From: Candidatus Sericytochromatia bacterium
Lineage (GTDB): Bacteria > Cyanobacteriota > Sericytochromatia > S15B-MN24 > JAQBPE01
Assembly (NCBI GenBank): GCA_040400605.1
Contig: JBBAPZ010000015.1
Location: forward strand, 1 to 64,000
Reading direction: 5' to 3'
DNA length: 64,000 nt
Both the position numbers and the translations under genes were made by a program. Each line of letters opens with the position of its first letter. Position 1 is the first letter of the stretch. Below the pieces are notes generated by a model. That model was not told the origin of the DNA. It did not search any database and saw only the letters and a list, made by a program, of their open reading frames with translations. This document shows positions 1 through 64,000 of the stretch, piece after piece.

Positions 1-22
1 CTGCCAGTATCACTGCCTTCAT
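1..22 (-). CDS. 5' end of a sugar-phosphate nucleotidyltransferase (runs off the window edge)
   Basis: Minus strand reads ATG AAG GCA GTG ATA CTG GCA G = MKAVILAG, the typical NTP-transferase N-terminus, after an AGGGAAG SD-like site. Only about 8 codons are visible. Confidence 0.6.
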
Positions 23-247
23 TCAATCTTCCCTTGCTTTATCAACTCGACGCTAGACACACCACAGCTTCAGAAAAATTCTGTAACCGAAAAAGCTGAC
101 TTCAACAACGCGCGAGGGTACCGTGTCGCGCGCGTTCAGTCGCATGAACCCACCTTGTTCCAACGCTGGCTTTACGTCGGCTTCATCAGACGTGACAATA
201 ACGCAATGTACATTCCAGAATTAAAGCACCGCCAGTCATTCTCAAGT

Positions 248-2284
248 TCAGGATTTCTTGTGACGCTGAACCGCATCTGCCAGCAACTCTGCCTGACGCA
301 TCATCTCCTTGAGCACATTGTTCAGGCGTTTGTTTTCTTCAACGGCCTGATCACGCTCATGGAGCGCATGACGCACCAAAAGTTCAGTTGCAGGTTCCTG
401 TCGTAGCAAGTCCACGCGCAGCGCTGAAGGGGCAGACGAAGACTGCGCGCGTGTCTGGGTGTCAGCTATGAACGCCTCTAAGTCTTTCCAAAATTTCCCA
501 GACAGATATCCTAACGATTCAAGCGGCCAAGGCTCTCGTTCACGCAAGGCTCTGGCCTGCATAATCGAACTCTCGTCATCACCATTCCAAAGCACGCCAA
601 TTGACGAACATAGTAACTTAGTAAGCAATTCTCCATCCCCAAAACCTTCTGGCATGTAAACAACTGGACATCCAGCCAAAGCTGCTTCGATCCCCAACGC
701 TGAGGCGTCATACAAAAACAAAACCGCCGCTCGCGCAAACAGCTGTTTGAGCGCTTTTCGATCAGGCCAATCAAGCCGAAGCTCCGTTACCAGCCCACCG
801 TGTGTGCGAGGACTTGCGCCGCTACGTCTGTATTTGTGTGCATAAACGAGGCGCAGTTCAGGATCCCGATCTTGCCTAGAGTCAGCCATCCATTCGCGAG
901 GGTCGGGAGTGGGAACCCACAGGTCTTTTCCTCTTCCAAGGTTACGAATGAAGTCTGTGTGATAGCCATATATCATCTCTGTATCTGCGTAACTGACCTC
1001 TCCACCATTTACGCCAGGATAGTAAAGCACCCACCTGGCGACGACGTTCGCCCCCAGAGGGTTCCCTGAAACAATTTCCGGATACACCACGATGGGATTG
1101 AGCCCTGATTGCAAATGTAACTTGGCGATGGTCTCGCTCAACAACGGCACCGCCACGTCTGCGCCGACAAATGGACCGCTGTGCTGCGCCCAACCAATGT
1201 TGACAATCCAGGCCTCTTCACCAACTGTCAACAATGATCTACATAAGCGATAAAGCACCTGTATTCCCGAGGAATTCGTCGCCCATTGCGGAGCCACAAT
1301 GTAGTAGGGATGCCGACGGTTCCCAAAAATTCTGACAATTTCATCAGGTATCTCAGGAGCACTGAGCACGTCAGAAGCGGAAAGCGCCCGATTCAAGGCA
1401 GACGATGCTCGCCGGGCCCCATAGACCCTATCCGGGATTTGTATTGAAAACGCATTGGATAAAATTTCCTCAATAGGCATCGAACGAACAATTTCTCGCC
1501 CACGATCAGCAACCCGGTTCCTAGCCGATTCAGATTGACAGTACTCAACACATAAATCGCCTATTTGCTCAACACTCGCCCAGCAGACACCACCATCAAA
1601 CAGGCCGTCAAGTTCAGTGTCCAATCCTCGCTCCGAAATCACAAACAAACCGTTGGCGAGCGCATACGATACCCGAACGACCTCAAAAACCTTCGCCTCC
1701 AGAGCATGCACATTCAAAAAAACCTTGGTTCGCGCATACAATGCATCTCTTTCAGCACCATAAACATCAAAGCAACTAACGACATTCAGTCCGCGTGCAG
1801 CAATCGATTCAAGGATGTCGGACCGCCTCTTATTCAAAGACCCAACAAACAATACGTCTATGTCCGGTTCAGCAGGCACAATTCGCTCAAGTTCTGCCAC
1901 GTATCCTATCGGAACATGGACCGCATTCGTTACCCCAAGGGCGGCCAGGGCTGCAATGTTTGCTTGACTGTAATCCCATACCAAGTGCTTTCTGAGAACC
2001 TCAATATAGTCAGCGCTCAACCAATCCGAACCCTCATCGATCTGCTCCAGATTGTATATGATGGAACCATTTGGCAACGAGCCCTCTGGTACCGCTCGCA
2101 ACAGGTTGGCACCCACAATTAAAGGAATACCGACCAAAGGCAATTCACCCCAATGCACCACTATTGAAAAGCCAAGATTTTCAAAACCCCGTTTAAGACT
2201 AAACACCACTTCGTCAAACGCCCGCACATGAGAATAACCTTTGGGCGACACCACCCAGATATACAAATCTTTCGGAATCGCCAT
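248..2284 (-). CDS. Large glycosyltransferase, probably two fused GT-B-like modules; putative flagellin/surface glycosylation
   Basis: N-half has DIDVLFVGSLN...LNVH...FEVVR...VISE, typical of GT1/CgeB-like enzymes. C-half starts HPYYIVAP...SSGIQVLYRLC and has EAALAGCPVV. Lies downstream of the flagellins and is lower in GC. Confidence 0.65.
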   Translation of the reverse strand: MAIPKDLYIWVVSPKGYSHVRAFDEVVFSLKRGFENLGFSIVVHWGELPLVGIPLIVGANLLRAVPEGSLPNGSIIYNLEQIDEGSDWLSADYIEVLRKHLVWDYSQANIAALAALGVTNAVHVPIGYVAELERIVPAEPDIDVLFVGSLNKRRSDILESIAARGLNVVSCFDVYGAERDALYARTKVFLNVHALEAKVFEVVRVSYALANGLFVISERGLDTELDGLFDGGVCWASVEQIGDLCVEYCQSESARNRVADRGREIVRSMPIEEILSNAFSIQIPDRVYGARRASSALNRALSASDVLSAPEIPDEIVRIFGNRRHPYYIVAPQWATNSSGIQVLYRLCRSLLTVGEEAWIVNIGWAQHSGPFVGADVAVPLLSETIAKLHLQSGLNPIVVYPEIVSGNPLGANVVARWVLYYPGVNGGEVSYADTEMIYGYHTDFIRNLGRGKDLWVPTPDPREWMADSRQDRDPELRLVYAHKYRRSGASPRTHGGLVTELRLDWPDRKALKQLFARAAVLFLYDASALGIEAALAGCPVVYMPEGFGDGELLTKLLCSSIGVLWNGDDESSIMQARALREREPWPLESLGYLSGKFWKDLEAFIADTQTRAQSSSAPSALRVDLLRQEPATELLVRHALHERDQAVEENKRLNNVLKEMMRQAELLADAVQRHKKS

Positions 2285-2435
2285 AAACTACCTCATCATC
2301 CGTAACTGACTAGATTTTCGTATCTTCTTTACCATAATAACTTTTAGTAACAACCCTACAAAACGCTGGCCACCCAAAACTTGAACCGGCTTCACTGTAT
2401 CTGGCACGCTAAACGAAATCCTCATTCTGCAGCCA

Positions 2436-3551
2436 CTATCTCCTGCACCATGTGTCAATCAGATTCCGTAAACACGCTGCCTCAGCAGCAGGACAATTCG
2501 GATCACGCGATGCCAACCGAGCGCACTCAGCAGCCAATTCCAACTTCCCGGCTCGCACATAGATGGCCATCATCTCCGTGTAAACGAGAAACCCCCGCAA
2601 ACCCATTCGCTCGACTCCCAACGGCGGGACCTTCGTCTCCACACATTGCCGAAAGTCTGCCAATGCATCGGCATCATACCCCAACGCAGCGTGAATTTTT
2701 CCCCGCTCATACAACAGTTCGGGATCGGGCCCCACACGCGCCAACCCTTCAGTCAAAATGGCCACAGCGCGGGATAACGCGCCTTGTTTTTCAGCCACCC
2801 ACGCACCCAGCTGAAACCAGCGCGGCACGTATTCTGGCGGCAGAACCAAACCAACGTTTGCAAGTTGATCCATGACGAGCAGTGCATCCGCCGTTTCGGT
2901 CAAACACGCCAGCAAGCACGAGACATTGGCCAAATGGAACCAAGCCAACGGATCACGCGGCGACTCTTTCACCATGATTGTTGACAACATTAGATTGCGC
3001 TCAAGTTTGTTTCGTGAGTCTACGAACTGCTGAGCATAACCAACATGCTTGATGCCAACGCCATCAAGGTCAGCCACGGATCCACCAAAGCGCAACAAAT
3101 CGCCTGTTACCGTCTCATGAATACGCCCCTTAAAACGGAGATCAGGATGAAACCGAAACAAACGCGGCGACGAACGCACAACCGAGCGCAACGTCCCACC
3201 CTCAGCCACGTTAAAAATCTTCAGGCGATACCCAATCAATCCGTCAGCATGAAGCGCCTGATGCCATGCCAACGCATCCTCCACTACCAAGACCTCATCG
3301 GCATCCAAAACCAGTACCCAATCCCCCGTCACCCCTGCCAAACCAACGTTTCGCGCATCAGCAAAATGGTCCTGCCACCCGTGGTGCACCACGTCACAAC
3401 CCGCAGCGCGCGCGACAGCGACCGTCTCATCGCACGAACCCGTATCAACCACAATGCAACGGGTTACCCAAGGTCTTACAGACGCCAAACAGCGACCCAA
3501 ATTTAGCGCTTCATCCCGCACAATTATGCAGAGCTCAACCGTGTTGTACAT
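2436..3551 (-). CDS. GT2 glycosyltransferase with C-terminal TPR-like repeats (flagellin-glycosyltransferase-like)
   Basis: LCIIVRDE, VVDTGSCDET, FADARN, LVLDADE, GRIHE, IKHVGY motifs and a helical TPR-like tail; directly downstream of flagellin. Confidence 0.85.
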   Translation of the reverse strand: MYNTVELCIIVRDEALNLGRCLASVRPWVTRCIVVDTGSCDETVAVARAAGCDVVHHGWQDHFADARNVGLAGVTGDWVLVLDADEVLVVEDALAWHQALHADGLIGYRLKIFNVAEGGTLRSVVRSSPRLFRFHPDLRFKGRIHETVTGDLLRFGGSVADLDGVGIKHVGYAQQFVDSRNKLERNLMLSTIMVKESPRDPLAWFHLANVSCLLACLTETADALLVMDQLANVGLVLPPEYVPRWFQLGAWVAEKQGALSRAVAILTEGLARVGPDPELLYERGKIHAALGYDADALADFRQCVETKVPPLGVERMGLRGFLVYTEMMAIYVRAGKLELAAECARLASRDPNCPAAEAACLRNLIDTWCRR

Positions 3552-3573
3552 TACGCCCTCAATCCCGGCTTAT

Positions 3574-3602
3574 AAAAAAAGCCCCCCTTTTTCAAGGGGG
3601 AC
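3574..3602 (-). terminator. Intrinsic terminator after flagellin
   Basis: Minus strand CCCCCTT-GAAA-AAGGGGG hairpin followed by a T7 run, just downstream of the flagellin stop at 3625. Confidence 0.85.
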
Positions 3603-3624
3603 CGTACGTAAAAACCGCCTTGCC

Positions 3625-4485
3625 TTACCGGAAAAGCGACATCACGTTTTGCGGATTGCTGTTCGCCTGCGACAACATCGATGTGCCGGACTGGAACAAA
3701 ATCTGACGACGGCTGACTTCCGTCATTTCTGCCGCCATATCCACATCGCGGATCCGGTTCTCGGCCGCCGCAATGTTCTCCCGTCCAACCGCCAATGACT
3801 TGATGCGGGACTCCAGCCGGTTGACCGTCGCACCCAGCGAGGTTCTGAGGTTAGACACGGACGCAATCGCCGTATCGATCTTCGAAATCGCTGACGTGAA
3901 GCTCGCACCGTTGACCGCTGTCGTGTTCATCGCAGCACTGGTCAGACCCAAACCTGCTGTCACCGATGACGCGTCAGACGAACCCTTCAATGAAGCGAAC
4001 GATACCGACAACGTGTCCGAAGCGTTGAAGCCAACCTGATAGGTAAACGACGCTTGCGTAGTCGTTTCGGCAATCATCTTTTGTGTGTTAAACCGCGTTT
4101 TGTCTGCAATGTCATCGATTTCACAACGCAGCGCATCGAACTCTGCCCCGATGGCTTGGCGGTCTGCCGTCACCAAGGTATCGTTCGTTCCCTGAACCGC
4201 CAATTCACGCATTCGCTGCAAAATCGAATGCACCTCATCGGCAGCGCCTTCCGCAACATTGACCATCGAGATGGCATCTTGCGCATTGCGCTCCGCCTGT
4301 GCCAAGCCGCGAACCTGCGAACGCAACTTCTCAGAAATTGACAAACCTGCCGCATCATCCGATGCGCGATTGATGCGTAGCCCGCTCGACAACTTCTCGA
4401 GCGAACCAGTCAACCCCTTGGCTGTATTCTGTAACACCCGGTGGGTGTTCATCGCAGCCACGTTTTGATTTATCCGTAGCGTCAT
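3625..4485 (-). CDS. fliC: Flagellin (286 aa)
   Basis: LEKLSSGLRINRASDDAAGL, LQRMRELAVQ, LGATVNRLE, RIRDVDMAAEM, MLSQAN motifs. Confidence 0.97.
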   Translation of the reverse strand: MTLRINQNVAAMNTHRVLQNTAKGLTGSLEKLSSGLRINRASDDAAGLSISEKLRSQVRGLAQAERNAQDAISMVNVAEGAADEVHSILQRMRELAVQGTNDTLVTADRQAIGAEFDALRCEIDDIADKTRFNTQKMIAETTTQASFTYQVGFNASDTLSVSFASLKGSSDASSVTAGLGLTSAAMNTTAVNGASFTSAISKIDTAIASVSNLRTSLGATVNRLESRIKSLAVGRENIAAAENRIRDVDMAAEMTEVSRRQILFQSGTSMLSQANSNPQNVMSLFR

Positions 4486-4495
4486 AGACCATTAA

Positions 4496-4534
4496 CCTCC
4501 CTGGTCACCTTCGGGGTCGAATCCTTTCTTCCCC
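4496..4534 (-). promoter_or_regulatory. Putative CsrA-binding 5' leader of flagellin (AGGA-loop hairpin plus CAGGGAGG at the SD)
   Basis: mRNA reads GGGG-AA-GAA-AGGA-UUC-GA-CCCC then CAGGGAGG; the same layout occurs in the paralogous leader. Confidence 0.65.
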
Positions 4535-4824
4535 TGCTGCCCAATACAGCTTGAATACCCGGCGCGCACAGATACCCAAGCAACCAAATTGCGCAACCAA
4601 CAAACACCTCAGCCGGCTAATATTTGGGGAAAAGGCATGAAATAAAAACGTCGCCAAGACAATAAACCAGGCAATGCAACGCAAATTTTTAACGCCGTCA
4701 CCCAAAAAAGATTAAAGCATCTGTTCGCCAAACCAAAATGACTCACGCACAAATCCGAGCCGAACGAGATACTCCTGCAAACTGCAAGACTAATACGAGG
4801 CCCGAATCATATGCCTCGTTGCCC

Positions 4825-5646
4825 CTACCGGAACAACGACATCACATTCTGCGGGTTGCTGTTCGCTTGAGATAACATCGAAGTGCCGGACTGGAACAGG
4901 ATCTGACGACGACTCACTTCGGTCATCTCAGCCGCCATGTCAACGTCACGGATGCGGTTTTCCGCAGCCGCAATATTTTCCCGGCCAACCGACAAGGACT
5001 TAATCCTGGATTCCAATCGGTTGACGGAAGCACCGAGATTGGTCCGCAACGTCGAAACCGCCGAGATGGCTGTATCTACAGATGCAATCGCAGTGTTGAA
5101 GTCACCACTTGTCGACAGTGCCGACGTGCCCAAGGTGAGCCCGGCATTCGACCGAAGCGACGTGAACGACACCGAGAACGTATCAGTTGTATTGAAACCG
5201 ACCTGATAATTCTTGGTTGTGGTTGTTTCCGACAACAACTCCTGCGTATTGAAGCGCGTCTTCGTTGCGATGTCATCAATTTCGCTACGCAACTGCGTGT
5301 ACTCCGCGCTGATTGCCTGACGATCCGAGGTCACCAATGTGTCATTCGAACCTTGAACCGCCAACTCACGCATCCGCTGCAGAATCGAATGCACCTCGTC
5401 TGCAGCCCCTTCCGCAACATTGATCATCGAGATCGCGTCCTGTGCGTTCCGCTCAGCCTGGGCTAAGCCCCGCACCTGCGACCGCAATTTCTCTGAGATC
5501 GACAAACCGGCGGCGTCGTCGGATGCGCGATTGATTCGCAGCCCGCTCGACAATTTCTCAAGTGACGAAGACTGTCCCTTGGCCGTCCCCTGCAAAACAC
5601 GATGTGTGTTCATTGCAGCAATGTTTTGGTTAATCCGTAGAGTCAT
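4825..5646 (-). CDS. fliC: Flagellin (273 aa)
   Basis: Same conserved D0/D1 motifs; termini nearly identical in protein to the neighbouring flagellin. Confidence 0.97.
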   Translation of the reverse strand: MTLRINQNIAAMNTHRVLQGTAKGQSSSLEKLSSGLRINRASDDAAGLSISEKLRSQVRGLAQAERNAQDAISMINVAEGAADEVHSILQRMRELAVQGSNDTLVTSDRQAISAEYTQLRSEIDDIATKTRFNTQELLSETTTTKNYQVGFNTTDTFSVSFTSLRSNAGLTLGTSALSTSGDFNTAIASVDTAISAVSTLRTNLGASVNRLESRIKSLSVGRENIAAAENRIRDVDMAAEMTEVSRRQILFQSGTSMLSQANSNPQNVMSLFR

Positions 5647-5655
5647 AAATGTATA

Positions 5656-5695
5656 CCTCCCTGGTTACCATACGGGGGTGAATCCTTTCTCCCCC
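5656..5695 (-). promoter_or_regulatory. Putative CsrA-binding 5' leader of the second flagellin
   Basis: mRNA reads GGGGG-A-GAA-AGGA-UUC-A-CCCCC then CAGGGAGG overlapping the SD. Confidence 0.65.
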
Positions 5696-5779
5696 TGCTA
5701 GCCCGTATCATTTATATACCAAGCGATCGCATCGACACAAGCCTTTTAACAAAAAAATAATCTTTAAAACCAACTCCTA

Positions 5780-6490
5780 TCAGCCAGGCCCCGCGCCGCC
5801 CCCACGGAAGGCCGGCAGGGTCACCACAGGCGCCGCCTTGGACTCCTCGGCCTCCCCAGAGCGCGCTGCACCCGGCACACCCGCCACCGGACGCCCCACC
5901 ACCACATGACACGCCCGGCAGCGCGCCTCATACGCTTCATCCGCCCCGATCATAATCACCGGATCGTGGTAATTCGCGGGACGACCATCGATCAACCGCT
6001 GGGTGCGCGTCGCAGCCGCCCCGCACGCCAAACAGATCGCCTGCAACTTATCCACGTGCTCCGCCACCGCCATCAGCCGCGGCATCAACCCAAACGGCTC
6101 TCCCCTAAAATCCAGATCCAACCCCGTGCAGATCACCCGCTTCCCCGCATCCGCCAAACGCTGCACCACCGTCACGATCTCATCATCAAAAAACTGCACC
6201 TCATCGATCGCAACCACCTGCACGCCCCCACGCGCCTCCACCGCACCAGCCACCTCCGCCGCATGCCGCGCCCGCAACGCCTCAATCGTCACCCCACTAT
6301 GCGCATTCACAAGCTCCGGCGCATACCGATCATCCATAACAGGCTTAAACACCATCACCGACTGCTTCGCAATCGCCGCCCGACGCACCCGCCGAATCAA
6401 CTCCTCCGTCTTTCCACAAAACATCCCACCACAAATCACCTCCACCCAACCACTCGAGCGCTTGATCTGACTAAAGCGAAAATTCGTCAT
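5780..6490 (-). CDS. tdk: Thymidine kinase
   Basis: [11 protein letters not shown]alker [19 protein letters not shown], and zinc cysteines in CLAC and YEARCRAC. Confidence 0.95.
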
Positions 6491-6501
6491 CCCCAAACCC
6501 C

Positions 6502-7896
6502 CTAAACCAACACCAAATCAACCGCAGGCACCACCGCACCCTCACCCGACGCCGCCCAAAAACTCGCCCAGACCTCAGACGCCCGCTGCGCCAAACGCTC
6601 CCGCTTCAACAACTTGTCCCGCACCACGTCCTCAAGTGGCGGCAACAACCCCCAATTCGCATTCATCGGCTGAAAATACCGCGCACTCGCCTCCGCAATA
6701 TAATGGCTCAACGCCCCCAACATCGTCTCTTTGGGAAACGCCAACGCAGCCTCACCCCGCATCACCCGCGCCAAATTAATCCCCGCGAGCGCCCCCATCG
6801 CCGCCGAGTCCGTATACCCCTCCACACCAATCATCTGCCCCGCCGCAAACAACTGCGCATACCCCTTCCACTGCAAAGTCGGATGCAACAAATGCGGACT
6901 GTTCAAATAGGTATTCCGGTGCATCACCCCCAAACGCACAAACTCCGCCTGCTCAAGACCCGGAATCATCCGAAAAATCCGCGTCTGCTCTCCCCACTTC
7001 AACTGCGTCTGAAATCCAACCAGATTGAACAAACTCGCCACCGCATTGTCCTGCCGCAATTGCACCACCGCCCAGGGCCGACGCCCGGTCGCGGGATCAA
7101 CCAACCCCAACGGCTTCATCGGCCCATAGCGCATCGTATCCACACCCCGCCTGGCAATCACCTCAATCGGCAAACAACTCTCGAAAAATCGCTGATCCCC
7201 ATCGTGATGCAACACCGCATTCTCACCCGCCACCAACGCCGCCCAAAACGCCTCATACTGCGCCTTGTCAAACGGACAATTCAGATAATCACCACACGCC
7301 TCCTCAACCACCTCGCCCGCCTGCCGCGCGCGCCTTTGCGCCAAACCCTCCCGCCCGGCACGGAAAATCTTGCTGTGGTCCAAGGAATCAACCGTGACGA
7401 TCGGCGCCGCCGCATCATAAAAGAAGAGATACGCCTCACCCGCTAACGCCTGTAACCGCGCAGCCAGCACATCTGAGGTCATCGGACCGGTTGCAACAAC
7501 TGTGGGCACGTCAAAATCGAAGTCCTGCACTTCCTCCCGATGCACGGTAATCAATGGATGGGCACTGACCGTGGCGGTCACTGCGCGGGCGAAGTGGTCG
7601 CGATCCACCGCCAACGCACCGCCGGCAGGGACTGCGTGGCGATCCGCCGCCGCAATCACCACCGACCCCATCCGCCGCATCTCGTCCTTCAACAACCCCG
7701 ACGCCACACTCAACGCCTGACCACCCAACGAGTTGGAACACACCAACTCCGCAAAATCAGTCGTATGATGCACAGGCGTCGCACGCACCCCCCGCATCTC
7801 ATAAAGGTCCACCGGCACCCCACGGCACGCCAACTGCCACGCCGCTTCAGCACCTGCCAACCCCGCCCCGATCACCCGTGCCCGTCGCTTAGTCAT
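6502..7896 (-). CDS. trmFO: Folate/FAD-dependent tRNA m5U54 methyltransferase TrmFO
   Basis: [53 protein letters not shown] motifs. Start moved to MTKRR. Confidence 0.95.
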
Positions 7897-7926
7897 CCAA
7901 CCCCCAACACTCACCACAACCATCCA

Positions 7927-7935
7927 ATTCTAACA
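7927..7935 (-). promoter_or_regulatory. Extended -10 element of the trmFO-tdk promoter
   Basis: Minus strand TG-T-TAGAAT about 30 nt upstream of the chosen start. Confidence 0.45.
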
Positions 7936-8065
7936 CCTCAACCACCTGGCGCTGCCAAACCGGACAGCCAACGAACACCATTGGTTTCCTGCGTGATAAA
8001 ACAATTGAAATAACCTAAGGTTTGGTATATATGGAAGCGGACAATATCGAAATGGAGGCGCTGCC

Positions 8066-8518
8066 GTGGGTAAAGCGATCATCCCGTCGGATGCGGAGAT
8101 TGACGCGATTCGCGCAAAGAGTGCGGAGGCGAATGCGTGTGAGATTCGGGCTGAGCGTGTGGCCTATGACCCTGCTAGCCGGACGATCACGTTGTGGTTG
8201 GTCGGGCGTTCGTCGCCCACTGCAACCGTTGTCACTTTTTCGGCGGATGTGACGCCAGCATTGGCTGCTGCAACCGATGAGCAGCTGGCGGAGCTGGTGG
8301 TGTATCCGTTTGGCACGACGGTTGCGATCGCCTCGCTCAATTTGCATCTCAGTGTGGAAGCACTGGTATTGCGCGCCCTGATGGGCGAACATTACCACGC
8401 GCGCTTGCGGCAACGTGCGGCGGCGACCATGGGGCAAGCGACAAGTCCTGCCAAGGCTGCAGCCGTCCGTGAGAATGGGAAAAAAGGTGGTCGCCCGAGA
8501 AAGCGGGCTGGTGATTGA
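8066..8518 (+). CDS. DUF2442-like protein (antitoxin-like)
   Basis: C-terminal TSPAKAAAVRENGKKGGRPRK and the L..A...QL..V....G....LNLHLSV pattern I associate with DUF2442 proteins; GGAGG SD before GTG. Confidence 0.65.
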   Translation: MGKAIIPSDAEIDAIRAKSAEANACEIRAERVAYDPASRTITLWLVGRSSPTATVVTFSADVTPALAAATDEQLAELVVYPFGTTVAIASLNLHLSVEALVLRALMGEHYHARLRQRAAATMGQATSPAKAAAVRENGKKGGRPRKRAGD

Positions 8519-8638
8519 TTGAAAGGCAGCGTGATTCGTGCGTAGCAGCGGTGGCAATCGCAAGTGGTCAAGGCCTGCTGCGTCGCCAGCCAGTGTATTG
8601 CGGAAGCACAGGAGGGCCACTACGCCAAGAGACCGGGC

Positions 8639-8666
8639 TTGTCAAACATAGCGGATACGCTATAAT
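8639..8666 (+). promoter_or_regulatory. Sigma70 promoter of the TA operon with an overlapping inverted-repeat operator
   Basis: TTGTCA-N16-TATAAT; palindrome ATAGCG-gata-CGCTAT (8648-8663) overlaps the -10. Confidence 0.75.
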
Positions 8667-8694
8667 GAGTAAGTCGGCGAAAGGAGACGTGCAC

Positions 8695-9081
8695 ATGAAA
8701 CCCGTCCGTTGGCTAGGAAGCAGCCGCGACGATATGCGCGAGATGCCGAAGCCGGTGCGGGCCGAGCTGGGCTTCAAGTTGGAGCAACTTGAGCAAGGCT
8801 TCTCCCTCGCCCCGCCCCATGCGAAGCATCTGGCCGGCTACCAGCCGGCTGTGGACGAGCTGATCGAGAACCATGACGGAGACACCTACCGCGCGATCGT
8901 CACGGTCAGGCTAGAGGACGCCATCTACGTGCTGCACGCGTTCAAGAAGAAGTCGAAGCATGGCATCGGAATGACGAAGCAGGACCAGGAGCTGATCGCC
9001 GCGCGGCTGCGCGAGGCGATCGCGGACCACGAGAACCGGCGCCAGCGGGCGCAGAAAGGAGACCAGCGTGACCGTCCATGA
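8695..9081 (+). CDS. RelE/ParE-family (HigB/Gp49-like) toxin
   Basis: MKPVRWLGSSRDD...GDTYRAIVTVR...IYVLHAFKKKSK; AAGGAG SD; toxin-first gene order. Confidence 0.85.
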   Translation: MKPVRWLGSSRDDMREMPKPVRAELGFKLEQLEQGFSLAPPHAKHLAGYQPAVDELIENHDGDTYRAIVTVRLEDAIYVLHAFKKKSKHGIGMTKQDQELIAARLREAIADHENRRQRAQKGDQRDRP

Positions 9082-9382
9082 ATCCAAGGGCAGCGTGCTC
9101 GATGACCTGTTCGAGCCCGAAGAGGCCGCCGAGCTCAAGCTCAAGGCGGCGCTCGCGCGACGTATCCGCATCGTGATGGCGCAGCGCAAGCTGACCCAGA
9201 AGCAGACCGCGGCGCTCACCGGGATGCGTCAGCCCGACGTCAGCAAGATCGTGAACTACAAGTTCGCGGAGATCGGCATCGATCGGCTGTTCCGCGCCCT
9301 GACCCGGCTGGGCGTGGACGTACACATCACGCTGCCCGACCATCCGGACGGGGGCGAGGGGAGTATCGAGGTAGTGGCCTGA
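9068..9382 (+). CDS. XRE-family HTH antitoxin (HigA-like)
   Basis: GSVLDDL, LTQKQTAALTGMRQPDVSKI HTH, LTRLGVDVHI; overlaps the toxin stop. Confidence 0.85.
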   Translation: MTVHESKGSVLDDLFEPEEAAELKLKAALARRIRIVMAQRKLTQKQTAALTGMRQPDVSKIVNYKFAEIGIDRLFRALTRLGVDVHITLPDHPDGGEGSIEVVA

Positions 9383-9529
9383 CCGCAAGCCCTCAACACC
9401 TCAGCCCCCCACAACCTGTGATGCGATCGCTATCGCACGGGTGCCGTGTCAGGTTATAACCACTAGTATGAACGCATTGACCCACATGGGCCCGTGGCCC
9501 AACCAGTCACGCTTTGGCGGGTGACGGCC

Positions 9530-10537
9530 ATGACAGCATCCTTGCCCTTCATTTCCGTCCTCGTGCCGGCGTACAACCGCCCGGACGCCTTGCGTCGCCT
9601 GCTTCTTGCCATCGAGGATCAAAGCTACCCGCCCTACCGCTTTGAGGTCATTGTCTGCGACGATGGTTCAACGCCTTCCTTGCTCGAAAGCATCGACCCG
9701 CGTGGCTATTCCTTTCCGCTTAAAATCATCGAAAAGCCCCATGCAGGGGCCGCCAGCGCCCGAAACCACGCCATCCGGCAGGCGGCAGGGACGATCGCAG
9801 TCTTTACCCACGACGACTGCATCCCCGATGCGGGCTGGCTGGATGCGATCGCCGAAGGCTTCCAATCCCCCAACACCCACACCCTCTACGGCCCCACCCA
9901 CGCGAACATCCCACCCATACAGCCCTTCTTGCTCAGTGCCCCGGGCGATCGCACCCACGGCCCCTCAAGCGCCAACCTGGCCGTGCGCCGTGACTTCCTC
10001 GTCCACATCAAATGCTTCGATGCCACCCTCTCAACCCCCCGCTACGAAGACGAAGACCTCGCCATCCGCCTGCAATCCGCCCACGGCCCTCTCGCCTGGT
10101 CTGAGACCATGCGCGTCGAACACACCCCGCGCCCCGGGACGATCGCACAAGCCTGGCAAACAGCCGCCGCCACGCGCGACATCCCCTATCTGGCAGGCAA
10201 ACACCCAGGCTTCGGCTATGACATCTTCGCTGGCCTGCTCAAGCGCAGCGCCATCAAAAGCGTATTGGTTTTCGGCATCCTTGCGCCGTTGTTTGTGCCT
10301 GCACCCTTTGGCTGGCTTGGCCCCCTCGGCTGGGTCGCACTGCTCACCTGGCAAGCCCTGCGGCTCAAACCGCTCGTCGGGCTCGCCCAAGACCATGGTG
10401 TCAGCATTCCGCGGCAATTTATGCTTTGGTACCTGTTTTGTGAATGGGCGCTGGACTTTAAAAGCCTGGCGGCTTACGTATCAGGCTGGGCTGTCAGGCG
10501 ATCGCCCCACACCGAATTCGACGACGAATTCGTCTAA
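9530..10537 (+). CDS. GT2 glycosyltransferase with C-terminal membrane helices
   Basis: ISVLVPAYNR, VIVCDDGS, GAASARN, HDDC, EDEDL motifs. Confidence 0.85.
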   Translation: MTASLPFISVLVPAYNRPDALRRLLLAIEDQSYPPYRFEVIVCDDGSTPSLLESIDPRGYSFPLKIIEKPHAGAASARNHAIRQAAGTIAVFTHDDCIPDAGWLDAIAEGFQSPNTHTLYGPTHANIPPIQPFLLSAPGDRTHGPSSANLAVRRDFLVHIKCFDATLSTPRYEDEDLAIRLQSAHGPLAWSETMRVEHTPRPGTIAQAWQTAAATRDIPYLAGKHPGFGYDIFAGLLKRSAIKSVLVFGILAPLFVPAPFGWLGPLGWVALLTWQALRLKPLVGLAQDHGVSIPRQFMLWYLFCEWALDFKSLAAYVSGWAVRRSPHTEFDDEFV

Positions 10538-10727
10538 CCCGTCCGCCCAGAACACATCGCCAACACCGTGCGATCGCCCCAAATGACCTTGTGAGCCTGC
10601 CAGCACCCTGCTACCATAATCCCGTCCAACGCTTGGCCAATGGTTTGGTTCACCGATCCGGCATCGTCAGCGTGGTTTAAAGAGTTCGATAACCAGCGTG
10701 TGCTGGTTTCTGCGGGGGAATGAGCAG

Positions 10728-11579
10728 ATGGCCCATCCACAACCAACTTTGTCCGACCAGGCTCAGCTTGCGCGCACGGCGTGGCGGTTGCGTGAAGATG
10801 TGTTGACGATGATCGCAAAAGCGGGGTCCGGGCATCCCGGTGGCTCGCTATCCGCCATCGACATCATCACGGTGCTGTATCTGGCCGTGTTGCGGCATGA
10901 CCCCCGGCAGCCTTTATGGGAGGGGCGCGATCGCTTCATCCTCAGCAAGGGCCACGCCTGTCCGGCGCTGTATGCGGTGCTGGCCGAATGCGGCTACTTC
11001 GACCGGTCGTTGTTCGACAACTTCCGGCAATTGGGCTCGCCTTTGCAGGGCCATCCGGAGTTGGGCCGGCTGGCTGGGGTGGAGGCGTCGACCGGGTCTT
11101 TGGGACAGGGCCTGTCCATTGGGCTTGGGATGGCGGAGGGTGCGCGCATCACGGGGCGTGACGCGCGGGTGTATGTGCTGACGGGCGATGGTGAACTGGA
11201 TGAAGGTCAGGTGTGGGAAGCGGCGCTGTATGCCGGGGCGCGGCAGTTAAGCAATCTGGTGGCGATTGTGGATGTGAACGGGCAGCAGTTGGATGACACC
11301 ACCGAGCGCCTGATGCCGCTTGAGCCGTTGGCTGCCAAGTGGGAGGCCTTCCGGTGGCATGTGGTGTCTGTGGATGGGCACGACACGGGCGCCTTGCTGG
11401 AGGCGTTTGAGGCGGCCAAGCGGGTGAGCGATCGCCCCACGGTGATTCTGGCAAAGACCATCAAGGGGCGCGGTGTGTCCTTTATGGAAGACAACCTGGA
11501 ATGGCACGGCCAGGCGCCCAACGCGGCGCAACTGGAACAGGCGCTCGCCGAACTCCGCGCGCATCGCGCAAGCTTGTAA
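10728..11579 (+). CDS. Transketolase, N-terminal (TPP-binding) subunit
   Basis: GSGHPGGSLS, DRFILSKGH, TGSLGQGL, GDGELDEGQVWEA motifs. Confidence 0.95.
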   Translation: MAHPQPTLSDQAQLARTAWRLREDVLTMIAKAGSGHPGGSLSAIDIITVLYLAVLRHDPRQPLWEGRDRFILSKGHACPALYAVLAECGYFDRSLFDNFRQLGSPLQGHPELGRLAGVEASTGSLGQGLSIGLGMAEGARITGRDARVYVLTGDGELDEGQVWEAALYAGARQLSNLVAIVDVNGQQLDDTTERLMPLEPLAAKWEAFRWHVVSVDGHDTGALLEAFEAAKRVSDRPTVILAKTIKGRGVSFMEDNLEWHGQAPNAAQLEQALAELRAHRASL

Positions 11580-11593
11580 GGGGGGATTCACGC

Positions 11594-12574
11594 ATGACCA
11601 CGAGTACCAAAACCCGTCCCTTGGGGCCTGCCACCCGTGACGCCTATGGCGAAGCCCTGGTGGAACTCGGGCGCCTGAACCCCGCGGTGGTGGTGTTGGA
11701 TGCCGACTTGTCCAAGTCAACCAAGAGCAATGGCTTTGCCAAGGCGTTTCCGGAGCGGTTTATGAACGTGGGCATCGCGGAGGCGAACATGGTGAGCATG
11801 GCGGCGGGTTTGGCCAGTTGCGGCCTGATTCCGTTTGCGAGTTCGTTCGCGTCGTTTTTGATGGCTAAATCGTTCGACCAGTTGCGGATGGGCGTAGCCA
11901 ACCCGCGGGTGAACGCCAAGTTTGTGGGTTCGCACGGCGGTATTTCGCTGGGTGAGGATGGCGCGTCGCAGCAGAGTGTGGAAGACCTGGCGTTGGCGGT
12001 GGCGTTGCCGCATATGGCTGTGTTGGTGCCGGCGGATGCCGTGGCGGCCAAGGCGTTGACCTTTGTGGCGGCGGCGCATGCGGGGCCTGTGTTTATGCGG
12101 ACGGGCCGACCCAAGGCGGCGCTTGTGCACGCGCCGGATGCGGTGTTTGCGGTGGGGGGGTCCCATACTTTGCGCACGGGGCGGGATTTGACGATTGTGG
12201 CCAACGGCTTGATGGTGCATGAGGCGTTGTGCGCGGCGGAGATGGCTGAGGACTTGGGTTTGAGCGTCGGTGTGATTGATGCGTACAGTGTGAAGCCCTT
12301 GGATGAGGCAAGCATCGTGAAGGCGGCGGCGGACAGTGGGGCGCTACTGGTTGTGGAAGAGCATTTGACAAGCGGTGCGTTGGGGGCTGCGGTGGCGCAG
12401 GTGTGTGCGAGGCTTCGGCCGGTACCGATGGCGTTTGTCGGGTTGCAGGATACCTATGCGGAAAGTGGGACGCCGGAGGCGTTGCTTGAGCATTTTGGCC
12501 TGAGCGCGCGTCATGTGTTGATGGCGCTGCAGGAGCTGCTTGTGCGCAAGCAGGCATTGATGGCTGGCGCGTGA
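11594..12574 (+). CDS. Transketolase, C-terminal subunit
   Basis: DADLSKST, NVGIAEANM, GEDGASQQ, VKPLD, VEEH motifs. Confidence 0.93.
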   Translation: MTTSTKTRPLGPATRDAYGEALVELGRLNPAVVVLDADLSKSTKSNGFAKAFPERFMNVGIAEANMVSMAAGLASCGLIPFASSFASFLMAKSFDQLRMGVANPRVNAKFVGSHGGISLGEDGASQQSVEDLALAVALPHMAVLVPADAVAAKALTFVAAAHAGPVFMRTGRPKAALVHAPDAVFAVGGSHTLRTGRDLTIVANGLMVHEALCAAEMAEDLGLSVGVIDAYSVKPLDEASIVKAAADSGALLVVEEHLTSGALGAAVAQVCARLRPVPMAFVGLQDTYAESGTPEALLEHFGLSARHVLMALQELLVRKQALMAGA

Positions 12575-13638
12575 GCGAGCAAGCGGGTCAAGCGCGGCCT
12601 TACGGGCCGATCACCGCCGAATTGCCGCATGAGCAGGCGCACGTTGACGAGCCTGAGGATCCGGGGCCGGAGGTGGTGATTAGCCGCCCAAGTCCGGATG
12701 CACCGTTGATTTGTGTGGTGTACAACCCCACGGCGGGCTCGGGGTTGGTGCGCAGGCGGGTGAGCATTGAGGATGTGACGGCGCGGTTTTTGGCGGCAGG
12801 TTTTGCGGTGGGGACGATCGCCACGCGCTTTGCGGGGGATGGGGCCGCGGCGGCGCGGGTGGGTTTAAGACAGGTGCCGCATGCGGTGGTTGCGATGGGG
12901 GGCGATGGGACCATCAACGAGGTGGTGCAGAGCCTGGCGCGGCAAGCGGTGCCGTTGGGCATCATTCCGGCGGGAACGATCAATGTGTTGGCGCAGGAGT
13001 TAGGGTTGCCGTCGGATCCGATGGAGGCGGTGGATGCGATTGTGCGGGGGGTGCCGCGGGTGATTGATTTGGGGATTGCCAATGGCCGGTATTTCACGAT
13101 GATGATCGGCCTTGGGTATGACGCGCAATCGACGCTTGCGATGATTCCGATCCTCAAGCAATGGACGGGGCCTGTGGCTTACATGGCGGCGGCGTTGCAG
13201 TCGTTCATTACGCATCGGGCCGTGCGGACGGTGATACGGGTGGGCGAGGGGAAAAAGGCCAAACGCTTGCGGCGTCTGGTGTACATGATGGTTGTGAGCA
13301 ATACGGGGCTGTATGCGGGGGGCATCCTCAAGTTTACGCCGGATGCCAGTTTGGCGGATGGTTTGCTGGATTGTTGCGTGATTCGCTCCAAGCGCTGGTA
13401 TCAGGTGCTGACGCACTTTGCGCTGAGTTTGGCGGGGCGTTTGGGTCAAGTGAATGATGTAGAGATTTTTCAGGCGCGCAGCCTGAGTATTCGCACGTCG
13501 CGCCCGTTTCCCTATCAGTTGGATGGGGATCCCGTGGGAACGACGCCCGTAAAGGTTGTGATCGCAGAAGGTGCATTGCGTGTCTTGTGTTTGCCAACGG
13601 AGCCCGTGGCAACCAAGGCTGAGGGCGGTATGCTATGA
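12571..13638 (+). CDS. Diacylglycerol/lipid kinase family protein (YegS/DgkB-like)
   Basis: YNPTAG, GGDGTINEV, IPAGTINVLA, QLDGD motifs. Confidence 0.9.
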   Translation: MSEQAGQARPYGPITAELPHEQAHVDEPEDPGPEVVISRPSPDAPLICVVYNPTAGSGLVRRRVSIEDVTARFLAAGFAVGTIATRFAGDGAAAARVGLRQVPHAVVAMGGDGTINEVVQSLARQAVPLGIIPAGTINVLAQELGLPSDPMEAVDAIVRGVPRVIDLGIANGRYFTMMIGLGYDAQSTLAMIPILKQWTGPVAYMAAALQSFITHRAVRTVIRVGEGKKAKRLRRLVYMMVVSNTGLYAGGILKFTPDASLADGLLDCCVIRSKRWYQVLTHFALSLAGRLGQVNDVEIFQARSLSIRTSRPFPYQLDGDPVGTTPVKVVIAEGALRVLCLPTEPVATKAEGGML

Positions 13639-13694
13639 TGCACCCATTCAGACGCTGGCAGTGCCTGTTAAAGGGGCGCCTGGACGAGGTTTAA

Positions 13695-13937
13695 GTGATG
13701 CTTGGGATGTTTTGGGACTCGATACGGAGCAACCCGGGTCCGTTGATTGGGGTGTTGTTCACGACGGCGACCTTGGTGTTTGTGTTGCTGTTTGCGCACA
13801 AGACGGATCGCCCGGAAATCGCGAAGCGGTATTTGATTGAAGAGGAGGGCGTGACGGATCCTGTGAGCGGCTCAGGTGTTGCCGCGGATGGGGGTGTTAC
13901 GTCGGATGTCACAGATTCAGGCCCGAAGGGGGCTTAA
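13695..13937 (+). CDS. Small single-TM hypothetical protein
   Basis: GAGG SD, one hydrophobic segment (LIGVLFTTATLVFVLLF), fills the gap between co-oriented genes. Confidence 0.5.
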   Translation: MMLGMFWDSIRSNPGPLIGVLFTTATLVFVLLFAHKTDRPEIAKRYLIEEEGVTDPVSGSGVAADGGVTSDVTDSGPKGA

Positions 13938-14009
13938 CGTAAAAATTGGTATTTTGACGACAAGGTAGAGACAAGTTGATTCTGCCATCAATGAGGAAGC
14001 GAGCAGAGC

Positions 14010-16172
14010 GTGGCCAAAAACCTGGTAATTGTTGAATCTCCGGCCAAGGCCAAAACCATCGCGAAGATTTTGGGCAAGGATTTTCAGGTGAAGGCCTCGG
14101 CGGGCCACATTCGCGATTTGCCCAAAAAGGGTTTGGGCGTTGATATCAAGAAGAATTTCAGCCCCAAGTACGAGGTGTTGGCGGAGAAGTCCGAGGTGGT
14201 GCGGGATTTGCAGGATGCCGCCAATCGGGCGAAGGTAGTGTACCTGGCACCTGACCCGGATCGCGAGGGCGAGGCGATCGCCTGGCACTTGGCGGCTGTG
14301 TTGAGTGAGGTGGATGCGCAGCCCACGCTGAAGCGGATTGAATTTAACGAGATTACCAAGGATGCGATTCAGCGGGCGATCAAGAACCCGCGGGATATCG
14401 ATACGGGGCGCGTGGATGCGCAGCAGGCGCGGCGGGTGTTGGATCGGCTCGTTGGTTACAAGATTTCGCCGTTGCTGTGGCAAAAGGTGCGTCGTGGCTT
14501 GTCGGCCGGACGCGTGCAGTCGGTGACGGTGCGTTTGATTTGTGATCGCGAACGTGAGATTCAGGCGTTTGTGCCGCAAGAGTACTGGAGTGTGCATGCG
14601 GAGCTGCAAAAAGGGGGGCAATCCGCGTTTGTTGCGGAGTTGGCGAAATGGCAGGGCAAGAAGCCGGTTTTATCGAGTGAGGGCGTGACTGGCGCGATTG
14701 TGACGGCACTGAAGGCGGCAACGTATGTAGTTGGCAGCATCACGACGAAGGAGCAGAAGCGTCAGCCGGCGGCACCGTTTATCACGTCGTCGCTGCAGCA
14801 GGAGGCGTCGCGGCGGCATGGGTTTACGGTGAAGCGTACCATGGCTTTGGCGCAGCAATTGTATGAAGGCATTGAATTGGGTGCCGAGGGCCCGGTGGGT
14901 TTGATCACGTATATGCGAACGGATTCGATTCGCGTGGCGAAAGAGGCGCAGACGGAAGCGAAGGCTTATATCACAGAGCGCTGGGGCGAGGGTTATATCC
15001 CGAAGTCTGCGCGGGCGTTCAAATCGAAGAAGGGTGCGCAGGATGCGCACGAGGCGATACGGCCGACGTCAGTTGTGCGCACGCCGGAGTCGGTTAAAAA
15101 GAACCTGACGCCGGATCAGCTCAAATTGTATCGCTTGATCTGGGAGCGTTTTTTGGCGTCCCAGATGGAAAATGCGACCTTGTCGGTTGTGACGGTGGAA
15201 ATTGGGGCGGGGGATGGCATTTTCCGCGTGAGTGATACCAAAGTGGTGTTTCCGGGTTATCAGGTCTTGTATATCGAGTTGAGTGAGCGTGAGGGTGAAG
15301 AGGAAGCACAGGCGCCGAAGTTGCCGGAATTGGCACAAGGGGATGTGTTGAATTTGTTGGCTTTGACGCCGAAGCAGCACTTCACGCAGCCGCCGCCGCG
15401 TTATACGGAGGCGAGTTTGGTGAAGACCTTGGAAGAGCAGGGTATCGGGCGGCCGTCGACCTATGCGCCAACCATCGCGACCGTGCAGGACCGGGGTTAT
15501 GTGGAGAAAGATGGGCGGGCGCTGAAGCCGACCGAGTTGGGGGTGCAGGTAAACGAGCAACTGGTGACGCATTTCCCGAACATCGTGGATGTCGGCTTTA
15601 CGGCGGATATGGAAAACAAGCTCGATTCCGTGGAGGATGGGGCGGAGGCGTGGCAGCATCTGATCAAGAATTTTTACACGCCTTTTGCGGAGACCTTGAA
15701 GGTTGCGGCGAAGGAAATGAAGCCGGTGGCGATCCCCTCGGGCATCAATTGCGACTTGTGCGGCAAGGAGTATTGGATCAAGAGCGGCCGTTTCGGGGAA
15801 TTTTTGGCGTGTTCGGATTACCCGACATGCAAGGGCACGAAGCCTTTGATCAAGCGCATCGGGTTGAGTTGTCCGACGTGCACGACGGGGGATGTGATCA
15901 TCAAAAAGTCGCGGACAGGCAAGACCTTTTATGGGTGTGAGCGGTGGCCTGATTGCAGTTTTACGTCGTGGGACCAGCCAACGAACACGCCGTGTGTGAA
16001 GTGTCAGTCATTGACGGTCATCAAGCGTGCCAAAAATGGGCGTGAGTTCGTGTTATGTACGAATGCCGAATGCAAGGCCATCAGCAATGTGCCCAAGAAG
16101 AAGGCGGCTGCGGGCACGCCGGAAACGGGCGCACAGGAGGGCCCGGAAGGCGTGGAGGCGGCCACGCAATGA
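14010..16172 (+). CDS. topA: DNA topoisomerase I
   Basis: IVESPAKAKTI, DPDREGEAIAWH, SAGRVQS, ITYMRTDS, QDAHEAIRP, GIGRPSTY, C-terminal zinc ribbons. Confidence 0.98.
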   Translation: MAKNLVIVESPAKAKTIAKILGKDFQVKASAGHIRDLPKKGLGVDIKKNFSPKYEVLAEKSEVVRDLQDAANRAKVVYLAPDPDREGEAIAWHLAAVLSEVDAQPTLKRIEFNEITKDAIQRAIKNPRDIDTGRVDAQQARRVLDRLVGYKISPLLWQKVRRGLSAGRVQSVTVRLICDREREIQAFVPQEYWSVHAELQKGGQSAFVAELAKWQGKKPVLSSEGVTGAIVTALKAATYVVGSITTKEQKRQPAAPFITSSLQQEASRRHGFTVKRTMALAQQLYEGIELGAEGPVGLITYMRTDSIRVAKEAQTEAKAYITERWGEGYIPKSARAFKSKKGAQDAHEAIRPTSVVRTPESVKKNLTPDQLKLYRLIWERFLASQMENATLSVVTVEIGAGDGIFRVSDTKVVFPGYQVLYIELSEREGEEEAQAPKLPELAQGDVLNLLALTPKQHFTQPPPRYTEASLVKTLEEQGIGRPSTYAPTIATVQDRGYVEKDGRALKPTELGVQVNEQLVTHFPNIVDVGFTADMENKLDSVEDGAEAWQHLIKNFYTPFAETLKVAAKEMKPVAIPSGINCDLCGKEYWIKSGRFGEFLACSDYPTCKGTKPLIKRIGLSCPTCTTGDVIIKKSRTGKTFYGCERWPDCSFTSWDQPTNTPCVKCQSLTVIKRAKNGREFVLCTNAECKAISNVPKKKAAAGTPETGAQEGPEGVEAATQ

Positions 16173-16203
16173 GCATGGCGTGGCCAGTCAAGGAATGTGC
16201 AGG

Positions 16204-18021
16204 ATGGCGAGTGTGATGCAGTCTGAAGCCAAGCCGCGTTGGGATCTGACGCGTCTATACGCCGGTCCCGCCGATCCGTTTTTGGTGGGGGATCGCGAGC
16301 GGGCGCGGGAATTGGTGCGTAGCTTCGTGGAACGCTACCGCAACCAGGTCAGCACGTTGGACAGTGTGGCATTGTCACAGGCCCTGGATGAGATGGAAAC
16401 GCCTGTGGCCTTGCTGGATCGTCTGGCGGGATATACCTGGCTGCTGTTTTACACAGATACACGGGATGAGGCTGCGCGGGCCTTGTATCAAGACGTTTGG
16501 GCCGAGTACACGATGCTCAAGACCGAACTGGATCATTTTAAGACCGAGCTCAAATACCTGTCTATCGAGGCGATGACCCAACACCTTGAGGCACCGGTGC
16601 TTGAGCGCTATCGCTACTGGCTGACACGCATTTTTGACTCGGCGCCGTATGCGCGGCCCAGCAATGAAGAGCGAATTTTGGCCAATCGAACCATCACGGG
16701 AGTGAATGCGTGGTGTCAACTTTTGACGGAAAGTCTGGCACGCTTGCGCCTGACGGTGATGGTGGATGGGCAACCCCATACGGTGAGTGTGTCAGAAGCC
16801 CGGGGCTACCGGAGTGATTTGAACCGCGCCATCCGCGACGAGGCGCATCAACGGATCCTGGCGGCCTTCGCGGGTGAAAGTCACTTGCTGACTTACATTT
16901 TCAACACCTTGATGCAAGAGTATCTGGATGAACTCTCGATTCGCAACATGACGGATTTGTTGACGCCGCGGTTACTCGAATACGATCTCAGCCGGGCGGC
17001 GGTGGATTCGTTGTTGCAGACAACCCGCAAGCATTATGGCCTGAGTGGTCGTTATTATCGGAGCAAGGCCCGCTTGCTCGGCATCGCGGAATTTGGGGTG
17101 TGCGATTTGGTTGCGCCACCGTCGATTCACCATAGTCAGGTGTCGTTCAATACGGCACGGGTTTTGGTGCAAGAGTCGTTGCGGCAATTTTCACCCGAGT
17201 TTGCCGACATGGCGGAACGGTTTTTTGCGGAAGCGTACATTGATGCGTTTCCGGCGCCTGGCAAACCGTCGGGTTCGATCGCGTTTGGCTTGGGGCCAAC
17301 GGTACACCCTTATTTATTCCTGAACTATACATCGTCCGTGCGTGACGTGGTGTTGCTGGCGCACGAGTTGGGACACGGGTTGCACTTTTTGATGGCGGCC
17401 AGGAAGCAGGGCGTGCTGAACGCCTACAGCACGTCACCCATGTTGGAAACGGTGTCCATTTTTACAGAGATGCTGACGGCGGAGCATTTGTTGACGTTGG
17501 AGCCTGATCCCCACGTGCGCATCCATGTGTTGGCTGCCCAGATTGAAAATGCGTTGCTCAATGTGATGCGCCAGACGATGTACACCGAATGGGAGCTTGC
17601 CGTTTACACCAAGCGTCAGGCGGGTTTTGTGAGTGCGGCGGAGCTCAACGGTTGTTGGCTTGATGCACACAAGGCGCTGTATGGTGATTCGGTTCAGGTA
17701 ACGGAGGCTGACGGTTGGGGTTGGCTGAACAATCCTTATTTTTTCACCACCCGCTTCGGCAATTTCAGTTATGCGTTTGGCCAATTGTTGGTTTTGAGTC
17801 TGTTCACGCAATTTAAGCGGCAGGGCAAGGATTTTGTGAATCGCTTCATGGATATGCTGGAGCAGGGGGGATCGGAATCCCCTGCGCACTTGCTGGCGCG
17901 CATCGGCATTGATATCGAGAACCCGCAGTGTTGGGAAAAAGGCTTCGTTGTGTTGGAAGAGCTCATCGAAGAATTTGAGCGCGCCGTGGATGAATTGACG
18001 CCCGAGGCGGGGTCTACCTGA
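16204..18021 (+). CDS. pepF: M3B oligoendopeptidase F-like peptidase
   Basis: WDLTRLY N-terminus, IDAFPAPGK, LAHELGHGLH (HExxH), FSYAFG. Start uncertain. Confidence 0.85.
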   Translation: MASVMQSEAKPRWDLTRLYAGPADPFLVGDRERARELVRSFVERYRNQVSTLDSVALSQALDEMETPVALLDRLAGYTWLLFYTDTRDEAARALYQDVWAEYTMLKTELDHFKTELKYLSIEAMTQHLEAPVLERYRYWLTRIFDSAPYARPSNEERILANRTITGVNAWCQLLTESLARLRLTVMVDGQPHTVSVSEARGYRSDLNRAIRDEAHQRILAAFAGESHLLTYIFNTLMQEYLDELSIRNMTDLLTPRLLEYDLSRAAVDSLLQTTRKHYGLSGRYYRSKARLLGIAEFGVCDLVAPPSIHHSQVSFNTARVLVQESLRQFSPEFADMAERFFAEAYIDAFPAPGKPSGSIAFGLGPTVHPYLFLNYTSSVRDVVLLAHELGHGLHFLMAARKQGVLNAYSTSPMLETVSIFTEMLTAEHLLTLEPDPHVRIHVLAAQIENALLNVMRQTMYTEWELAVYTKRQAGFVSAAELNGCWLDAHKALYGDSVQVTEADGWGWLNNPYFFTTRFGNFSYAFGQLLVLSLFTQFKRQGKDFVNRFMDMLEQGGSESPAHLLARIGIDIENPQCWEKGFVVLEELIEEFERAVDELTPEAGST

Positions 18022-18087
18022 CACCAACGGACGTCACGCGACCGGGCGATCGCTTCCGGGTTCGCCAAACCACCCACGCACACCGCA

Positions 18088-18888
18088 TCACCGCTTGCTG
18101 TTTTCGCCGGCCACTTGCAAAAAGCGGTGCATGTCTTTCATGTTTTGCTCGGCATACTGGTGGGTCATGCTCATCAAATTGGGTAACAACAAAAGCAACA
18201 AAATGAGTCCGGATACCGGCTTGGCGATGGTCACCAGGTCCTGGGTCAAGCTGCTCGCTTGCTGCGCCACTTTGCTCATGTAACCGACCCCCAATTCCGC
18301 CACAAACACAACGGTCACCATTGGCAAGGCCAGTTGAATCGTGATGGCTAAAAACGCACCGCTTGCCAGGATGACCTGCGCACCCACGGCAGGAGAGAGC
18401 ACAAAGCTACCGATGGGTACCAACGCGAAAGACTGGACGAAGCCGCCAATCAACCACAGATGCCCGCCAAACACCATAAAAATCAAAATGGCAATATTGA
18501 AATAAAACGTGCCCATCGCATTCACGTTCGTTTTGGTAAACGGGTTTTGCACGCTGGCTGAGGACAAACCGGCTTGGACACCGCCCAGTTCGCCCGCGGA
18601 TTGAATGGCCAGGAACATGATGTTTGCGGAATACCCAAGGATGAAGCCCAACGCCAATTCGGTCATCGCGACGATCACAAAACCAAGCAGTTGCTGCGGC
18701 AGTGCAGCCGTTGCCGGCATCTGCGTCATCGCAACCAGGCTGATGCCGGCAATGAGGCTCATCCGCACGGGCGCTGGTAAGTTACGATTGCTCAGTACCG
18801 GTGCCTGCATAAACAAACCAATGGCACGGGAGACAACCATGATGAAGGTAGGCACAGTCAGGGCCAGATACGCGACCAAGGCCTCCAT
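18088..18888 (-). CDS. fliR: Divergent FliR paralog (second export gate)
   Basis: Hydrophobic FliR pattern (P.LS.R..P..VR, ELALGFILG, AGELGG.Q.GL, GGHLWLI...SF..VP); TGATG coupling to the fliQ paralog. Confidence 0.85.
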   Translation of the reverse strand: MEALVAYLALTVPTFIMVVSRAIGLFMQAPVLSNRNLPAPVRMSLIAGISLVAMTQMPATAALPQQLLGFVIVAMTELALGFILGYSANIMFLAIQSAGELGGVQAGLSSASVQNPFTKTNVNAMGTFYFNIAILIFMVFGGHLWLIGGFVQSFALVPIGSFVLSPAVGAQVILASGAFLAITIQLALPMVTVVFVAELGVGYMSKVAQQASSLTQDLVTIAKPVSGLILLLLLLPNLMSMTHQYAEQNMKDMHRFLQVAGENSKR

Positions 18889-19157
18889 CACGGCACCATG
18901 GCAGGTATCTGCCCAAACAGGCGTGTGACGTAGCCTACGACCGTGTTCAACATCCACGGTGCCACGAGCACGAGCACGAGCAAAACGGCGATCGCCTTGG
19001 GCACGAACGACAAGGTCTGTTCCTGAATCGAGGTGATCGTCTGCAACAGCGCGACAATAAAACCGACCACCAAACCTGTCAATAACATCGGTGCTGACAA
19101 AAGCAGCACCAGGATGATTCCCTGGGTCAGGACAGTCAAGACAAATCCGGTGGTCAA
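18888..19157 (-). CDS. fliQ: FliQ paralog
   Basis: LLQTITSIQEQTLSFVPK motif, 89 aa. Confidence 0.92.
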   Translation of the reverse strand: MTTGFVLTVLTQGIILVLLLSAPMLLTGLVVGFIVALLQTITSIQEQTLSFVPKAIAVLLVLVLVAPWMLNTVVGYVTRLFGQIPAMVP

Positions 19158-19172
19158 GGCCGCCCCCTCAGG

Positions 19173-19955
19173 TCATCGATAACTGCGCACCAACGCTTCA
19201 ATCAGCAAGTGCCACCCATTGGCCAAGGAAAAAATCAGCACCTTGAACGGTGGCGCCAACGATTGGGTCTGCAGTTGTTGCATGCCAAGGGCCATGATGA
19301 CGTTGGTGATGACGAGGTCCACGACAATAAAGGGCAAGTAGACGATGAAGCCGATTTTAAAACCCGTCGCGACCTCGCTGATCATGAAAGCGGGCACCAC
19401 CACGTGCATCGGGACATCTTCCGGCTTGCGTGGATCCGGCAACTTCGCCAACCGCAAAAAAAACGCCAGTTCCTGCTGGTTCGTTTGCTTGATCATGAAA
19501 TTCTTGAGCGGCACTTGGGCCTTCTCGTACGCCATTTCCTGCGTCATCTTGTTGTTCAAAAAAGGCACAATGGCATCCCGGTTGACCGCATCCCAGGTAG
19601 GCGCCATGACGTACATGCTCAAAAACAAGGCCATGCCGATGATCACCTGACCAGGGGGAACGTTTTGCAAACCCGTCGCCTGTTTCAGAAAAGCCAACAC
19701 CACTACAATACGAATAAATGGCGTGGTGGCAATGAAAAGGAAAGGCAGCAAAGTCAGGGCTGCGACCAGAAAAATTAATTGCAACGGCGTGGACAAACCA
19801 GGCGATTGCAGAGGCGCTCGGAGATCAAAGCTGCTCATCACCGTGGCGGCGTCCGCGGCACGCGTGGCGCACCAAGCTTCAGAAGGCCACAAACACACCG
19901 TCAGGAGTGCCAGGGCAAACAAGCCGACGCTCAAAACCCGGTTATGCTTCGTCAC
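19173..19955 (-). CDS. fliP: Divergent FliP paralog with MQQ in place of the MMM gate
   Basis: FIRIVVVLAFLKQATG.QNVPP.QV, PAFMISE, FKIGF.VYLPFIVVDLV, PFK...NGW. Confidence 0.9.
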   Translation of the reverse strand: MTKHNRVLSVGLFALALLTVCLWPSEAWCATRAADAATVMSSFDLRAPLQSPGLSTPLQLIFLVAALTLLPFLFIATTPFIRIVVVLAFLKQATGLQNVPPGQVIIGMALFLSMYVMAPTWDAVNRDAIVPFLNNKMTQEMAYEKAQVPLKNFMIKQTNQQELAFFLRLAKLPDPRKPEDVPMHVVVPAFMISEVATGFKIGFIVYLPFIVVDLVITNVIMALGMQQLQTQSLAPPFKVLIFSLANGWHLLIEALVRSYR

Positions 19956-20343
19956 TGACGTCCTGCTCCTTGACCAGATGCTCAGAAAACGTGCCCAAGA
20001 CGTCTTCGGGCTGCAACTCCGCCACCGGCGTCAGGCGATCGCCCGCACTCGCCAACAGCCAATAACGCCCCCCGACACGAACCACCATCAAGGCACGGGT
20101 GGCATCCAGCGCGTGACGATCCACCACCTGAATAACCGGACGCTCCCGGCCCCGCAACAGCAAACCGGGAATGCGCTCACGCCAATAACGCGCACCAAAA
20201 AACCCCAACACCGCAACCACCGCCGTCACCACAACCAGTTGCAGCAAATACGGCCAGATACTGACATCAATGGGGGCCGGCCCCAGTGGCATCATCGACG
20301 GCCAAGGTGTCGGCGTGGCCCAGGCAATCAACTCAGGCGCCAC
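19942..20343 (-). CDS. fliO: FliO-like protein (paralog)
   Basis: One TM helix followed by the beta-rich IQVVDRHAL...LMVVRVGGRYWLL; sits between fliN and fliP; AAGGAG SD before GTG at 20343. Confidence 0.7.
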   Translation of the reverse strand: MAPELIAWATPTPWPSMMPLGPAPIDVSIWPYLLQLVVVTAVVAVLGFFGARYWRERIPGLLLRGRERPVIQVVDRHALDATRALMVVRVGGRYWLLASAGDRLTPVAELQPEDVLGTFSEHLVKEQDVSDEA

Positions 20344-20662
20344 CCGTCGCTCCTTGCAGGGCACTGTTGAAAATCTGTGTGATCTTGACCCCAAAGGAAG
20401 AACCAATCACCACGACTTCGCCTTGGGCGACAATCTGTCCCGCGACACTGAGGTTGACCGGCTCACCGGCGAGTTGTTCCAGTTCAATGATCGACCCCTC
20501 ACCCAATTGGATGACCTGCCGCAACGGAATCGACGTCCGCCCCAGCTCAACCATGACTTCCAACTTAAGCTCACGCAGAATCTCAAGATTCGGCTCATGC
20601 GACACCGCGCCACCCGAAAGCGGCGCAAAACGCACCTGGGATACCACCTGACGCTGAGTCAA
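20333..20662 (-). CDS. fliN: FliN-like SpoA-domain protein (paralog)
   Basis: VELGRT, LGEGSIIEL, LAGEPV, GEVVVI..FGVKIT; AGGAGG SD before TTG. Confidence 0.9.
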   Translation of the reverse strand: MTQRQVVSQVRFAPLSGGAVSHEPNLEILRELKLEVMVELGRTSIPLRQVIQLGEGSIIELEQLAGEPVNLSVAGQIVAQGEVVVIGSSFGVKITQIFNSALQGATGGA

Positions 20663-20705
20663 CGCTCAAACCTCCTGATTCCTGAAAATCCCCAACGATG
20701 CACCA

Positions 20706-22145
20706 CTAACCCGGATTGACCCTGAGCAGCTTCTCAACACCCGGTTTCAACGATATCATCTTCACAGCTTTGTTGCCGTTAATGGTCAAGGGACGACCAC
20801 GGCCAGCCAACCGACCGTTAATGGATACCCCAATCGTGCCATCCGGCGATTTGGGCAATTCCAAAATTACCCCTTCCGCCAGGGTCAACCAATCCGCGGC
20901 GCTCAATTCCAGGCGTCCGAGATCCGCCACAATCTGCACATAGACATTGCTGAGCGGCCCCATCGCAGACGGCGCATCATCGTCCGCGGCCACCGCCTCA
21001 CGTGCCGAAATGACATTCGCCGTCTCAGGCTCCGTACCACCACCCGGACGATTCACCAAGGGCATTTCATAGCGCTCAACCGTCCAATCAGGCAAACGCA
21101 ATAACGACTGACATTCCAGCTCAAACTGCTTCAAGATGCGCTGCGTTTCAGCCTCCACGCGCACGGGATCAAAGCCATGCAAGGGCGCGGGCTCAATGGC
21201 CGGTATCTGCACCTCGATGGGCCGCGTGAACTCCGCCGCCTTGGGGTCAGACACACGCGCCGTAAAATCAACCCGACCAAGAATCAATCCAAATGCCCCG
21301 GACAACATGCACGCCGAGGAAAACGCATACGAAAACGCCACATTGGGATGACTCGCCGCCCCAAAGGTGTAAATCCAGTGCAAAATCACCGCAGGCGTCG
21401 CCACCGACACACTCGGAAACAGCGTCCGCAACAAGACAATCAAGGCTGCACCAAAGAAAAACCCCATCGCGCCGCCATAATAAAACCCGACAGCCCCCCG
21501 TACCAACCGGGCTGACAACCCCACGCCCACGTGCTCATCGCGCGGATCCGGCACCTCAGGCCGCAAAAACCCCAACACCAAACCCAAAAAACCAAACGGA
21601 ATCGCGTATCCCAACGCCCCCCAAAGCGCCCCATACATAAACGGCGGGTTCACCAACCAGCGCTGACGCTTGATATCCAACGGCTTGCGCGGCGGCACCT
21701 GCACAGGCGTCAACAAACCCGGAGACAAAGCCGTACCAACGACCTTCGCCATCGTCGAAATCACTCGCCCGCGCTCAATCGCAGGCCCCGGCGACAAACT
21801 CAAACCCAAACCGTGCGCGTGCGCCAACATATTGTAAGCACCCACACCCAACAAGCTAACCATCGTCAACACCAATAAAAACCCGCGCAACAAGCCGGCT
21901 GGTTGCGTCAAAGGCGGACTCAAGACGATGCTGCGCGGCTTGTAACGCCGGTAATACGTGAAATAATTGAGCGCCACCAGTAAGCTGACCGCATGCGCCA
22001 ACGTGTATCCCACCAGAAACGGATGCAAACCCGTGCCACTCGACGTCCAGAAGCGCACCAACATGAACAGCGGAAAAATTCCACCAACCAAAAACAGAAT
22101 CGTCCAAAAAAAGGAAACCTGCTGCGCAGGCGCGCGCGCAATCAC
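20706..22145 (-). CDS. Polytopic membrane protein with a C-terminal FliM/FliN (SpoA) domain
   Basis: About 6-7 hydrophobic segments in the first ~290 aa; last ~75 aa (VQIVADLGRLEL...L.EGVILEL...INGRLAGRG...AVKMI) follow the SpoA pattern. Confidence 0.7.
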   Translation of the reverse strand: MIARAPAQQVSFFWTILFLVGGIFPLFMLVRFWTSSGTGLHPFLVGYTLAHAVSLLVALNYFTYYRRYKPRSIVLSPPLTQPAGLLRGFLLVLTMVSLLGVGAYNMLAHAHGLGLSLSPGPAIERGRVISTMAKVVGTALSPGLLTPVQVPPRKPLDIKRQRWLVNPPFMYGALWGALGYAIPFGFLGLVLGFLRPEVPDPRDEHVGVGLSARLVRGAVGFYYGGAMGFFFGAALIVLLRTLFPSVSVATPAVILHWIYTFGAASHPNVAFSYAFSSACMLSGAFGLILGRVDFTARVSDPKAAEFTRPIEVQIPAIEPAPLHGFDPVRVEAETQRILKQFELECQSLLRLPDWTVERYEMPLVNRPGGGTEPETANVISAREAVAADDDAPSAMGPLSNVYVQIVADLGRLELSAADWLTLAEGVILELPKSPDGTIGVSINGRLAGRGRPLTINGNKAVKMISLKPGVEKLLRVNPG

Positions 22146-23053
22146 GATGACACCTGCGCAATCTCAACCGCCAACCGACGACCATCCGGCGTGGTACCCG
22201 GCTTGCCCGCCATACGCGATTGCCCCACAATCACCTCCAGGGTGCCGCCAACCAAGGTATCCAACTCAATCACATCGCCCGCTTCCAATCCGTGCAAGTC
22301 ACTAACCGTTAACTCGACACGCCCCAAACACACCGTCACCGGCACAGGCACATCCTGGATAAAATCCAGGCGTTCGTGAAAATACGTGGTATCCGAACCC
22401 GTCAAGGTGGTCTCGCCGATCGCCTGCAAACTCGCACCCGCACTCAACAAATATGCCTGCGGAATCGCCAGCACCACCCGCGCCGTCTCCGTCTGCCCAG
22501 GCTGCGACACCCGAAACGCCGTCGTCACCACTGGCGTATTCGGATTCAGACCCGGAAACATCTGTTGCAACTCAGTCAAAGTCGGCGGAACCTGCGCCGG
22601 TATCATCTGGACATCAAACTGCGCGATTTCATGCCAACACACCATAAACTGATGCCCCAAGTGCATCAACCACTGCTCAACAAACGCAAAACCGTCATCC
22701 GTCGCCAACGCCTCAACATTCACCCCGGTCAAAATGCTCGCCGCCGCGCTGTCGACAAACACAAAACCACCCCCAGGCTGCTCCGCAAAATCCAAAATTC
22801 CCCACACCGCATCGCGCGCATAACGCGTCTCCAACGCCTGAAACGGAACAATCTCAACCGCGGTCACCTGCCATGCGGTCTGCGGAAAACTCACATACTC
22901 ATCCTGCAACTGGGCCATCTGCGCACACAAGTTGAAGTGAATATAGTAAATGGCGCGCATTTCCAGATTGTAATGATTGACACCAGCCGTCAGGACCGCC
23001 TCGTCCTCGGCGCTGACCCCATAAGACCCTTCCGAGTGTTGATAACCCTGCAC
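22142..23053 (-). CDS. FliM-like protein (FliM middle-domain-like plus SpoA) lacking the N-terminal CheY-binding motif
   Basis: C-terminal VPVPVTVCLGRVELTVSDL..LEAGDVIEL...GKPG...LAVEI; AGGAGG SD before GTG at 23053. Confidence 0.7.
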   Translation of the reverse strand: MQGYQHSEGSYGVSAEDEAVLTAGVNHYNLEMRAIYYIHFNLCAQMAQLQDEYVSFPQTAWQVTAVEIVPFQALETRYARDAVWGILDFAEQPGGGFVFVDSAAASILTGVNVEALATDDGFAFVEQWLMHLGHQFMVCWHEIAQFDVQMIPAQVPPTLTELQQMFPGLNPNTPVVTTAFRVSQPGQTETARVVLAIPQAYLLSAGASLQAIGETTLTGSDTTYFHERLDFIQDVPVPVTVCLGRVELTVSDLHGLEAGDVIELDTLVGGTLEVIVGQSRMAGKPGTTPDGRRLAVEIAQVSS

Positions 23054-23499
23054 GCACGTGCCTCCTACGGAAGCGTTCCCTCCCGTCTTCAAATGATACC
23101 AAAAAGCGCCACAGTCGCCCATTCAACCTAGCTCACGGACGGACCACAAACCGATTGATACTCGGCTGTGGACCGTGATGCGGCAGCGCCCGGCGCAAAC
23201 AGTGCTGCACAGGTTAAGAGCCAAAACCTGCACGGCAAATGCAAAACCAAGCTTTGGGAGCCTGCCGTTCTTCAAATGCCAGTCAAAATACCACTCACCG
23301 TTCAATGCCTGTTCGCCCCTTGAAACGCCCTGGTGACACGCCGGTGGTTTGAAAGTGGTCGACACATCCAATCACCTGACCGATGGGTGTTTGTTTTGCC
23401 TGTCACAGATGCTTGTTCGGTTAGGGGTTATGCTGCATGGGTATGATCGCGCTTGGTTCAGGCGACGGGCCTGATGCGGCGTCATAGGGGGCGAATGTC

Positions 23500-23919
23500 A
23501 TGAATGCGATTTCGCAAGGGCGTTACGGCCTGATGGGACTGATTCCAGAGGTACCAACATCGCTGCGTAGCGGCACGCTGGATGCCAATCGTCCCGAGGA
23601 GGAATTCATCAAGTTGATGGTGGCCCAACTGCAGAATCAAGACCCCGAAAAACCCATGGACGGCACCGCCCTCATATCGCAAGTCACGCAGATGAATGCG
23701 GCGATCGCCGTGCAGCGCATGAGCTACCTGACCACCGAAAACCACGCCGTTTCAACCGCCGCCGCCCTCCTGGGCAAACAGGTGCTGATTCGCCAGCCAG
23801 ATAACGGGGCCACGCTCACCGGTCGTGTTCAAACCGTTGACTACTCCGGCAAAAACCCCCTCATTGTGGTCGATGGCCAGTCTTTCCCGCTTAACGCCGT
23901 GTTGCGCGTAGACGTGTAG
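23500..23919 (+). CDS. flgD: FlgD-like hook cap paralog
   Basis: EEFIKLMVAQLQNQDPEKPMD motif, LLGKQV, short Tudor-like C-terminus. Confidence 0.85.
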   Translation: MNAISQGRYGLMGLIPEVPTSLRSGTLDANRPEEEFIKLMVAQLQNQDPEKPMDGTALISQVTQMNAAIAVQRMSYLTTENHAVSTAAALLGKQVLIRQPDNGATLTGRVQTVDYSGKNPLIVVDGQSFPLNAVLRVDV

Positions 23920-23930
23920 GAGGGCAAGTC

Positions 23931-24947
23931 ATGTCGCAAGTTCAAAATGGCGTCTTCAATACGTTAAGCGCCATGGACCAATGGATGCGGGTCATTGGCT
24001 CCAATGTCACCGGTTCGACCGTCACCGGCTATCGCGGAACCGATGTGCAATTCGGGGATGTGTTGGCGTCCCACCTCTCCCTCGGCGCACGTCCAAGCGA
24101 TGGCTACGGATCCGTCAATCCCGTCCAACGCTCCGATTCAGGCGTCCGCATCAAAGCGACCACAACCGATTTTACCCAAGGCTCCATCACAGCCAACGGC
24201 CAACCCACGAACCTTGCCATCAACGGCGACGGTTTCTTCGTTCTGTCACGCACACCCAACCCGCGGTCAATCAGCGACCTTAGCTTCACCCGCGACGGCA
24301 CCTTCAAATTCGAATTTCTCCGTGGCGACCTACCCAATACCGGCACCTACCGCCTTGTCAACTCAGACGGGCTGTTCGTCATGGGTTACTCCTCCACCGT
24401 CGATGCCAACCGACCCTTCGGCACACCACCGGAAGAAGCGCAAGGCACAGACAACCAGGCTTTTGCCAACGTCGTGGGCAGCGGCGCCGGGCAACCCCCC
24501 ATCCCCGCTTTGTTCCAGAACATTCAACTGGATCTGGTGCGCAATCCGGAAGCAGCCGGCCGCTTCACGTTTGATGCCCAAGGCCTCGTGCGCGTCGGTG
24601 GCGCCGAACCCCGCGATGTCCTCGGACGCCCCGTCAACATGCACGTTGCATTGGCCAAATTTGCCAACCCGGAAGGCTTGAGACGCGGCAGCAGCGGCGC
24701 CTCGTTTCAGTATGACGTGATTGCCGGACAAGTGTTTTCAGGCACGGCCGCTGCGGGCAATGACGGCAGAAACCGGGTGGTCGGCGCAACCAACGTGCTT
24801 ACCCCGGGTGCCCTGGAGAATTCCAACACGTCCATCAACACGACGTTGCCCGAAATCACGCTCGCGCAGAAGTCCTTCTCGTCGGCGAGCAAACTGCTCA
24901 CCGTCGCCAACGACCTCATCGAGAAGGTGGAACAGATCATCAAATAA
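23931..24947 (+). CDS. Divergent FlgE/FlgG-like axial (hook/rod) protein
   Basis: DFTQGSI, LAINGDGFF, FTRDGTF, LVNSDG..VMG, FANPEGL, GALENSN; N- and C-terminal D0 motifs are degenerate. Confidence 0.85.
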   Translation: MSQVQNGVFNTLSAMDQWMRVIGSNVTGSTVTGYRGTDVQFGDVLASHLSLGARPSDGYGSVNPVQRSDSGVRIKATTTDFTQGSITANGQPTNLAINGDGFFVLSRTPNPRSISDLSFTRDGTFKFEFLRGDLPNTGTYRLVNSDGLFVMGYSSTVDANRPFGTPPEEAQGTDNQAFANVVGSGAGQPPIPALFQNIQLDLVRNPEAAGRFTFDAQGLVRVGGAEPRDVLGRPVNMHVALAKFANPEGLRRGSSGASFQYDVIAGQVFSGTAAAGNDGRNRVVGATNVLTPGALENSNTSINTTLPEITLAQKSFSSASKLLTVANDLIEKVEQIIK

Positions 24948-25351
24948 ATGACCTCGCCTGACCGCGATACCGTGACGCACAGGTTTTTGGTCAAAACGGC
25001 ATGACAAACTCCAAACATCGGGCACTGCTTCGTCGTTTTTGAGCAACAGCCACAATTCGATCACCAATCTAACGCGTCTCGATCTATCGCGTGGGCCAGC
25101 ACCCCGAACTCCAATCCATCAAATTGACTGATTCTTCGTTCAATGTTCGTTGTAACCACACTGCCCAGAACACCCGAAACCGGTCCGCTTGCCGTTACCG
25201 CTTGGGCTGATGGTTGGCGCCTGATCGGTGAAGTTGATGAATCCTCCTGAACTCCCGAAACTTGACAGGCTCAGTCCTTCCGTGCTCATCTAAAATTTCA
25301 GACGTTTGTTATCAGCGATCGCACACTGGTGCGTGAGGCACTGCGCGTTCC

Positions 25352-27445
25352 ATGGCGACACAATCTACCCCGTCAGCACCTTCGAGTCTCGGAGCCTTTT
25401 TGCGGTCCGGTGACCTTGTGTTGGCTGTCATCGTGGTTATGGTCGTCGGCATGATGGTGGTACCGCTTCCACCGTTGCTGCTTGACCTGCTGCTCGTCTT
25501 GAACATCACGGCCGGTCTGCTCATGCTGCTGGTGTGTCTGTATGTCCAACGGCCGCTGGAATTTAGCACGTTTCCGTCACTACTGTTGATTCTGACGCTG
25601 TTTCGCTTGGCGTTGAACGTCTCGACCACCCGGTTGATTCTGTTGAATGGTGAAGCGGGGCATGTGATCGAGGCCTTTGGGCAATTTGTGGTAGGCGGCA
25701 ATTACGCTGTCGGTGTGGTTGTTTTCACGATTTTGGTCGTGATTCAGTTTATCGTCATCACGAACGGTGCCGGTCGCATTTCGGAAGTGGCAGCGCGCTT
25801 TACGTTGGATGCCATGCCAGGCAAACAGATGGCGATTGACGCGGACCTCGGTTCGGGCAATATCACAGAAGAGGTCGCTCGCAAGCGGCGACTCGACATC
25901 CAGCGCGAGAGCGACTTCTATGGCACGATGGATGGTGCGTCGAAGTTTGTTCGCGGGGATGCGATCGCAGGCATTATCATCATCGTCGTCAACGTCATCG
26001 GCGGGCTGGCCATCGGGGTGCTCCAACGCGGCATGCCAATTGGCGAAGCAGCCAGCCGCTACACCCTGCTCACCGTCGGGGACGGTCTTGTCTCGCAGGT
26101 GCCGGCGCTGGTTATCTCGGTGGGCACGGGTATACTCGTTTCCAAGGCCGCCACCCAGCAATCCCTGGGCCAGGAAATCGGTGCCCAGCTTTTGGGCGAT
26201 CCCCGCGTGTTAATGGTCGTATCGGTGATGCTGGGCATTTTGGGCCTCGTGCCCGGCCTGCCCAAATTGCCGTTCATCACCCTTGCCTTATGCAGTGGGG
26301 TTGCCGCCTACGTGGCCAATCAACAGGCCCAAAAAACGGTGGCACTCGAAGCGGCTGCTGCGGTGGATGCCCCGAGTGATGCAAACGAAGCCAAAGGCCC
26401 TGAAAACGTGATGGGTTTGCTCAACGTCGACCCGATGGAGCTTGAAATCGGGTATCGGTTAATCCCCTTGGTCGATGCGTCGCAAGGGGGCGACTTGTTG
26501 GATCGCATCACCATGATTCGTCGCCAAACCGCCACCAAGCTGGGGGTAGTTTTGCCGCCCATTCGCGTGCGGGACAACCTGCAACTCAAACCCAAAGAGT
26601 ACCGCATCAACCTGCGCGCCATCGAGGTCGCACGGGGCGAAGTGCAGGTTGAACAATTTTTGGCCATGAATGCCGGCGGGGCGGTCGCACCCATCGACGG
26701 CATCCCGACGAAGGAACCGGTCTTTCAGATGCCAGCGTTTTGGATCGACGAATCCAAAAAGGAAGACGCCGAGATTTTGGGCTACACCGTGTTCGACCCG
26801 TCGTCGGTGCTCGCCACGCATCTGACCGAAATCGTCAAGTTACATGCGCCGGATATCTTGTCCCGGCAAGACGTGCAGGCGTTGATCAACCACGTCAAAA
26901 CAGATTATCCGGCAGTCGTCGAAGAATTGTTGCCCGACTTGATGACCTTGGGTGACATTCAACGGGTCTTGCAAAACCTGTTGCGTGAGCGCATCAGCAT
27001 CCGCGACATGGTGCCCATTTTAGAAGCCCTCGCCAATTACGCGCGTCTGACCAAAGATACCGATACCCTCACGGAATATGCCAGACAAGCCTTGGCACGC
27101 AGCATCACGCGCCAGAACATGAGCGCGGAAGGCCGCTTGCCCGTACTGACCATGGACCCAGGGCTTGAGCAAATTCTGGCCAATTCCGTCCAGCAAACCG
27201 ATCAAGGTGCGATGGTAACCCTCGAACCAGGCGTTGCGCAACGCTTGGTCAAAAGCGTTCAGGTTCAGGTAGAACGATTGCTCACCAATGGTCACCAGCC
27301 GGTGGTGCTATGTTCCAGCAAAGTGCGGCTGGTGTTTCGTCGCCTGATTGAGCGAAAGTTTCCGGCGGTGTCCGTGATGGCCTATAACGAGATTGTTCCC
27401 CCGCAGACCGAAGTGCAATCGATGGGTGTAATCAGCCTGGCGTAA
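25352..27445 (+). CDS. flhA: Flagellar export ATPase-coupled gate protein FlhA
   Basis: LFRLALNVSTTRLIL, EVAARFTLDAMPGKQMAIDADL, FYGTMDGASKFVRGDA motifs. Confidence 0.97.
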   Translation: MATQSTPSAPSSLGAFLRSGDLVLAVIVVMVVGMMVVPLPPLLLDLLLVLNITAGLLMLLVCLYVQRPLEFSTFPSLLLILTLFRLALNVSTTRLILLNGEAGHVIEAFGQFVVGGNYAVGVVVFTILVVIQFIVITNGAGRISEVAARFTLDAMPGKQMAIDADLGSGNITEEVARKRRLDIQRESDFYGTMDGASKFVRGDAIAGIIIIVVNVIGGLAIGVLQRGMPIGEAASRYTLLTVGDGLVSQVPALVISVGTGILVSKAATQQSLGQEIGAQLLGDPRVLMVVSVMLGILGLVPGLPKLPFITLALCSGVAAYVANQQAQKTVALEAAAAVDAPSDANEAKGPENVMGLLNVDPMELEIGYRLIPLVDASQGGDLLDRITMIRRQTATKLGVVLPPIRVRDNLQLKPKEYRINLRAIEVARGEVQVEQFLAMNAGGAVAPIDGIPTKEPVFQMPAFWIDESKKEDAEILGYTVFDPSSVLATHLTEIVKLHAPDILSRQDVQALINHVKTDYPAVVEELLPDLMTLGDIQRVLQNLLRERISIRDMVPILEALANYARLTKDTDTLTEYARQALARSITRQNMSAEGRLPVLTMDPGLEQILANSVQQTDQGAMVTLEPGVAQRLVKSVQVQVERLLTNGHQPVVLCSSKVRLVFRRLIERKFPAVSVMAYNEIVPPQTEVQSMGVISLA

Positions 27446-27454
27446 GCGCTGGCG

Positions 27455-28480
27455 TTATCCGAACCAGCCGCCGAACATCGGGAAGTCGTGGGATTCTTTC
27501 AAGAGGGTGAGCAAGCGTGGGAAGCCGTGGCGATCCACATACCCCTTGACCTTGCGAAAACCAGCACCATAGGCGGGGTCAGGGTCTTTCATCAAGGCAT
27601 CGATGTGATAACGCCCCTCTTCGTTATCGCGCGCCAGGTACATCCGGTAACTCATGTAATTGCAAGCCCCTTCCTCGAGTGCAAAGGCATGGGGGCGCGC
27701 ATGATAATAATTCCAGGCGTGCATCAGTTCATGCGCGGCAGTCGCCTCGAGTACGGCGAGTGGCATGCCACCAAGCAAATACATGGTGCCTTGTTTGTTT
27801 TGACGGGTGGTGCCCTGCTGTTCGAAGACCATTTGCCACAGACCGCTCACCCATTTGGAGGGCTGGTGGGCGGAGCGGCGCAACAGTTGGTTCAATTGAT
27901 TGCGGTCCACCACCTTGAGCGGAATGTCAACGCGTCCGAGATCCACGCCCCACTGCCCAAACCGCGCCCGCACCTCCATCAACAAACGCCGCACATCCGC
28001 TTCTCTGTGCACCGCCGTGCGATGACAGCCCCGACAAATCACGCGACCATCCGGATAGTTAAGACCACCCCCACCGATGCTGGCATGCGTGAGGCGGGCA
28101 CAATACTGGCACGTGCCGAATTCCCGCGCGTGGGCCGCGTGGTAGGTGTTGCCCCAATAATCCGTCAACGCCGGGCCAACGATGCCCTTGGCGCAGACCA
28201 CACACTGAAGGGCTGCGGTCTGCTCATAACAGCGCGGATGATGCGCGCGGCCTTCGTGGATTACCGCCTGCCCGGTGATCGCCTGCGCACAGACCGGACA
28301 CCGCGGCGCGTGATGCTCGGCATAACAGGCCGGATGCAAAAATCGCCCAGCATGCACCTGATAACTGCCCTGAATCGGTAACTGACAGGCGTGACACAAA
28401 AAATGACCCGGATGGAAACAAAGCCGCCCGGCTTGAATGTAACGCCCCTCAATCACCGCTTTGCAATGCGCGCAGCGCAT
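27455..28480 (-). CDS. LIM zinc-finger / DA1-like zinc metallopeptidase
   Basis: Repeated CxxC...HxxH/C zinc-finger units in the N-half; AHELMH...EEG.CN...Y..GF DA1-type peptidase motif in the C-half. Confidence 0.8.
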   Translation of the reverse strand: MRCAHCKAVIEGRYIQAGRLCFHPGHFLCHACQLPIQGSYQVHAGRFLHPACYAEHHAPRCPVCAQAITGQAVIHEGRAHHPRCYEQTAALQCVVCAKGIVGPALTDYWGNTYHAAHAREFGTCQYCARLTHASIGGGGLNYPDGRVICRGCHRTAVHREADVRRLLMEVRARFGQWGVDLGRVDIPLKVVDRNQLNQLLRRSAHQPSKWVSGLWQMVFEQQGTTRQNKQGTMYLLGGMPLAVLEATAAHELMHAWNYYHARPHAFALEEGACNYMSYRMYLARDNEEGRYHIDALMKDPDPAYGAGFRKVKGYVDRHGFPRLLTLLKESHDFPMFGGWFG

Positions 28481-28486
28481 AATGGC

Positions 28487-30523
28487 CTACCCGTAACCAA
28501 TTTGTAGATAAGCCGCTTGCGCCTCCTGACGCGGCAGCAAACGAAGCGCACGTTCCAGTGACCCAAGTGGCCGTCCAAAGCGCAGAATCAGCGCTTCCAG
28601 CGTAAAGTCGCCGTGCCATCCGGGATGCGTTGGCAACGTGTCAATCCACTCGGCGTCCAGCACGCGCACGGCACCCGCCGCGACATCGAACGCCACGCTG
28701 GTTACTGCACTGCGTTCGTTGCCCGCTTCATCCAGCAAGGTCAATTGAACGCGCAAATCCGTGTAATCCTCACCCGAATCGTTCACCACCCGGAGATCGG
28801 GGGCGATCGCAAGCCCCGCCAACACCTCCCCCTGCAACAAACGCAAAGACGGATACAAGGGCGCAGACACAGCAGCAAACACCTCACCCGCCGCCTTCAA
28901 ACGCCCCGTGGCATCCCGCAGCGCACTGCCAATCACAGGTGCTGCATCCGACAACCAATAGTAAAAATAACCGGCAACCCCCTCAAAACGACGCCTGCGC
29001 GCACCATCCACCCAGTCCAATACAAACTCGGCTTGCGCACGTTGCCCCCGCGCAACCGCATCAGGCCAATCAACCACAGCCGGCATCGGCCGCATCCAAC
29101 CCAAACGCCCCCACGTACACGCATCATCCGGCCGCAACAAACCGTTTGCAACCCACTCATTGAGTGTGTCACCCACCGGCAAGGCCACGTGTGCCCCCAC
29201 GGCCAAACCCGTCTCCTCAAATTCAAGCGCTTCCGCGCAAGCGGCAAGGCTCGGCGTGCGCGAACGTAAAACCGGCCGCGTGGCATCCGACCGTGCGAAC
29301 ACGTGCATGGCCCAATCAGCGGGCACATCGACATCCCGGTGACCCCCTGTGTTGACACCCCAGGCAATAATCGCCGGATGATGCCAATAACGCTCAACCA
29401 GTTCCGACACCTGCTGCGTCAACGCCTCACACAATTCAGGCGTCACATCATACGCGCCATACAACGGGGCATCCTGAATCACCATCACCCCGGCCGCATC
29501 ACAGGCTTCATAGAAAACCGGATGGGCCATGTGCGCGTGCACGCGCACCACATTCAAGCCGTTCGCACGAATCGACCTCACCTGCTCTGCCGCCCACGCT
29601 GCATCCTGCTTCGTCAAACACCAACCGGGCAACACATAGGCTCCCCGCAAAAAGACGCGCCGCTGATTCAGCCACCACACCCCCTGCGCATCACGCATCA
29701 CCGTGCGCAACGCCACGCGAACCCGATGGCGCTCCAAGCCATTGGTGGCCTCAAGCCAATAAAAAGCCGCGTCGCCTTGATCCCAACTCCACCACCATCG
29801 CGGCTGCGCCACGCGTATGGCCAGTACCGTTCGTTCATCGGCAGCACCCACACGGCGTTCGGCTTGACCGACAGTTACGCCACCCGTATCCACCAAGGAC
29901 CACGCCCAAAGCGTTTCCGCGCCTATCCCCGCCCAAGCGGCTTCAATCTCCAACCACGTTTCATCTGCGACTATCCGCACCGCATGGCGCAACGAGGCCA
30001 AATGCCGGGATAATCGCCCAACCAGCCACACACGCCCCCACAGGCCGCCAGCGGGCGATGCCTGGCCATCTTCAATGTGCCACGCTCCCGAGTGACCGGG
30101 GTGTTGTCCAAATGCCCCCCGCAACCAACGCTTGCGCGCAGGCCACGCACCCAATACTTCCTCGGGCCACGCAACACGCACCAAGAGTGTCAATGGACCC
30201 GCATGATCGCGCCACGCAGAAACGTCAAAGCTAAACGAACCGCAATATCCCGTATGCTCACCGAGATAAACCCCGTCCAACCACACCTGCGCACGGTAGT
30301 CCGCACCCTCAAAACGCAAAAAAAGCCGCTCGCAGGCGGTGGACGGCCATTCGACAACCGTGCGGTACCAGGCAACGCGCGACCGCGCGAACTCCGCATC
30401 GTGGCGATCGCATTCCCGCCACGCATCCACTGCAAGGGCATCAGGGGTTGCTACAGGCGCAACCTGAAACTGCCACGGTCCGGACAGTTCCAACGCCAAC
30501 TCGCCGCCGGCAGTTTCAGACAC
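28487..30523 (-). CDS. Glycoside hydrolase family 2 (beta-mannosidase-like)
   Basis: LSGPW, FLRFEGADY, WWWSWDQG, FLRG, NVVRVHAH, YEACDAAG, HHPAIIAW motifs. Confidence 0.8.
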   Translation of the reverse strand: MSETAGGELALELSGPWQFQVAPVATPDALAVDAWRECDRHDAEFARSRVAWYRTVVEWPSTACERLFLRFEGADYRAQVWLDGVYLGEHTGYCGSFSFDVSAWRDHAGPLTLLVRVAWPEEVLGAWPARKRWLRGAFGQHPGHSGAWHIEDGQASPAGGLWGRVWLVGRLSRHLASLRHAVRIVADETWLEIEAAWAGIGAETLWAWSLVDTGGVTVGQAERRVGAADERTVLAIRVAQPRWWWSWDQGDAAFYWLEATNGLERHRVRVALRTVMRDAQGVWWLNQRRVFLRGAYVLPGWCLTKQDAAWAAEQVRSIRANGLNVVRVHAHMAHPVFYEACDAAGVMVIQDAPLYGAYDVTPELCEALTQQVSELVERYWHHPAIIAWGVNTGGHRDVDVPADWAMHVFARSDATRPVLRSRTPSLAACAEALEFEETGLAVGAHVALPVGDTLNEWVANGLLRPDDACTWGRLGWMRPMPAVVDWPDAVARGQRAQAEFVLDWVDGARRRRFEGVAGYFYYWLSDAAPVIGSALRDATGRLKAAGEVFAAVSAPLYPSLRLLQGEVLAGLAIAPDLRVVNDSGEDYTDLRVQLTLLDEAGNERSAVTSVAFDVAAGAVRVLDAEWIDTLPTHPGWHGDFTLEALILRFGRPLGSLERALRLLPRQEAQAAYLQIGYG

Positions 30524-30865
30524 TGAGGGCCCTCCGCCGTGATGCTGACAATGACGGGATCACGCTTCCGCGTCGATGCTGCGTAAATTCGACCAGCGCT
30601 TCAACCGACGATGCTTGCGCGGTTTCGGCTGGAACCAGTTCAACCAGAACCAGCCACGATCCCGTGTCAAAGACGCCAACTCTTTCATCCGATTGGCATT
30701 TGCTTGAAATAACTGCAGAAATTGTTGCTCGGACATTATCGAATCCATTTCGCAAAAAATATTAAAAGTTAAATCGTGCCTCATTGCCCGTTCTTTAAAA
30801 AATAGCACATTCAGGGTCATCTGACACGTGATCAACGTCTTGTTTGCGACGCGCAAGGTTGGTTT

Positions 30866-31954
30866 TCAGGACGACGGGGTGCCGGTTTTTTGGCGGCGCG
30901 CCTTGAGTCGTTGAACCATGACAAGGATTTCAGCGATGGTGGTGTAAAGATCCTCCGGAATGCTGTCACCCAGTTCGACGCGTCGGTAAAGTTCGCGTGC
31001 CAGGGCGACGTTTTCGACGGTGGGCACGTCGTGTTCGGCGGCGAGTGCCTTGATGCGTTGGGCGATGAGGTCGACACCCTTCGCGACCACAAGGGGCGCC
31101 CCCATGGTGTCGCGATCATAGCGCAACGCCACGGCGTAGTGGGTCGGGTTGGTGATGACAACCGTGGCTTTGGGCACCTCCTGCATCATGCGCTTTTTGG
31201 CAGCCTCACGCTGCAGGCGGCGAAAACGGCCCTTGACGAGTGGATCGCCTTCTGACTGTTTGGATTCGTCTTTGATCTCCTGTTTGGTCATTTTAAGACC
31301 ACGTTCAAACTCCCAGCGTTGGTAAAACAGATCAAGCAGCGCGAAAAACAGCAATACCGCCACACTCCGCCAGGCAATTTCCCATGCGACGGTGGCAAAC
31401 AACGCGGCAGCCCCTTCGCGCCCCATCAACAAGGTCGCGATCATCTGTGGAAAATAAGCGGCCAACACCCCATAGATAATCGCTGCCACCACGCCCATTT
31501 TAATCAGTGCCTTGAGTGTTTCGATGACGGAGCGCAACGAAAACAGGCGTTTAAAACCTGAAAGCGGATTGATTTTCTGCAGGCTTGGCTTCAGGGGTTC
31601 AAACGTGAACAAAACCCCGACTTGCGAGTAGTTAACCAGTAAACCAACCAACAACAAAAAACCCAGAATGGGTGCCAAGGCGAGCATGGTCTGGGTGCTC
31701 AGCGCCACAAACAGCGTTTGGAAGGCGCCGACGGTCATGTCTTGGCGGGGAAAGTTGCCGAGCAATTGCTCGGTAATGCCCATCATGTGGTGACTGAGAT
31801 TGCTGAGTTGCCATTTGAGGATCAAAATGGAAGCAAGCAGCATAACGGCCGTGTTAAGGTCGGCACTTTTGGCGATGTTGCCTTTGTTGCGCGCCTCGGA
31901 CAGGCGCCGCGGCGTGGGTTTTTCGGTTTTTTCCTGCCCACCGGAATCAGCCAC
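30866..31954 (-). CDS. flhB: Flagellar export switch protein FlhB
   Basis: EKTEKPT, SEGDP, NPTH autocleavage motif, VVAKG. Confidence 0.97.
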   Translation of the reverse strand: MADSGGQEKTEKPTPRRLSEARNKGNIAKSADLNTAVMLLASILILKWQLSNLSHHMMGITEQLLGNFPRQDMTVGAFQTLFVALSTQTMLALAPILGFLLLVGLLVNYSQVGVLFTFEPLKPSLQKINPLSGFKRLFSLRSVIETLKALIKMGVVAAIIYGVLAAYFPQMIATLLMGREGAAALFATVAWEIAWRSVAVLLFFALLDLFYQRWEFERGLKMTKQEIKDESKQSEGDPLVKGRFRRLQREAAKKRMMQEVPKATVVITNPTHYAVALRYDRDTMGAPLVVAKGVDLIAQRIKALAAEHDVPTVENVALARELYRRVELGDSIPEDLYTTIAEILVMVQRLKARRQKTGTPSS

Positions 31955-31957
31955 GCG

Positions 31958-32773
31958 TCAGCCTCCGCCGTTTGTAACGCCTGCGGCCACCGCACGCAAA
32001 AAGGTGAGTAGGCCTGCAAAGTTTTGTTCAAACAGGCCTGCCATATGTTCTATCAGTATCGGGAGTGAAACGGCCAAGGTCAAGACGCCCAGTCCGATTT
32101 TGATGGGAAAGGATGCGACGAAGATGTTCATCTGGGGCATGATGCGTGCCACGATGCCCATGCCGAGTTCGGTCAGCACCAGCACCCCCATGACCGGTGC
32201 AACGAGCAAGACGGTGATCCAGAACAAATCGTTGGTGGCATCGAGAAGGAGCGACAAAGATACGCCGTCGAAACGGTATTGGCCGGGGGGGATAATCCGT
32301 AGGCTTTTCTCGAGGGCCATCAGCATCCAGAGGTGGCCATCGAGTGTGAGGTAAATCAAGCTGCCCGCGATCATGTAGATTTGTGCAATCACGGAAACCT
32401 GGGTCGCTGTTTGGGGGTCCATGATGTTGGCCATCCCAAAGCCCATCTGTTGTCCAACGATTTGCCCGGCAAACTGAAACGCGACAAACACCAATTGCAC
32501 CAGGAATCCGATGAGCACCCCAAGGACCATTTCCTGAAACAAGGCGGCGGCGAGCAGCCAGGGGTTTTCCAAGGTGAGTGGCGGCCAGTCACGCAAAAGC
32601 AAAGGTGTGAGAATCAGCGCGATAAAAAAAGCCAGCCCGATCTTGAAACGCGCGGGCACCTGGGTGTGACCCAGCATGGGGGCGATCAAGAAAATGGCGC
32701 TCGCGCGCACCAAAATGAGCAAAAAAAGCACCAGGCCTGACGCCGGCAGGGCCATGAGTCCTGTCAGATTCAT
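31958..32773 (-). CDS. fliR: FliR (canonical)
   Basis: AGQIVGQQMGFGMANIMDP, DGHL, PQMNIF motifs. Confidence 0.95.
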   Translation of the reverse strand: MNLTGLMALPASGLVLFLLILVRASAIFLIAPMLGHTQVPARFKIGLAFFIALILTPLLLRDWPPLTLENPWLLAAALFQEMVLGVLIGFLVQLVFVAFQFAGQIVGQQMGFGMANIMDPQTATQVSVIAQIYMIAGSLIYLTLDGHLWMLMALEKSLRIIPPGQYRFDGVSLSLLLDATNDLFWITVLLVAPVMGVLVLTELGMGIVARIMPQMNIFVASFPIKIGLGVLTLAVSLPILIEHMAGLFEQNFAGLLTFLRAVAAGVTNGGG

Positions 32774-32779
32774 CGCAAT

Positions 32780-33049
32780 TTACTTTGCATATTCCGGTAA
32801 ATTGACGAATATGGCCTGCATGAAGTCCAAGGTGGTGTTGAGCATCCATGGACCCAGAAAGGCCAGGCTCAGGAACACGGTTACTATTTTGGGAATGAAG
32901 GTCAGGGTCATTTCGTTGATCTGCGTCACGGCCTGAAAAATGGAAATCAACAAGCCAACAACCAATGAAATGATCAAAGTCGGCATCGACAGTTCGAACA
33001 GCAGCCACAAGCTACGCTGACTCAATTCCAGCACCAGGGTTTGGGTCAT
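32780..33049 (-). CDS. fliQ: FliQ (canonical)
   Basis: IFQAVTQINEMTLTFIPK motif. Confidence 0.95.
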   Translation of the reverse strand: MTQTLVLELSQRSLWLLFELSMPTLIISLVVGLLISIFQAVTQINEMTLTFIPKIVTVFLSLAFLGPWMLNTTLDFMQAIFVNLPEYAK

Positions 33050-33061
33050 GCGGCGCGACTC

Positions 33062-33823
33062 CTATCCAAAGCTCGTCACGAGGGCGCGCGACATCAAATG
33101 CCACCCGTCAACCAGCACAAACAAGATGATCTTGAACGGCAACGAAATCACCACAGGCGGCAGCATCATCATGCCCATCGACATCAAAATGGAAGCAACG
33201 ACCATATCAATCACCAAAAAAGGCAAGTAAATCACAAAACCGATCTGAAACGCGGTCTTCAACTCGCTCGTGATAAACGCGGGAATCAACACATAGGTCG
33301 GGATATCCCGCACGACCTTGGGCCGCTGCACCTTGGACAGTTTAACGAACAACGCCAAATCACGCTCCCTGGTCTGTCGAAACATAAACCGGCGCAAAGG
33401 CGCCTCAGCCCTCGTGAAAGCGGTCTCTTGAGAAATGGCCTTGCGAGACAACGGTTCCCAGGCGTTCTTGTACACGTCACTGATCACAGGCGCCATCACA
33501 AAAAAGGTTAAAAACAGTGACAACCCAACGATGACTTGGTTAGGCGGCATCACCTGGGTGCCGATCGCCTGCCTCAAAAAACTCAACACAATCACAATTC
33601 GCGTAAAAGACGTCATCAACACCAAAATGGCAGGCGCCAGCGACAATACCGTCAGCAACAACAACACCTGCAGCGTGACCGCCATATCTTTGGGCGCCTC
33701 ACTGCCATTGAACCCCAAACTGAATTGCGGCACCGGCACAGGCGCCGCCTCAGCGGGCAGCGCCCCTGTCACAACCCATACGAGCCAGGCAACAAACCCA
33801 AGCCCAAAAACGAGCCCGCGCAC
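33062..33823 (-). CDS. fliP: FliP (canonical)
   Basis: [42 protein letters not shown] motifs. Confidence 0.97.
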
Positions 33824-33827
33824 GTAC

Positions 33828-34454
33828 TTAGCCCTCCCATTCCCGCTTCAAGCCGCCCGGTGTGCCCTCATACAGCTCATCAAAAGCCGTTGGGTCGGAC
33901 TGCAGCGCTTCTTGCGTCGCGATTTCGCGGCCAAAGCGGTTGTCACGCCCTTGACTGGATTGTATGAATTGCTTCACCGCCTGGGCATCCGTGATTTCCG
34001 TTAAAAGTGCTAACCCGCCTGCGCTCGCTCCGAGCACCAGGAGGCGATCGCCCCCGAGACTGACGACATGCACCGTATGCTGCGGCGACAGCATCGTGCT
34101 TTCAAGCAACACCACGTTCTTGCCGCGTAAGGTGGGCAAACCCAAACGCCCCTGAAAATACTGCCTGAAAACCCCGAGTGAAAGAACGATCAAACCAACG
34201 ACCAGAAGCAGTTTAAACAGCATCGAGAGCACGGTCTGCCACATTGGCGTCTCGGCATTGCGACGCGGTTCGTCATAATCCCGTAAATTCAGCGCACCAT
34301 TTTCCTTCAAGTAAGCCGGTACGCCCGTTTGCTCAGGGCGCACGGACTGCTGCGCCATTTGAGTAGCCGCTGCCAGCACCGGCTCTGGCGCCAATGTGAG
34401 CGTAACGGCAATGATCATCCAAAACCAAGCAATCGTAACCAACCAGCGGCCCAT
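33828..34454 (-). CDS. fliO: FliO/FliZ
   Basis: Signal-like N-terminus, TM helix, beta-rich domain; directly upstream of fliP; GGAG SD. Start trimmed from the long ORF call. Confidence 0.75.
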
Positions 34455-34798
34455 CACGCTGCCATCTCCATAACTCATCTCACGCACCCGGCAAATGGCC
34501 TGTTCATCCAGGCACACCAAGCCACCCCGCAACAGGTTAACATAAAGCGCAGACATCCGCGCAAGACCATCATACGCCTCTTCGACACGGTGGTGAGCCG
34601 AATCGTGCTTGAAACGACAAGGTGATGCGTGTTTGGGAAAACGTCGACCGCAAAGCGAAACCGCTCGTTTCGTGGGTCGAGTGTTGCTGATTGACAAGAC
34701 GGTGACTTGATTGCGAAGCCATTGCACGGTGCACTGTCGCATGCCCGTCAAAAGACCGCCAATCGCCATTGGCGCATCGCAAGCGCCTGCGCACAGGG

Positions 34799-35827
34799 TC
34801 ATTTGAACCATTCCGGGGTCAAGCGGGGATACAGCGTCTGCATCGCGGGTTCCTGCTGCCATTCCGGCACCAAGCGTCCGATGGCTTCAATCACCTCGGC
34901 CAAGGGCTCAAAAGCTGCACCTTTTTTCACTTGGCGCATCTGTTCGCCCAATTGCTCAAAGCGTTGGTGCAACAGTGCGAGTTGATCACGCAATGCGGTG
35001 TTGGCAGCAAATCGCTTGGCCCAACGGCGTTCCTCGCGTTCGTGTGGGTTGACGGTACCGGCCAGTTGTTTCCAAATGCTTTCAGCGGCGTAAGTCTGCC
35101 AGGTTGCGGCTCGCACCAGACCTGGCTTCAACAGCTCCTGCAAGGCCTCGGCGCGGCGGAGGACGAGATCGCGCTCTTGCCGGTACCGGGCGATCGCCGC
35201 CGGGGACGTCGCCAGATTGCGATTGAGCCCCCCGTTTGCAGGCGCCGTCTCACGGGGAGCCGGAAACAACTGCCCCAACAACACGTCATCCTTAAACTCT
35301 TCGTGATAATGGGCCAAGTAATAGAACTTCAATTTCAACTCTTCGAGCAACACATCATCGAAGGTCTGGCTTTTGAGCGCGTCCCGTGCTTGAACCACGA
35401 GGCGATCCGCCTCCTTGTAACGAAAAATTGCCACTTGCACCTGCCGCACCAAAACCGGATTCTTACCCAGCATGGTCGACAAATACGAGACGATTTTTTT
35501 GGCCTTGGGGGTCACCGGATGACGATACTCGCCCCAATCTCTAACCCCCGGAACACCCAACCCACACAGGTCACACGCCCTCGCCATCAACTCAACCCGC
35601 GGTTCCAGACTGGCCGCCAGACGTCCCGCTCGCGCCAGCGTACCTTCCAAAACCAGACGCAGGGTATCAGGATCCATCGGTGCACGACCCGTGCCGCGCA
35701 CCAACGGTTGCGTGGCGGATGCGCGCCCCTCGGACTTGAGCAAACGCGACACCATCGAATCAGCGGCCTTGACCAATTGATCCGTGCCCAATGGCTCCGG
35801 GCCTGCACCCTCATTGCCCAGGCTCAC
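34799..35827 (-). CDS. Hypothetical helical protein in the flagellar operon
   Basis: 342-aa ORF co-oriented with fliY, GGAGG SD, host-like codon bias; no motif recognised. Confidence 0.7.
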   Translation of the reverse strand: MSLGNEGAGPEPLGTDQLVKAADSMVSRLLKSEGRASATQPLVRGTGRAPMDPDTLRLVLEGTLARAGRLAASLEPRVELMARACDLCGLGVPGVRDWGEYRHPVTPKAKKIVSYLSTMLGKNPVLVRQVQVAIFRYKEADRLVVQARDALKSQTFDDVLLEELKLKFYYLAHYHEEFKDDVLLGQLFPAPRETAPANGGLNRNLATSPAAIARYRQERDLVLRRAEALQELLKPGLVRAATWQTYAAESIWKQLAGTVNPHEREERRWAKRFAANTALRDQLALLHQRFEQLGEQMRQVKKGAAFEPLAEVIEAIGRLVPEWQQEPAMQTLYPRLTPEWFK

Positions 35828-35871
35828 CGCACCACCCTCCGAATCGGCACCCCCTCAAAACCAACCAGGGG

Positions 35872-36957
35872 TCAAGACAGTTTCAGGTTGCTGACCCGAT
35901 CAACCGGATTGACAATATCTGTCACCCGAATGCCAAAGCTCTCGTCAATCACCACCACTTCACCTCGTGCGATCAACTTGCCGTTCACCAGCATATCCAC
36001 TGGCTCACCCGCCAACCGATCCAGTTCCACCACGGATCCCTTACCCAAATCCAACACATCCCGTATCGCCATGCGCGTGCGACCCAATTCCACCGTCACC
36101 CGTAACGGGACATCCAGAATCAAATCGAGACCACTGATGCCTTCCAAACCGGTCGGCTGCGACAGAGGCGCAAACTGCGCCGCACGAACCGGAACCGGCT
36201 CGGCAAACGGCACTTGCTGCGACACACCGGCACCCCCACGCCGCGACACACCTGATTCTTGCGCCACACGACTCTCAATCACATCCGCCGCCAAGTGCGC
36301 ACCAGCAGACCTAACCGTTTCTTTCGCCACCGCCTCAGCCACCGCCGCCGGGTCATCCGCCGCCATCACCAAACTTTCCACCAACTTCCGCGCAGAAGCA
36401 GACTTCAACACTTGGGTCAGCGTACTGTTCACCGCCCCTTCCACCACAAAGTTAAACGTCACCAGCGTCAACAACTCCGGCCCATTGGTGTTGCGAAGCA
36501 TCTGCGACGCGGACGGCACATCAAAACCCACGACGACCGGCGACACCGTCACCCGTCGGCTGAAAAACGTGCTCATGTTGCTCGCCGCGGCCATCATCAT
36601 CTGATTAAAGGCTTCACCCAGTGCACTGGTCTGCATCTCACCAATGTCACCATCTACATCCGTGTTTGAGCCGCCCGTCATCAGCTCGCAAACAGCCAAG
36701 GCCTCGGTGCGCCCGAGCAAGAATAGTTGCGGGTGCTCATCACCCACCACATAACGCAATTCAATCAATACCGACGGCGTTGTTTGCGCCGCATAAAATT
36801 CATCTGCCTGTATCTGCGTCACCCTTGGCGTGGTAAACGTCACCGGCCGATTCAGAATCATCGACAGATTCACGGCACCCGCACCAAGCGACAGGTTGCC
36901 TAACTCCGCCATGGTCTCTTTTTCAAACTCGTCGAGTGCCCTCATCGGATCAGTCAT
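35872..36957 (-). CDS. fliY: FliY (CheC-like phosphatase domains plus FliN domain)
   Basis: ELGN and EAFNQ CheC-type motifs; C-terminal [13 protein letters not shown]...[11 protein letters not shown]. Confidence 0.92.
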
Positions 36958-37955
36958 TCGTCTTCCACTTCTCGCTCATCAACCACACGGGTGACCTGCA
37001 CCGCCAATTTGTTGCGAACCAAACCGGGCCGACCCTTGAACTTGAGCTGCTCACCCACCAGGATCTGTAAATCCTCATTCACAAACGTCGACAACGGCAC
37101 CACATCACCAACACCCAAGCGCAACACATCCGCCACCGTCACATCCGCCGCGCCCAACACAACCTGCAAAGGCACCCGCGCCTGCTCAACATTGTGCCGG
37201 ATGCTTCGTGCATACTGCGGAGACTGCTCCTGCTTGGCCAAAGAAAACATCATCTGCGAACTGATCTTGTTAAGCACCGGTTCCAACACCACATAAGGAA
37301 TACAAATCGATAAAGGACCCGACGACTCACCAAACTTGGTCTCAAACGTGATCAAAACCACCACATCCGTCGGCGGCACAATCTGAATGAACCGCGGATT
37401 GGTCTCCATCGACTCCTGCTTCGGCGTAAAACGCACAACGCTCTGCCAGGCTTCCTTCAACGAATCCAGCGCACGCGCGATAATCGTGCTCACCAGCGCA
37501 CGCTCAATCTCCGTCAAGTCGCGCCGCATCCGACTCACTTTGCCCGGCCCACCCAACATGCGGTCGATGATCGCACTCGCGATGTCCAAATTGACCTCGA
37601 AAATACAATTACCCAACAAAGGCGCAATCGAAAAGATGTTGATAATCGTCGGATTCGGCACGGAACGAATGAAATCGTCGTACGTCAACTGCTCGACCGA
37701 CGCCACCTCCAACTGTACGACCATCCGCAAGTACGCCGACAACAACGTCGACAAAATGCGGCTGAAATTCTCATGGATCATCGACAGCGTTCGAATATGT
37801 TCCTTCGAAAACTTGTTTTGACGCTTGAAATCATAAAGCTGCAACGCCTTTTTAGGCTGCGCATCATCATCCTTGATGCGCTCAGCGGTCAACTCCCCCG
37901 TCGACAAAGCCGACAAGAGCGCGTCAATTTCTGACTGTGACAATATTTCAGCCAC
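36954..37955 (-). CDS. fliM: FliM (canonical)
   Basis: [11 protein letters not shown]heY-binding peptide, YDFKR, MLGGPG, ETNP.F motifs. Confidence 0.97.
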
Positions 37956-37997
37956 GCATCAATCCTTCGACGAACACGATCCGTATCTGCTTCAGCC

Positions 37998-38582
37998 TCA
38001 AGAAACAACAAACTCCGTGAAGAATACCCGGTAAACCTCAGGCACCGGCTGCTTGACCGGATCCGCGTGCGGACCCGCCGTTTCAGACGTCATCTGGTTG
38101 ATCTTGGTCTTGATCTCTTCTTTCAAGCGCTCCTTGCCCTCGGGACGCATCAATTCAGAAGCCGTATGCCGACTGATCGTCGACACGACAACATCCTTCA
38201 TCATGTCGTTAAACCGCAACAATGGATCCACCTTCTTCGGCCCAGCGTTACCACCACCACCCTCGTGTGGCCAGATGCGTTCGTTCTCGACATACTGGAG
38301 GCTGCACGAGAAACGCAAATACCGCCCACCATTCAAATTCACCACTTGCGAACTCATCAACGCAAAACTTGGCCCAGGTGCGATGTGCTTCTCAACAAAC
38401 TGGGTCTTCACCTCTGGCTTGATCATGAAATTCTTCACGAACAAAAAGCCGCCAACCACCGAACCAAAACAAATGATAGTCATGGCCACAGCAGCCAATG
38501 CCCACTTCATCTCAAACGAAGAGCCACCCTTCTCAGACACACCCTTGCCGGGATCCTTCGCATTCTTCAAATTGGCTGCCAC
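37998..38582 (-). CDS. fliL: FliL
   Basis: One TM helix, VVNL...RYLR, EGKERLKEEI, VFFTEFVVS; lies between motB and fliM. Confidence 0.85.
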   Translation of the reverse strand: MAANLKNAKDPGKGVSEKGGSSFEMKWALAAVAMTIICFGSVVGGFLFVKNFMIKPEVKTQFVEKHIAPGPSFALMSSQVVNLNGGRYLRFSCSLQYVENERIWPHEGGGGNAGPKKVDPLLRFNDMMKDVVVSTISRHTASELMRPEGKERLKEEIKTKINQMTSETAGPHADPVKQPVPEVYRVFFTEFVVS

Positions 38583-38664
38583 AATACCCCCTACTGGCCT
38601 GACCGCACCTGCCTGGCACGATCCACACCACGGCACAGTTCCCACAAACCCATGTGAGAAAACA

Positions 38665-39441
38665 CTATTCTACACCACGCTTCATCCATTTGGACCCAGG
38701 CCGTTGCCCCTTCAAGTCCGAGCGCAGGATCACGATATCCACCCGTCGGTTGCGTGCTCGGTTGCGATCGCTGTTGTTGGGCGCCACGGGGTAGTATTCC
38801 CCATAACCTGCCGCGGATAACCGCTTGGGCGGAATTGCATGCGCCGTGATCAAAAATCGCACGACCGACGTCGCCCGCGCTGTTGATAACTCCCAATTGC
38901 TTGGATAACGTTCGGTATTGATCGGCGAATCATCAGTATGCCCCTCCACCATAATGTTACGTTTGGAATCATCCAACAAACGTGCCACGGTTTGTAATGC
39001 AGCGAGTGCGCGGGGCTTCAGGTAGGCCTCACCAGGCTCAAAAAAAGACGAGTTCGCCAGCGAAATCACCAACCCACGCTCCGTCAAAGTGGTTGTGACA
39101 CCCGCCCCGGCATCGGCATCGCCCTGCGAACCCTTCGTTTTCGCCAGATCCTTTTGCAGCTTGTCCTGCATCTCCATCATCGCCTTGGGTTCCGGCAACA
39201 ACGCCCCCCCACCGAACAAGACATTAGGCGACCCATCCAAGGGGCGATCGCTCCCCCCACTGGTCACATGAAACGCACTGGACAGCACCCGACTCAAATC
39301 CGCCACAGAAGTCTTGTCCGACATGCTGACTGCATACAAAATGATAAAAAATGCCAACAGCAGCGTGATCAAATCCGCATAGGTCAACAGCCACCGTTCG
39401 TGGTTGGCGTGCCCCCCCCCATGGCCTCTGCGCCTGCCCAT
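38665..39441 (-). CDS. motB: Stator protein MotB
   Basis: ERWLLTYADLITLL TM with the conserved Asp; OmpA-like VEGHTD, SNWELS, NRRVDI. Confidence 0.95.
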   Translation of the reverse strand: MGRRRGHGGGHANHERWLLTYADLITLLLAFFIILYAVSMSDKTSVADLSRVLSSAFHVTSGGSDRPLDGSPNVLFGGGALLPEPKAMMEMQDKLQKDLAKTKGSQGDADAGAGVTTTLTERGLVISLANSSFFEPGEAYLKPRALAALQTVARLLDDSKRNIMVEGHTDDSPINTERYPSNWELSTARATSVVRFLITAHAIPPKRLSAAGYGEYYPVAPNNSDRNRARNRRVDIVILRSDLKGQRPGSKWMKRGVE

Positions 39442-40245
39442 TTAGCGATTGCCTCCACGTCCCGCAGAAAGCTCCTTGCGAATCTTGGGACTCAAGTAGC
39501 CCTTGAGCTTCTCCTCCACGATTTGTGGATTGTCACCCGCCTGGATCGACAAAATACCCGCAATCATCACCTCGCGCATCAGCAACTCTTCCTCACTCTT
39601 GCGCTTCAGTTTGGCACCCATCGGTAACCACAACAGGTTCGCCGTCGCGACACCATACAAAGTCGCAACGAACGCCACGGCAATCCCCGCGCCCATCGCG
39701 CCGACGTCTGTGCCCAAATTGCTCAGCAACGCAATCAAACCCATCACGGTACCAATAATACCCATCGTGGGCGCAAAGCCACCCAACGCATCGAGCATAC
39801 CCGTGTAACCCGCGTGACGCGACGCGATAAAGTCCAATTCCGTCTCAAGCATATCCTTGATCGTTTCATGATCCAACCCGTCGGCCACCAACTGAATACC
39901 CTTTTGCAAAAATGGATCGCCCGCCGCAGCCACTTCACTCTCAAGCGCTAACAAACCCTCACGCCTGGCCTTTTCGGCAAACTTGACCAGTTCCGCAACC
40001 AATACCCCAGGTTCCAGTTCGTTTTTGTAAAATGTTTGCTTGATGACACCCGGCAATTGCTTGATCTCCTCAAGCGGGTAGGCAATGAACAACGTTCCCG
40101 CCGTGCCACCCAGAACAATCAACGCCGCCGATGGGTTCATCAACCCCAACAGAGACGAAACCTGCCAACCCGACTCCCACACGTGGGCGATCATCATGGC
40201 GCCAAAGCCAAGCGCCAAACCAATAACCGTTGCTATTTCTAACAC
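39442..40245 (-). CDS. motA: Stator protein MotA
   Basis: ARREGLLALE, APTMGIIGTVMGLI, AFVATLYG, IQAGDNP motifs. Confidence 0.95.
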   Translation of the reverse strand: MLEIATVIGLALGFGAMMIAHVWESGWQVSSLLGLMNPSAALIVLGGTAGTLFIAYPLEEIKQLPGVIKQTFYKNELEPGVLVAELVKFAEKARREGLLALESEVAAAGDPFLQKGIQLVADGLDHETIKDMLETELDFIASRHAGYTGMLDALGGFAPTMGIIGTVMGLIALLSNLGTDVGAMGAGIAVAFVATLYGVATANLLWLPMGAKLKRKSEEELLMREVMIAGILSIQAGDNPQIVEEKLKGYLSPKIRKELSAGRGGNR

Positions 40246-40263
40246 AGGAACCCCGCTTCCAGG

Positions 40264-40497
40264 CTATAGCGTCGACGATTCGCCCGGCAAAACGCCAGGA
40301 GGCGATATGACAACGCCCCCGAAGATCTGACGTTTGAAGGCTATCACCCGGGCCACCACTTCGTCGATACTTTCTCTAATCACAAACTTATGCTCGCTGG
40401 TCAAGGTCATCACCGTGTCAGGCGTAGCCTCCAACGTTTCAATCAGATCCGAATTCACCGTCATCTGAGTGCCGTTCAACCGGGTCACCGCAATCAT
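40264..40497 (-). CDS. flbD: FlbD/SwrD family protein
   Basis: MIAVTRLNG...NSDLIE...TPDT pattern. Confidence 0.9.
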   Translation of the reverse strand: MIAVTRLNGTQMTVNSDLIETLEATPDTVMTLTSEHKFVIRESIDEVVARVIAFKRQIFGGVVISPPGVLPGESSTL

Positions 40498-40508
40498 GCC
40501 CTTTTGCC

Positions 40509-40808
40509 CTATCCCTTCGCTCGGTTTCTGTTTTGTTCGTTCGACCGATCCAAACGATTCAAAAATACCAAAATTTCAGCCACAACGGGATACAATTCCT
40601 CAGGAATCGTCATCCCGATATCAACCCTTGACAACGCCTCCGCCAAAGACGCGTCCTCACGCACCTCAACCCCACTCGCCTTGGCCAATTCAATCATCCG
40701 TTCGGCGATCAAACCCTGCCCCTGCGCAACCACCACCGGCGCCTCATCCCGCGCCTGATCATAGCGCAACGCCACCGCTCGCCGCGACTTTCGATTCTCG
40801 CGTGTCAT
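40509..40808 (-). CDS. Stand-alone FlhB C-terminal-domain protein (YlqH/FlhX-like)
   Basis: AVALRYD...APVVVAQG.G..A..I...IPEELY.VVAEIL. Confidence 0.9.
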   Translation of the reverse strand: MTRENRKSRRAVALRYDQARDEAPVVVAQGQGLIAERMIELAKASGVEVREDASLAEALSRVDIGMTIPEELYPVVAEILVFLNRLDRSNEQNRNRAKG

Positions 40809-40809
40809 C

Positions 40810-42228
40810 TCAAACCCGCCGGTCAAAATGGACCAATTCCTGCAAGCCCATGGTCTCAAACGGATCCGACACCAGGCGCGTCACCTTTACCGCATCACAA
40901 GCCTGCAAACGAAACGGCAGCATACCCAAACGCCCCCGCAACTCATCCACGTGCCTGGCCAGCAATTCAACAACCTCCTCATCCTGGGCAGTCAACGTCA
41001 CACTCAAGTCATCACCACTCACACGCAACGCCACCTGCACAAGCCCCATCGTCTGAGTCGGCAGGTTCAGCAAAAACCGCCCACCACCTTTCGGCATCTC
41101 CGACTCGCCCTCAGCCTCTTCCTCCTCCGCACGCACCACCAAACTGCCCTCACCAGTCTGACCCGCGCCCAAACCAAACAACAAGGGTATCACCGCCGCA
41201 CCCGTGCCGTCAGCATGGCTCGCCGCCTCCTGCAAGCCGCCATTAGCCAGTTGCGCAAACAGCAACTCAGCCACCGTTTCACCAATCTTGGCACGCACCT
41301 CCGGATAACGCTCACCCAAAGCCCGCGACAACTGCTCCAAGGCCTCAAGCAAGCTTCGGTTCGCAGACTCCTCGCGCCAGTCCCGCCTTGACCCCGGTTG
41401 CCGAGACGCATCGTACAACACAAGCGCCTTGGACTTCGCCCCCTCTTCCTCCTCATCAACCGGGCCTGGCCAGAGTTTGCGCACCCACCGCGCAAGCGCT
41501 GACCCCACTGCCACAGGCTTGGCCCCCGCCTCAAGCGGGATGCCTCCCAATATCGACAACACCTCATCCAACAAACTCAGTTGCGCACCGCGTAACGACT
41601 CGCCACGCCGCAAACCTTCAAGCGTTTTGGCCAGTGAACGAAACTGCCCCAGCAACTGCACGCCCGCTTCCGGTTGTGCGCGACTCTCCATCAGCGCCAA
41701 CGAGGACGCACTCAAAGGTACCCCTAATTTATGCAACAAAGCCGCCTGACCATACGCGCGCGCACCAAGCCGCGGAAAACTCTGGAGCGCATCAAAAAAC
41801 GCCTGCAAAGACGCACGCGTGAGCGCCCCATCCCGTGCGGCGAGCGCCCGCGCCGCTGCGCGCGTGCGCTCGCTCACCGGCACCCCCAACGCCATCAACA
41901 AATCATCAACGGCCGCATCCGCCAGCTCAGGCGATCGCCCATCCGCCGGCTCATTCGCCAGCAAACTGAGCTTCAACCCCCGCCCCGGCGCCTCTTGCAC
42001 CCGCACATACAATTTGTCGCCCGCAGTCAAAGTCACATGGCTCTCCACCACGAGCCGGCGCCCCTCAACATCCAGCGTCGCTTCAGACCCCACCACCGAC
42101 AACACGCGCGCAACCAACATGTCCCGACGCTGCAATTCCTGCAACGCACCGAGGGGAGAGGCGCCTTCTGCACCTCCCCCTCCGACGATCACATTGCGGC
42201 GCGATGGATCGATTCCACGAATGAACAT
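40810..42228 (-). CDS. Protein with a FliK-like C-terminal domain (YlqG-like)
   Basis: C-terminal LNLP...MGLVQVAL......SVTL...L...LR.RL pattern; coupled to the FlhB-C gene. Confidence 0.6.
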   Translation of the reverse strand: MFIRGIDPSRRNVIVGGGGAEGASPLGALQELQRRDMLVARVLSVVGSEATLDVEGRRLVVESHVTLTAGDKLYVRVQEAPGRGLKLSLLANEPADGRSPELADAAVDDLLMALGVPVSERTRAAARALAARDGALTRASLQAFFDALQSFPRLGARAYGQAALLHKLGVPLSASSLALMESRAQPEAGVQLLGQFRSLAKTLEGLRRGESLRGAQLSLLDEVLSILGGIPLEAGAKPVAVGSALARWVRKLWPGPVDEEEEGAKSKALVLYDASRQPGSRRDWREESANRSLLEALEQLSRALGERYPEVRAKIGETVAELLFAQLANGGLQEAASHADGTGAAVIPLLFGLGAGQTGEGSLVVRAEEEEAEGESEMPKGGGRFLLNLPTQTMGLVQVALRVSGDDLSVTLTAQDEEVVELLARHVDELRGRLGMLPFRLQACDAVKVTRLVSDPFETMGLQELVHFDRRV

Positions 42229-42277
42229 CGAAGAATTCCCCTCACAACGCCATCAACACGACGATAAATGGCCACAC

Positions 42278-43801
42278 CTAACGCTTCAGAGCGATCAATT
42301 CCTGCAGGATCTCGTCACTCGTCGTAATAACGCGTGAGTTAGCCTGGAAACCACGCTGGGTGGTGATCATATCCGAAAACTGGTCCGTCAAGTCCACGTT
42401 GGACTGCTCCAGGTTGCCCGAACGGATCAAACCCGAGTCACCCAACCCCGGCGGCCGCACCACCGCGTCACCCGAGTTGCGGGTCGTGATGTACGCGGTT
42501 TCACCAGCTTTTTGCAAACCGGCGGCGTTGGGGAATGTCGCAATCGCAACCTGTCCCAACGGCATCCGGAAACCATTCGAGAAGCTGCCGATCGCAACAC
42601 CTTCACGGTTAATGCCCAAGTCAACCAACGACCCCTGCTGATACCCATTCTGTCCCGTCGCAACAGCCGTCGACTCACTCGCAAACTGCGTCAAGCCAAT
42701 CGCTTCACCCGGCTTGCCGAAGTTCGGCGTGATTGCCGTATCAACAATCTGGCCAGAGGGCAACTGCCAATACAATTTAACCGTGCCTGTCGGAATTTCC
42801 TTATTGTTGGCGTCGTAACGCTTGGCCATGACGCCTCGCTCATCAAAACGGATGGTGTTGTTCTTCTTGCCAGTAGCTATATCCGTAGTCGGATCAATGA
42901 CGCCGTTTCCGTTAACATCTTTAATGAATTTGAAGTTTTCATTCCAATCTTGAATCTCCGGCTGCTCACCAGCATTCAGCTGCGAGCCGTCAGCCTTGCG
43001 GAGTGTCGTATCGTTGTTCAAAACCTCCCACGTCCATTCCTTTTGCCACTCCAGCACCTCCGGCACAAGCGGCACATTATCGGGACCTCGCTTCGGAGCC
43101 TGTACCGCACCTTTGTGCGTAAAGCGCAAAGTAACGAAATGCTTGTTACCAACGGAGTCAATTACATCCACACTGGATTCCACGTAGTTGCGAGGCGCCG
43201 ACGGATCATTCGCCGACGGCGCAACGTTTGTTGTCCGTTCGTCCAAATTGCCGTTAAACGTCACCTCAGTCGTACGCCGTGGCGGGAAAAGTCGATCCAC
43301 CGGCACCTTCATATCTTGCAAGGGCGCGGCACGATCAATTTCATAATAAGGCTCACCAGCCGAATCAACCTTCTGAACGGCTTGATAACCCACCAGATGC
43401 ATTCCGTTGTCCGGGTTGACAATAAAACCACTCGCATCCAAATCAAAGTTACCGGCACGCGTATAGGTGTTGTTCACACCATCGGACATGACAAAGAAAC
43501 CGTCGCCCTCAATCGCCATGTCGGTCACCTTGCCGGTCGACTCCAGGTTACCCTGCCGGTGAATGACGTCGATCGTCGCCACAAGCGCACCCTGACCAAT
43601 CTGCTTCGGGTTACTACCGCCTCGACCACCTGCCTCACTGGTATCCGCGACCCTCAGCAACTGCGAGAACTGGTCACGAAAGGTCACCCGGCTGCGCTTG
43701 AAACCAATGGTATTAACGTTCGCAATGTTGTCACTGATTACGTCAATACGCGTTTGGTGCGCTTTCATGCCGCTCACGCCGGCAAATACTGACTTTAGCA
43801 C
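42278..43801 (-). CDS. flgE: Flagellar hook protein FlgE
   Basis: SGM...Q...ISDNIANVNTIGFK, YTRAGNF, LEQSNVDL, QRGFQANSR motifs. Confidence 0.96.
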   Translation of the reverse strand: MLKSVFAGVSGMKAHQTRIDVISDNIANVNTIGFKRSRVTFRDQFSQLLRVADTSEAGGRGGSNPKQIGQGALVATIDVIHRQGNLESTGKVTDMAIEGDGFFVMSDGVNNTYTRAGNFDLDASGFIVNPDNGMHLVGYQAVQKVDSAGEPYYEIDRAAPLQDMKVPVDRLFPPRRTTEVTFNGNLDERTTNVAPSANDPSAPRNYVESSVDVIDSVGNKHFVTLRFTHKGAVQAPKRGPDNVPLVPEVLEWQKEWTWEVLNNDTTLRKADGSQLNAGEQPEIQDWNENFKFIKDVNGNGVIDPTTDIATGKKNNTIRFDERGVMAKRYDANNKEIPTGTVKLYWQLPSGQIVDTAITPNFGKPGEAIGLTQFASESTAVATGQNGYQQGSLVDLGINREGVAIGSFSNGFRMPLGQVAIATFPNAAGLQKAGETAYITTRNSGDAVVRPPGLGDSGLIRSGNLEQSNVDLTDQFSDMITTQRGFQANSRVITTSDEILQELIALKR

Positions 43802-43940
43802 AATGGCCTCCTTACTGACTCTCCACGCTCAAAACCACTTTGAAAAACCCTGGAACGCGGGGCAGCCTGAAGTCCGCAATCAGCGTCCATCAATGACCTC
43901 CAGATATTCGGTCCAGCCTTTGAACCGCCCCGTCTCACCT

Positions 43941-44321
43941 TCAAACCAAAACTGCACTATCGATGTTGGTAAACACGTTTTCTTTCAACTGCGCCGGATC
44001 CACCACCGTGATGACCGTTCGATTCTTCACACTAACCACCAACGCCGCTTTGTCACTCACCAACAACGCTTCCCGACCACCCTTTGCCGCCACCTTGTCA
44101 ACACCTGCCTCCAACTTGGCCCAGTCTTCGGCTTCTAACCGTATTTGTCTGCTTGACAGCCGCTGACTGGCGTGGGCGCTCAGTTTTAACCGTGTCGCCG
44201 GCGTTCGCGCCAACACCTCGGCAAAGCTTGCTCCACCCTTGACCCCTGTCTCACGCTCGCGCGGCGCAGGCGCAACATTCGGCCCGAGTGGTTGTGCCAA
44301 AAACCTCAACTCATCCATCAA
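43941..44321 (-). CDS. Putative flagellar operon protein (TIGR02530-type)
   Basis: LKLSAHA..RL..R.I, VVSVKNRTVIT, NVFTNIDSAV; lies between flgD and flgE. Confidence 0.88.
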   Translation of the reverse strand: MMDELRFLAQPLGPNVAPAPRERETGVKGGASFAEVLARTPATRLKLSAHASQRLSSRQIRLEAEDWAKLEAGVDKVAAKGGREALLVSDKAALVVSVKNRTVITVVDPAQLKENVFTNIDSAVLV

Positions 44322-44806
44322 CCCTCCTTCTTTGTTTCAGCAGACTTACTCGCCGTAGCAGGCGCCTCCGCCTTGGCTTCGGATACATCCGTCACCAACG
44401 CCGAATCGTAAGCCTTGCCACCCACCACCACCGTCACCTTTCCATCAATGGAACGCACTTCGTCCACGATTCCTTTGACCGTCTCAGCCTTTTCGCCAGG
44501 CACCGTCACACTCACCTGCTTGCCAATCAACGAACTCGCTGACGTCAAGGCCGAAAACTGCTGCTGTGACTCCAAGGTCTTGTTAATGTTCTGCATTTGC
44601 TCAAGCGAGCTGAACTGCGCCATCTGCGCGATAAAATTGGTGTCATCCATGGGCTTCATCGGGTCTTGATGCTTCAGCTGCGTCACCAACAGCTGCAAGA
44701 AAGCATCCTTGTCCAGCTCACGCTTGATGTTGCGATCGCCTGGCTTCGTGGCAGCCGATCGCATCAGGTCCTTCACATTGCCAGTTACGGATGTCGGATC
44801 AGCCAT
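44318..44806 (-). CDS. flgD: Hook cap FlgD (canonical)
   Basis: LDKDAFLQLLVTQLKHQDPMKPMD, QMAQFSSLEQM motifs. Confidence 0.95.
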   Translation of the reverse strand: MADPTSVTGNVKDLMRSAATKPGDRNIKRELDKDAFLQLLVTQLKHQDPMKPMDDTNFIAQMAQFSSLEQMQNINKTLESQQQFSALTSASSLIGKQVSVTVPGEKAETVKGIVDEVRSIDGKVTVVVGGKAYDSALVTDVSEAKAEAPATASKSAETKKEG

Positions 44807-44836
44807 ATCGCCCCCTCTAACGCCTGCCTCTTTTCA

Positions 44837-44863
44837 GTATCGGATCACGCAAGCGCGAACTTA
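44837..44863 (-). promoter_or_regulatory. Sigma28-type promoter upstream of flgD
   Basis: Minus strand TAAG-N15-TCCGATAC. Confidence 0.65.
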
Positions 44864-44885
44864 AATGTGATTCGCAACAAATCAC

Positions 44886-47531
44886 TCACGCCCGATAATC
44901 AACTGCGCCACCGGTGCCCTCATCCGCCAACCGAAGCACTTCCGATACAGGCTCCGCAAGCGTTACAGCACCCGCCCCACGCCCATTGCGCCGCGCTTGA
45001 CCACCCTCAAACTGCCCCTGACCGAACTGCCCCTGCGCAGACGCCTCACCCGCACCCTGACGCAACGACTCCGACCCCTGCCAAACAACATCCACACGCT
45101 CAACCTTAAGCCCCAACTCCTGCAAATGACGCTGCAACGACGCCACCTGCGTATCCAAAACAGACTTCACCTCCTGCGATTCAGCCGACAACCGCGCATG
45201 CAAAACCCCGCCGCGCGACACGACCTGAATTTCCAACGGCCCCAACTCCTCAGGATTCAACGCCACCCGCAGTGAGCGCACCATCCCCCCGCGCAACTGC
45301 GTCAACGCCTCAAAAACCTGCGGCATCACCCGCTGCGCCGGTGTCGGCTCACCTGCCTCGCGCACCGAGGGCAACACCCGCTCAGACGCACCCAACCCTG
45401 CCAAGGCACCTGCCACCCTATCGGACACCGGCTCTGACGGCTGAACCACCTCAGCGACAACCGCCTCATCCTCGGCGGCAACCGCCAAGCCAGCCTCAGC
45501 AGGCACCTGAGTTCCCGCCCCGACAGCCATCTCACCGACCGCCGGCCCTAAACGCTCCGCACCAGCGCCCAACAATTGGGTTGAATCAAACCCACGGCCC
45601 CCTTGGCCAGCAGTACCCGCATCACCACCGCCAGCGTCGCCTCCGGTGGGTCCGCCCGATCCCGTAAAACGCCCATCGCCAGCCGGCGCAACCGCCTCCC
45701 CATTCAATACCGATTCACCCGCCGCGCGACCCGGCCCATTTTCCACCGGCGCCACGGGCCGCAACCCGACACCGCGATCCGCAACGCCATTGTTAACGAG
45801 TGTCGCGGCCACAAACCCGGAAGGTAGGACACCTTGAGCGGCTTCAGCCCGCTGCGCAACAGGCACCCGCTCCGTAGCAGCACTGATGGCAGACTCTTCT
45901 GGCTGGACCTGATTCAACGCAAGCCCTGCGTCAAGCACTTCCATGCGATCGCCTGCCCCCACAACAACCTGATTCAACGCCGACGGGCGCGGAGCCACCC
46001 CGTCAACCACCGGCCCCCCAAGCCCGTCACTCACCCCAGCCTCAACCCCGGTCTCTGGTGACACCAGCCCCAAGTCCGAATCAAACCCCTGCGCCCCACG
46101 TGAAACAACACCGTCAGGCCGTGCGATCGCCTCCCCAAACCCCGCGCCCAACAAGCCCAGATCAGCCATCATCCAGGACGCTGACGGCGCAACCAACGCA
46201 TTGGCACCAGCACCCGGCAACGCCTTTGGCGCACCCACCACGCGCGCATCCGCCATCACAGCACGGGCATCAAACGCCAAGCGGGGATCACCCACACCAT
46301 CCAGTTTCGTCAAATCTGTTTCAAACACGCCCTGAGCACTGCCCGAAACCGCAGCACCACCTTCAATCACCCGTGACACCCCAACCGCATCACGACCCGT
46401 TGAGGACCCTTGCGCCCCATCTTCCCGCACACCAAGACCACCTTGTCCCAACGTGGCCCCCAAACCACGACCAGACGCATCACCGCCCAAAGCCGGCGTG
46501 ACACCCGCGATCGGCTCAAACGCAGCCGATACCACCTGCCCGTTACCCATTGCAGAATCCGCTACCCCCCCCACTGGCGCTGCCGGCGTTTGCACGCTTA
46601 CCCCACCAGACGGCGCACCCAAGCCCAGAGCAGACACATCATCCGCACCACGAGCCGGCACAGACTCACCCACGTTTGCCCCCCGTAACGACGCCAAGGA
46701 CATTGCACGCCCATTGTTTGTGATCTTCACCGGCGTCTCGGCCGACGACGCCGAACGCAACGGCAAACCCGTCACCTCGACACCAAGCACCCCTGACGCT
46801 GCTGCTGACATCGGGCTCGGTACATTCGCCGCTTGACCCGGCGCAGACACACCCGCGATTGCCCCTTGTGGCACACCCAACGCCACCTCGCGCCCATTTG
46901 GCGCTGAGCGCGGCTGCCCGGGCATCATGACAGCGGGAGCCTGGTTCGGCAGCGCTGCAGCGTCAGACGTTGACGCGCTCCGTGGCGCATCGAACGAAAG
47001 CGCCGCCACCTGGCCGCTTTGCGACCCCAGCGACGATTCGGCCTGTACAGGCATCGACGCAACACTTGCAACCACCCCAGACACGGAGGTACCCGCCACA
47101 CCTGTCGGATCATCGGCCACACCAGGCGACGCAGGCAGAGCCAACCCCGCCAGTTGCCAAGGCAACACCGCAAAATTGCTCGCCACCACCATGCCAAGCA
47201 CCGCTTCTTGCGCTGCAAGCGTTGAATCCGTGGTGGCCAAACCCGCCTCTGCGCCGGCATTCGCCGTCCCCTCGTCGCCGGTTGCGCTTTGTCCGCTGGA
47301 AGCGTCCACATCCGACACCACCTCGTTGGCATCCGAACGGCTCGCACCCGGCCCCAGCGCGCACGCGGTTTTGACAGGCGTCATCGGCTTGACGGGCGAT
47401 GTACCGGGCTTGGTGGCCTGTTGCGCTTCGCGCGCAAGGCACCGGGCGAAGGCATCGCCCACGCCTGCTGCAGGCGTGGCTGCATCCGGTGCGGTTTGGG
47501 TTGTCGAAAGCGCGATCGCCAACATATCCAT
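44886..47531 (-). CDS. fliK: Hook-length control protein FliK (very long, about 880 aa)
   Basis: Low-complexity Ala/Gly/Pro/Ser body; C-terminal LNPEELG.L.I...V...L...LQ..LQELGL.V domain; upstream of flgD. Confidence 0.9.
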   Translation of the reverse strand: MDMLAIALSTTQTAPDAATPAAGVGDAFARCLAREAQQATKPGTSPVKPMTPVKTACALGPGASRSDANEVVSDVDASSGQSATGDEGTANAGAEAGLATTDSTLAAQEAVLGMVVASNFAVLPWQLAGLALPASPGVADDPTGVAGTSVSGVVASVASMPVQAESSLGSQSGQVAALSFDAPRSASTSDAAALPNQAPAVMMPGQPRSAPNGREVALGVPQGAIAGVSAPGQAANVPSPMSAAASGVLGVEVTGLPLRSASSAETPVKITNNGRAMSLASLRGANVGESVPARGADDVSALGLGAPSGGVSVQTPAAPVGGVADSAMGNGQVVSAAFEPIAGVTPALGGDASGRGLGATLGQGGLGVREDGAQGSSTGRDAVGVSRVIEGGAAVSGSAQGVFETDLTKLDGVGDPRLAFDARAVMADARVVGAPKALPGAGANALVAPSASWMMADLGLLGAGFGEAIARPDGVVSRGAQGFDSDLGLVSPETGVEAGVSDGLGGPVVDGVAPRPSALNQVVVGAGDRMEVLDAGLALNQVQPEESAISAATERVPVAQRAEAAQGVLPSGFVAATLVNNGVADRGVGLRPVAPVENGPGRAAGESVLNGEAVAPAGDGRFTGSGGPTGGDAGGGDAGTAGQGGRGFDSTQLLGAGAERLGPAVGEMAVGAGTQVPAEAGLAVAAEDEAVVAEVVQPSEPVSDRVAGALAGLGASERVLPSVREAGEPTPAQRVMPQVFEALTQLRGGMVRSLRVALNPEELGPLEIQVVSRGGVLHARLSAESQEVKSVLDTQVASLQRHLQELGLKVERVDVVWQGSESLRQGAGEASAQGQFGQGQFEGGQARRNGRGAGAVTLAEPVSEVLRLADEGTGGAVDYRA

Positions 47532-47625
47532 GGTAACCAGACCCTCTTTCAACCCACGCCATCCGCAACCGTGGTCGGACTCCAGCCAGGACACCGCTCA
47601 CCAAACAGCAAGGGCCCCTTTATTG

Positions 47626-47652
47626 TTATCGGCAAGCATTCAGCAAACCTTA
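47626..47652 (-). promoter_or_regulatory. Sigma28-type promoter upstream of fliK
   Basis: Minus strand TAAG-N15-GCCGATAA, with a perfect -10. Confidence 0.8.
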
Positions 47653-47819
47653 AGCTGGCATGCAATTGTCTATCCAGTGATGCATAAGTTTTTGCTCAAA
47701 ACTTGCGCAGCAAGATTAAAACGTGAGGCAATGGCTCGTTGTGATTGAATCACAGCCAAAACGTGATCAAAAATCAACGCGTTTCTGCATCGCGTGCAGA
47801 CTAGGGAGAATGGGGCGCT

Positions 47820-48266
47820 CTAATCACGCCTGGTGTAACGCATCGTGCCCAACTCATCCAGCAAGGCGTTTTCGGCGTGCGCCAGCGCAGCCACCCACTG
47901 CGCGCGATCCCGCTCTTCAAGCCGGGTCATGATTTCGCGCTCACGCCGCGCGGCAAGCAACACATCCCGCTGTTTTTCGACCCGCTTCTGCGCGGCTACC
48001 CGCGACTGTTGCTGCGTCTCAACCCGGCGGGCCAACCCCACAAGATAAGCTTCAGTAGTCATCAACTGCTCGATGTCCAACCGTTCAGAAGCCTGCGTCG
48101 CGTGCCAACCCTCCCGATGGGCGTTCGCCTCTGCCTGTAAACGTTCAATCTCCGCATCGATATGCTGCACGGCAACCATAAGTTCGGACAGTTTCTGCTG
48201 TTCCTGACTCTCCCGTTGCGCGCGCATGTTCAACAAGGCCTGGTAGCGAAACTTGAATTTTTTCAC
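47820..48266 (-). CDS. fliJ: Flagellar export chaperone FliJ
   Basis: KKFKFRYQALL N-terminus, coiled coil, C-terminal E..LLDE. Confidence 0.88.
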   Translation of the reverse strand: MKKFKFRYQALLNMRAQRESQEQQKLSELMVAVQHIDAEIERLQAEANAHREGWHATQASERLDIEQLMTTEAYLVGLARRVETQQQSRVAAQKRVEKQRDVLLAARREREIMTRLEERDRAQWVAALAHAENALLDELGTMRYTRRD

Positions 48267-48293
48267 GCAGCCCCACCCAACCCGGCGCAACCA

Positions 48294-49037
48294 TCACTGA
48301 CTGAAACGCCACCCATCCGACGCACGCATCTCAACCGCTGTCACCGCGTTGAGGTCCTCGCTACCCACCGGCCGTACCGCCGTCACGCGCCACTCATGCA
48401 ACACCCCACGCCCCAACGAACTGCCGGTTTCGCTGGGAAACAGGTCATAAAAGCGCTCCATCTTCAAATTCGTGCCCTCGCCGTACTTGACGGCCGTTTT
48501 TGTGGTCCACGCCGCATACACGGTCGCCGCGTTGTCGGCCCGCGTCACGCGCACGTAGTACCAAAGCGCCTTGGGCTGGGCTTCCCAGCTCAAAACGGGC
48601 GCTTCACCACCGACACCTAAAATGGCGTTTTGGGCCGGTGAAATGAGTTTGGGTTTGTCAAGTTCGCGCTTGGGCAAGGTGAGCTGCTTAAGGTCGGAAT
48701 TCCCGAGCGATCGCCCCTCACCACCGATGACATGCACCGTGTACGAAAAAGTTTGCCCCTCCGCCACCGTGTAATCATCAAACGCGCCGCCAGTAACCGT
48801 CGCCCGGATGTTGGCTGGATTGTCGCCAAACTTGCGCAATACCTCAAATTGCCGCGCACCGGGCAACGACGGCCAGCGCAACACCGTCTGGTAAACCGCA
48901 TTGCCCGTCTCAGGGTCCGTCGCGCTGACCGCCAACGCATGTAATGGCAAAGGCCCCGTTCCCAAATACCCAACCCCAGGCACCGTGCACGCAGTCAAAG
49001 CCAATGCCCACAACCCCAAACCCCAACCACGCGTCAC
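48294..49037 (-). CDS. Hypothetical lipoprotein with Fn3/Ig-like beta domains
   Basis: Signal peptide ending LALTA-C; LRW...FEV...D..V..G..FSYTV and LSW...YYVRV patterns. Confidence 0.6.
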   Translation of the reverse strand: MTRGWGLGLWALALTACTVPGVGYLGTGPLPLHALAVSATDPETGNAVYQTVLRWPSLPGARQFEVLRKFGDNPANIRATVTGGAFDDYTVAEGQTFSYTVHVIGGEGRSLGNSDLKQLTLPKRELDKPKLISPAQNAILGVGGEAPVLSWEAQPKALWYYVRVTRADNAATVYAAWTTKTAVKYGEGTNLKMERFYDLFPSETGSSLGRGVLHEWRVTAVRPVGSEDLNAVTAVEMRASDGWRFSQ

Positions 49038-49082
49038 GACATATCCCCCCGCCACTCAGGTGTAACCCGGGCGCTCCATCGC

Positions 49083-49772
49083 CTAGACCATCATCTCCCG
49101 CAACTTTCGCTCATCCCGCAAAGTCAAGCGATTCTTGTCCAGATGAATAATTCCGCGGTCGTGGTAATCCATCAACACCCGCGTCAAGGTCTCGCGACTG
49201 GTACCTGCCAAACTCGCAAGCTCCTGGCGTGTCATCGGGGATGTAAACACCACGCCCTCCGCGCCCGGAACACCGTGTTCCTTGCCAAGCTGCAGCAACA
49301 AGCGGGCAACACGGCCGGGTGCGCTCAAGAAGGCGAGGCTTTCCATGTTGCGATCCGCCGCACGCAAGCGCTGCGACAAGGTCACCAACAACTTCAGCGA
49401 AATATCGGGATTCGAACGCAACAAACTCAAAAAATCGTCCCGCTGGATCGTCACCATCTGCACATCATCCGCACAAATCGCCGACGCGGACCGAGGCTGC
49501 CCATCAATCAGCGACATCTCGCCAAACACATCCCCCTCATACAACACACCCAGAATGTGCTCCCGCCCATCATCGGCATTCACCACGATCTTCACTTTAC
49601 CGGACATGATCACGTAACAACTGACGCCAGGGTCATCCTCATAAAAAATGACATTCCCCTTTGGCATCGAGCGGGTGCGCGACAGCGCTGCAAGCTGCTC
49701 CAGCTCAGCAGGTTCAAAATCCGCAAATAGAGGCACGCTACGTAAAGCGACACCAAGATCCCGCGTCTGCAA
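49083..49772 (-). CDS. Crp/Fnr-family transcriptional regulator
   Basis: FGEMSLIDGQPRSASA cNMP pocket; TRQELASLAGTSRETLTR HTH. Confidence 0.93.
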   Translation of the reverse strand: MQTRDLGVALRSVPLFADFEPAELEQLAALSRTRSMPKGNVIFYEDDPGVSCYVIMSGKVKIVVNADDGREHILGVLYEGDVFGEMSLIDGQPRSASAICADDVQMVTIQRDDFLSLLRSNPDISLKLLVTLSQRLRAADRNMESLAFLSAPGRVARLLLQLGKEHGVPGAEGVVFTSPMTRQELASLAGTSRETLTRVLMDYHDRGIIHLDKNRLTLRDERKLREMMV

Positions 49773-49854
49773 GCCCCAGCCCCCCTCAGACCACACGGAC
49801 GATCAAAACGCGCTCATTGTAACACAATTGCCCAACCCGCCACGTGGATCCCCA

Positions 49855-50733
49855 TCACACACGGGGCGTCGCACCACGACCCGCCAGACGCAGCCACAAA
49901 TCCCGCTCCGCATCACTCAAATACTCAGGCAACTGCACCTGCAACTTAACCAGCAAAGACCCCCTGCCCGCGCCCTTCAGATGAGGGACCCCGCGATCCT
50001 TGATCCGCAACAAACGCCCCGGCTGACTAAAAGGCGGCACCTTCAGCCTCACCTCACCATCCAGCGTGGCAACCGTCACCTCACCGCCAAGCACCGCATC
50101 AAAAACCGACACGCCCTGCTCCACAATCAAGTCATCACCCTCCCGCACATAGCGGGGATGCGGACGCACCCGCACCTTCACGAACAAATCCCCCGGCCGC
50201 CCATCAGGACCCCTACCGCCCTCTTGCGCCACCCGTACTTTGTTACCGGTCGCAACACCCGCAGGAACCGGCACCTTCAAACGCTTGACACCCCCATCCG
50301 GCGCCGTCACCTCGACGTGCACCGTCGTGCCCGAAATTGCCTCAAGCAAACTGATCTCCGTCTCAACCTCCAACGGCGACGGTGGCTCTTTGCGACGCGC
50401 AGCCCCCGCCGCTTGCCCAAAAATGCCCTGCAACAAGTCATCCAAACCACCAAACGGACGCTGCGCCCCAAACCCGCCCGCATCAAAACCGCCAAAGCCG
50501 GACGACGCCCCGCCACGATGGGGATCGTAACGACCCGCGTCAAAGTCCGCGCGCTTCTGCGCGTCCCCAAGCACCTCATACGCTTCGGAAATCTGTTTGA
50601 AACGCTCCTCAGCGGCTTTATCGCCCGGGTTCGTATCCGGATGGTACTGACGCGCCAAGCGGCGATACGTCTTTTTAATCTCACTGTCTTTGGCCGTACG
50701 CGAGACACCGAGAATCTGATAATAATCCTTCAT
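49855..50733 (-). CDS. Type II J-domain protein (CbpA/DnaJ-like, no zinc finger)
   Basis: [20 protein letters not shown]-rich linker, GDLFV C-terminal domain. Confidence 0.93.
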
Positions 50734-50761
50734 GCCCCATCGACTCCCTGGTCTATCCCCC

Positions 50762-50791
50762 AAAAAAAACCCCGACCAATCTGGCCGGGGC
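50762..50791 (-). terminator. Intrinsic terminator of the SRP RNA
   Basis: Minus strand CCCCGGCCA-GAT-TGGTCGGGG followed by a T run. Confidence 0.85.
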
Positions 50792-50800
50792 TAAAAAGCA

Positions 50801-50901
50801 GTGACCGGACTGACCCGCAACACCCACGAGAATCCGCTTATCGTTGCTCCCTTCCGGGCCTGGCGAGGTTCACAGCCTCATGCCGCACAGGGTCCGGCCA
50901 C
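50801..50901 (-). ncRNA. ffs: Small bacterial SRP RNA (4.5S)
   Basis: Domain IV signature CCAGGCCCGGAAGGGAGCAAC; complementary ends GTGGCCGGAC / GTCCGGTCAC; TG-T-TATGAT extended -10 at 50910-50918 and a downstream terminator. Confidence 0.92.
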
Positions 50902-51169
50902 CAATTCCCATCATAACACATCCGCTTCAAGCCTTGACGAGCAATCGGTACCAGCTGTCATAAAAAGACCAACCCCAAAAAAACCATCATAACGATCGCC
51001 AACCACGGGAAGTTCATTGGCAGCGCGCCTCGACCGAGGCGTTCGCCTGGCGCACAGTCAAACTTTGCAACAATTGTCGATCCGCAGCGGTTGAGTGACG
51101 CAGGTTGCCACTGTCACGGCGACCGGGTGCCAATAGCCACAGGAAACCGGAATGGTGTAGACTGACCTG

Positions 51170-52285
51170 TTGACGTGGCGCTTGGGGAAGATTGCGTTGA
51201 AACCTTGGCTTAACTCCATTGTGGCGGGTCTGATTGGCATCGGTATTGGTGTTTCAGTTGGCCCCAAGTCCGGTGATTTGCTTGCTTCGACGGCCTCACG
51301 GCAGCCGTCGCAACCCGCGAGCGTGGCGCGGGCACCAAGCGTGATGCTCGGCAGTGACACCATCGCGAACCTGGTGGAGCGGGTGGATGGCTCGGTGGTG
51401 AGCATTGATACGATCGCCCGGTCCGAGGTGGATCCGCTTTTCGGCCTTTTTTTTGGAGACAGTGTTCCACAAACGCAAGAGCAGCGTGGTGTGGGGTCCG
51501 GTTTTATTGTCGATGAATCCGGACTCATCGTGACCAACCACCACGTCATCCGTGAAGCCAACGAGATCTCCGTTGCGCTGGCGTCGGGACGTCGTTTGCA
51601 GGGACGTGTGGTGGGAAGCGACCCAGCCAATGATTTGGCGCTCATCAAGGTCAATGACAAAAATTTGCCGGCATTGCGTTTCGCGGCAGCCGAGCAGACA
51701 CGGGTGGGTGACTGGGTCCTGGCCATTGGCTCGCCGCTCGGGTTGTCACACACGGTCTCGGTGGGCATCGTCAGCGCCTTGAATCGCGGCATCGCCATCA
51801 GCGATCGCGTCAATTTCCTGCAAACCGATGCCGCCATCAACCCAGGCAACTCAGGTGGGCCCCTGCTCAACCTTCGCGGCGACGTCGTGGGCGTCAACAC
51901 GGCAGTCGCGACTCAAGGACAGGGCATCGGCTTTGCCATCCCCGCCTGGACCGCCCAAAACATCGTCAACCAGTTGCGCAGCAAAGGGCGCGTGCAGCGC
52001 AGTTGGCTCGGCGTGTCAATCCGGGACTTCGCACAAGACAATCTGACCGGGATTGCCGTGATGGCCACCGCACCGGGTGGTCCGGCGGAGAAAGGCGGTT
52101 TGCGTCCCGGGGATCTCATCATCGCGGTGGATGACCGTCCCGTCAAAAACAGCCGAGACCTGCTGAGCACCCTGAACGATCGCGCCGCCGGCATTACGGT
52201 TAAACTGACAATCATTCGCCAAGGCGTTCGTGACACCGTCAAGGTCGTCTTGCAAGCAGCACCAGGCAACTATCCCGAACGCTAG
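51170..52285 (+). CDS. HtrA/DegQ-family serine protease with one PDZ domain
   Basis: [37 protein letters not shown] motifs. Confidence 0.95.
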
Positions 52286-52316
52286 ACGTCACCAGACAGG
52301 AGCTTCGTTGGTATCA

Positions 52317-53201
52317 ATGCATTACAAAGGCATCATTTTGGCAGGCGGCTCTGGCACACGCCTGCACCCGTTAACCAGGGTTCAGAGCAAACAGTTGCTG
52401 CCCGTCTACGATAAACCGATGATTTATTATCCTTTGTCAACCCTGATGCTCTCGGGCATTCGGGAGATCTTGATCATCACGACACCGCAAGACCGGCAAG
52501 CCTTTGAGAACCTTTTGGGCAACGGGGAGCAGTGGGGCATTCAACTTTCGTACGCCACGCAGCCGCGCCCGGAGGGACTGGCGCAGGCGTTCTTGATCGG
52601 CGAGCACTTTATCGGAAACAACCCGGTCTGCCTGATTTTGGGAGACAACATTTTTTACGGAGACAATCTGTCGGAACTGCTGCAAGGAGCAACCAGGCGC
52701 ACGCAAGGCGCGACGGTTTTTGGATACTACGTGCGGGACCCCGAGCGTTACGGGGTTGTGAGCTTTGATGCGGCGGGCCGAGCGGTGAGCATCGAAGAAA
52801 AGCCAAGCAAGCCACGGAGTCACTACGCAGTGACCGGGCTGTATTTTTATGATGCCAACGTGGTCGAGGTGGCCCGTGGCATTCGACCCTCTGAACGTGG
52901 AGAGCTTGAAATCACGGATGTCAATCGGGCGTATCTTGAAGCGGGCACCTTGCAGGTGGAGTTATTGAGTCGCGGGTTTGCGTGGCTGGACACCGGAACC
53001 ATCGACTCGTTGCTGGATGCGGCCAATTTCATTCAGGTCGTGGAGGCGCGCCAGGGCCTTAAAATCAGTTGCCCTGAAGAAATCGCGTACCGCATGGGCT
53101 ACATTGATGCAGCCCAACTCGAAGCACTGGCGACACCGCTGGCAAAAAGTGGCTACGGCGCCTACTTGCGCAACTTGTTGACCATGGAGTCTTGCACGTG
53201 A
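52317..53201 (+). CDS. rfbA: Glucose-1-phosphate thymidylyltransferase
   Basis: [37 protein letters not shown] motifs. Confidence 0.97.
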
Positions 53202-53755
53202 ACATCACGCAAACCAAGCTTCCCGGGGTTTGGCTGTTGCAGCCCCTTGTACACGGGGATGAACGCGGCTTTTTCTTGGAGTCGTTCAGGGCCGACCACC
53301 TGCGTGCGGCGGGCATTCCCGACACCTTCGCTCAAGCCAACCAGAGCCGTTCCCGTGGCGGCGTCTTGCGCGGCATGCACTACCAGTTGCGACGGCCGCA
53401 AGGGAAGCTGGTCAAAGTGACGCGTGGGACAGTCTATGACGTGGCGGTGGATATCCGGCGCGGCTCGCCGCATTTTGGGAAATGGTACGGCCATGTGTTG
53501 GATGATCGCAAGCACGAGATGCTTTACATTCCGCCGGGCTTCGCCCACGGCTTTTGTGTCTTGGGTGACGAGGCGGATTTCGTTTATCAATGCACGGATT
53601 ATTATGACGCGGGTTCGGAATACGGGATTGCGTGGGATGACCCGGATCTTGCGATCGCCTGGCCGGACCTTCAGGTGCAGTTATCCGCCAAAGACCGTCT
53701 GCATCCACGACTCGCGCTGCAAAACCCTGAGCATCTGCCGGAGTTTCGGGCGTGA
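53198..53755 (+). CDS. rfbC: dTDP-4-dehydrorhamnose 3,5-epimerase
   Basis: [37 protein letters not shown] motifs. Confidence 0.96.
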
Positions 53756-53956
53756 GTGGGCACGGCACTTGCCCATCACCGCCCCCTTCGTCTCGCTGGC
53801 ACCGTGCGCCACGGATGACGACGGAGTCGGGTGGGCCACCTGCCGCAGTGCGGCGGATGGTTGACACGGTGCAACGCGCGGTCCGGTTGGGGTTGGAAAC
53901 GGCTTTTTGTTTTTCAGCAGCACGGCGTGACACCTGTGCACGAAGGAGGTAGGCAC

Positions 53957-54958
53957 ATGCGCATTCTGGTCACCGGCGGCGCCGGTTTTATTGGGTCAAA
54001 TTTCGTCCATCATATGCGGCGTCATCATCCGGAATGTTCGTTGCTGGTGCTGGATGCGCTGACCTACGCGGGGAACCTGGCCAATTTGCAATCCTTGGCG
54101 CACGATCCGGGTTTTGAATTTGTGCACGGTGACATTTTGGATGAAGTGGTGGTTGAAGCGTGTATGCGCCGGGTGGATGCGGTGGTGCATTTTGCTGCGG
54201 AGAGTCATGTTGATCGCTCGCTAAGCGGTCCCCAGGCATTTGTCAAAACAAACGTCGAGGGAAGCTTGGTGTTGCTGGAAGCGGCGCGCCGGCATGCGAT
54301 CCGTCGTTTCGTGCAAGTGAGCACGGATGAAGTGTACGGGTCATTGGGGCCAACGGGCCTGTTCAGTGAGGCGTCACCGCTCGCTGCCAATTCGCCGTAT
54401 TCGGCATCGAAAGCGTCGGCTGACTTGATGGCGCGGGCGTATCATGAAAGTTTCGGCCTGCCGGTGCTGATTACACGGTGTTCCAACAATTATGGGCCTT
54501 ATCAGTTTCCGGAGAAGCTGATCCCGCTGTTTATCACAAACGCGCTGCACGATGAGGGCCTGCCGGTGTATGGCGATGGTTTGAACGTGCGTGATTGGTT
54601 GCATGTAGAGGACCATTGCGACGCGGTGAAGCGGGTGTTGTTTGAGGGACGAGCGGGCGACGTTTATAACATCGGGGGACATAACGAGCGGACGAATATC
54701 GAAATCACCGAAGCCATTTTGGCGGCGTTGGACAAGCCGCGAACATTGATGCGTTATGTGGCAGACCGTCCGGGGCATGACAGGCGGTATGCCATTGACG
54801 CACAAAAAATTCGCACCGAGCTTGGCTGGCAGCCACAATACACCTTCGAGACCGGTCTGGCCGCGACGATCACGTGGTACCAACACAATCGGGATTGGTG
54901 GTTGCCTCTGCGCACGCAGGCCGTCGAAGTCCAGCGAGCCGCCGCCAACCGGGCCTGA
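53957..54958 (+). CDS. rfbB: dTDP-glucose 4,6-dehydratase
   Basis: TGGAGFIGSN, HFAAESHVDRS, STDEVYG, YSASK, DRPGHD.RY; AAGGAGG SD. Confidence 0.97.
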   Translation: MRILVTGGAGFIGSNFVHHMRRHHPECSLLVLDALTYAGNLANLQSLAHDPGFEFVHGDILDEVVVEACMRRVDAVVHFAAESHVDRSLSGPQAFVKTNVEGSLVLLEAARRHAIRRFVQVSTDEVYGSLGPTGLFSEASPLAANSPYSASKASADLMARAYHESFGLPVLITRCSNNYGPYQFPEKLIPLFITNALHDEGLPVYGDGLNVRDWLHVEDHCDAVKRVLFEGRAGDVYNIGGHNERTNIEITEAILAALDKPRTLMRYVADRPGHDRRYAIDAQKIRTELGWQPQYTFETGLAATITWYQHNRDWWLPLRTQAVEVQRAAANRA

Positions 54959-55220
54959 ATGACCAGGTTGTTGGTGGCGAAGGCGTCCCCAACAACCTCC
55001 AACGGACTGGTTCCAAGACTTGTCGAACCATCATGAAAGCGGATCACACCCCCAGCACGACGGTGAACGTGTTTGGCAACTGCTTGGGGCATACGCGGTC
55101 AGGGTTGATTTTGTGAGTCAGATTCGTTTTGATGACGAGACGAGGATCAGGTTTCCAGAATTTTGCACGCTAAACGGTCGAGCACCCGTGCTGGTGATGA
55201 TCACAGAAAGATGTTGAACG

Positions 55221-58004
55221 GTGATGTCGCAATTGAAACGCCTGATCCTGATTGATGGCCACGCGCTGGCTTACCGCGCCCATTTTGCGCTTTTCACCAA
55301 GGGGTTTAGCACGAAAGATGGGCAGCCCACCGGGGCCATCTATGGTTTTACCAAGATGTTGATCGATTGCATCGGGGCGTGGCGTCCGGATTGTTTGGCG
55401 GTGGCTTTTGACCGGGCGGCTCCGACGTTCAGGCATGAAGCGTATGATGCGTACAAGGCGCATCGGGCGCCGATGCCGGATGATCTTCAAAGTCAGATGG
55501 AGCCGATTCGAGAGGTGGTGCGTGCCTTTGAGATTCCGATCTTTGAGCTGGATGGTTACGAAGCGGATGATGTGATTGGCACGATTTCCAGACAGGCTTT
55601 CGAGCAGGGTCTGGAGGTGTTGATTCTGACAGGCGATCGCGATGCGTTTCAACTGGTAAAAGAGCACGTCAAGGTAGTGATGCCCAGTGCGGGTGTGAGT
55701 GACCTCGCGGTGTTCGGCCCTGATGAGGTGTTGCAGAAAATGGGGGTGTCCCCTGACCAGATCCCGGATCTCAAGGGTCTGATGGGGGACAAGTCCGACA
55801 ACATCCCCGGGGTGCCGGGCATCGGCGAAAAGGGTGCGGTCAAACTGTTGAGCGAGTATGGCACGGTAAAAAACGTTTACGACCAGTTGGATGGCATCAA
55901 GGGCAAGCTGGGCGAGCGGTTGCGTGAGGGGGCGGAGCTTGCGCGACTGAGCGTCGAACTGGCGACGATTGACCAACACGTGCCGCTCACGGTCGATTGG
56001 CGCGCATGCGAACTGAATCGACCGGATGAGCCAAGTGTAAGGGCAGTTTTGACGCGTTTTGAGTTTAACAGCATTTTGCGTCAGTTGCCGCGGGTGCTGG
56101 GGTTGTTTAAAGGTGACGCACCGGAACAAATGGGGTTGTTCGCAGCGAATGACGGGGTTGAGGCGGGGGATCCACCCCCGGATTCGCCCGCGCGCCCTTT
56201 GGCGATCAACCCGATAGTGGTGGATGACCAAGCCACCTTGGACCAATTGGGTCAGGCATTGGCGGATGCGGACTGTTTCAGTTTTGATTGTGAGACAGAT
56301 GGTTTGCAATCGACGCGCTGCAATCTGGTTGGTTTAGCAATCGCCACAGGGGGGCCCACGGTTGAAACCTGTCAGACCTTCTACATCCCGGTTGGTCACC
56401 TCAGTGGCGTACAACTTCCTTGGGAAGCTTCGTTGGCGGTACTGCAGGGCCCATTTGCGGATCCTGGCAAAACGCGCCTGGCGCACAATGCCAAGTTCGA
56501 CCTCAATGTATTGAGCCGGCATGAGCTCAACCGCGTGGGTGTCACCTTTGACACGATGCTCGCGGATTATCTGGTGCACTCGGGGCGCAGCCACGGGCTC
56601 AAGTCGTTGGCCAAGGAGTTGCTCGGGTATGAGATGACGTCCATTGACCACCTGATTGGCAAAGGCGCCAAGGCCATCACGATGGCGCGCGTGCCCATTG
56701 GGCAGGCGGCGCCGTATGCGGCGGCGGATGTCGCGGTAACCGTTGAGCTTTGGCATCATCTCAAACCGCAACTGGATGCCCAGAATCAGACGCGGTTGTT
56801 TCTGGAACTGGAAACGCCCTTGATTCCTGTGTTGATGGATATGGAGCAGCACGGCGTCAAACTGGATGTGGACTGTTTGAATCAGTTGAGCGTTCAGATG
56901 GGCGATCGCCTGCAAGAACTGGAGACGCGCATTCACGAATTGGCGGAAACGCCCTTTAACATCGCATCGACGCGCCAATTAGGACAGGTATTGTTTGAGA
57001 AACTGGGTCTGCCGGTGTTGAAGCGGAACAAGAGTGGGCCCAGCACCGATGCGGAAGTGTTGGAGGAATTGGCGCCGCAGCATGCGATCGTCGCCCTGAT
57101 TCTGGAATATCGACAACTCGGCAAACTGAAGAGCACGTATGTGGACGCGTTGCCTGCGCTGGTGGACCCGGTGACGCAGCGGGTACACACCTCGTATCAG
57201 CAAACGGTGGCGGCAACGGGGCGTTTGAGTTCGACGGACCCCAACTTGCAAAACATTCCGATCCGTACGGACTTGGGGCGCGAAATCCGCAAGGCTTTCG
57301 TGCCGAGTGTGCCAGGGCGCGTGATCCTCTCCGCGGATTATTCGCAAATCGAGTTGCGCATTTTGGCGCACTTCACGGAAGATCCATCGTTTGTCGCTGC
57401 CTTTTTGGCGGACGAAGACATTCACGCGGTGACGGCGAGTGAAATTTTCGGTGTACCGCTCGATGCGGTGACCACCGAGATGCGCAGGCGCGCCAAGACC
57501 ACCAATTTTGGCGTGATTTACGGACAGACGGATTTTGGGCTGGCAAAAAAATTAATGATTTCGCGCGCGGACGCGCGCCAATTCATCACCACATTCAATG
57601 CGCGCTATCCGGGCATTCAGGCGTATATGCACGAAAGCATCGTGAAAGCGCGTCAAAAGGGGTACGCAGAAACCCTGCTGGGGCGCAGGCGCCCCTTGCC
57701 GGAGGTCAAGAGCCCGAATCGACAGTTGCGGGAGTTGGGGGAACGGATGGCTATCAACACCCCGATCCAGGGCAGTTCGGCTGACATCATCAAAGTGGCG
57801 ATGATCCGACTTGAAGCGCAGTTAAAAGACCTACCGTGCCAATTGTTGCTGCAGGTGCATGACGAATTGGTGTTCGAGGTGGCCACTGAGGCCGTCGAAG
57901 AGGTGTCAAGGCGGGTCCGCAACGTCATGGCGCACGCGTACCCCTTGCGTGTGCCACTCAAAGTTGACATCCACACCGGCGCAACATGGATGGATGCAAA
58001 ATAA
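55221..58004 (+). CDS. polA: DNA polymerase I with apparently intact 3'-5' exonuclease motifs
   Basis: 5' nuclease (LIDGH, EADD, GDKSDNIPGV); exo motifs DCE, NAKFD, YAAAD; polymerase motifs TGRLSS, DYSQIELR, QVHDEL. Confidence 0.98.
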   Translation: MMSQLKRLILIDGHALAYRAHFALFTKGFSTKDGQPTGAIYGFTKMLIDCIGAWRPDCLAVAFDRAAPTFRHEAYDAYKAHRAPMPDDLQSQMEPIREVVRAFEIPIFELDGYEADDVIGTISRQAFEQGLEVLILTGDRDAFQLVKEHVKVVMPSAGVSDLAVFGPDEVLQKMGVSPDQIPDLKGLMGDKSDNIPGVPGIGEKGAVKLLSEYGTVKNVYDQLDGIKGKLGERLREGAELARLSVELATIDQHVPLTVDWRACELNRPDEPSVRAVLTRFEFNSILRQLPRVLGLFKGDAPEQMGLFAANDGVEAGDPPPDSPARPLAINPIVVDDQATLDQLGQALADADCFSFDCETDGLQSTRCNLVGLAIATGGPTVETCQTFYIPVGHLSGVQLPWEASLAVLQGPFADPGKTRLAHNAKFDLNVLSRHELNRVGVTFDTMLADYLVHSGRSHGLKSLAKELLGYEMTSIDHLIGKGAKAITMARVPIGQAAPYAAADVAVTVELWHHLKPQLDAQNQTRLFLELETPLIPVLMDMEQHGVKLDVDCLNQLSVQMGDRLQELETRIHELAETPFNIASTRQLGQVLFEKLGLPVLKRNKSGPSTDAEVLEELAPQHAIVALILEYRQLGKLKSTYVDALPALVDPVTQRVHTSYQQTVAATGRLSSTDPNLQNIPIRTDLGREIRKAFVPSVPGRVILSADYSQIELRILAHFTEDPSFVAAFLADEDIHAVTASEIFGVPLDAVTTEMRRRAKTTNFGVIYGQTDFGLAKKLMISRADARQFITTFNARYPGIQAYMHESIVKARQKGYAETLLGRRRPLPEVKSPNRQLRELGERMAINTPIQGSSADIIKVAMIRLEAQLKDLPCQLLLQVHDELVFEVATEAVEEVSRRVRNVMAHAYPLRVPLKVDIHTGATWMDAK

Positions 58005-58030
58005 AGGGGCAAGTGTTCGGATGGCAGCCC

Positions 58031-58058
58031 TCAAGTTCGCTCTCAGATCAGCCGATAG
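58031..58058 (+). promoter_or_regulatory. Sigma28-type promoter upstream of flaG
   Basis: TCAAG-N15-GCCGATAG. Confidence 0.7.
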
Positions 58059-58106
58059 TACAAGCAGAATGCGACCCAGGGCGTTGAGTAAAAAAGGGGG
58101 CACGCC

Positions 58107-58541
58107 GTGAGCCTATCAAGCACACCCATTGGCCAGGTGACGGAATTACAATCCAAGGCCAAAATGCTGCAGACCAAGGTAGCGAGTTCCGCTGAGGCCA
58201 AGTCTGTACAGACCAATGTGGCGCCTGCGACTGAAACCCGCAAGGAGTCGGGCGTTGCTGCGGCCAATGACGCATCCAGGTCGTCCAGGAACGACGAACG
58301 GGATTCGGAAGAACGCCAGCAGTTGGTTGAACGCGAAGTATCGTTGATGAACGAAGGCCTCAAACGTGCGGATGATCACCTCAAATTTTCAGTCCACAAA
58401 GAGACCGGGCGTGTCATTGTGCGCCTGGTGGATGATGAATCCGGTGAAGTGTTGCGTGAAATCCCGTCAGAAAAATTCTTGAACATGGTGGTGCATTTGC
58501 AGGAGTCACTGTCTGGCGCACAAGTCGATGTGACCTTGTAG
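58107..58541 (+). CDS. flaG: FlaG family protein
   Basis: LKFSVHKETGRVIVRLVD.ESGEVLREIPSE motif. Confidence 0.92.
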   Translation: MSLSSTPIGQVTELQSKAKMLQTKVASSAEAKSVQTNVAPATETRKESGVAAANDASRSSRNDERDSEERQQLVEREVSLMNEGLKRADDHLKFSVHKETGRVIVRLVDDESGEVLREIPSEKFLNMVVHLQESLSGAQVDVTL

Positions 58542-58566
58542 ATCGCGGATTGGAAGGAGAGACGTC

Positions 58567-58962
58567 GTGAACAACAACGTATTTCAGTCGTACCAAGAAG
58601 CCAATCTGGAGACGGCCAGTCCTGGCCGGCTGTTGCTGATGCTCTATGATGGGGCGATACGCTTCTTGGTGCAGGCGCAGCAAAGTATGGAGGAGCGACG
58701 CTGGCAAGATGCGCACAACTTCATTTTGAAGGCGGAAGACGTCATCACCGAATTGATGTCCAGCCTGAAAATGGAGGTGGGAGAAATCTCAAACAATCTG
58801 TTCAGCCTATACGAGTATATGAACTGGCGTTTGATTCAGGGCAACATCAAACGTGATGTCACGATGATTGTCGAGGTGCAGGGATACTTGCGCGACTTGC
58901 GCAGCGCCTGGGCCGAAGCAGTCCGCAAAACATCAACCCAATTGCCGCAAACAGCCCAGTAA
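58567..58962 (+). CDS. fliS: Flagellin chaperone FliS
   Basis: YQ...TASP.RLLLMLYDGAI, NL.SLYEYM, LR.AW motifs. Confidence 0.95.
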   Translation: MNNNVFQSYQEANLETASPGRLLLMLYDGAIRFLVQAQQSMEERRWQDAHNFILKAEDVITELMSSLKMEVGEISNNLFSLYEYMNWRLIQGNIKRDVTMIVEVQGYLRDLRSAWAEAVRKTSTQLPQTAQ

Positions 58963-58965
58963 ACG

Positions 58966-59346
58966 ATGGCCGGCTTGCGGTCGTTGGAAGATGCCTATCA
59001 AGCCCTGCTTGACGTCTGTCTCTCTCAAGAGCAGGCGTTGAAGCGTTTAGACGTGGATGAATGGCTTGCGTTAATGGCGGCGCGTGACGGGTGCTTCGCG
59101 CACGTCGAAGCCTGTCAGGCGGCTTGTCAAGCTGAGTGGCAAGCCGCGGACGAAGCGGGGCGCGGCGAGGTGCGGCGGTTGATCGCAACGATAATGGCTA
59201 CGGATGCGCGGATGCAGATGCCGTTGCAGCACGTCTTGGCAGACATGGCCAAAGACCTTGCCCACATTCAGCGCGGGGGCTCCGCCTTGAGCGCCTATCA
59301 GGCAGGCGCGACGCCGGATGCTTTGTTCATGGATCAAAGCGGTTGA
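58966..59346 (+). CDS. FliT-like helical chaperone
   Basis: Helical 126-aa protein directly after fliS, C-terminal Y.......FMD; call is mostly positional. Confidence 0.55.
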   Translation: MAGLRSLEDAYQALLDVCLSQEQALKRLDVDEWLALMAARDGCFAHVEACQAACQAEWQAADEAGRGEVRRLIATIMATDARMQMPLQHVLADMAKDLAHIQRGGSALSAYQAGATPDALFMDQSG

Positions 59347-59418
59347 GTGCGTGATTGGCGGACGGGTAGCAAGGTTGGGAACGAAGCGGGCGATAAAGGG
59401 TAATTATAGTCAATTTCC

Positions 59419-59447
59419 TTTACGCTTCCAGACAGCCTTGCTAAGAT
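59419..59447 (+). promoter_or_regulatory. Sigma70-type promoter of the flgB operon
   Basis: TTTACG-N17-TAAGAT with an extended TG. Confidence 0.6.
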
Positions 59448-59525
59448 AAGACCGGTCACCCGTCAGTACGTGGGTGATGTTGAGGTCTTAAACGAAAGCG
59501 GGCGTCGGTCGCTTTTCAAGAAAGT

Positions 59526-59963
59526 TTGGGTGCACAAGGGGTGCTGGAACAGATATTTGGCAACACCGATGTTTACGCGGAAGCGTTGGATGGATTGTCG
59601 TTGCGTCAAAAAGCGCTCGCACAGAATGTCGCAAACGTGGATACGCCGGGATACAAGCGGTTTGACGTGGCATACGAAGGCCAGTTGCGCCGGCGATTCG
59701 AGAAAGACGCGGGGGAACAATCGGAAATAGCGGCGGACCTGCGGGTGGGCAATGAGCGGCACTTTACGCTTGGGCCGCTAGGTGGTGGCGGGGCGTCGAT
59801 TCAGCGTGTGGATCGGCAAGTGTATCGCAACGACCAGAACAACGTAGACATCGAGCAGGAAATGGCCCGTCTGGCGGAGACGACGATGCGCTTCAACACG
59901 ATGGCAACGTTAACCCGTAACAAATTCGATGGTTTGAAGACGTTGATCAGGGAGATCCGCTAA
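59526..59963 (+). CDS. flgB: Rod protein FlgB
   Basis: RQ..LAQNVANVDTPGYK, RNDQNNVDIE.EM. Start may instead be GTG at 59541. Confidence 0.95.
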   Translation: MGAQGVLEQIFGNTDVYAEALDGLSLRQKALAQNVANVDTPGYKRFDVAYEGQLRRRFEKDAGEQSEIAADLRVGNERHFTLGPLGGGGASIQRVDRQVYRNDQNNVDIEQEMARLAETTMRFNTMATLTRNKFDGLKTLIREIR

Positions 59964-60386
59964 ATGAGCTTCTTTGATGCGCTAGGTGCATCCGCGTCGG
60001 CTTTGAGCGCCCAGCGTCTGCGGATGGATGTCATCTCAAACAATTTGGCCAACGCCAATAGCACGCGCACGCAAGAAGGTGGTGCGTATCGCCGTCAGAT
60101 GGTTGTTTTCGAATCGCGCGGCGGGCAACCGCAGGCGATGGATGGTGATGGTCGCGCGGCGCCGTTGGGGGTAAAAGTGGCGCAGATCATCGAAGATCAA
60201 TCCCCCTTTCGCATGGTTCATGACCCTGAGCACCCGGATGCCAACGCGGAAGGCTATGTGGCAATGCCGAATGTGAACACGATTCAGGAAATGACCGATA
60301 TGATCTCCGCAACCCGGGCATATGAAGCCAACGTCACTGTCATCAATTCGGTGAAAGGCATGGCGGCCAAGGCACTCGAAATTTAG
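59964..60386 (+). CDS. flgC: Rod protein FlgC
   Basis: SAL.AQR.RMDVISNNLAN, DP.HPDA...GYV.MPNVN, RAYEAN motifs. Confidence 0.97.
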   Translation: MSFFDALGASASALSAQRLRMDVISNNLANANSTRTQEGGAYRRQMVVFESRGGQPQAMDGDGRAAPLGVKVAQIIEDQSPFRMVHDPEHPDANAEGYVAMPNVNTIQEMTDMISATRAYEANVTVINSVKGMAAKALEI

Positions 60387-60397
60387 AGGAGCGATTT

Positions 60398-60913
60398 GTG
60401 AATCCATCTGCCGTCAGTGGCTTGACCGGTCTTAAGCTGCCTGTACCCCCTTCGCTTTCGTCTGGGGCCTTGGGGGCTGGCGCGGGGTCGTTTGGAAGTA
60501 TGTATGATGCGATGGTTCAGGGTTCTGGGCCACAGGACCCTGAACGGCTGAAGCTGCCGACGCGGATGGAGGTTGCGCCGTTGTGGGAGACGCAACCGGG
60601 CATGGCGCCGATGCGGGAGCAAGATGCATTGGGGTCGCGGGAGTTTCCGGGTGCTGTTGCGCCCAGTGCAGGCGCTTCGTCGTCTGAAACGCCGCGTCAT
60701 TTGTTGACGCCATTTTCCGATGCGCTCAAGCAGGTGAATGCGTTGAGTGCCGATGCGGAGCGCATGGGTCGTATGGCGGCGGTGGGAGGCGATGTTGATC
60801 TTCACGATGTGATGATTGCCTCCGAGAAAGCTTCAGTGGCGATGTCATTAACGCTGCAGGTACGAAACAAGATGGTGGAAGCGTACCAAGAAGTTATGCG
60901 GATGCAGGTCTAG
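60398..60913 (+). CDS. fliE: FliE with a long N-terminal extension
   Basis: C-terminal DLHDVMIA.EKA...L.LQVRNK.VEAYQEVMRMQV. Confidence 0.93.
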   Translation: MNPSAVSGLTGLKLPVPPSLSSGALGAGAGSFGSMYDAMVQGSGPQDPERLKLPTRMEVAPLWETQPGMAPMREQDALGSREFPGAVAPSAGASSSETPRHLLTPFSDALKQVNALSADAERMGRMAAVGGDVDLHDVMIASEKASVAMSLTLQVRNKMVEAYQEVMRMQV

Positions 60914-60952
60914 TGCAGGGGGTTTGAGGGGCGCCGCGAATAGCCGACTACG

Positions 60953-62587
60953 ATGAATGAGTTCCTGAAACAATTGGTTGCAGACGCCACCCGCATCTGG
61001 CAACAGATGACCGGAGCCCAGCGTGCCATTTTGTTGGGAACGCTCGCGGTTACCCTCGCATTTGTTGTTTTTGTCGTCCTGTGGGCGCAACGCCCGGACT
61101 ATGTCGTGCTTTACAGCAAACTGGGCGACCAGGATGCGGGTGCGATCATCACGAAACTCAAGGAACGGGGCGTACCATATCAGCTTGAGGCGGACACCAT
61201 CAAGGTGCCGTCTAATGCGGTTCATGAAGTTCGTTTGAACCTGGCGAGCGCAGGTTTGCCCTCGGGGGGTACAGTCGGATTTCAGGAGTTGTTCAGTGGC
61301 AACGCCAACTGGACCGCCACGGATTTTGAGCGCCGCCTGAACTACCAACGGGGGCTTGAAGGCGAGCTTTCACGGACCATCGAGGCCATTCAGGGTGTCG
61401 AGAAGGCACGTGTGCACATCGTGATTCCCAAAGAATCGCTGTTCGTGGAAGATGAACAAGAGACCACGGCATCGGTTATGTTGACGTTGGAGCCGCTCGC
61501 GAAGCTGGAAGTGGCGCAGGTGCGTTCGGTGCAGCATATGGTTGCGAAGGCTGTGCCGCGCTTGAAGCAGGAGCAGGTGTTCATCACCGACACGGCGGGG
61601 CGGGATTACACCGAAGAACTGGCCAAGGCGTATCCGGGGGCGGTGGGTGGTACGGACCTGACGTCGCGTCAAATGGACATCAAGCGTCGGTATGAACGTG
61701 ATCTGGAGCGCCGGATCCAAGACATGTTGGACCCTGTGCTCGGTCAGGACAATTCAATCGTGCGGGTGTACACCAAGTGGGACTTTTCACAGACTGAAAC
61801 CAACGCGGAGATTTATACGCCGTCCCAAGGTGGTGCAAATGGTGGCATTTTGCTGTCAGAGAAATCCAAAAAGGAAAACTACAAAGGCGCAATGGGCGCA
61901 GATGGGGGTGCGCCGGGCAATACATCGAATGCGGACCCGACGTATATGGCCGCCCGTACAGGCAATGGGGATTACAACAACGAAGAGACCACCCGCAACT
62001 TCGATGTCAACAAAGAGGTGCAGCGGCGGGTCAAGGAGCCGGCGGTGCTGCAGGACACATCGGTTTCGATTGTTTTCAACCCGCCGCGTACGTTGAACGC
62101 GCAAGGAATTCGTGAACAAGAGACCAATTTGGCGCGAATGGTGGCGGCGGCAGCGGGCATTGAAAACGTGCAGCAAAAGGTGTCGGTCAAAGCGTTGCCA
62201 TTCAATAACACGGCGCGTCTGGCGGCCGAACGGGCGGCTTCGGAGGATGCGCGCTGGAATAACATCGTTCGCTACGGGACCTTGGCTGCGGCGTTGCTGT
62301 TGGGGCTTGTTGCACTGGTTCTGCTGCTTGCGACTTTCCGTCGGCGCCGCGCCGAGGATGCGCAGGAAATGGATGAGGTGTTGCCACGTTTGCCGGCGGA
62401 TGATTTGGGTATTACGTTATTGGATGAAGAGTTTGAGCTTGGCAGCGGCAGCTCCCGCCAGTCGTCGCCCGTACCACCGGAACAGGCGCGGTTGCAGGAA
62501 TTGCAAGAGGAGCTCAGCAGCTTCATCAAGAGCCAGCCCAAAGATGCCATCAAGCTGTTGCGGGCGTGGAAAGGTGAGGACGATTAA
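60953..62587 (+). CDS. fliF: MS-ring protein FliF
   Basis: Two TM segments; GFQELF, RGLEGEL.RTI, ARVHIV.P..SLF, TASV.L motifs. Confidence 0.95.
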   Translation: MNEFLKQLVADATRIWQQMTGAQRAILLGTLAVTLAFVVFVVLWAQRPDYVVLYSKLGDQDAGAIITKLKERGVPYQLEADTIKVPSNAVHEVRLNLASAGLPSGGTVGFQELFSGNANWTATDFERRLNYQRGLEGELSRTIEAIQGVEKARVHIVIPKESLFVEDEQETTASVMLTLEPLAKLEVAQVRSVQHMVAKAVPRLKQEQVFITDTAGRDYTEELAKAYPGAVGGTDLTSRQMDIKRRYERDLERRIQDMLDPVLGQDNSIVRVYTKWDFSQTETNAEIYTPSQGGANGGILLSEKSKKENYKGAMGADGGAPGNTSNADPTYMAARTGNGDYNNEETTRNFDVNKEVQRRVKEPAVLQDTSVSIVFNPPRTLNAQGIREQETNLARMVAAAAGIENVQQKVSVKALPFNNTARLAAERAASEDARWNNIVRYGTLAAALLLGLVALVLLLATFRRRRAEDAQEMDEVLPRLPADDLGITLLDEEFELGSGSSRQSSPVPPEQARLQELQEELSSFIKSQPKDAIKLLRAWKGEDD

Positions 62588-62590
62588 CGC

Positions 62591-63622
62591 GTGGCGCTTC
62601 ATGAGAAGAAGAAGACTTTCCAGCAGCTCACGGGTCGCGAAAAGTCTGCCATTTTGATGATCACCCTCGGGCATGAGGTGGCGTCAGAGATTTTGCGTGC
62701 CATCAGCGATGAGGAAGAGCTTGCCGAGCTGACCATGGAAATTGCCAATATGGGCAAGATTCAGCCGGATATTGCCAAAGCGGTTGTCGAAGAGTTTTAC
62801 GACCTTTACCGGGCAAGCATGTACATCACCAATGGGGGGGTGGAGTGGGCGCGTGAGGCGCTGGCGAAGGCGGTTGGCCCAGATCGTGCGGCGGATGTGC
62901 TGGCGCGGTTGTCAACGTCGCTGACCACGGTGCCTTTTGAGTTTGTGAGGCGCATTGACGCCAACCAATTGTTGGGTTTCATACAAAACGAGCATCCGCA
63001 GACCATTGCGTTGATTCTGGCGTATCTGAAGCCTGATCAGGCAGCCTTGATCATCGGTGGCCTGCCGCCCGAGGCGCAGGCGGACGTGGCGGGTCGCATT
63101 GCGTTGATGGATCGCACCTCCCCCACCATCATTCGGGAAGTCGAAAAGATACTGGAACGCAAGTTTTCCTCGGTGGTGTCGCAGGATTTCTTCAATGCGG
63201 GGGGCATCAAGAGTTTGGTCGAAGTGCTCAATCGGGCGGCGCGTTCGACGGAAAAGACCATTATCGAGAATTTGGAGGAGCAAAATCCCGAACTCGCCGA
63301 AGAGATCAAGAAGCTCATGTTCGTGTTCGAAGATATCATCTTGTTGGATGATCGCGGCATTCAACGGGTGCTTAAGGAAGTGGACAGCCGCGAGTTGGCC
63401 TTGGCGCTCAAAGCGGCCAACGAAGAAGTCAAAGCCAAGGTATTCAAGAACATGTCCGAGCGCATGTCAGCGATCATCAAAGACGAGTTGGAGTTTATGG
63501 GTCCGGTGCGGCTGCGGGACATCGAAGAAGTCCAGCAAAAAATTGTGGCGCAGATCCGCAAGCTCGAAGAAATGGGCGAAATCATCATTGGTCGCGGTGG
63601 TCAAGACGAACTCGTAATGTAA
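62591..63622 (+). CDS. fliG: Motor switch protein FliG
   Basis: GGVE, EHPQTIALIL, MFVFEDI, NMSER, MGPVRL motifs. Confidence 0.97.
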   Translation: MALHEKKKTFQQLTGREKSAILMITLGHEVASEILRAISDEEELAELTMEIANMGKIQPDIAKAVVEEFYDLYRASMYITNGGVEWAREALAKAVGPDRAADVLARLSTSLTTVPFEFVRRIDANQLLGFIQNEHPQTIALILAYLKPDQAALIIGGLPPEAQADVAGRIALMDRTSPTIIREVEKILERKFSSVVSQDFFNAGGIKSLVEVLNRAARSTEKTIIENLEEQNPELAEEIKKLMFVFEDIILLDDRGIQRVLKEVDSRELALALKAANEEVKAKVFKNMSERMSAIIKDELEFMGPVRLRDIEEVQQKIVAQIRKLEEMGEIIIGRGGQDELVM

Positions 63623-63634
63623 GGATGAACGATC

Positions 63635-64000
63635 TTGGCGCCCAAAATCATCAAATCGGCCAAGTTTGAAGATGGTTCCTATGCCATCCAGGCGCCACGC
63701 ATGGGCGTGGCGGAACAATCCCTTGAAGCGGATGTATCGGTCGCCTCACCGTCAGACGCGCAGGGCATCATACAAAATGCGCACATGGAAGCGGCCCTGA
63801 TCATTCAAGACGCGCAGGGCCTCGCGGAAGTAATGCTCCAGCAGGCCCGTTCAAAGGCACAACAAGAGGCCAACCACGTCAGTGAACAGGCCCGCGAGCA
63901 GGCCGCGGCGGAGGGCTATGAAGTGGGAATTGAGCGGGGTAGACAAGAAGCGAACGTTCAGATCGCCAAGCAACTGGCCGCGCTGCAACAGGCCGACAAA
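63635..64000 (+). CDS. fliH: FliH (partial, runs off the window)
   Basis: Open frame from TTG (LAPKIIKS...) with AxxxA runs and EGYEVGIERG GxxxG repeats; follows fliG. Confidence 0.85.
   Translation, partial: MAPKIIKSAKFEDGSYAIQAPRMGVAEQSLEADVSVASPSDAQGIIQNAHMEAALIIQDAQGLAEVMLQQARSKAQQEANHVSEQAREQAAAEGYEVGIERGRQEANVQIAKQLAALQQADK

Follow-up and report, generated by a model that had tools for sequence, protein, structure and literature searches.

Sequence comparisons identify positions 18088-24947 of the window, the 64,000-nucleotide stretch of a Sericytochromatia metagenome-assembled genome (MAG) analysed here, as the operon for the switch complex, export gate and hook of a second type III apparatus of the flagellar type. 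We call this system S2, mark its gene copies with a prime or a "2", and refer to the canonical flagellum as S1. Judged by its genes, S2 would be a machine derived from the flagellum, remodelled for export or as an appendage and probably not rotating, a reading to which we give a probability of about 0.5.

Gene content of the S2 module

All nine genes of the divergent module named in a preliminary description of the window were found present and intact by open reading frame calls, Pfam and NCBIfam. Seven of them, fliM', TM-SpoA, fliN', fliO', fliP', fliQ' and fliR', form an operon on the minus strand with overlaps or gaps of at most 43 bases, and flgD' and flgE' diverge from it on the plus strand. 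The export-gate subunit gene fliR' (18088-18957; 289 aa) matches Pfam Bac_export_1 with 146.6 bits; its NCBIfam scores are 123.8 bits for fliR vs 99.7 for SctT, each under its own cut-off. Its product is 26% identical to canonical FliR, and all 10 related S2 loci examined carry an ortholog. The fliQ' gene (18888-19157; 89 aa; Bac_export_3, 89.6 bits) passes the NCBIfam fliQ cut-off (97.3 against 88.9 bits) and scores 62.8 bits for SctS. Similarly, fliP' (19173-19955; 260 aa; FliP, 217.8 bits) exceeds the cut-off of the fliP equivalog (223.9 against 217.45 bits) and stays below that of SctR (173.0 against 208.6 bits). The fliO' gene (19942-20406; 154 aa as called; FliO, 32.2 bits) encodes one membrane helix, with a hydrophobic segment at residues 46-75, and its true start may lie further downstream than called. 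In several other Sericytochromatia families FliO' is fused to FliP'.

The SpoA-domain gene fliN' (20333-20662; 109 aa; FliMN_C, 78.1 bits) scores 84.9 bits on NCBIfam fliN (cut-off 84.05), and its product is 45% identical to the C-terminus of canonical FliY. It is preceded in the operon by TM-SpoA (20706-22145; 479 aa) and by fliM' (22142-23122; 326 aa as called), which encodes a FliM middle domain and SpoA without the CheY-binding N-terminus. On the plus strand, the hook-cap homolog flgD' (23500-23919; 139 aa; FlgD, 47.8 bits; 33% identity to canonical FlgD) lies upstream of flgE' in eight S2 loci from families f1, f2 and f4. The product of flgE' (23931-24947; 338 aa) is a short axial protein of the rod/hook family, with a Flg_bbr_C match of 24.7 bits, a weak D1 match and no FlgE_D2 domain in Pfam. 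It scores 84.1 bits on the NCBIfam FlgEFG subfamily (cut-off 70.25), and the structures closest to its AF2 model (pLDDT 54) are FlgE D1 and rod/hook chains (E 3.6e-6 to 6.3e-6). Two further open reading frames are probably not genes: 23123-23371 has no family and no homolog in related loci, and 23482-23745 has no family and is antisense to flgD'.

The canonical set lies in the same window, as previously described, with flhB at 30866-31954, fliRQP at 31958-33823, fliO, fliY, fliM at 36954-37955, flgE at 42278-43801 and flgD at 44318-44806. A full-length flhA (25352-27445, plus strand, 922.6 bits), missing from the preliminary description, directly follows flgE'; we assign it to the canonical set because of synteny. 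The HIP1 sites (GCGATCGC) reported inside the module are indeed there, at 18988, 20035 and 23701; the window holds 33 vs 2.5 expected. A chimeric assembly can be rejected, since a single 17,970-base contig of a ~95%-identical strain from another study covers 16071-33000 with the gene order unchanged.

TM-SpoA is restricted to the class

In TM-SpoA, the signature protein of S2, a linker connects six predicted membrane helices to a SpoA domain at the C-terminus (FliMN_C, residues 398-464). The AF2 model places helices at residues 12-36, 42-68, 83-110, 174-194, 210-242 and 267-289, with pLDDT mostly 80-94 in 10-residue blocks. No recognised fold was found for the membrane part, and solved structures match the SpoA part only. 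In a class-wide alignment of 11 sequences, invariant residues occur in both parts alike. The protein is present in 45 of 47 genomes of the class (full-length in 43, in pieces in two). Its membrane part was covered by none of the 354 other genomes of the phylum, among the matches listed, and just eight clusters matched it among 1.84 billion representatives. The family is restricted to Sericytochromatia. A membrane anchor by itself need not prevent rotation, because FliF too is membrane-embedded.

Second copies elsewhere in the genome

On five other contigs the source genome carries second copies of flhA, flhB, fliF, fliE, flgB/C/F/G, fliH, fliI, fliK and motAB, so that S2 genes are spread over at least six loci. 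Contig C2 encodes a flagellin/FlgL-like protein, FlhA2 (765 bits), FliF2 (614 aa), FliE2, FlgC2 and FlgB2, as well as a FliA/WhiG-like sigma factor, a rod-binding protein, FlgI, FlgH, FlgA, FlgG2, FlgF2 and a FliK-like protein. Its flgA, flgH and flgI are the only copies in the genome; L/P-ring genes were not found in the canonical set of the window and contig C5. FlhB2, on C5, retains the NPTH cleavage site. FliH2 and FliI2 are on contig C9, and MotA2/B2, on C3, match flagellar stator models best but fall below their cut-offs. These contigs resemble the window in GC content (~0.56) and HIP1 density (0.44-0.55 per kb).

This inventory rules out the module as an isolated alternative gate. The preliminary description was right that FliF, FlhB, ATPase and stator genes are missing from the module, and this does not extend to the genome. 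It had proposed that the module either borrows FlhA, FlhB and FliHIJ or has partner genes elsewhere; the second option holds, and the finding of FlhA2, FlhB2, FliH2/I2 and FliF2 makes the first very improbable. A second flagellar set, which it had considered as a refutation, does exist in part; it is not an ordinary one, with no torque-domain FliG and an altered C-ring.

FliM', FliF2 and the missing torque domain

FliM' aligns with canonical FliM over FliM residues 48-326 (hhalign probability 98.1%, E 6.6e-14) and matches solved FliM middle domains weakly. The canonical MLGGPGK (GGXG) motif aligns to non-conserved residues, and the N-terminal CheY-binding motif is missing in all 11 FliM' sequences. 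FliF2 carries a FliG_M match at residues 542-592; this part is one ARM-like domain of ~85 residues, without FliG_C. All eight genomes of the source family have exactly one FliG_C match, which is the canonical gene where checked (G000, G007), and no second FliG was found in them. These absences refer to Pfam at E <= 0.001 and tblastn in MAGs 64-100% complete; a very divergent torque domain in S2 may lie beyond the reach of such searches. A second FliG does occur in one f7 genus and in f2 and f4, where it is N-terminally extended and adjoins FlgO-like and MotAB genes. An earlier form of S2 may therefore have been able to rotate.

Conservation, selection and phylogeny

Sericytochromatia are non-photosynthetic relatives of cyanobacteria, and S2 is vertically inherited throughout this class. 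Two FliP are present in 39 of 47 genomes, and S2 frames are intact throughout. Synteny across related MAGs bears this out: the S2 operon order is common to 10 loci from five families, and the order flgB2-flgC2-fliE2-fliF2-flhA2 is retained in three other families. Between two congeners, dN/dS of seven S2 genes is 0.12-0.48 (dS 0.14-0.34); S2 is therefore under purifying selection, and relaxed selection is rejected.

Two FliP trees recovered S2 FliP' as monophyletic (support 99/96 and 98/97). The remaining flagellar FliP, canonical copies included, form a clade that excludes S2 (88/82 and 91/95), and four SctR sequences group apart in a clade of their own (100/100 and 100/99). Nor does FliP' group with the two alphaproteobacterial plasmid FliP sampled, neither of them a verified lateral-flagellum reference. 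For each of FliP', FliQ', FliR' and FliN', the NCBIfam score with the flagellar model exceeds the one with the Sct model. Taken together, the sequence data place FliP' as flagellar-type rather than injectisome-type, in a deep clade of its own within the flagellar part of the tree.

A family with S2 alone

In family f6, one S2-type FliP was found in four of six genomes and none in two. Flagellin_N and FliG_C (Pfam) were detected in 0/6 genomes, and FliD above cut-off in 0/4 searched. FliF2 is present in five of six; its tail, aligning to FliG residues ~116-208, is the sole FliG-like match in 5/5 genomes searched. The family has one T3SS ATPase (6/6), full-length FlhB (4/4), 6-10 rod/hook-family genes and one MotB (6/6). 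Genome G033, assembled in three contigs, encodes FlgF2/G2, FlgA/H/I, the sigma factor, FlgB2/C2, FliE2, FliF2, FlhA2 and five flgE'-like paralogs. By gene content, f6 appears to have lost the canonical system and to keep S2 alone, L/P rings included.

Interpretation and alternatives

In the machine we propose, FliF2 would form the MS ring, with its fused FliG_M-like domain replacing a separate FliG. FliM', FliN' and the six-helix TM-SpoA would build a remodelled cytoplasmic platform, and FliO'P'Q'R' with FlhA2 and FlhB2 the export gate, powered by FliH2 and FliI2. The putative rod would consist of FlgB2/C2, FliE2 and FlgF2/G2, passing through P and L rings of FlgI and FlgH, and FlgD' and FlgE' with FliK2 may produce a short hook-like distal structure. 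The lack of FliG_C and of chemotaxis input, with an S2-only family devoid of flagellin, FliG and (in four genomes searched) FliD, makes it most likely that S2 exports proteins without rotating, or forms a short appendage on the cell surface, rather than serving as a swimming motor. The "non-rotary secretion appendage" of the preliminary description agrees with the missing torque part, the altered ring and the S2-only family, and therefore stays a candidate reading.

The main rival takes S2 for an ordinary rotary flagellum, the second of a pair like those of dual polar/lateral systems, with genes merely scattered; we regard this as possible and the less probable reading. S2 would then use the canonical FliG (FliG2 in other families), MotA2/B2 and some flagellins, and the C-ring oddities would, tentatively, be lineage decoration. 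The second set is nearly complete, with rod, L/P ring, hook cap, hook, FliK, FlhB NPTH, a FliA-like sigma factor and a stator pair. The source genome has a canonical FliG, which could also serve S2, nine Flagellin_N genes, two FliD loci and the flagellin/FlgL-like gene adjoining flhA2. That FliK2 and an NPTH-bearing FlhB2 are retained suggests a change to late substrates of the filament type; the second stator pair, the MotB of f6 and the second FliG of f2, f4 and the f7 genus point the same way. However, that second FliG is not encoded with S2 genes and has no counterpart in the source family, the FliG_M-like domain sits on FliF2 itself at the normal docking place of free FliG, neither the CheY-binding peptide nor GGXG is present in FliM', and f6 maintains S2 without FliG_C, flagellin or, in the four genomes searched, FliD.

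It is improbable that S2 comprises partly redundant paralogs serving the canonical flagellum, for instance as the source of the only L/P-ring, FlgA and distal-rod genes of a diderm cell, or a slowly decaying relic. The single-copy FlgH, FlgI and FlgA inside the S2 cluster fit such a role, and comparison of two source-family genomes does show S2 proteins diverging more rapidly than the canonical ones (dN 0.21-0.46 vs 0.17-0.19). Against this, the frames and dN/dS values are not those of a relic, a helper set would not need the separate MS ring, gate, ATPase and hook that S2 has, and f6 keeps S2, L/P rings included, with no canonical system to serve. Finally, the module lies 6 kb from the canonical operon and adjoins canonical flhA in the source family, as a swap-in gate and C-ring cassette borrowing FlhA, FlhB and FliHIJ for the canonical basal body might. 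This is very improbable: dedicated FlhA2, FlhB2, FliF2 and FliH2/I2 co-occur with the module class-wide, other families have module and canonical operon on different contigs, and in f6 the module occurs with no canonical set beside it.

Comparison with known systems

Dual flagellar systems are familiar from the lateral flagella of Vibrio and Aeromonas and from Flag-2 of E. coli, and Bradyrhizobium has subpolar and lateral sets (PMC6406911). Sericytochromatia resemble them in having two sets in one genome, each with FliPQR, FlhA, FlhB, FliF, FliI, rod and hook, and in the vertical conservation of the second set within a clade. Known dual systems duplicate the entire motor including FliG and full FliM, whereas S2 in the source family has no FliG. 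Unlike them, S2 also has a FliF::FliG_M fusion, FliM without the CheY-binding peptide, a membrane-anchored SpoA protein, genes in at least six loci and the genome's only L/P-ring genes. Engineered FliF-FliG fusion proteins of Vibrio (PMC10941966) likewise join the MS-ring protein covalently to FliG sequence; those are laboratory constructs with full-length FliG, whereas FliF2 has the FliG_M-like domain only.

Lysobacter enzymogenes OH11 is reported to have a flagellin-less flagellar T3SS, with export shown by fliI and flhB mutants (PMC7688988), and Buchnera aphidicola retains flagellar basal bodies without a flagellin gene (PMC8109811). Family f6 shares this pattern of a basal body and export apparatus kept without flagellin. 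The Lysobacter and Buchnera systems are single, recently degraded canonical systems of non-motile lineages, whereas S2 is an old, distinct paralogous lineage that most of the class carries alongside a canonical flagellum, adds TM-SpoA and FliF::FliG_M, and has a putative export function.

The injectisome and the Myxococcales-type intermediate are flagellum-derived non-flagellar T3SS (Abby and Rocha 2012, PMC3459982). A non-rotary S2 would be injectisome-like in the loss of motility elements and the conversion of the cytoplasmic ring into a static platform, and the Myxococcales systems and S2 alike have no secretin of their own in the locus. No SctD, SctF, SctC or SctK equivalents were seen in S2 loci. 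Unlike the injectisome, S2 has retained from the flagellum its rod, L/P rings, FlgD/FlgE, FliK and FliO, and the FliP' of S2 lies outside the SctR clade. If the non-rotary reading is true, S2 would be an independent exaptation of the flagellum and not a member of the injectisomes.

Gene content of the module and of the window

Every gene that the preliminary description had named in the module (18088-24947) was recovered by ORF listing and Pfam/NCBIfam scans. We refer to the canonical flagellar set as S1 and to the second, divergent apparatus as S2; primes mark S2 genes of the module, and the suffix 2 marks second copies on other contigs. The minus strand carries fliM' (22142-23122), the gene for TM-SpoA (20706-22145), fliN' (20333-20662), fliO' (19942-20406), fliP' (19173-19955), fliQ' (18888-19157) and fliR' (18088-18957), which overlap or are separated by gaps of at most 43 bases; flgD' (23500-23919) and flgE' (23931-24947) run in the opposite direction. 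TM-SpoA is a 479-aa protein whose sole family match is its C-terminal SpoA domain. Two small ORFs were not counted as S2 parts because neither has a family match, related loci contain no homolog of the one at 23123-23371, and the one at 23482-23745 is antisense to flgD'. The reported host HIP1 sites were confirmed, with 33 in the window against 2.5 expected and three within the module.

S1 is represented in the window by flagellins, flhB, fliRQP, fliO, fliY, fliM, fliL, motBA, fliK, flgE, flgD and fliJ and, further on, by flaG, fliS, fliT, flgBC and fliEFG; its fliH and fliI lie immediately beyond the window end. A full-length flhA (25352-27445), overlooked in the preliminary description, directly follows flgE' and, judged by gene order, is part of S1. 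In a relative from the same family, flhB, a LIM/DA1 gene, flhA, flgD', flgE' and fliM' to fliR' all lie on a single strand; a local inversion distinguishes the window from this order.

Several further genes of the window were recorded. Between canonical flhB and flhA, a 341-aa protein (27455-28480, minus strand) combines a LIM zinc finger with a DA1-like peptidase domain, a eukaryote-like pair unusual for a flagellar operon; the relative has a 57%-identical ortholog at the equivalent position. A 342-aa ORF without family (34799-35827, minus strand) lies between canonical fliY and fliO, overlaps the called fliO start and has a 32%-identical paralog at C2:225363-226238. The canonical operon also contains a 116-aa protein (40509-40859, minus strand) consisting of the FlhB C-terminal domain only, without the NPTH site (similar genes adjoin flgF2 in other families), and two FliK-like genes on the minus strand (40810-42228 and 44886-47594; 472 and 902 aa). 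At 8515-9382 on the plus strand, a Gp49-like gene of HigB type precedes an HTH_37 gene, an arrangement that resembles a toxin-antitoxin pair.

Partner genes on other contigs

The window, contig C15, comes from a 3.71-Mb metagenome-assembled genome (MAG), G000, that is 94.6% complete with 4.9% contamination. The preliminary description had left open whether the module is an orphan export gate or has partners elsewhere. We searched the genome by tblastn with all flagellar proteins of the window, followed by Pfam scans of the matches, and found a second set on contigs C2, C3, C5, C9 and C17; thus the expectation of partners held, the orphan gate did not, and the module is one locus of a dispersed S2. 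C2 carries a flagellin/FlgL-like gene, FlhA2 (43% identical to the FlhA of the window), FliF2, FliE2, FlgC2, FlgB2, a FliA/WhiG-like sigma factor, a rod-binding protein, FlgI, FlgH, FlgA, FlgG2, FlgF2 and a FliK-like gene. FlhB2, which keeps the NPTH cleavage site at residue 270, is solitary on C5; MotA2/B2 are on C3, FliH2 and FliI2 (57% identical to FliI1) on C9, and an additional flgE'-like gene on C17. FliH2 was called at 517 aa, of which the first ~90 residues look non-coding, the relative G007 aligning from residue 90 on. The parts expected for MS ring, rod, P/L rings, hook cap, hook, hook-length control and FlhB switch are thus present, as FliF2, FliE2, FlgB2/C2/F2/G2, FlgI/H/A, the FliK-like protein, FlgD', FlgE' and FlhB2. 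FlgH, FlgI and FlgA occur in one copy each, and there are only two FliP genes in the genome, both within the window. Besides MotA2/B2, the genome contains nine Flagellin_N genes, two FliD loci and only one FlgK, none of these, MotA2/B2 included, being assignable to S2.

Contig C62 (5770 bases) carries three tandem flagellins and a FliD matching in two pieces, and C104 and C117 carry more flagellins; these three contigs have no HIP1 site and a GC content of 0.50-0.53, compared with 0.56 for the genome. Possible explanations are a second filament locus, a collapsed repeat and contamination. Four proteins of 367-596 aa consist of the cytoplasmic C-terminal part of FlhA only (FHIPEP ~320-655), without the membrane domain, and have non-flagellar neighborhoods: G000:C7:52789-53706 (excerpt L018:6643-7746), C1:238557-239639 (L019:5895-7685), C1:143967-144614 (L020:5557-6906) and C3:167416-167973 (L021:6865-8304). 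S2 genes have two BNR/Ycf48-like beta-propeller proteins in their vicinity, one of 524 aa next to the FliK-like gene (L011:1741-3315, contig C2) and one of 552 aa next to the extra flgE'-like gene (L015:7092-8750, contig C17); they are possibly S2-associated or exported.

Chimeric assembly or contamination was ruled out by the GC content and HIP1 density that the window shares with all S2-bearing contigs, by synteny in the relative and by an independent contig: in a ~95%-identical strain from another study, a 17,970-base contig covers 16071-33000 in the gene order of the window, which excludes a chimera. In the related strain of run X4, the M3 peptidase gene and fliR' are separated by an additional 1009 bases (window 18021-18029), and a 177-base stretch upstream of flhA is replaced (24946-25246). 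In source-like runs, contigs break at 24946-25059, where there are two alleles.

Ancestry and selection

The export gate had been described as flagellum-derived, and model scores agree. FliP' scores 223.9 bits with the NCBIfam fliP model (cut-off 217.45) compared with 173.0 for SctR (cut-off 208.6), and FliQ' 97.3 bits with fliQ (cut-off 88.9) compared with 62.8 for SctS. FliN' is above the fliN cut-off. For FliR' the best model is fliR, at 123.8 bits and below its cut-off of 168.6, with SctT at 99.7. All SctR, SctS, SctT and SctQ models score below their flagellar counterparts on S2 proteins, and no Pfam match to the secretin SctC, the needle SctF or the inner ring SctD was found in the S2 loci scanned.

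Two IQ-TREE phylogenies of FliP (44 and 48 rows; small sampling, midpoint root) place S2 on the flagellar side of the long SctR branch. The four SctR sequences form their own clade (support 100/100 and 100/99), S2 FliP is monophyletic (99/96 and 98/97), and the other flagellar FliP, including the S1 copies, form a clade (88/82 and 91/95) outside which S2 branches. The S1 copies are placed among Thermomicrobium, Armatimonadetes and Miltoncostaea-type sequences. As regards a possible place among proteobacterial lateral or secondary flagella, the trees covered two plasmid-borne FliP of Alphaproteobacteria and the FliP of E. coli, and S2 FliP grouped with none of these. Taken with the lower Sct scores, the position of FliP' outside the SctR clade rules out an injectisome identity. 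Groups within S2 follow families, which is consistent with vertical descent.

Because dS between G000 and G007 is saturated, dN/dS was calculated for two congeners of another family; it ranges from 0.12 to 0.48 for seven S2 genes (dS 0.14-0.34). In the window's own family, dN is 0.21-0.46 for S2 proteins, compared with 0.17-0.19 for S1. Thus, S2 is constrained, yet evolves somewhat faster than S1.

Distribution across Sericytochromatia

Named close homologs of FliP' are mostly from Candidatus Sericytochromatia MAGs, and all genomes compared here are MAGs. Two FliP genes are present in 39 of the 47 genomes of the class, and two T3SS ATPases in 37 of the 41 outside family f6; most genomes have two FliF, one of a long type (600-670 aa). 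The operon flgD'-flgE'-fliM'-TM-SpoA-fliN'-fliO'-fliP'Q'R' is conserved in families f1, f2 and f4, and also in f6 and f7, but there flgD'E' are not adjacent. The order flgB2-flgC2-fliE2-fliF2-flhA2 is conserved in f2, f6 and f7.

TM-SpoA is the signature gene of S2. A profile built from 11 orthologs detects it at full length in 43 and in pieces in two of the 47 class genomes; its matches in 354 further genomes of the phylum are confined to the SpoA part (best 55.9 bits). Searched against 5.8 billion proteins, the same profile found 43, each scoring at least 305 bits, and those that are named come from Sericytochromatia or "cyanobacterial" MAGs. The first 300 residues yielded only eight clusters among 1.84 billion representatives.

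The sister family f9, with small genomes (~2 Mb), has a compact cluster in all 170 genomes sampled, encoding a soluble 397-aa FliM-like/SpoA protein, FliO, a short FliP (213 aa), a long FliQ (162 aa) and FliR (L070, G112:C1:1407000-1426999, positions 7885-11612; also L068). Its FliP forms a separate, very deep branch, and ~39 of the 170 genomes additionally have canonical fliPQR-flhB-flhA. This cluster may be another remodeled flagellar-type system, a case related to S2.

Remodeled rotor and ring components

No dedicated S2 FliG was detected in the window's family: FliG_C matches exactly once in each of eight genomes, and in G000 and G007 this match was checked to be the canonical gene. Similarly, when the second FliG of other families served as tblastn query, the matches were limited to S1 FliG and the FliF2 tail. 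This and the other absences are relative to HMM and BLAST thresholds in MAGs, which a very divergent torque domain could escape. The FliF2 tail is a conserved ARM-like domain of ~85 residues after the second membrane helix; it matches Pfam FliG_M and aligns to FliG residues ~116-217. A word-limited search found nine FliF::FliG_M proteins, all in the Sericytochromatia lineage.

Elsewhere in the class, a second FliG does occur. In the 687-aa protein of f2 and f4, FliG N, M and C domains come after a 370-residue N-terminus without known family, and downstream of its gene lie a FlgO-like gene and a MotA/MotB pair (L034, G011:C29:203000-218000, positions 5992-11462; L035); one genome has a second stator pair as well. 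In one f7 genus the second FliG is solitary, and none of the extended type was found in the window's family.

FliM' is genuinely homologous to FliM (hhalign probability 98.1%), with the alignment starting only at FliM residue 48. In canonical FliM, the N-terminal peptide binds CheY-P and the GGXG motif binds FliG. The 14-residue N-terminal peptide of S1 FliM is missing from all 11 FliM' sequences, and the canonical MLGGPGK aligns to non-conserved FliM' residues. A complex prediction for the FliF2 tail (525-614) with the middle domain of FliM' (45-250) gave 0.29 (mark 0.32) and counts neither way.

In its predicted structure, TM-SpoA has six confidently modeled membrane helices, a linker and the SpoA domain. 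The membrane domain has no Foldseek match in the PDB at E <= 0.001, the SpoA part alone resembling FliN/SpoA chains, and VIA-align wide returned generic helical bundles (best Z 4.7). We therefore assign no fold to the predicted membrane part; lack of matches does not prove a novel one. FlgE' (338 aa) belongs to the rod/hook family and shows no D2 match; its model, because of its low pLDDT (54), supports nothing beyond membership in that family.

A family with S2 as its sole system

Family f6 comprises six genomes with a completeness of 74-98%; G033 is assembled in three contigs. Four have one FliP, of the S2 type, and two have none; S1 FliP is lacking. FliG_C was found in none of the six, and in the five searched the FliF2 tail is the sole FliG-like match. 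Likewise, no genome of the six has Flagellin_N, and none of the four searched has FliD above cut-off. FliF2 is present in five of six genomes, one T3SS ATPase and one MotB in each of the six, full-length FlhB in four of four, along with 6-10 rod/hook-family genes. G033 contains FlgF2/G2, FlgA/H/I, the sigma factor, FlgB2/C2, FliE2, FliF2, FlhA2 and the fliM' to fliR' operon, as well as five scattered flgE'-like paralogs. S2 is thus able to endure over long periods without rotor, filament and cap.

Discussion

S2 is a genuine basal body and export apparatus of flagellar type that is under selection, occurs class-wide and has a remodeled cytoplasmic ring. It has neither a dedicated torque-domain FliG nor a FliM with the CheY-P peptide and the GGXG motif, features looked for as marks of a rotary motor. 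We infer, with a probability of about 0.5, that S2 is not a chemotaxis-steered rotary motor and is more likely to export proteins or to build a short hook-like appendage. The main rival, which we consider less likely, is that S2 forms a second rotary flagellum and has FliG in common with S1; in its favor, G000 retains MotA2/B2, nine genes of the flagellin family, two FliD loci, FliK2 and the FlhB2 switch, and some families (f2, f4 and one f7 genus) have a second FliG. S2 as a helper or relic set for S1 is a minor alternative, to which the lack of L/P-ring genes of S1's own lends some weight; in f6, S2 is the sole system, and has no filament. Also minor is a module serving as a swap-in gate cassette, against which stand the second-set genes on five other contigs.

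A more specific version of the export or appendage reading, which we put forward tentatively and with less confidence, is that S2 arose when a flagellum was exapted, anciently and independently, to serve as an export machine or hook-like appendage that spans the envelope and does not rotate. The rod and L/P rings would have been retained in place of secretin recruitment, the FliG rotor would have been replaced by the FliF::FliG_M fusion and the new six-helix, membrane-anchored TM-SpoA, and TM-SpoA would tether a static FliM'/FliN' sorting platform. If true, nature would have turned a motor into a secretion system by a second route that parallels the injectisome.

The transition from flagellum to injectisome is the textbook case of a motor turned secretion machine, but intermediates are scarce. 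S2 is a conserved, selected flagellar-type apparatus without torque domain and chemotaxis input and with a new membrane-anchored C-ring protein. If S2 does not rotate, it would represent an independent, differently solved motor-to-secretion transition; if it rotates, it would be a motor whose rotor architecture, lacking a free FliG, is without precedent. In both cases, structural biology gains a FliF::FliG_M fusion made by nature as well as a new SpoA partner. For annotation, the "flagellar genes" tallied for the non-photosynthetic relatives of cyanobacteria belong to two different machines.

In titles and abstracts of the literature on Sericytochromatia and non-photosynthetic cyanobacteria, flagellum-derived export and dual flagella, outside subscription journals, we found no description of an S2-like second system. 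Dual flagellar systems duplicate whole motors (PMC6406911), Lysobacter enzymogenes OH11 has flagellin-less canonical basal bodies shown to export proteins (PMC7688988), Buchnera keeps canonical basal bodies without flagellin (PMC8109811), and the injectisome and the Myxococcales intermediate lost motility parts and gained secretins later (PMC3459982). S2 resembles the Lysobacter and Buchnera basal bodies and the injectisome/Myxococcales type in possible function, but belongs to neither group. It forms a flagellar lineage of its own, in which the rod and L/P rings were retained and TM-SpoA and the FliF::FliG_M fusion were acquired.

Follow-up and report, generated by a model that had tools for sequence, protein, structure and literature searches.

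A predicted polytopic membrane protein carrying a SpoA domain marks a second flagellum-derived gene set in the Sericytochromatia

To our knowledge, the SpoA proteins of known systems are soluble and hang from FliG or from SctK/SctD. A sequence-only reading of a 64,000-nucleotide stretch of DNA (the whole of which we call the window) from the Sericytochromatia, an uncultured class of nonphotosynthetic relatives of the cyanobacteria, proposed that one of its genes fuses a polytopic membrane protein to a SpoA domain. If a SpoA domain is part of a polytopic membrane protein, a sorting platform could be attached in a manner not previously seen. The locus therefore raises three questions: whether the fusion is real, which machine its product serves, and what the membrane domain does there.

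An intact fusion gene between fliM- and fliN-type genes

The fusion gene, here called X, is a single open reading frame on the minus strand (20706 to 22145) that encodes a 479-amino-acid (aa) protein with a membrane domain, a linker, and a SpoA domain. The surrounding sequence from 18000 to 25000 of the window is free of N. As the sequence-only reading had noted, X lies between fliM-like and fliN genes and overlaps the former by 4 bases, the GTG start of X sharing the sequence GTGA with the fliM-like stop (22142 to 22145). The upstream gene, fliM2 (22142 to 23122, minus strand; the true start is probably downstream of 23122), encodes a FliM homolog with a middle domain and a SpoA domain, without the EIDAL motif and without the GXXG loop. 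Downstream, fliN2 (20333 to 20662, minus strand) begins 43 bases after X and encodes a short FliN with an intact GEVVV strand. The minus strand further carries fliO2 (19942 to 20328, start uncertain), fliP2 (19173 to 19955, a second export-gate FliP), fliQ2 (18888 to 19157), and fliR2 (18088 to 18957, start uncertain). On the plus strand lie flgD2 (23500 to 23919), the hook cap gene of the second system, and flgE2 (23931 to 24947), which encodes a divergent hook-type protein of that system.

Gene order around X was conserved. fliM2 adjoined X upstream in 17 of 17 fetched loci, some of which may share genomes with the 47-genome class search described below, and fliN2 adjoined it downstream in 16 of 17, the remaining contig ending inside X. 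The order fliM2-X-fliN2 was found in all five loci of two distant families, f6 and f7. In relatives, flgD2 lies upstream of fliM2 on the same strand; here the block from fliM2 to fliR2 is inverted with respect to flgD2-flgE2 (18088 to 24947), and the two are codirectional in 16/16 related loci showing flgD2. At loci L012, L014, L015, L018, L065, L069, and L071, the fliP2 frame is 390 to 445 aa long and is not accompanied by a visible fliO2 frame, so that several families may have FliO fused to FliP.

X was detected in 45 of 47 Sericytochromatia genomes, in 43 as one whole stop-free frame and in 2 split over contig ends, and the SpoA domain was present in 39/39 homologs from the first search. 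These results rule out the possibility, raised as a doubt beforehand, that a sequencing error joined two genes; a sequencing artifact was rejected as the source of X. X was absent from G020 (64% complete) and from G031 (82% complete, with no SpoA match whatever) and present in all 23 class genomes with a completeness of 90% or higher and a contamination of 5% or lower. All of the genomes are incomplete assemblies, and kin among them are not independent. Where named, the source organisms of those 39 homologs were Sericytochromatia or labelled cyanobacteria. A search of 354 other genomes from the phylum sample did not recover the membrane part of X; among the matches listed from these genomes, coverage comprised the linker and SpoA end only (profile position 299 onward; best E = 1e-15). 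With its presence in 45/47 class genomes and its membrane part not found in the 354 others, X is a good marker of its module, as had been suggested.

Architecture of X

The membrane domain (residues 13 to 289; 21279 to 22109, minus strand) is predicted by AlphaFold2 models and hydropathy to contain six long hydrophobic helices, at approximately residues 13 to 35, 42 to 66, 82 to 109, 175 to 193, 216 to 242, and 267 to 289 (mean hydropathy, 1.3 to 1.9 across 61 aligned rows). The AlphaFold2 model of whole X had a pLDDT of 73.6, and that of the membrane part alone had a pLDDT of 90 and a pTM of 0.89. Where six to seven Gly-rich helices had been proposed, six are thus predicted, with invariant glycines, and two short extra helices appear in place of a seventh. 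Helix 5 carries a glycine zipper (G220, G224, and G228 in 61/61 rows; G232 in 58/61). The invariant residues of X are mostly packing glycines, this zipper included, together with R195, E197, and W419; on the side predicted to face inward, the conserved residues R195, E197, and R216 lie together. Unlike ion-conducting stator subunits, which have a conserved acidic residue inside their helices, X shows no conserved Asp or Glu inside its helices across the 61 rows.

If the SpoA domain of X is cytoplasmic, six helices would place both termini inside. The short loops obey the positive-inside rule under this predicted topology (Lys plus Arg, 2.8 and 3.3 inside and 0.2 and 0.9 outside). Helices 3 and 4 are joined by a long loop of 55 to 192 aa, predicted to face outward, which has a Lys-plus-Arg value of 8.4 and does not bear on that rule. 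Longer forms of X (551 to 693 aa) have an acidic N terminus and a larger loop 3-4 and align over the same helices. The linker (residues 290 to 397; 20955 to 21278, minus strand; predicted to be cytoplasmic) is acidic and proline rich as first described, with 18 Asp/Glu and 11 Pro per 100 residues at 296 to 395, and also contains a conserved helix at 327 to 349, where F341 is present in 59/61 rows.

The membrane domain gave no clear match to a described family in these searches. At E = 0.1, no Pfam family matched the N-terminal domain in more than 1 of 32 members. Structural searches with the whole model returned SpoA matches only, in Foldseek (best E = 0.024) and in VIA (best Z = 4.9) alike. 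With the membrane domain alone, Foldseek found nothing at E = 0.001, and the best VIA hit among 48,161 chains (Z = 5.0; rmsd, 7.7 over 123 residues) is a weak match, from which a new fold does not follow. A sequence search of the PDB with the X family profile recovered only SpoA chains below E = 0.01, and the ESM Atlas gave no usable match for residues 1 to 350, from which neither absence nor novelty follows. No convincing stand-alone membrane domain was detected by profile search, in which 38 of the 40 matches (proteins of 147 to 772 aa) carried SpoA; the two others look truncated, one being labelled partial and ending inside SpoA and the other ending after helix 5. On these searches, the membrane domain is apparently undescribed and a target for structure determination.

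The SpoA domain (residues 398 to 464; 20754 to 20954, minus strand) is the sole Pfam match of X, to FliMN_C (PF01052; E = 2e-12, 47.3 bits versus a cutoff of 23.8). With this match, one 479-aa frame, and six predicted helices, the proposed fusion of a polytopic membrane protein to a SpoA domain holds. By profile, the domain is closest to FliN; X scored 30.7 bits against the NCBIfam FliN model TIGR02480, under its cutoff of 84.05, and at 479 aa with six predicted membrane helices it is not a short soluble FliN. The GEVVV strand, which in FliN is the dock for FliH, occurred in 0/61 X rows and in 7/7 FliN2 rows examined. X had no Pfam match to CheC, CheX, or FliM, and its N-terminal region is a hydrophobic helical bundle, so that it is not a FliY either. 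By this analysis, X resembles a third C-ring SpoA subunit yet fits neither FliN nor FliY. FliY/FliN is the third SpoA protein of the C-ring in Campylobacter, Helicobacter, and Leptospira (PMC6946799). Like FliY as described there, X adds a third SpoA protein to FliM and FliN, is encoded right after fliM, and has an N-terminal domain placed on a FliN-type SpoA domain. In contrast to the soluble, CheC-like N terminus of FliY, that of X is a predicted six-helix membrane domain with no Pfam family, and X has no GEVVV strand.

A second flagellum-derived gene set and its retention without flagellin

The genome from which the window derives (G000, family f1) encodes an ordinary flagellar set comprising fliF, fliG, fliM, fliY, motAB, flhA, and flagellins. 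A second set is dispersed over several contigs: the X operon with fliO2, fliP2, fliQ2, and fliR2 together with flgD2 and flgE2 in the window; flgF-G-A-H-I-J, fliA2, flgB-C, fliE2, fliF2, flhA2, fliK2, and fliJ2 on contig C2; flhB2 on C5; and fliH2-fliI2 on C9. In this genome, the second set provides second copies of each component of the export gate (FliP/Q/R, FlhA, and FlhB) and of the ATPase complex (FliH/I/J), with the rod (FlgB/C/F/G), FliE, the hook (FlgE/D), and the L and P rings. The export ATPase was found in 47/47 class genomes.

This set has its own FliF. The fliF2 gene (C2:33741-35585) encodes a 614-aa protein in which YscJ_FliF and YscJ_FliF_C are followed by the FliG middle domain FliG_M (Pfam E = 1.3e-9) and which ends before the torque domain. 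FliF2 proteins are approximately 600 to 665 aa long, with both ring domains present. The FliF2-FliG_M fusion formed one frame in 43/47 genomes, was split over two contigs in 1, and was truncated or not found in 3; FliG_M was conserved in 30/30 retrieved FliF2 tails. The only FliG_C in this genome belongs to the cluster of the ordinary flagellum, and a second full-length FliG was not found in the genome.

The second set is of flagellar rather than injectisome type in its core components, which scored higher on flagellar than on injectisome models (FlhA, 746.5 bits versus 578.8 for SctV; FliI, 608.5 versus 584.6 for SctN; FliF, 217.4 versus 82.9 for SctJ). FlhA2 had 86 relatives at 53% identity or above, followed by a gap down to 47%. 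In a quick unrooted tree without injectisome rows, FlhA2 (n = 15 rows) formed one group apart from FlhA1 (SH-aLRT = 99), and FlhA1 grouped with rows of other phyla. The genes for FlgB, FlgC, and FliE, flagellum-specific proteins whose absence is given as an injectisome criterion by Abby and Rocha (PMC3459982), lay directly upstream of fliF2 in 7/7 loci examined. Judged by its gene content, the second system appears to be neither a motile flagellum nor an injectisome. A single flgI per genome (44/47) lies within the second-system cluster and may be shared by both machines; L and P rings are then either common to the two or missing from the ordinary flagellum.

Other genes of note were observed near these clusters or elsewhere in the genome. 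A divergent flagellin-like gene adjoins flhA2 (L023:6492-7484, equivalent to G000 C2:30491-31483), with close orthologs in f1 only (8/8), some of them in tandem. Three stand-alone FlhA cytoplasmic domains without a membrane part are encoded at G000 C1:237894-239684, C1:143556-144905, and C7:52642-53745 (L027-L029), and similar ones occur in f6. In the window, a protein with LIM and DA1-like Pfam domains, a pairing familiar from plants, is encoded at 27455 to 28480 (minus strand) and is conserved beside flhA1 in four related loci.

Family f6 separates the two gene sets. Among its six genomes, which include G033 (93% complete in 3 contigs), FliG_C was found in 0/6, flagellin in 0/6 (0/4 by Pfam), and FlgK over its cutoff in 0/4. 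X (5/6), FliF2 (5/6), the export ATPase (6/6), FlhB (5/5 tested), FlgD (4/4), and FlgI (5/6) were nevertheless kept, and FliF2 was the only FliF found. The gaps hit different genes in different genomes, the pattern expected from incomplete assembly. Because f6 keeps X and the second set without flagellin or the FliG torque domain, the machine that X serves is the second one, not the flagellum used for swimming. The six genomes are kin, so this amounts to roughly one loss event. X is also a marker for a second machine of flagellar descent, which almost the whole of a class neighboring the cyanobacteria has kept, even where swimming was lost.

Hook-like proteins are numerous in some of these genomes. 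G033 encodes six dispersed hook-like paralogs besides FlgE2 (242 to 622 aa, with conserved ends and variable middles). With one of them as a query, each of the 20 f5-f7 genomes gave 3 to 14 matches, and the 27 f1-f4 genomes gave none at E = 1e-12; a profile detected one hook-like paralog in G000. Dispersed FlgE-type paralogs are expanded in flagellin-less genomes (L166, L168-L172, and L174), are in tandem in G029, and have a G000 representative at C17:42761-43570 (L026:6762-7571). The paralogs could be subunits of a flagellin-free filament.

Proposed role of X and alternative readings

In known motors, the GXXG loop of FliM meets the EHPQR loop of FliG and the C-terminal helix of FliG meets the stator (PMC7355467); the roles of the joint and CheY-site motifs are also described in PMC6946799. 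Profile comparison identifies FliM2 as a genuine homolog of FliM (hhalign probability, 98.6), but GXXG was present in 0/16 FliM2 rows and the CheY-binding EIDAL motif in 0/16, and the EHP motif was present in 0/30 FliF2 tails. With GXXG and EHP missing on both sides, the usual FliG-FliM joint is changed or lost, and with EIDAL and the torque domain missing, the second machine would operate without chemotaxis input or a torque helix.

We favor, with moderate confidence, a model in which X joins the switch ring as its third subunit and ties the export-sorting platform to the inner membrane, in a second machine that derives from the flagellum and probably does not rotate. The loss of the FliG-FliM joint motifs on both sides is what leads us to infer an anchoring role. 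In this model, the SpoA domain of X would pair with those of FliM2 and FliN2, as in known C-rings; FliN2, which keeps GEVVV, would dock the FliH2-FliI2 ATPase, and X, which lacks it, would not. The membrane domain would supply or reinforce the anchor, packing through its glycine zipper on itself or on another membrane subunit. The subunits exported across the L and P rings may then be of rod and hook type and form a short structure on the cell surface or a conduit for secretion, rather than a propeller. Of the direct membrane tether originally proposed, a membrane-bound SpoA protein is borne out; the tether is likely, as the best reading of binding steps that are all inferred. A complex prediction for X (residues 5 to 475) with FliF2 (residues 430 to 614) scored 0.00 and was uninformative for or against pairing.

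Several observations count against parts of this model. FliF2 keeps a well-conserved FliG_M, so FliM2 may dock there through a changed surface, leaving a second anchor unneeded. A MotA/MotB-type pair persists in 5/6 f6 genomes and the bushing rings are retained, both of which a rotating machine would also require; the single flgI is perhaps shared with the swimming flagellum; and f1, this genome included, has the divergent flagellin-like gene beside flhA2. Loop 3-4 of X could act as a sensor.

These points bear on the other functions that X might have. It could be the rotor-side coupling of an unusual motor, in which a divergent MotA/MotB pushes a membrane ring of X, in place of the missing FliG torque domain, and turns a filament of hook-type subunits. 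This genome has a second MotA/MotB-type pair (C3:86254-88014), and 5/6 f6 genomes have a long-tailed MotA; all 14 of the ordinary MotA rows sampled contain the RREGLLALE-type motif, which neither the 17 long-tailed rows nor the second MotA of this genome has. The retained L and P rings and the hook-like paralogs of G033 would also suit a motor. The second stator genes, however, do not adjoin second-system genes in the fetched loci, the MotA tree does not join the second MotA of this genome to the long-tailed group, and FliM2 lacks the CheY site. G029 (98% complete in 650 contigs), moreover, keeps X, FliF2, FlhA2, FliI2, and FlhB yet yielded no long-tailed MotA with the query used, and we judge a motor function of X unlikely. 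X might instead act mainly as a sensor or gatekeeper, whose outer loop and membrane domain respond to something outside (cell contact, for example, or the state of the envelope) and turn export on or off through SpoA. The variable length and predicted outward orientation of loop 3-4, the cluster of R195, E197, and R216 on the inner face, and the loss of the usual CheY input from FliM2 are consistent with such a role, but conservation of the outer loop is poor, with low-complexity sequence in the long forms, and the prevalence of packing glycines among the invariant residues also makes sensing an improbable main function.

Two readings fare worse. The reading of X as an accessory of the ordinary swimming flagellum, in the manner of a FliY-like third switch protein, has in its favor that the X operon of this window is embedded in the main region of flagellar genes and that it follows flhA1 in 4/17 loci. 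The ordinary flagellum already has its own FliM and FliY, however, and the presence of X in five of the six f6 genomes, which have neither FliG_C nor flagellin, largely refutes this very unlikely reading. The strong form of the sequence-only reading held that the module is without FliF or FliG and that X substitutes for both. Neither gene lies in the X operon, and the genome has no second full FliG; even so, the proposed replacement is refuted for FliF by the dedicated one-frame FliF2-FliG_M, which supplies the only FliF in f6, and we give the strong form almost no credence. At most, X compensates for the missing N- and C-terminal domains of FliG and the altered FliG-FliM joint. A bolder and doubtful extension of the anchoring model is that the Sericytochromatia encode a third kind of type III machine, distinct from both flagellum and injectisome, in which a membrane ring of X with a new fold replaces the FliG link to the C-ring and a flagellin-free filament of variable hook-derived subunits is possibly turned by a rewired MotA/MotB acting on X.

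Further rotor- and stator-type genes were seen in the class. A MotA/MotB-type pair without the charged rotor-contact motif is encoded at L077:6044-8107 and G000 C3:86254-88014 (L031) and is present in genomes without the FliG torque domain; in f5-f7, the MotA of this divergent pair is extended by a tail of some 100 aa. Families f2 and f4 encode a protein of approximately 650 to 720 aa in which FliG middle and C-terminal domains follow an extended N-terminal region that includes a hydrophobic segment (L084:6680-8839 and L085:5688-7652), and in several of these genomes a third MotA lies within 3 kb of it. The two may form a possible third rotor-stator module, which was not found in this genome or in f6.

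Parts of the second machine have parallels in known systems. The Chlamydiaceae, which are presumed to be nonflagellated, have a FliF that carries only the middle domain of FliG (Bergeron 2016, PMC4768692). This is the architecture of FliF2, with FliG_M at the C terminus; the chlamydial protein, however, is approximately 330 aa long and lacks much of the periplasmic part, whereas FliF2, at nearly twice that length and with both ring domains, occurs with rod, hook, ring, and X genes. Flagellar export without a filament is described for Buchnera basal bodies (PMC8109811) and the Lysobacter FT3SS (PMC7688988), where basal body and export apparatus are kept without a functional filament and export of proteins is thought or shown to occur. 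In those cases the genes are the organism's remaining flagellar genes, whereas here a separate second set with a new membrane subunit stands beside an ordinary flagellum in most of the class. The secretin-less type III secretion system (T3SS) of the Myxococcales, like the second system, is flagellum derived, vertically inherited across a taxon, without motility parts, and of undefined function; in contrast to that system, which lacks FlgBCDE, FliE, and FlgH (Abby and Rocha 2012, PMC3459982), the Sericytochromatia system keeps all of these, and its core scores higher on flagellar than on injectisome models. The second machine would be a living intermediate between a flagellum and a secretion or surface-contact device, for which Abby and Rocha (PMC3459982) had the Myxococcales as their only example. 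Partial flagellar sets in the sister group have been read as decay or motility loss (PMC4040986, PMC5877343, and PMC4451040) and may deserve reexamination, in particular those of PMC4040986. In a literature search of mostly open-access main texts, we found no report of a SpoA protein fused to a membrane domain, none of a second flagellar system in the Sericytochromatia, and none naming the class together with FliN.

A different reduced export system, one without X, was observed in family f9, where 169/170 genomes had a FliF match, many through a divergent copy only. In seven of the eight fetched loci of f9, f27, and f41 (L150-L162), the gene order was fliE, fliF, an unknown gene (320 to 355 aa, no NCBIfam match), fliH, and flhA; elsewhere in these families, a SpoA protein of approximately 400 aa is encoded upstream of a fliO-like gene and fliP.
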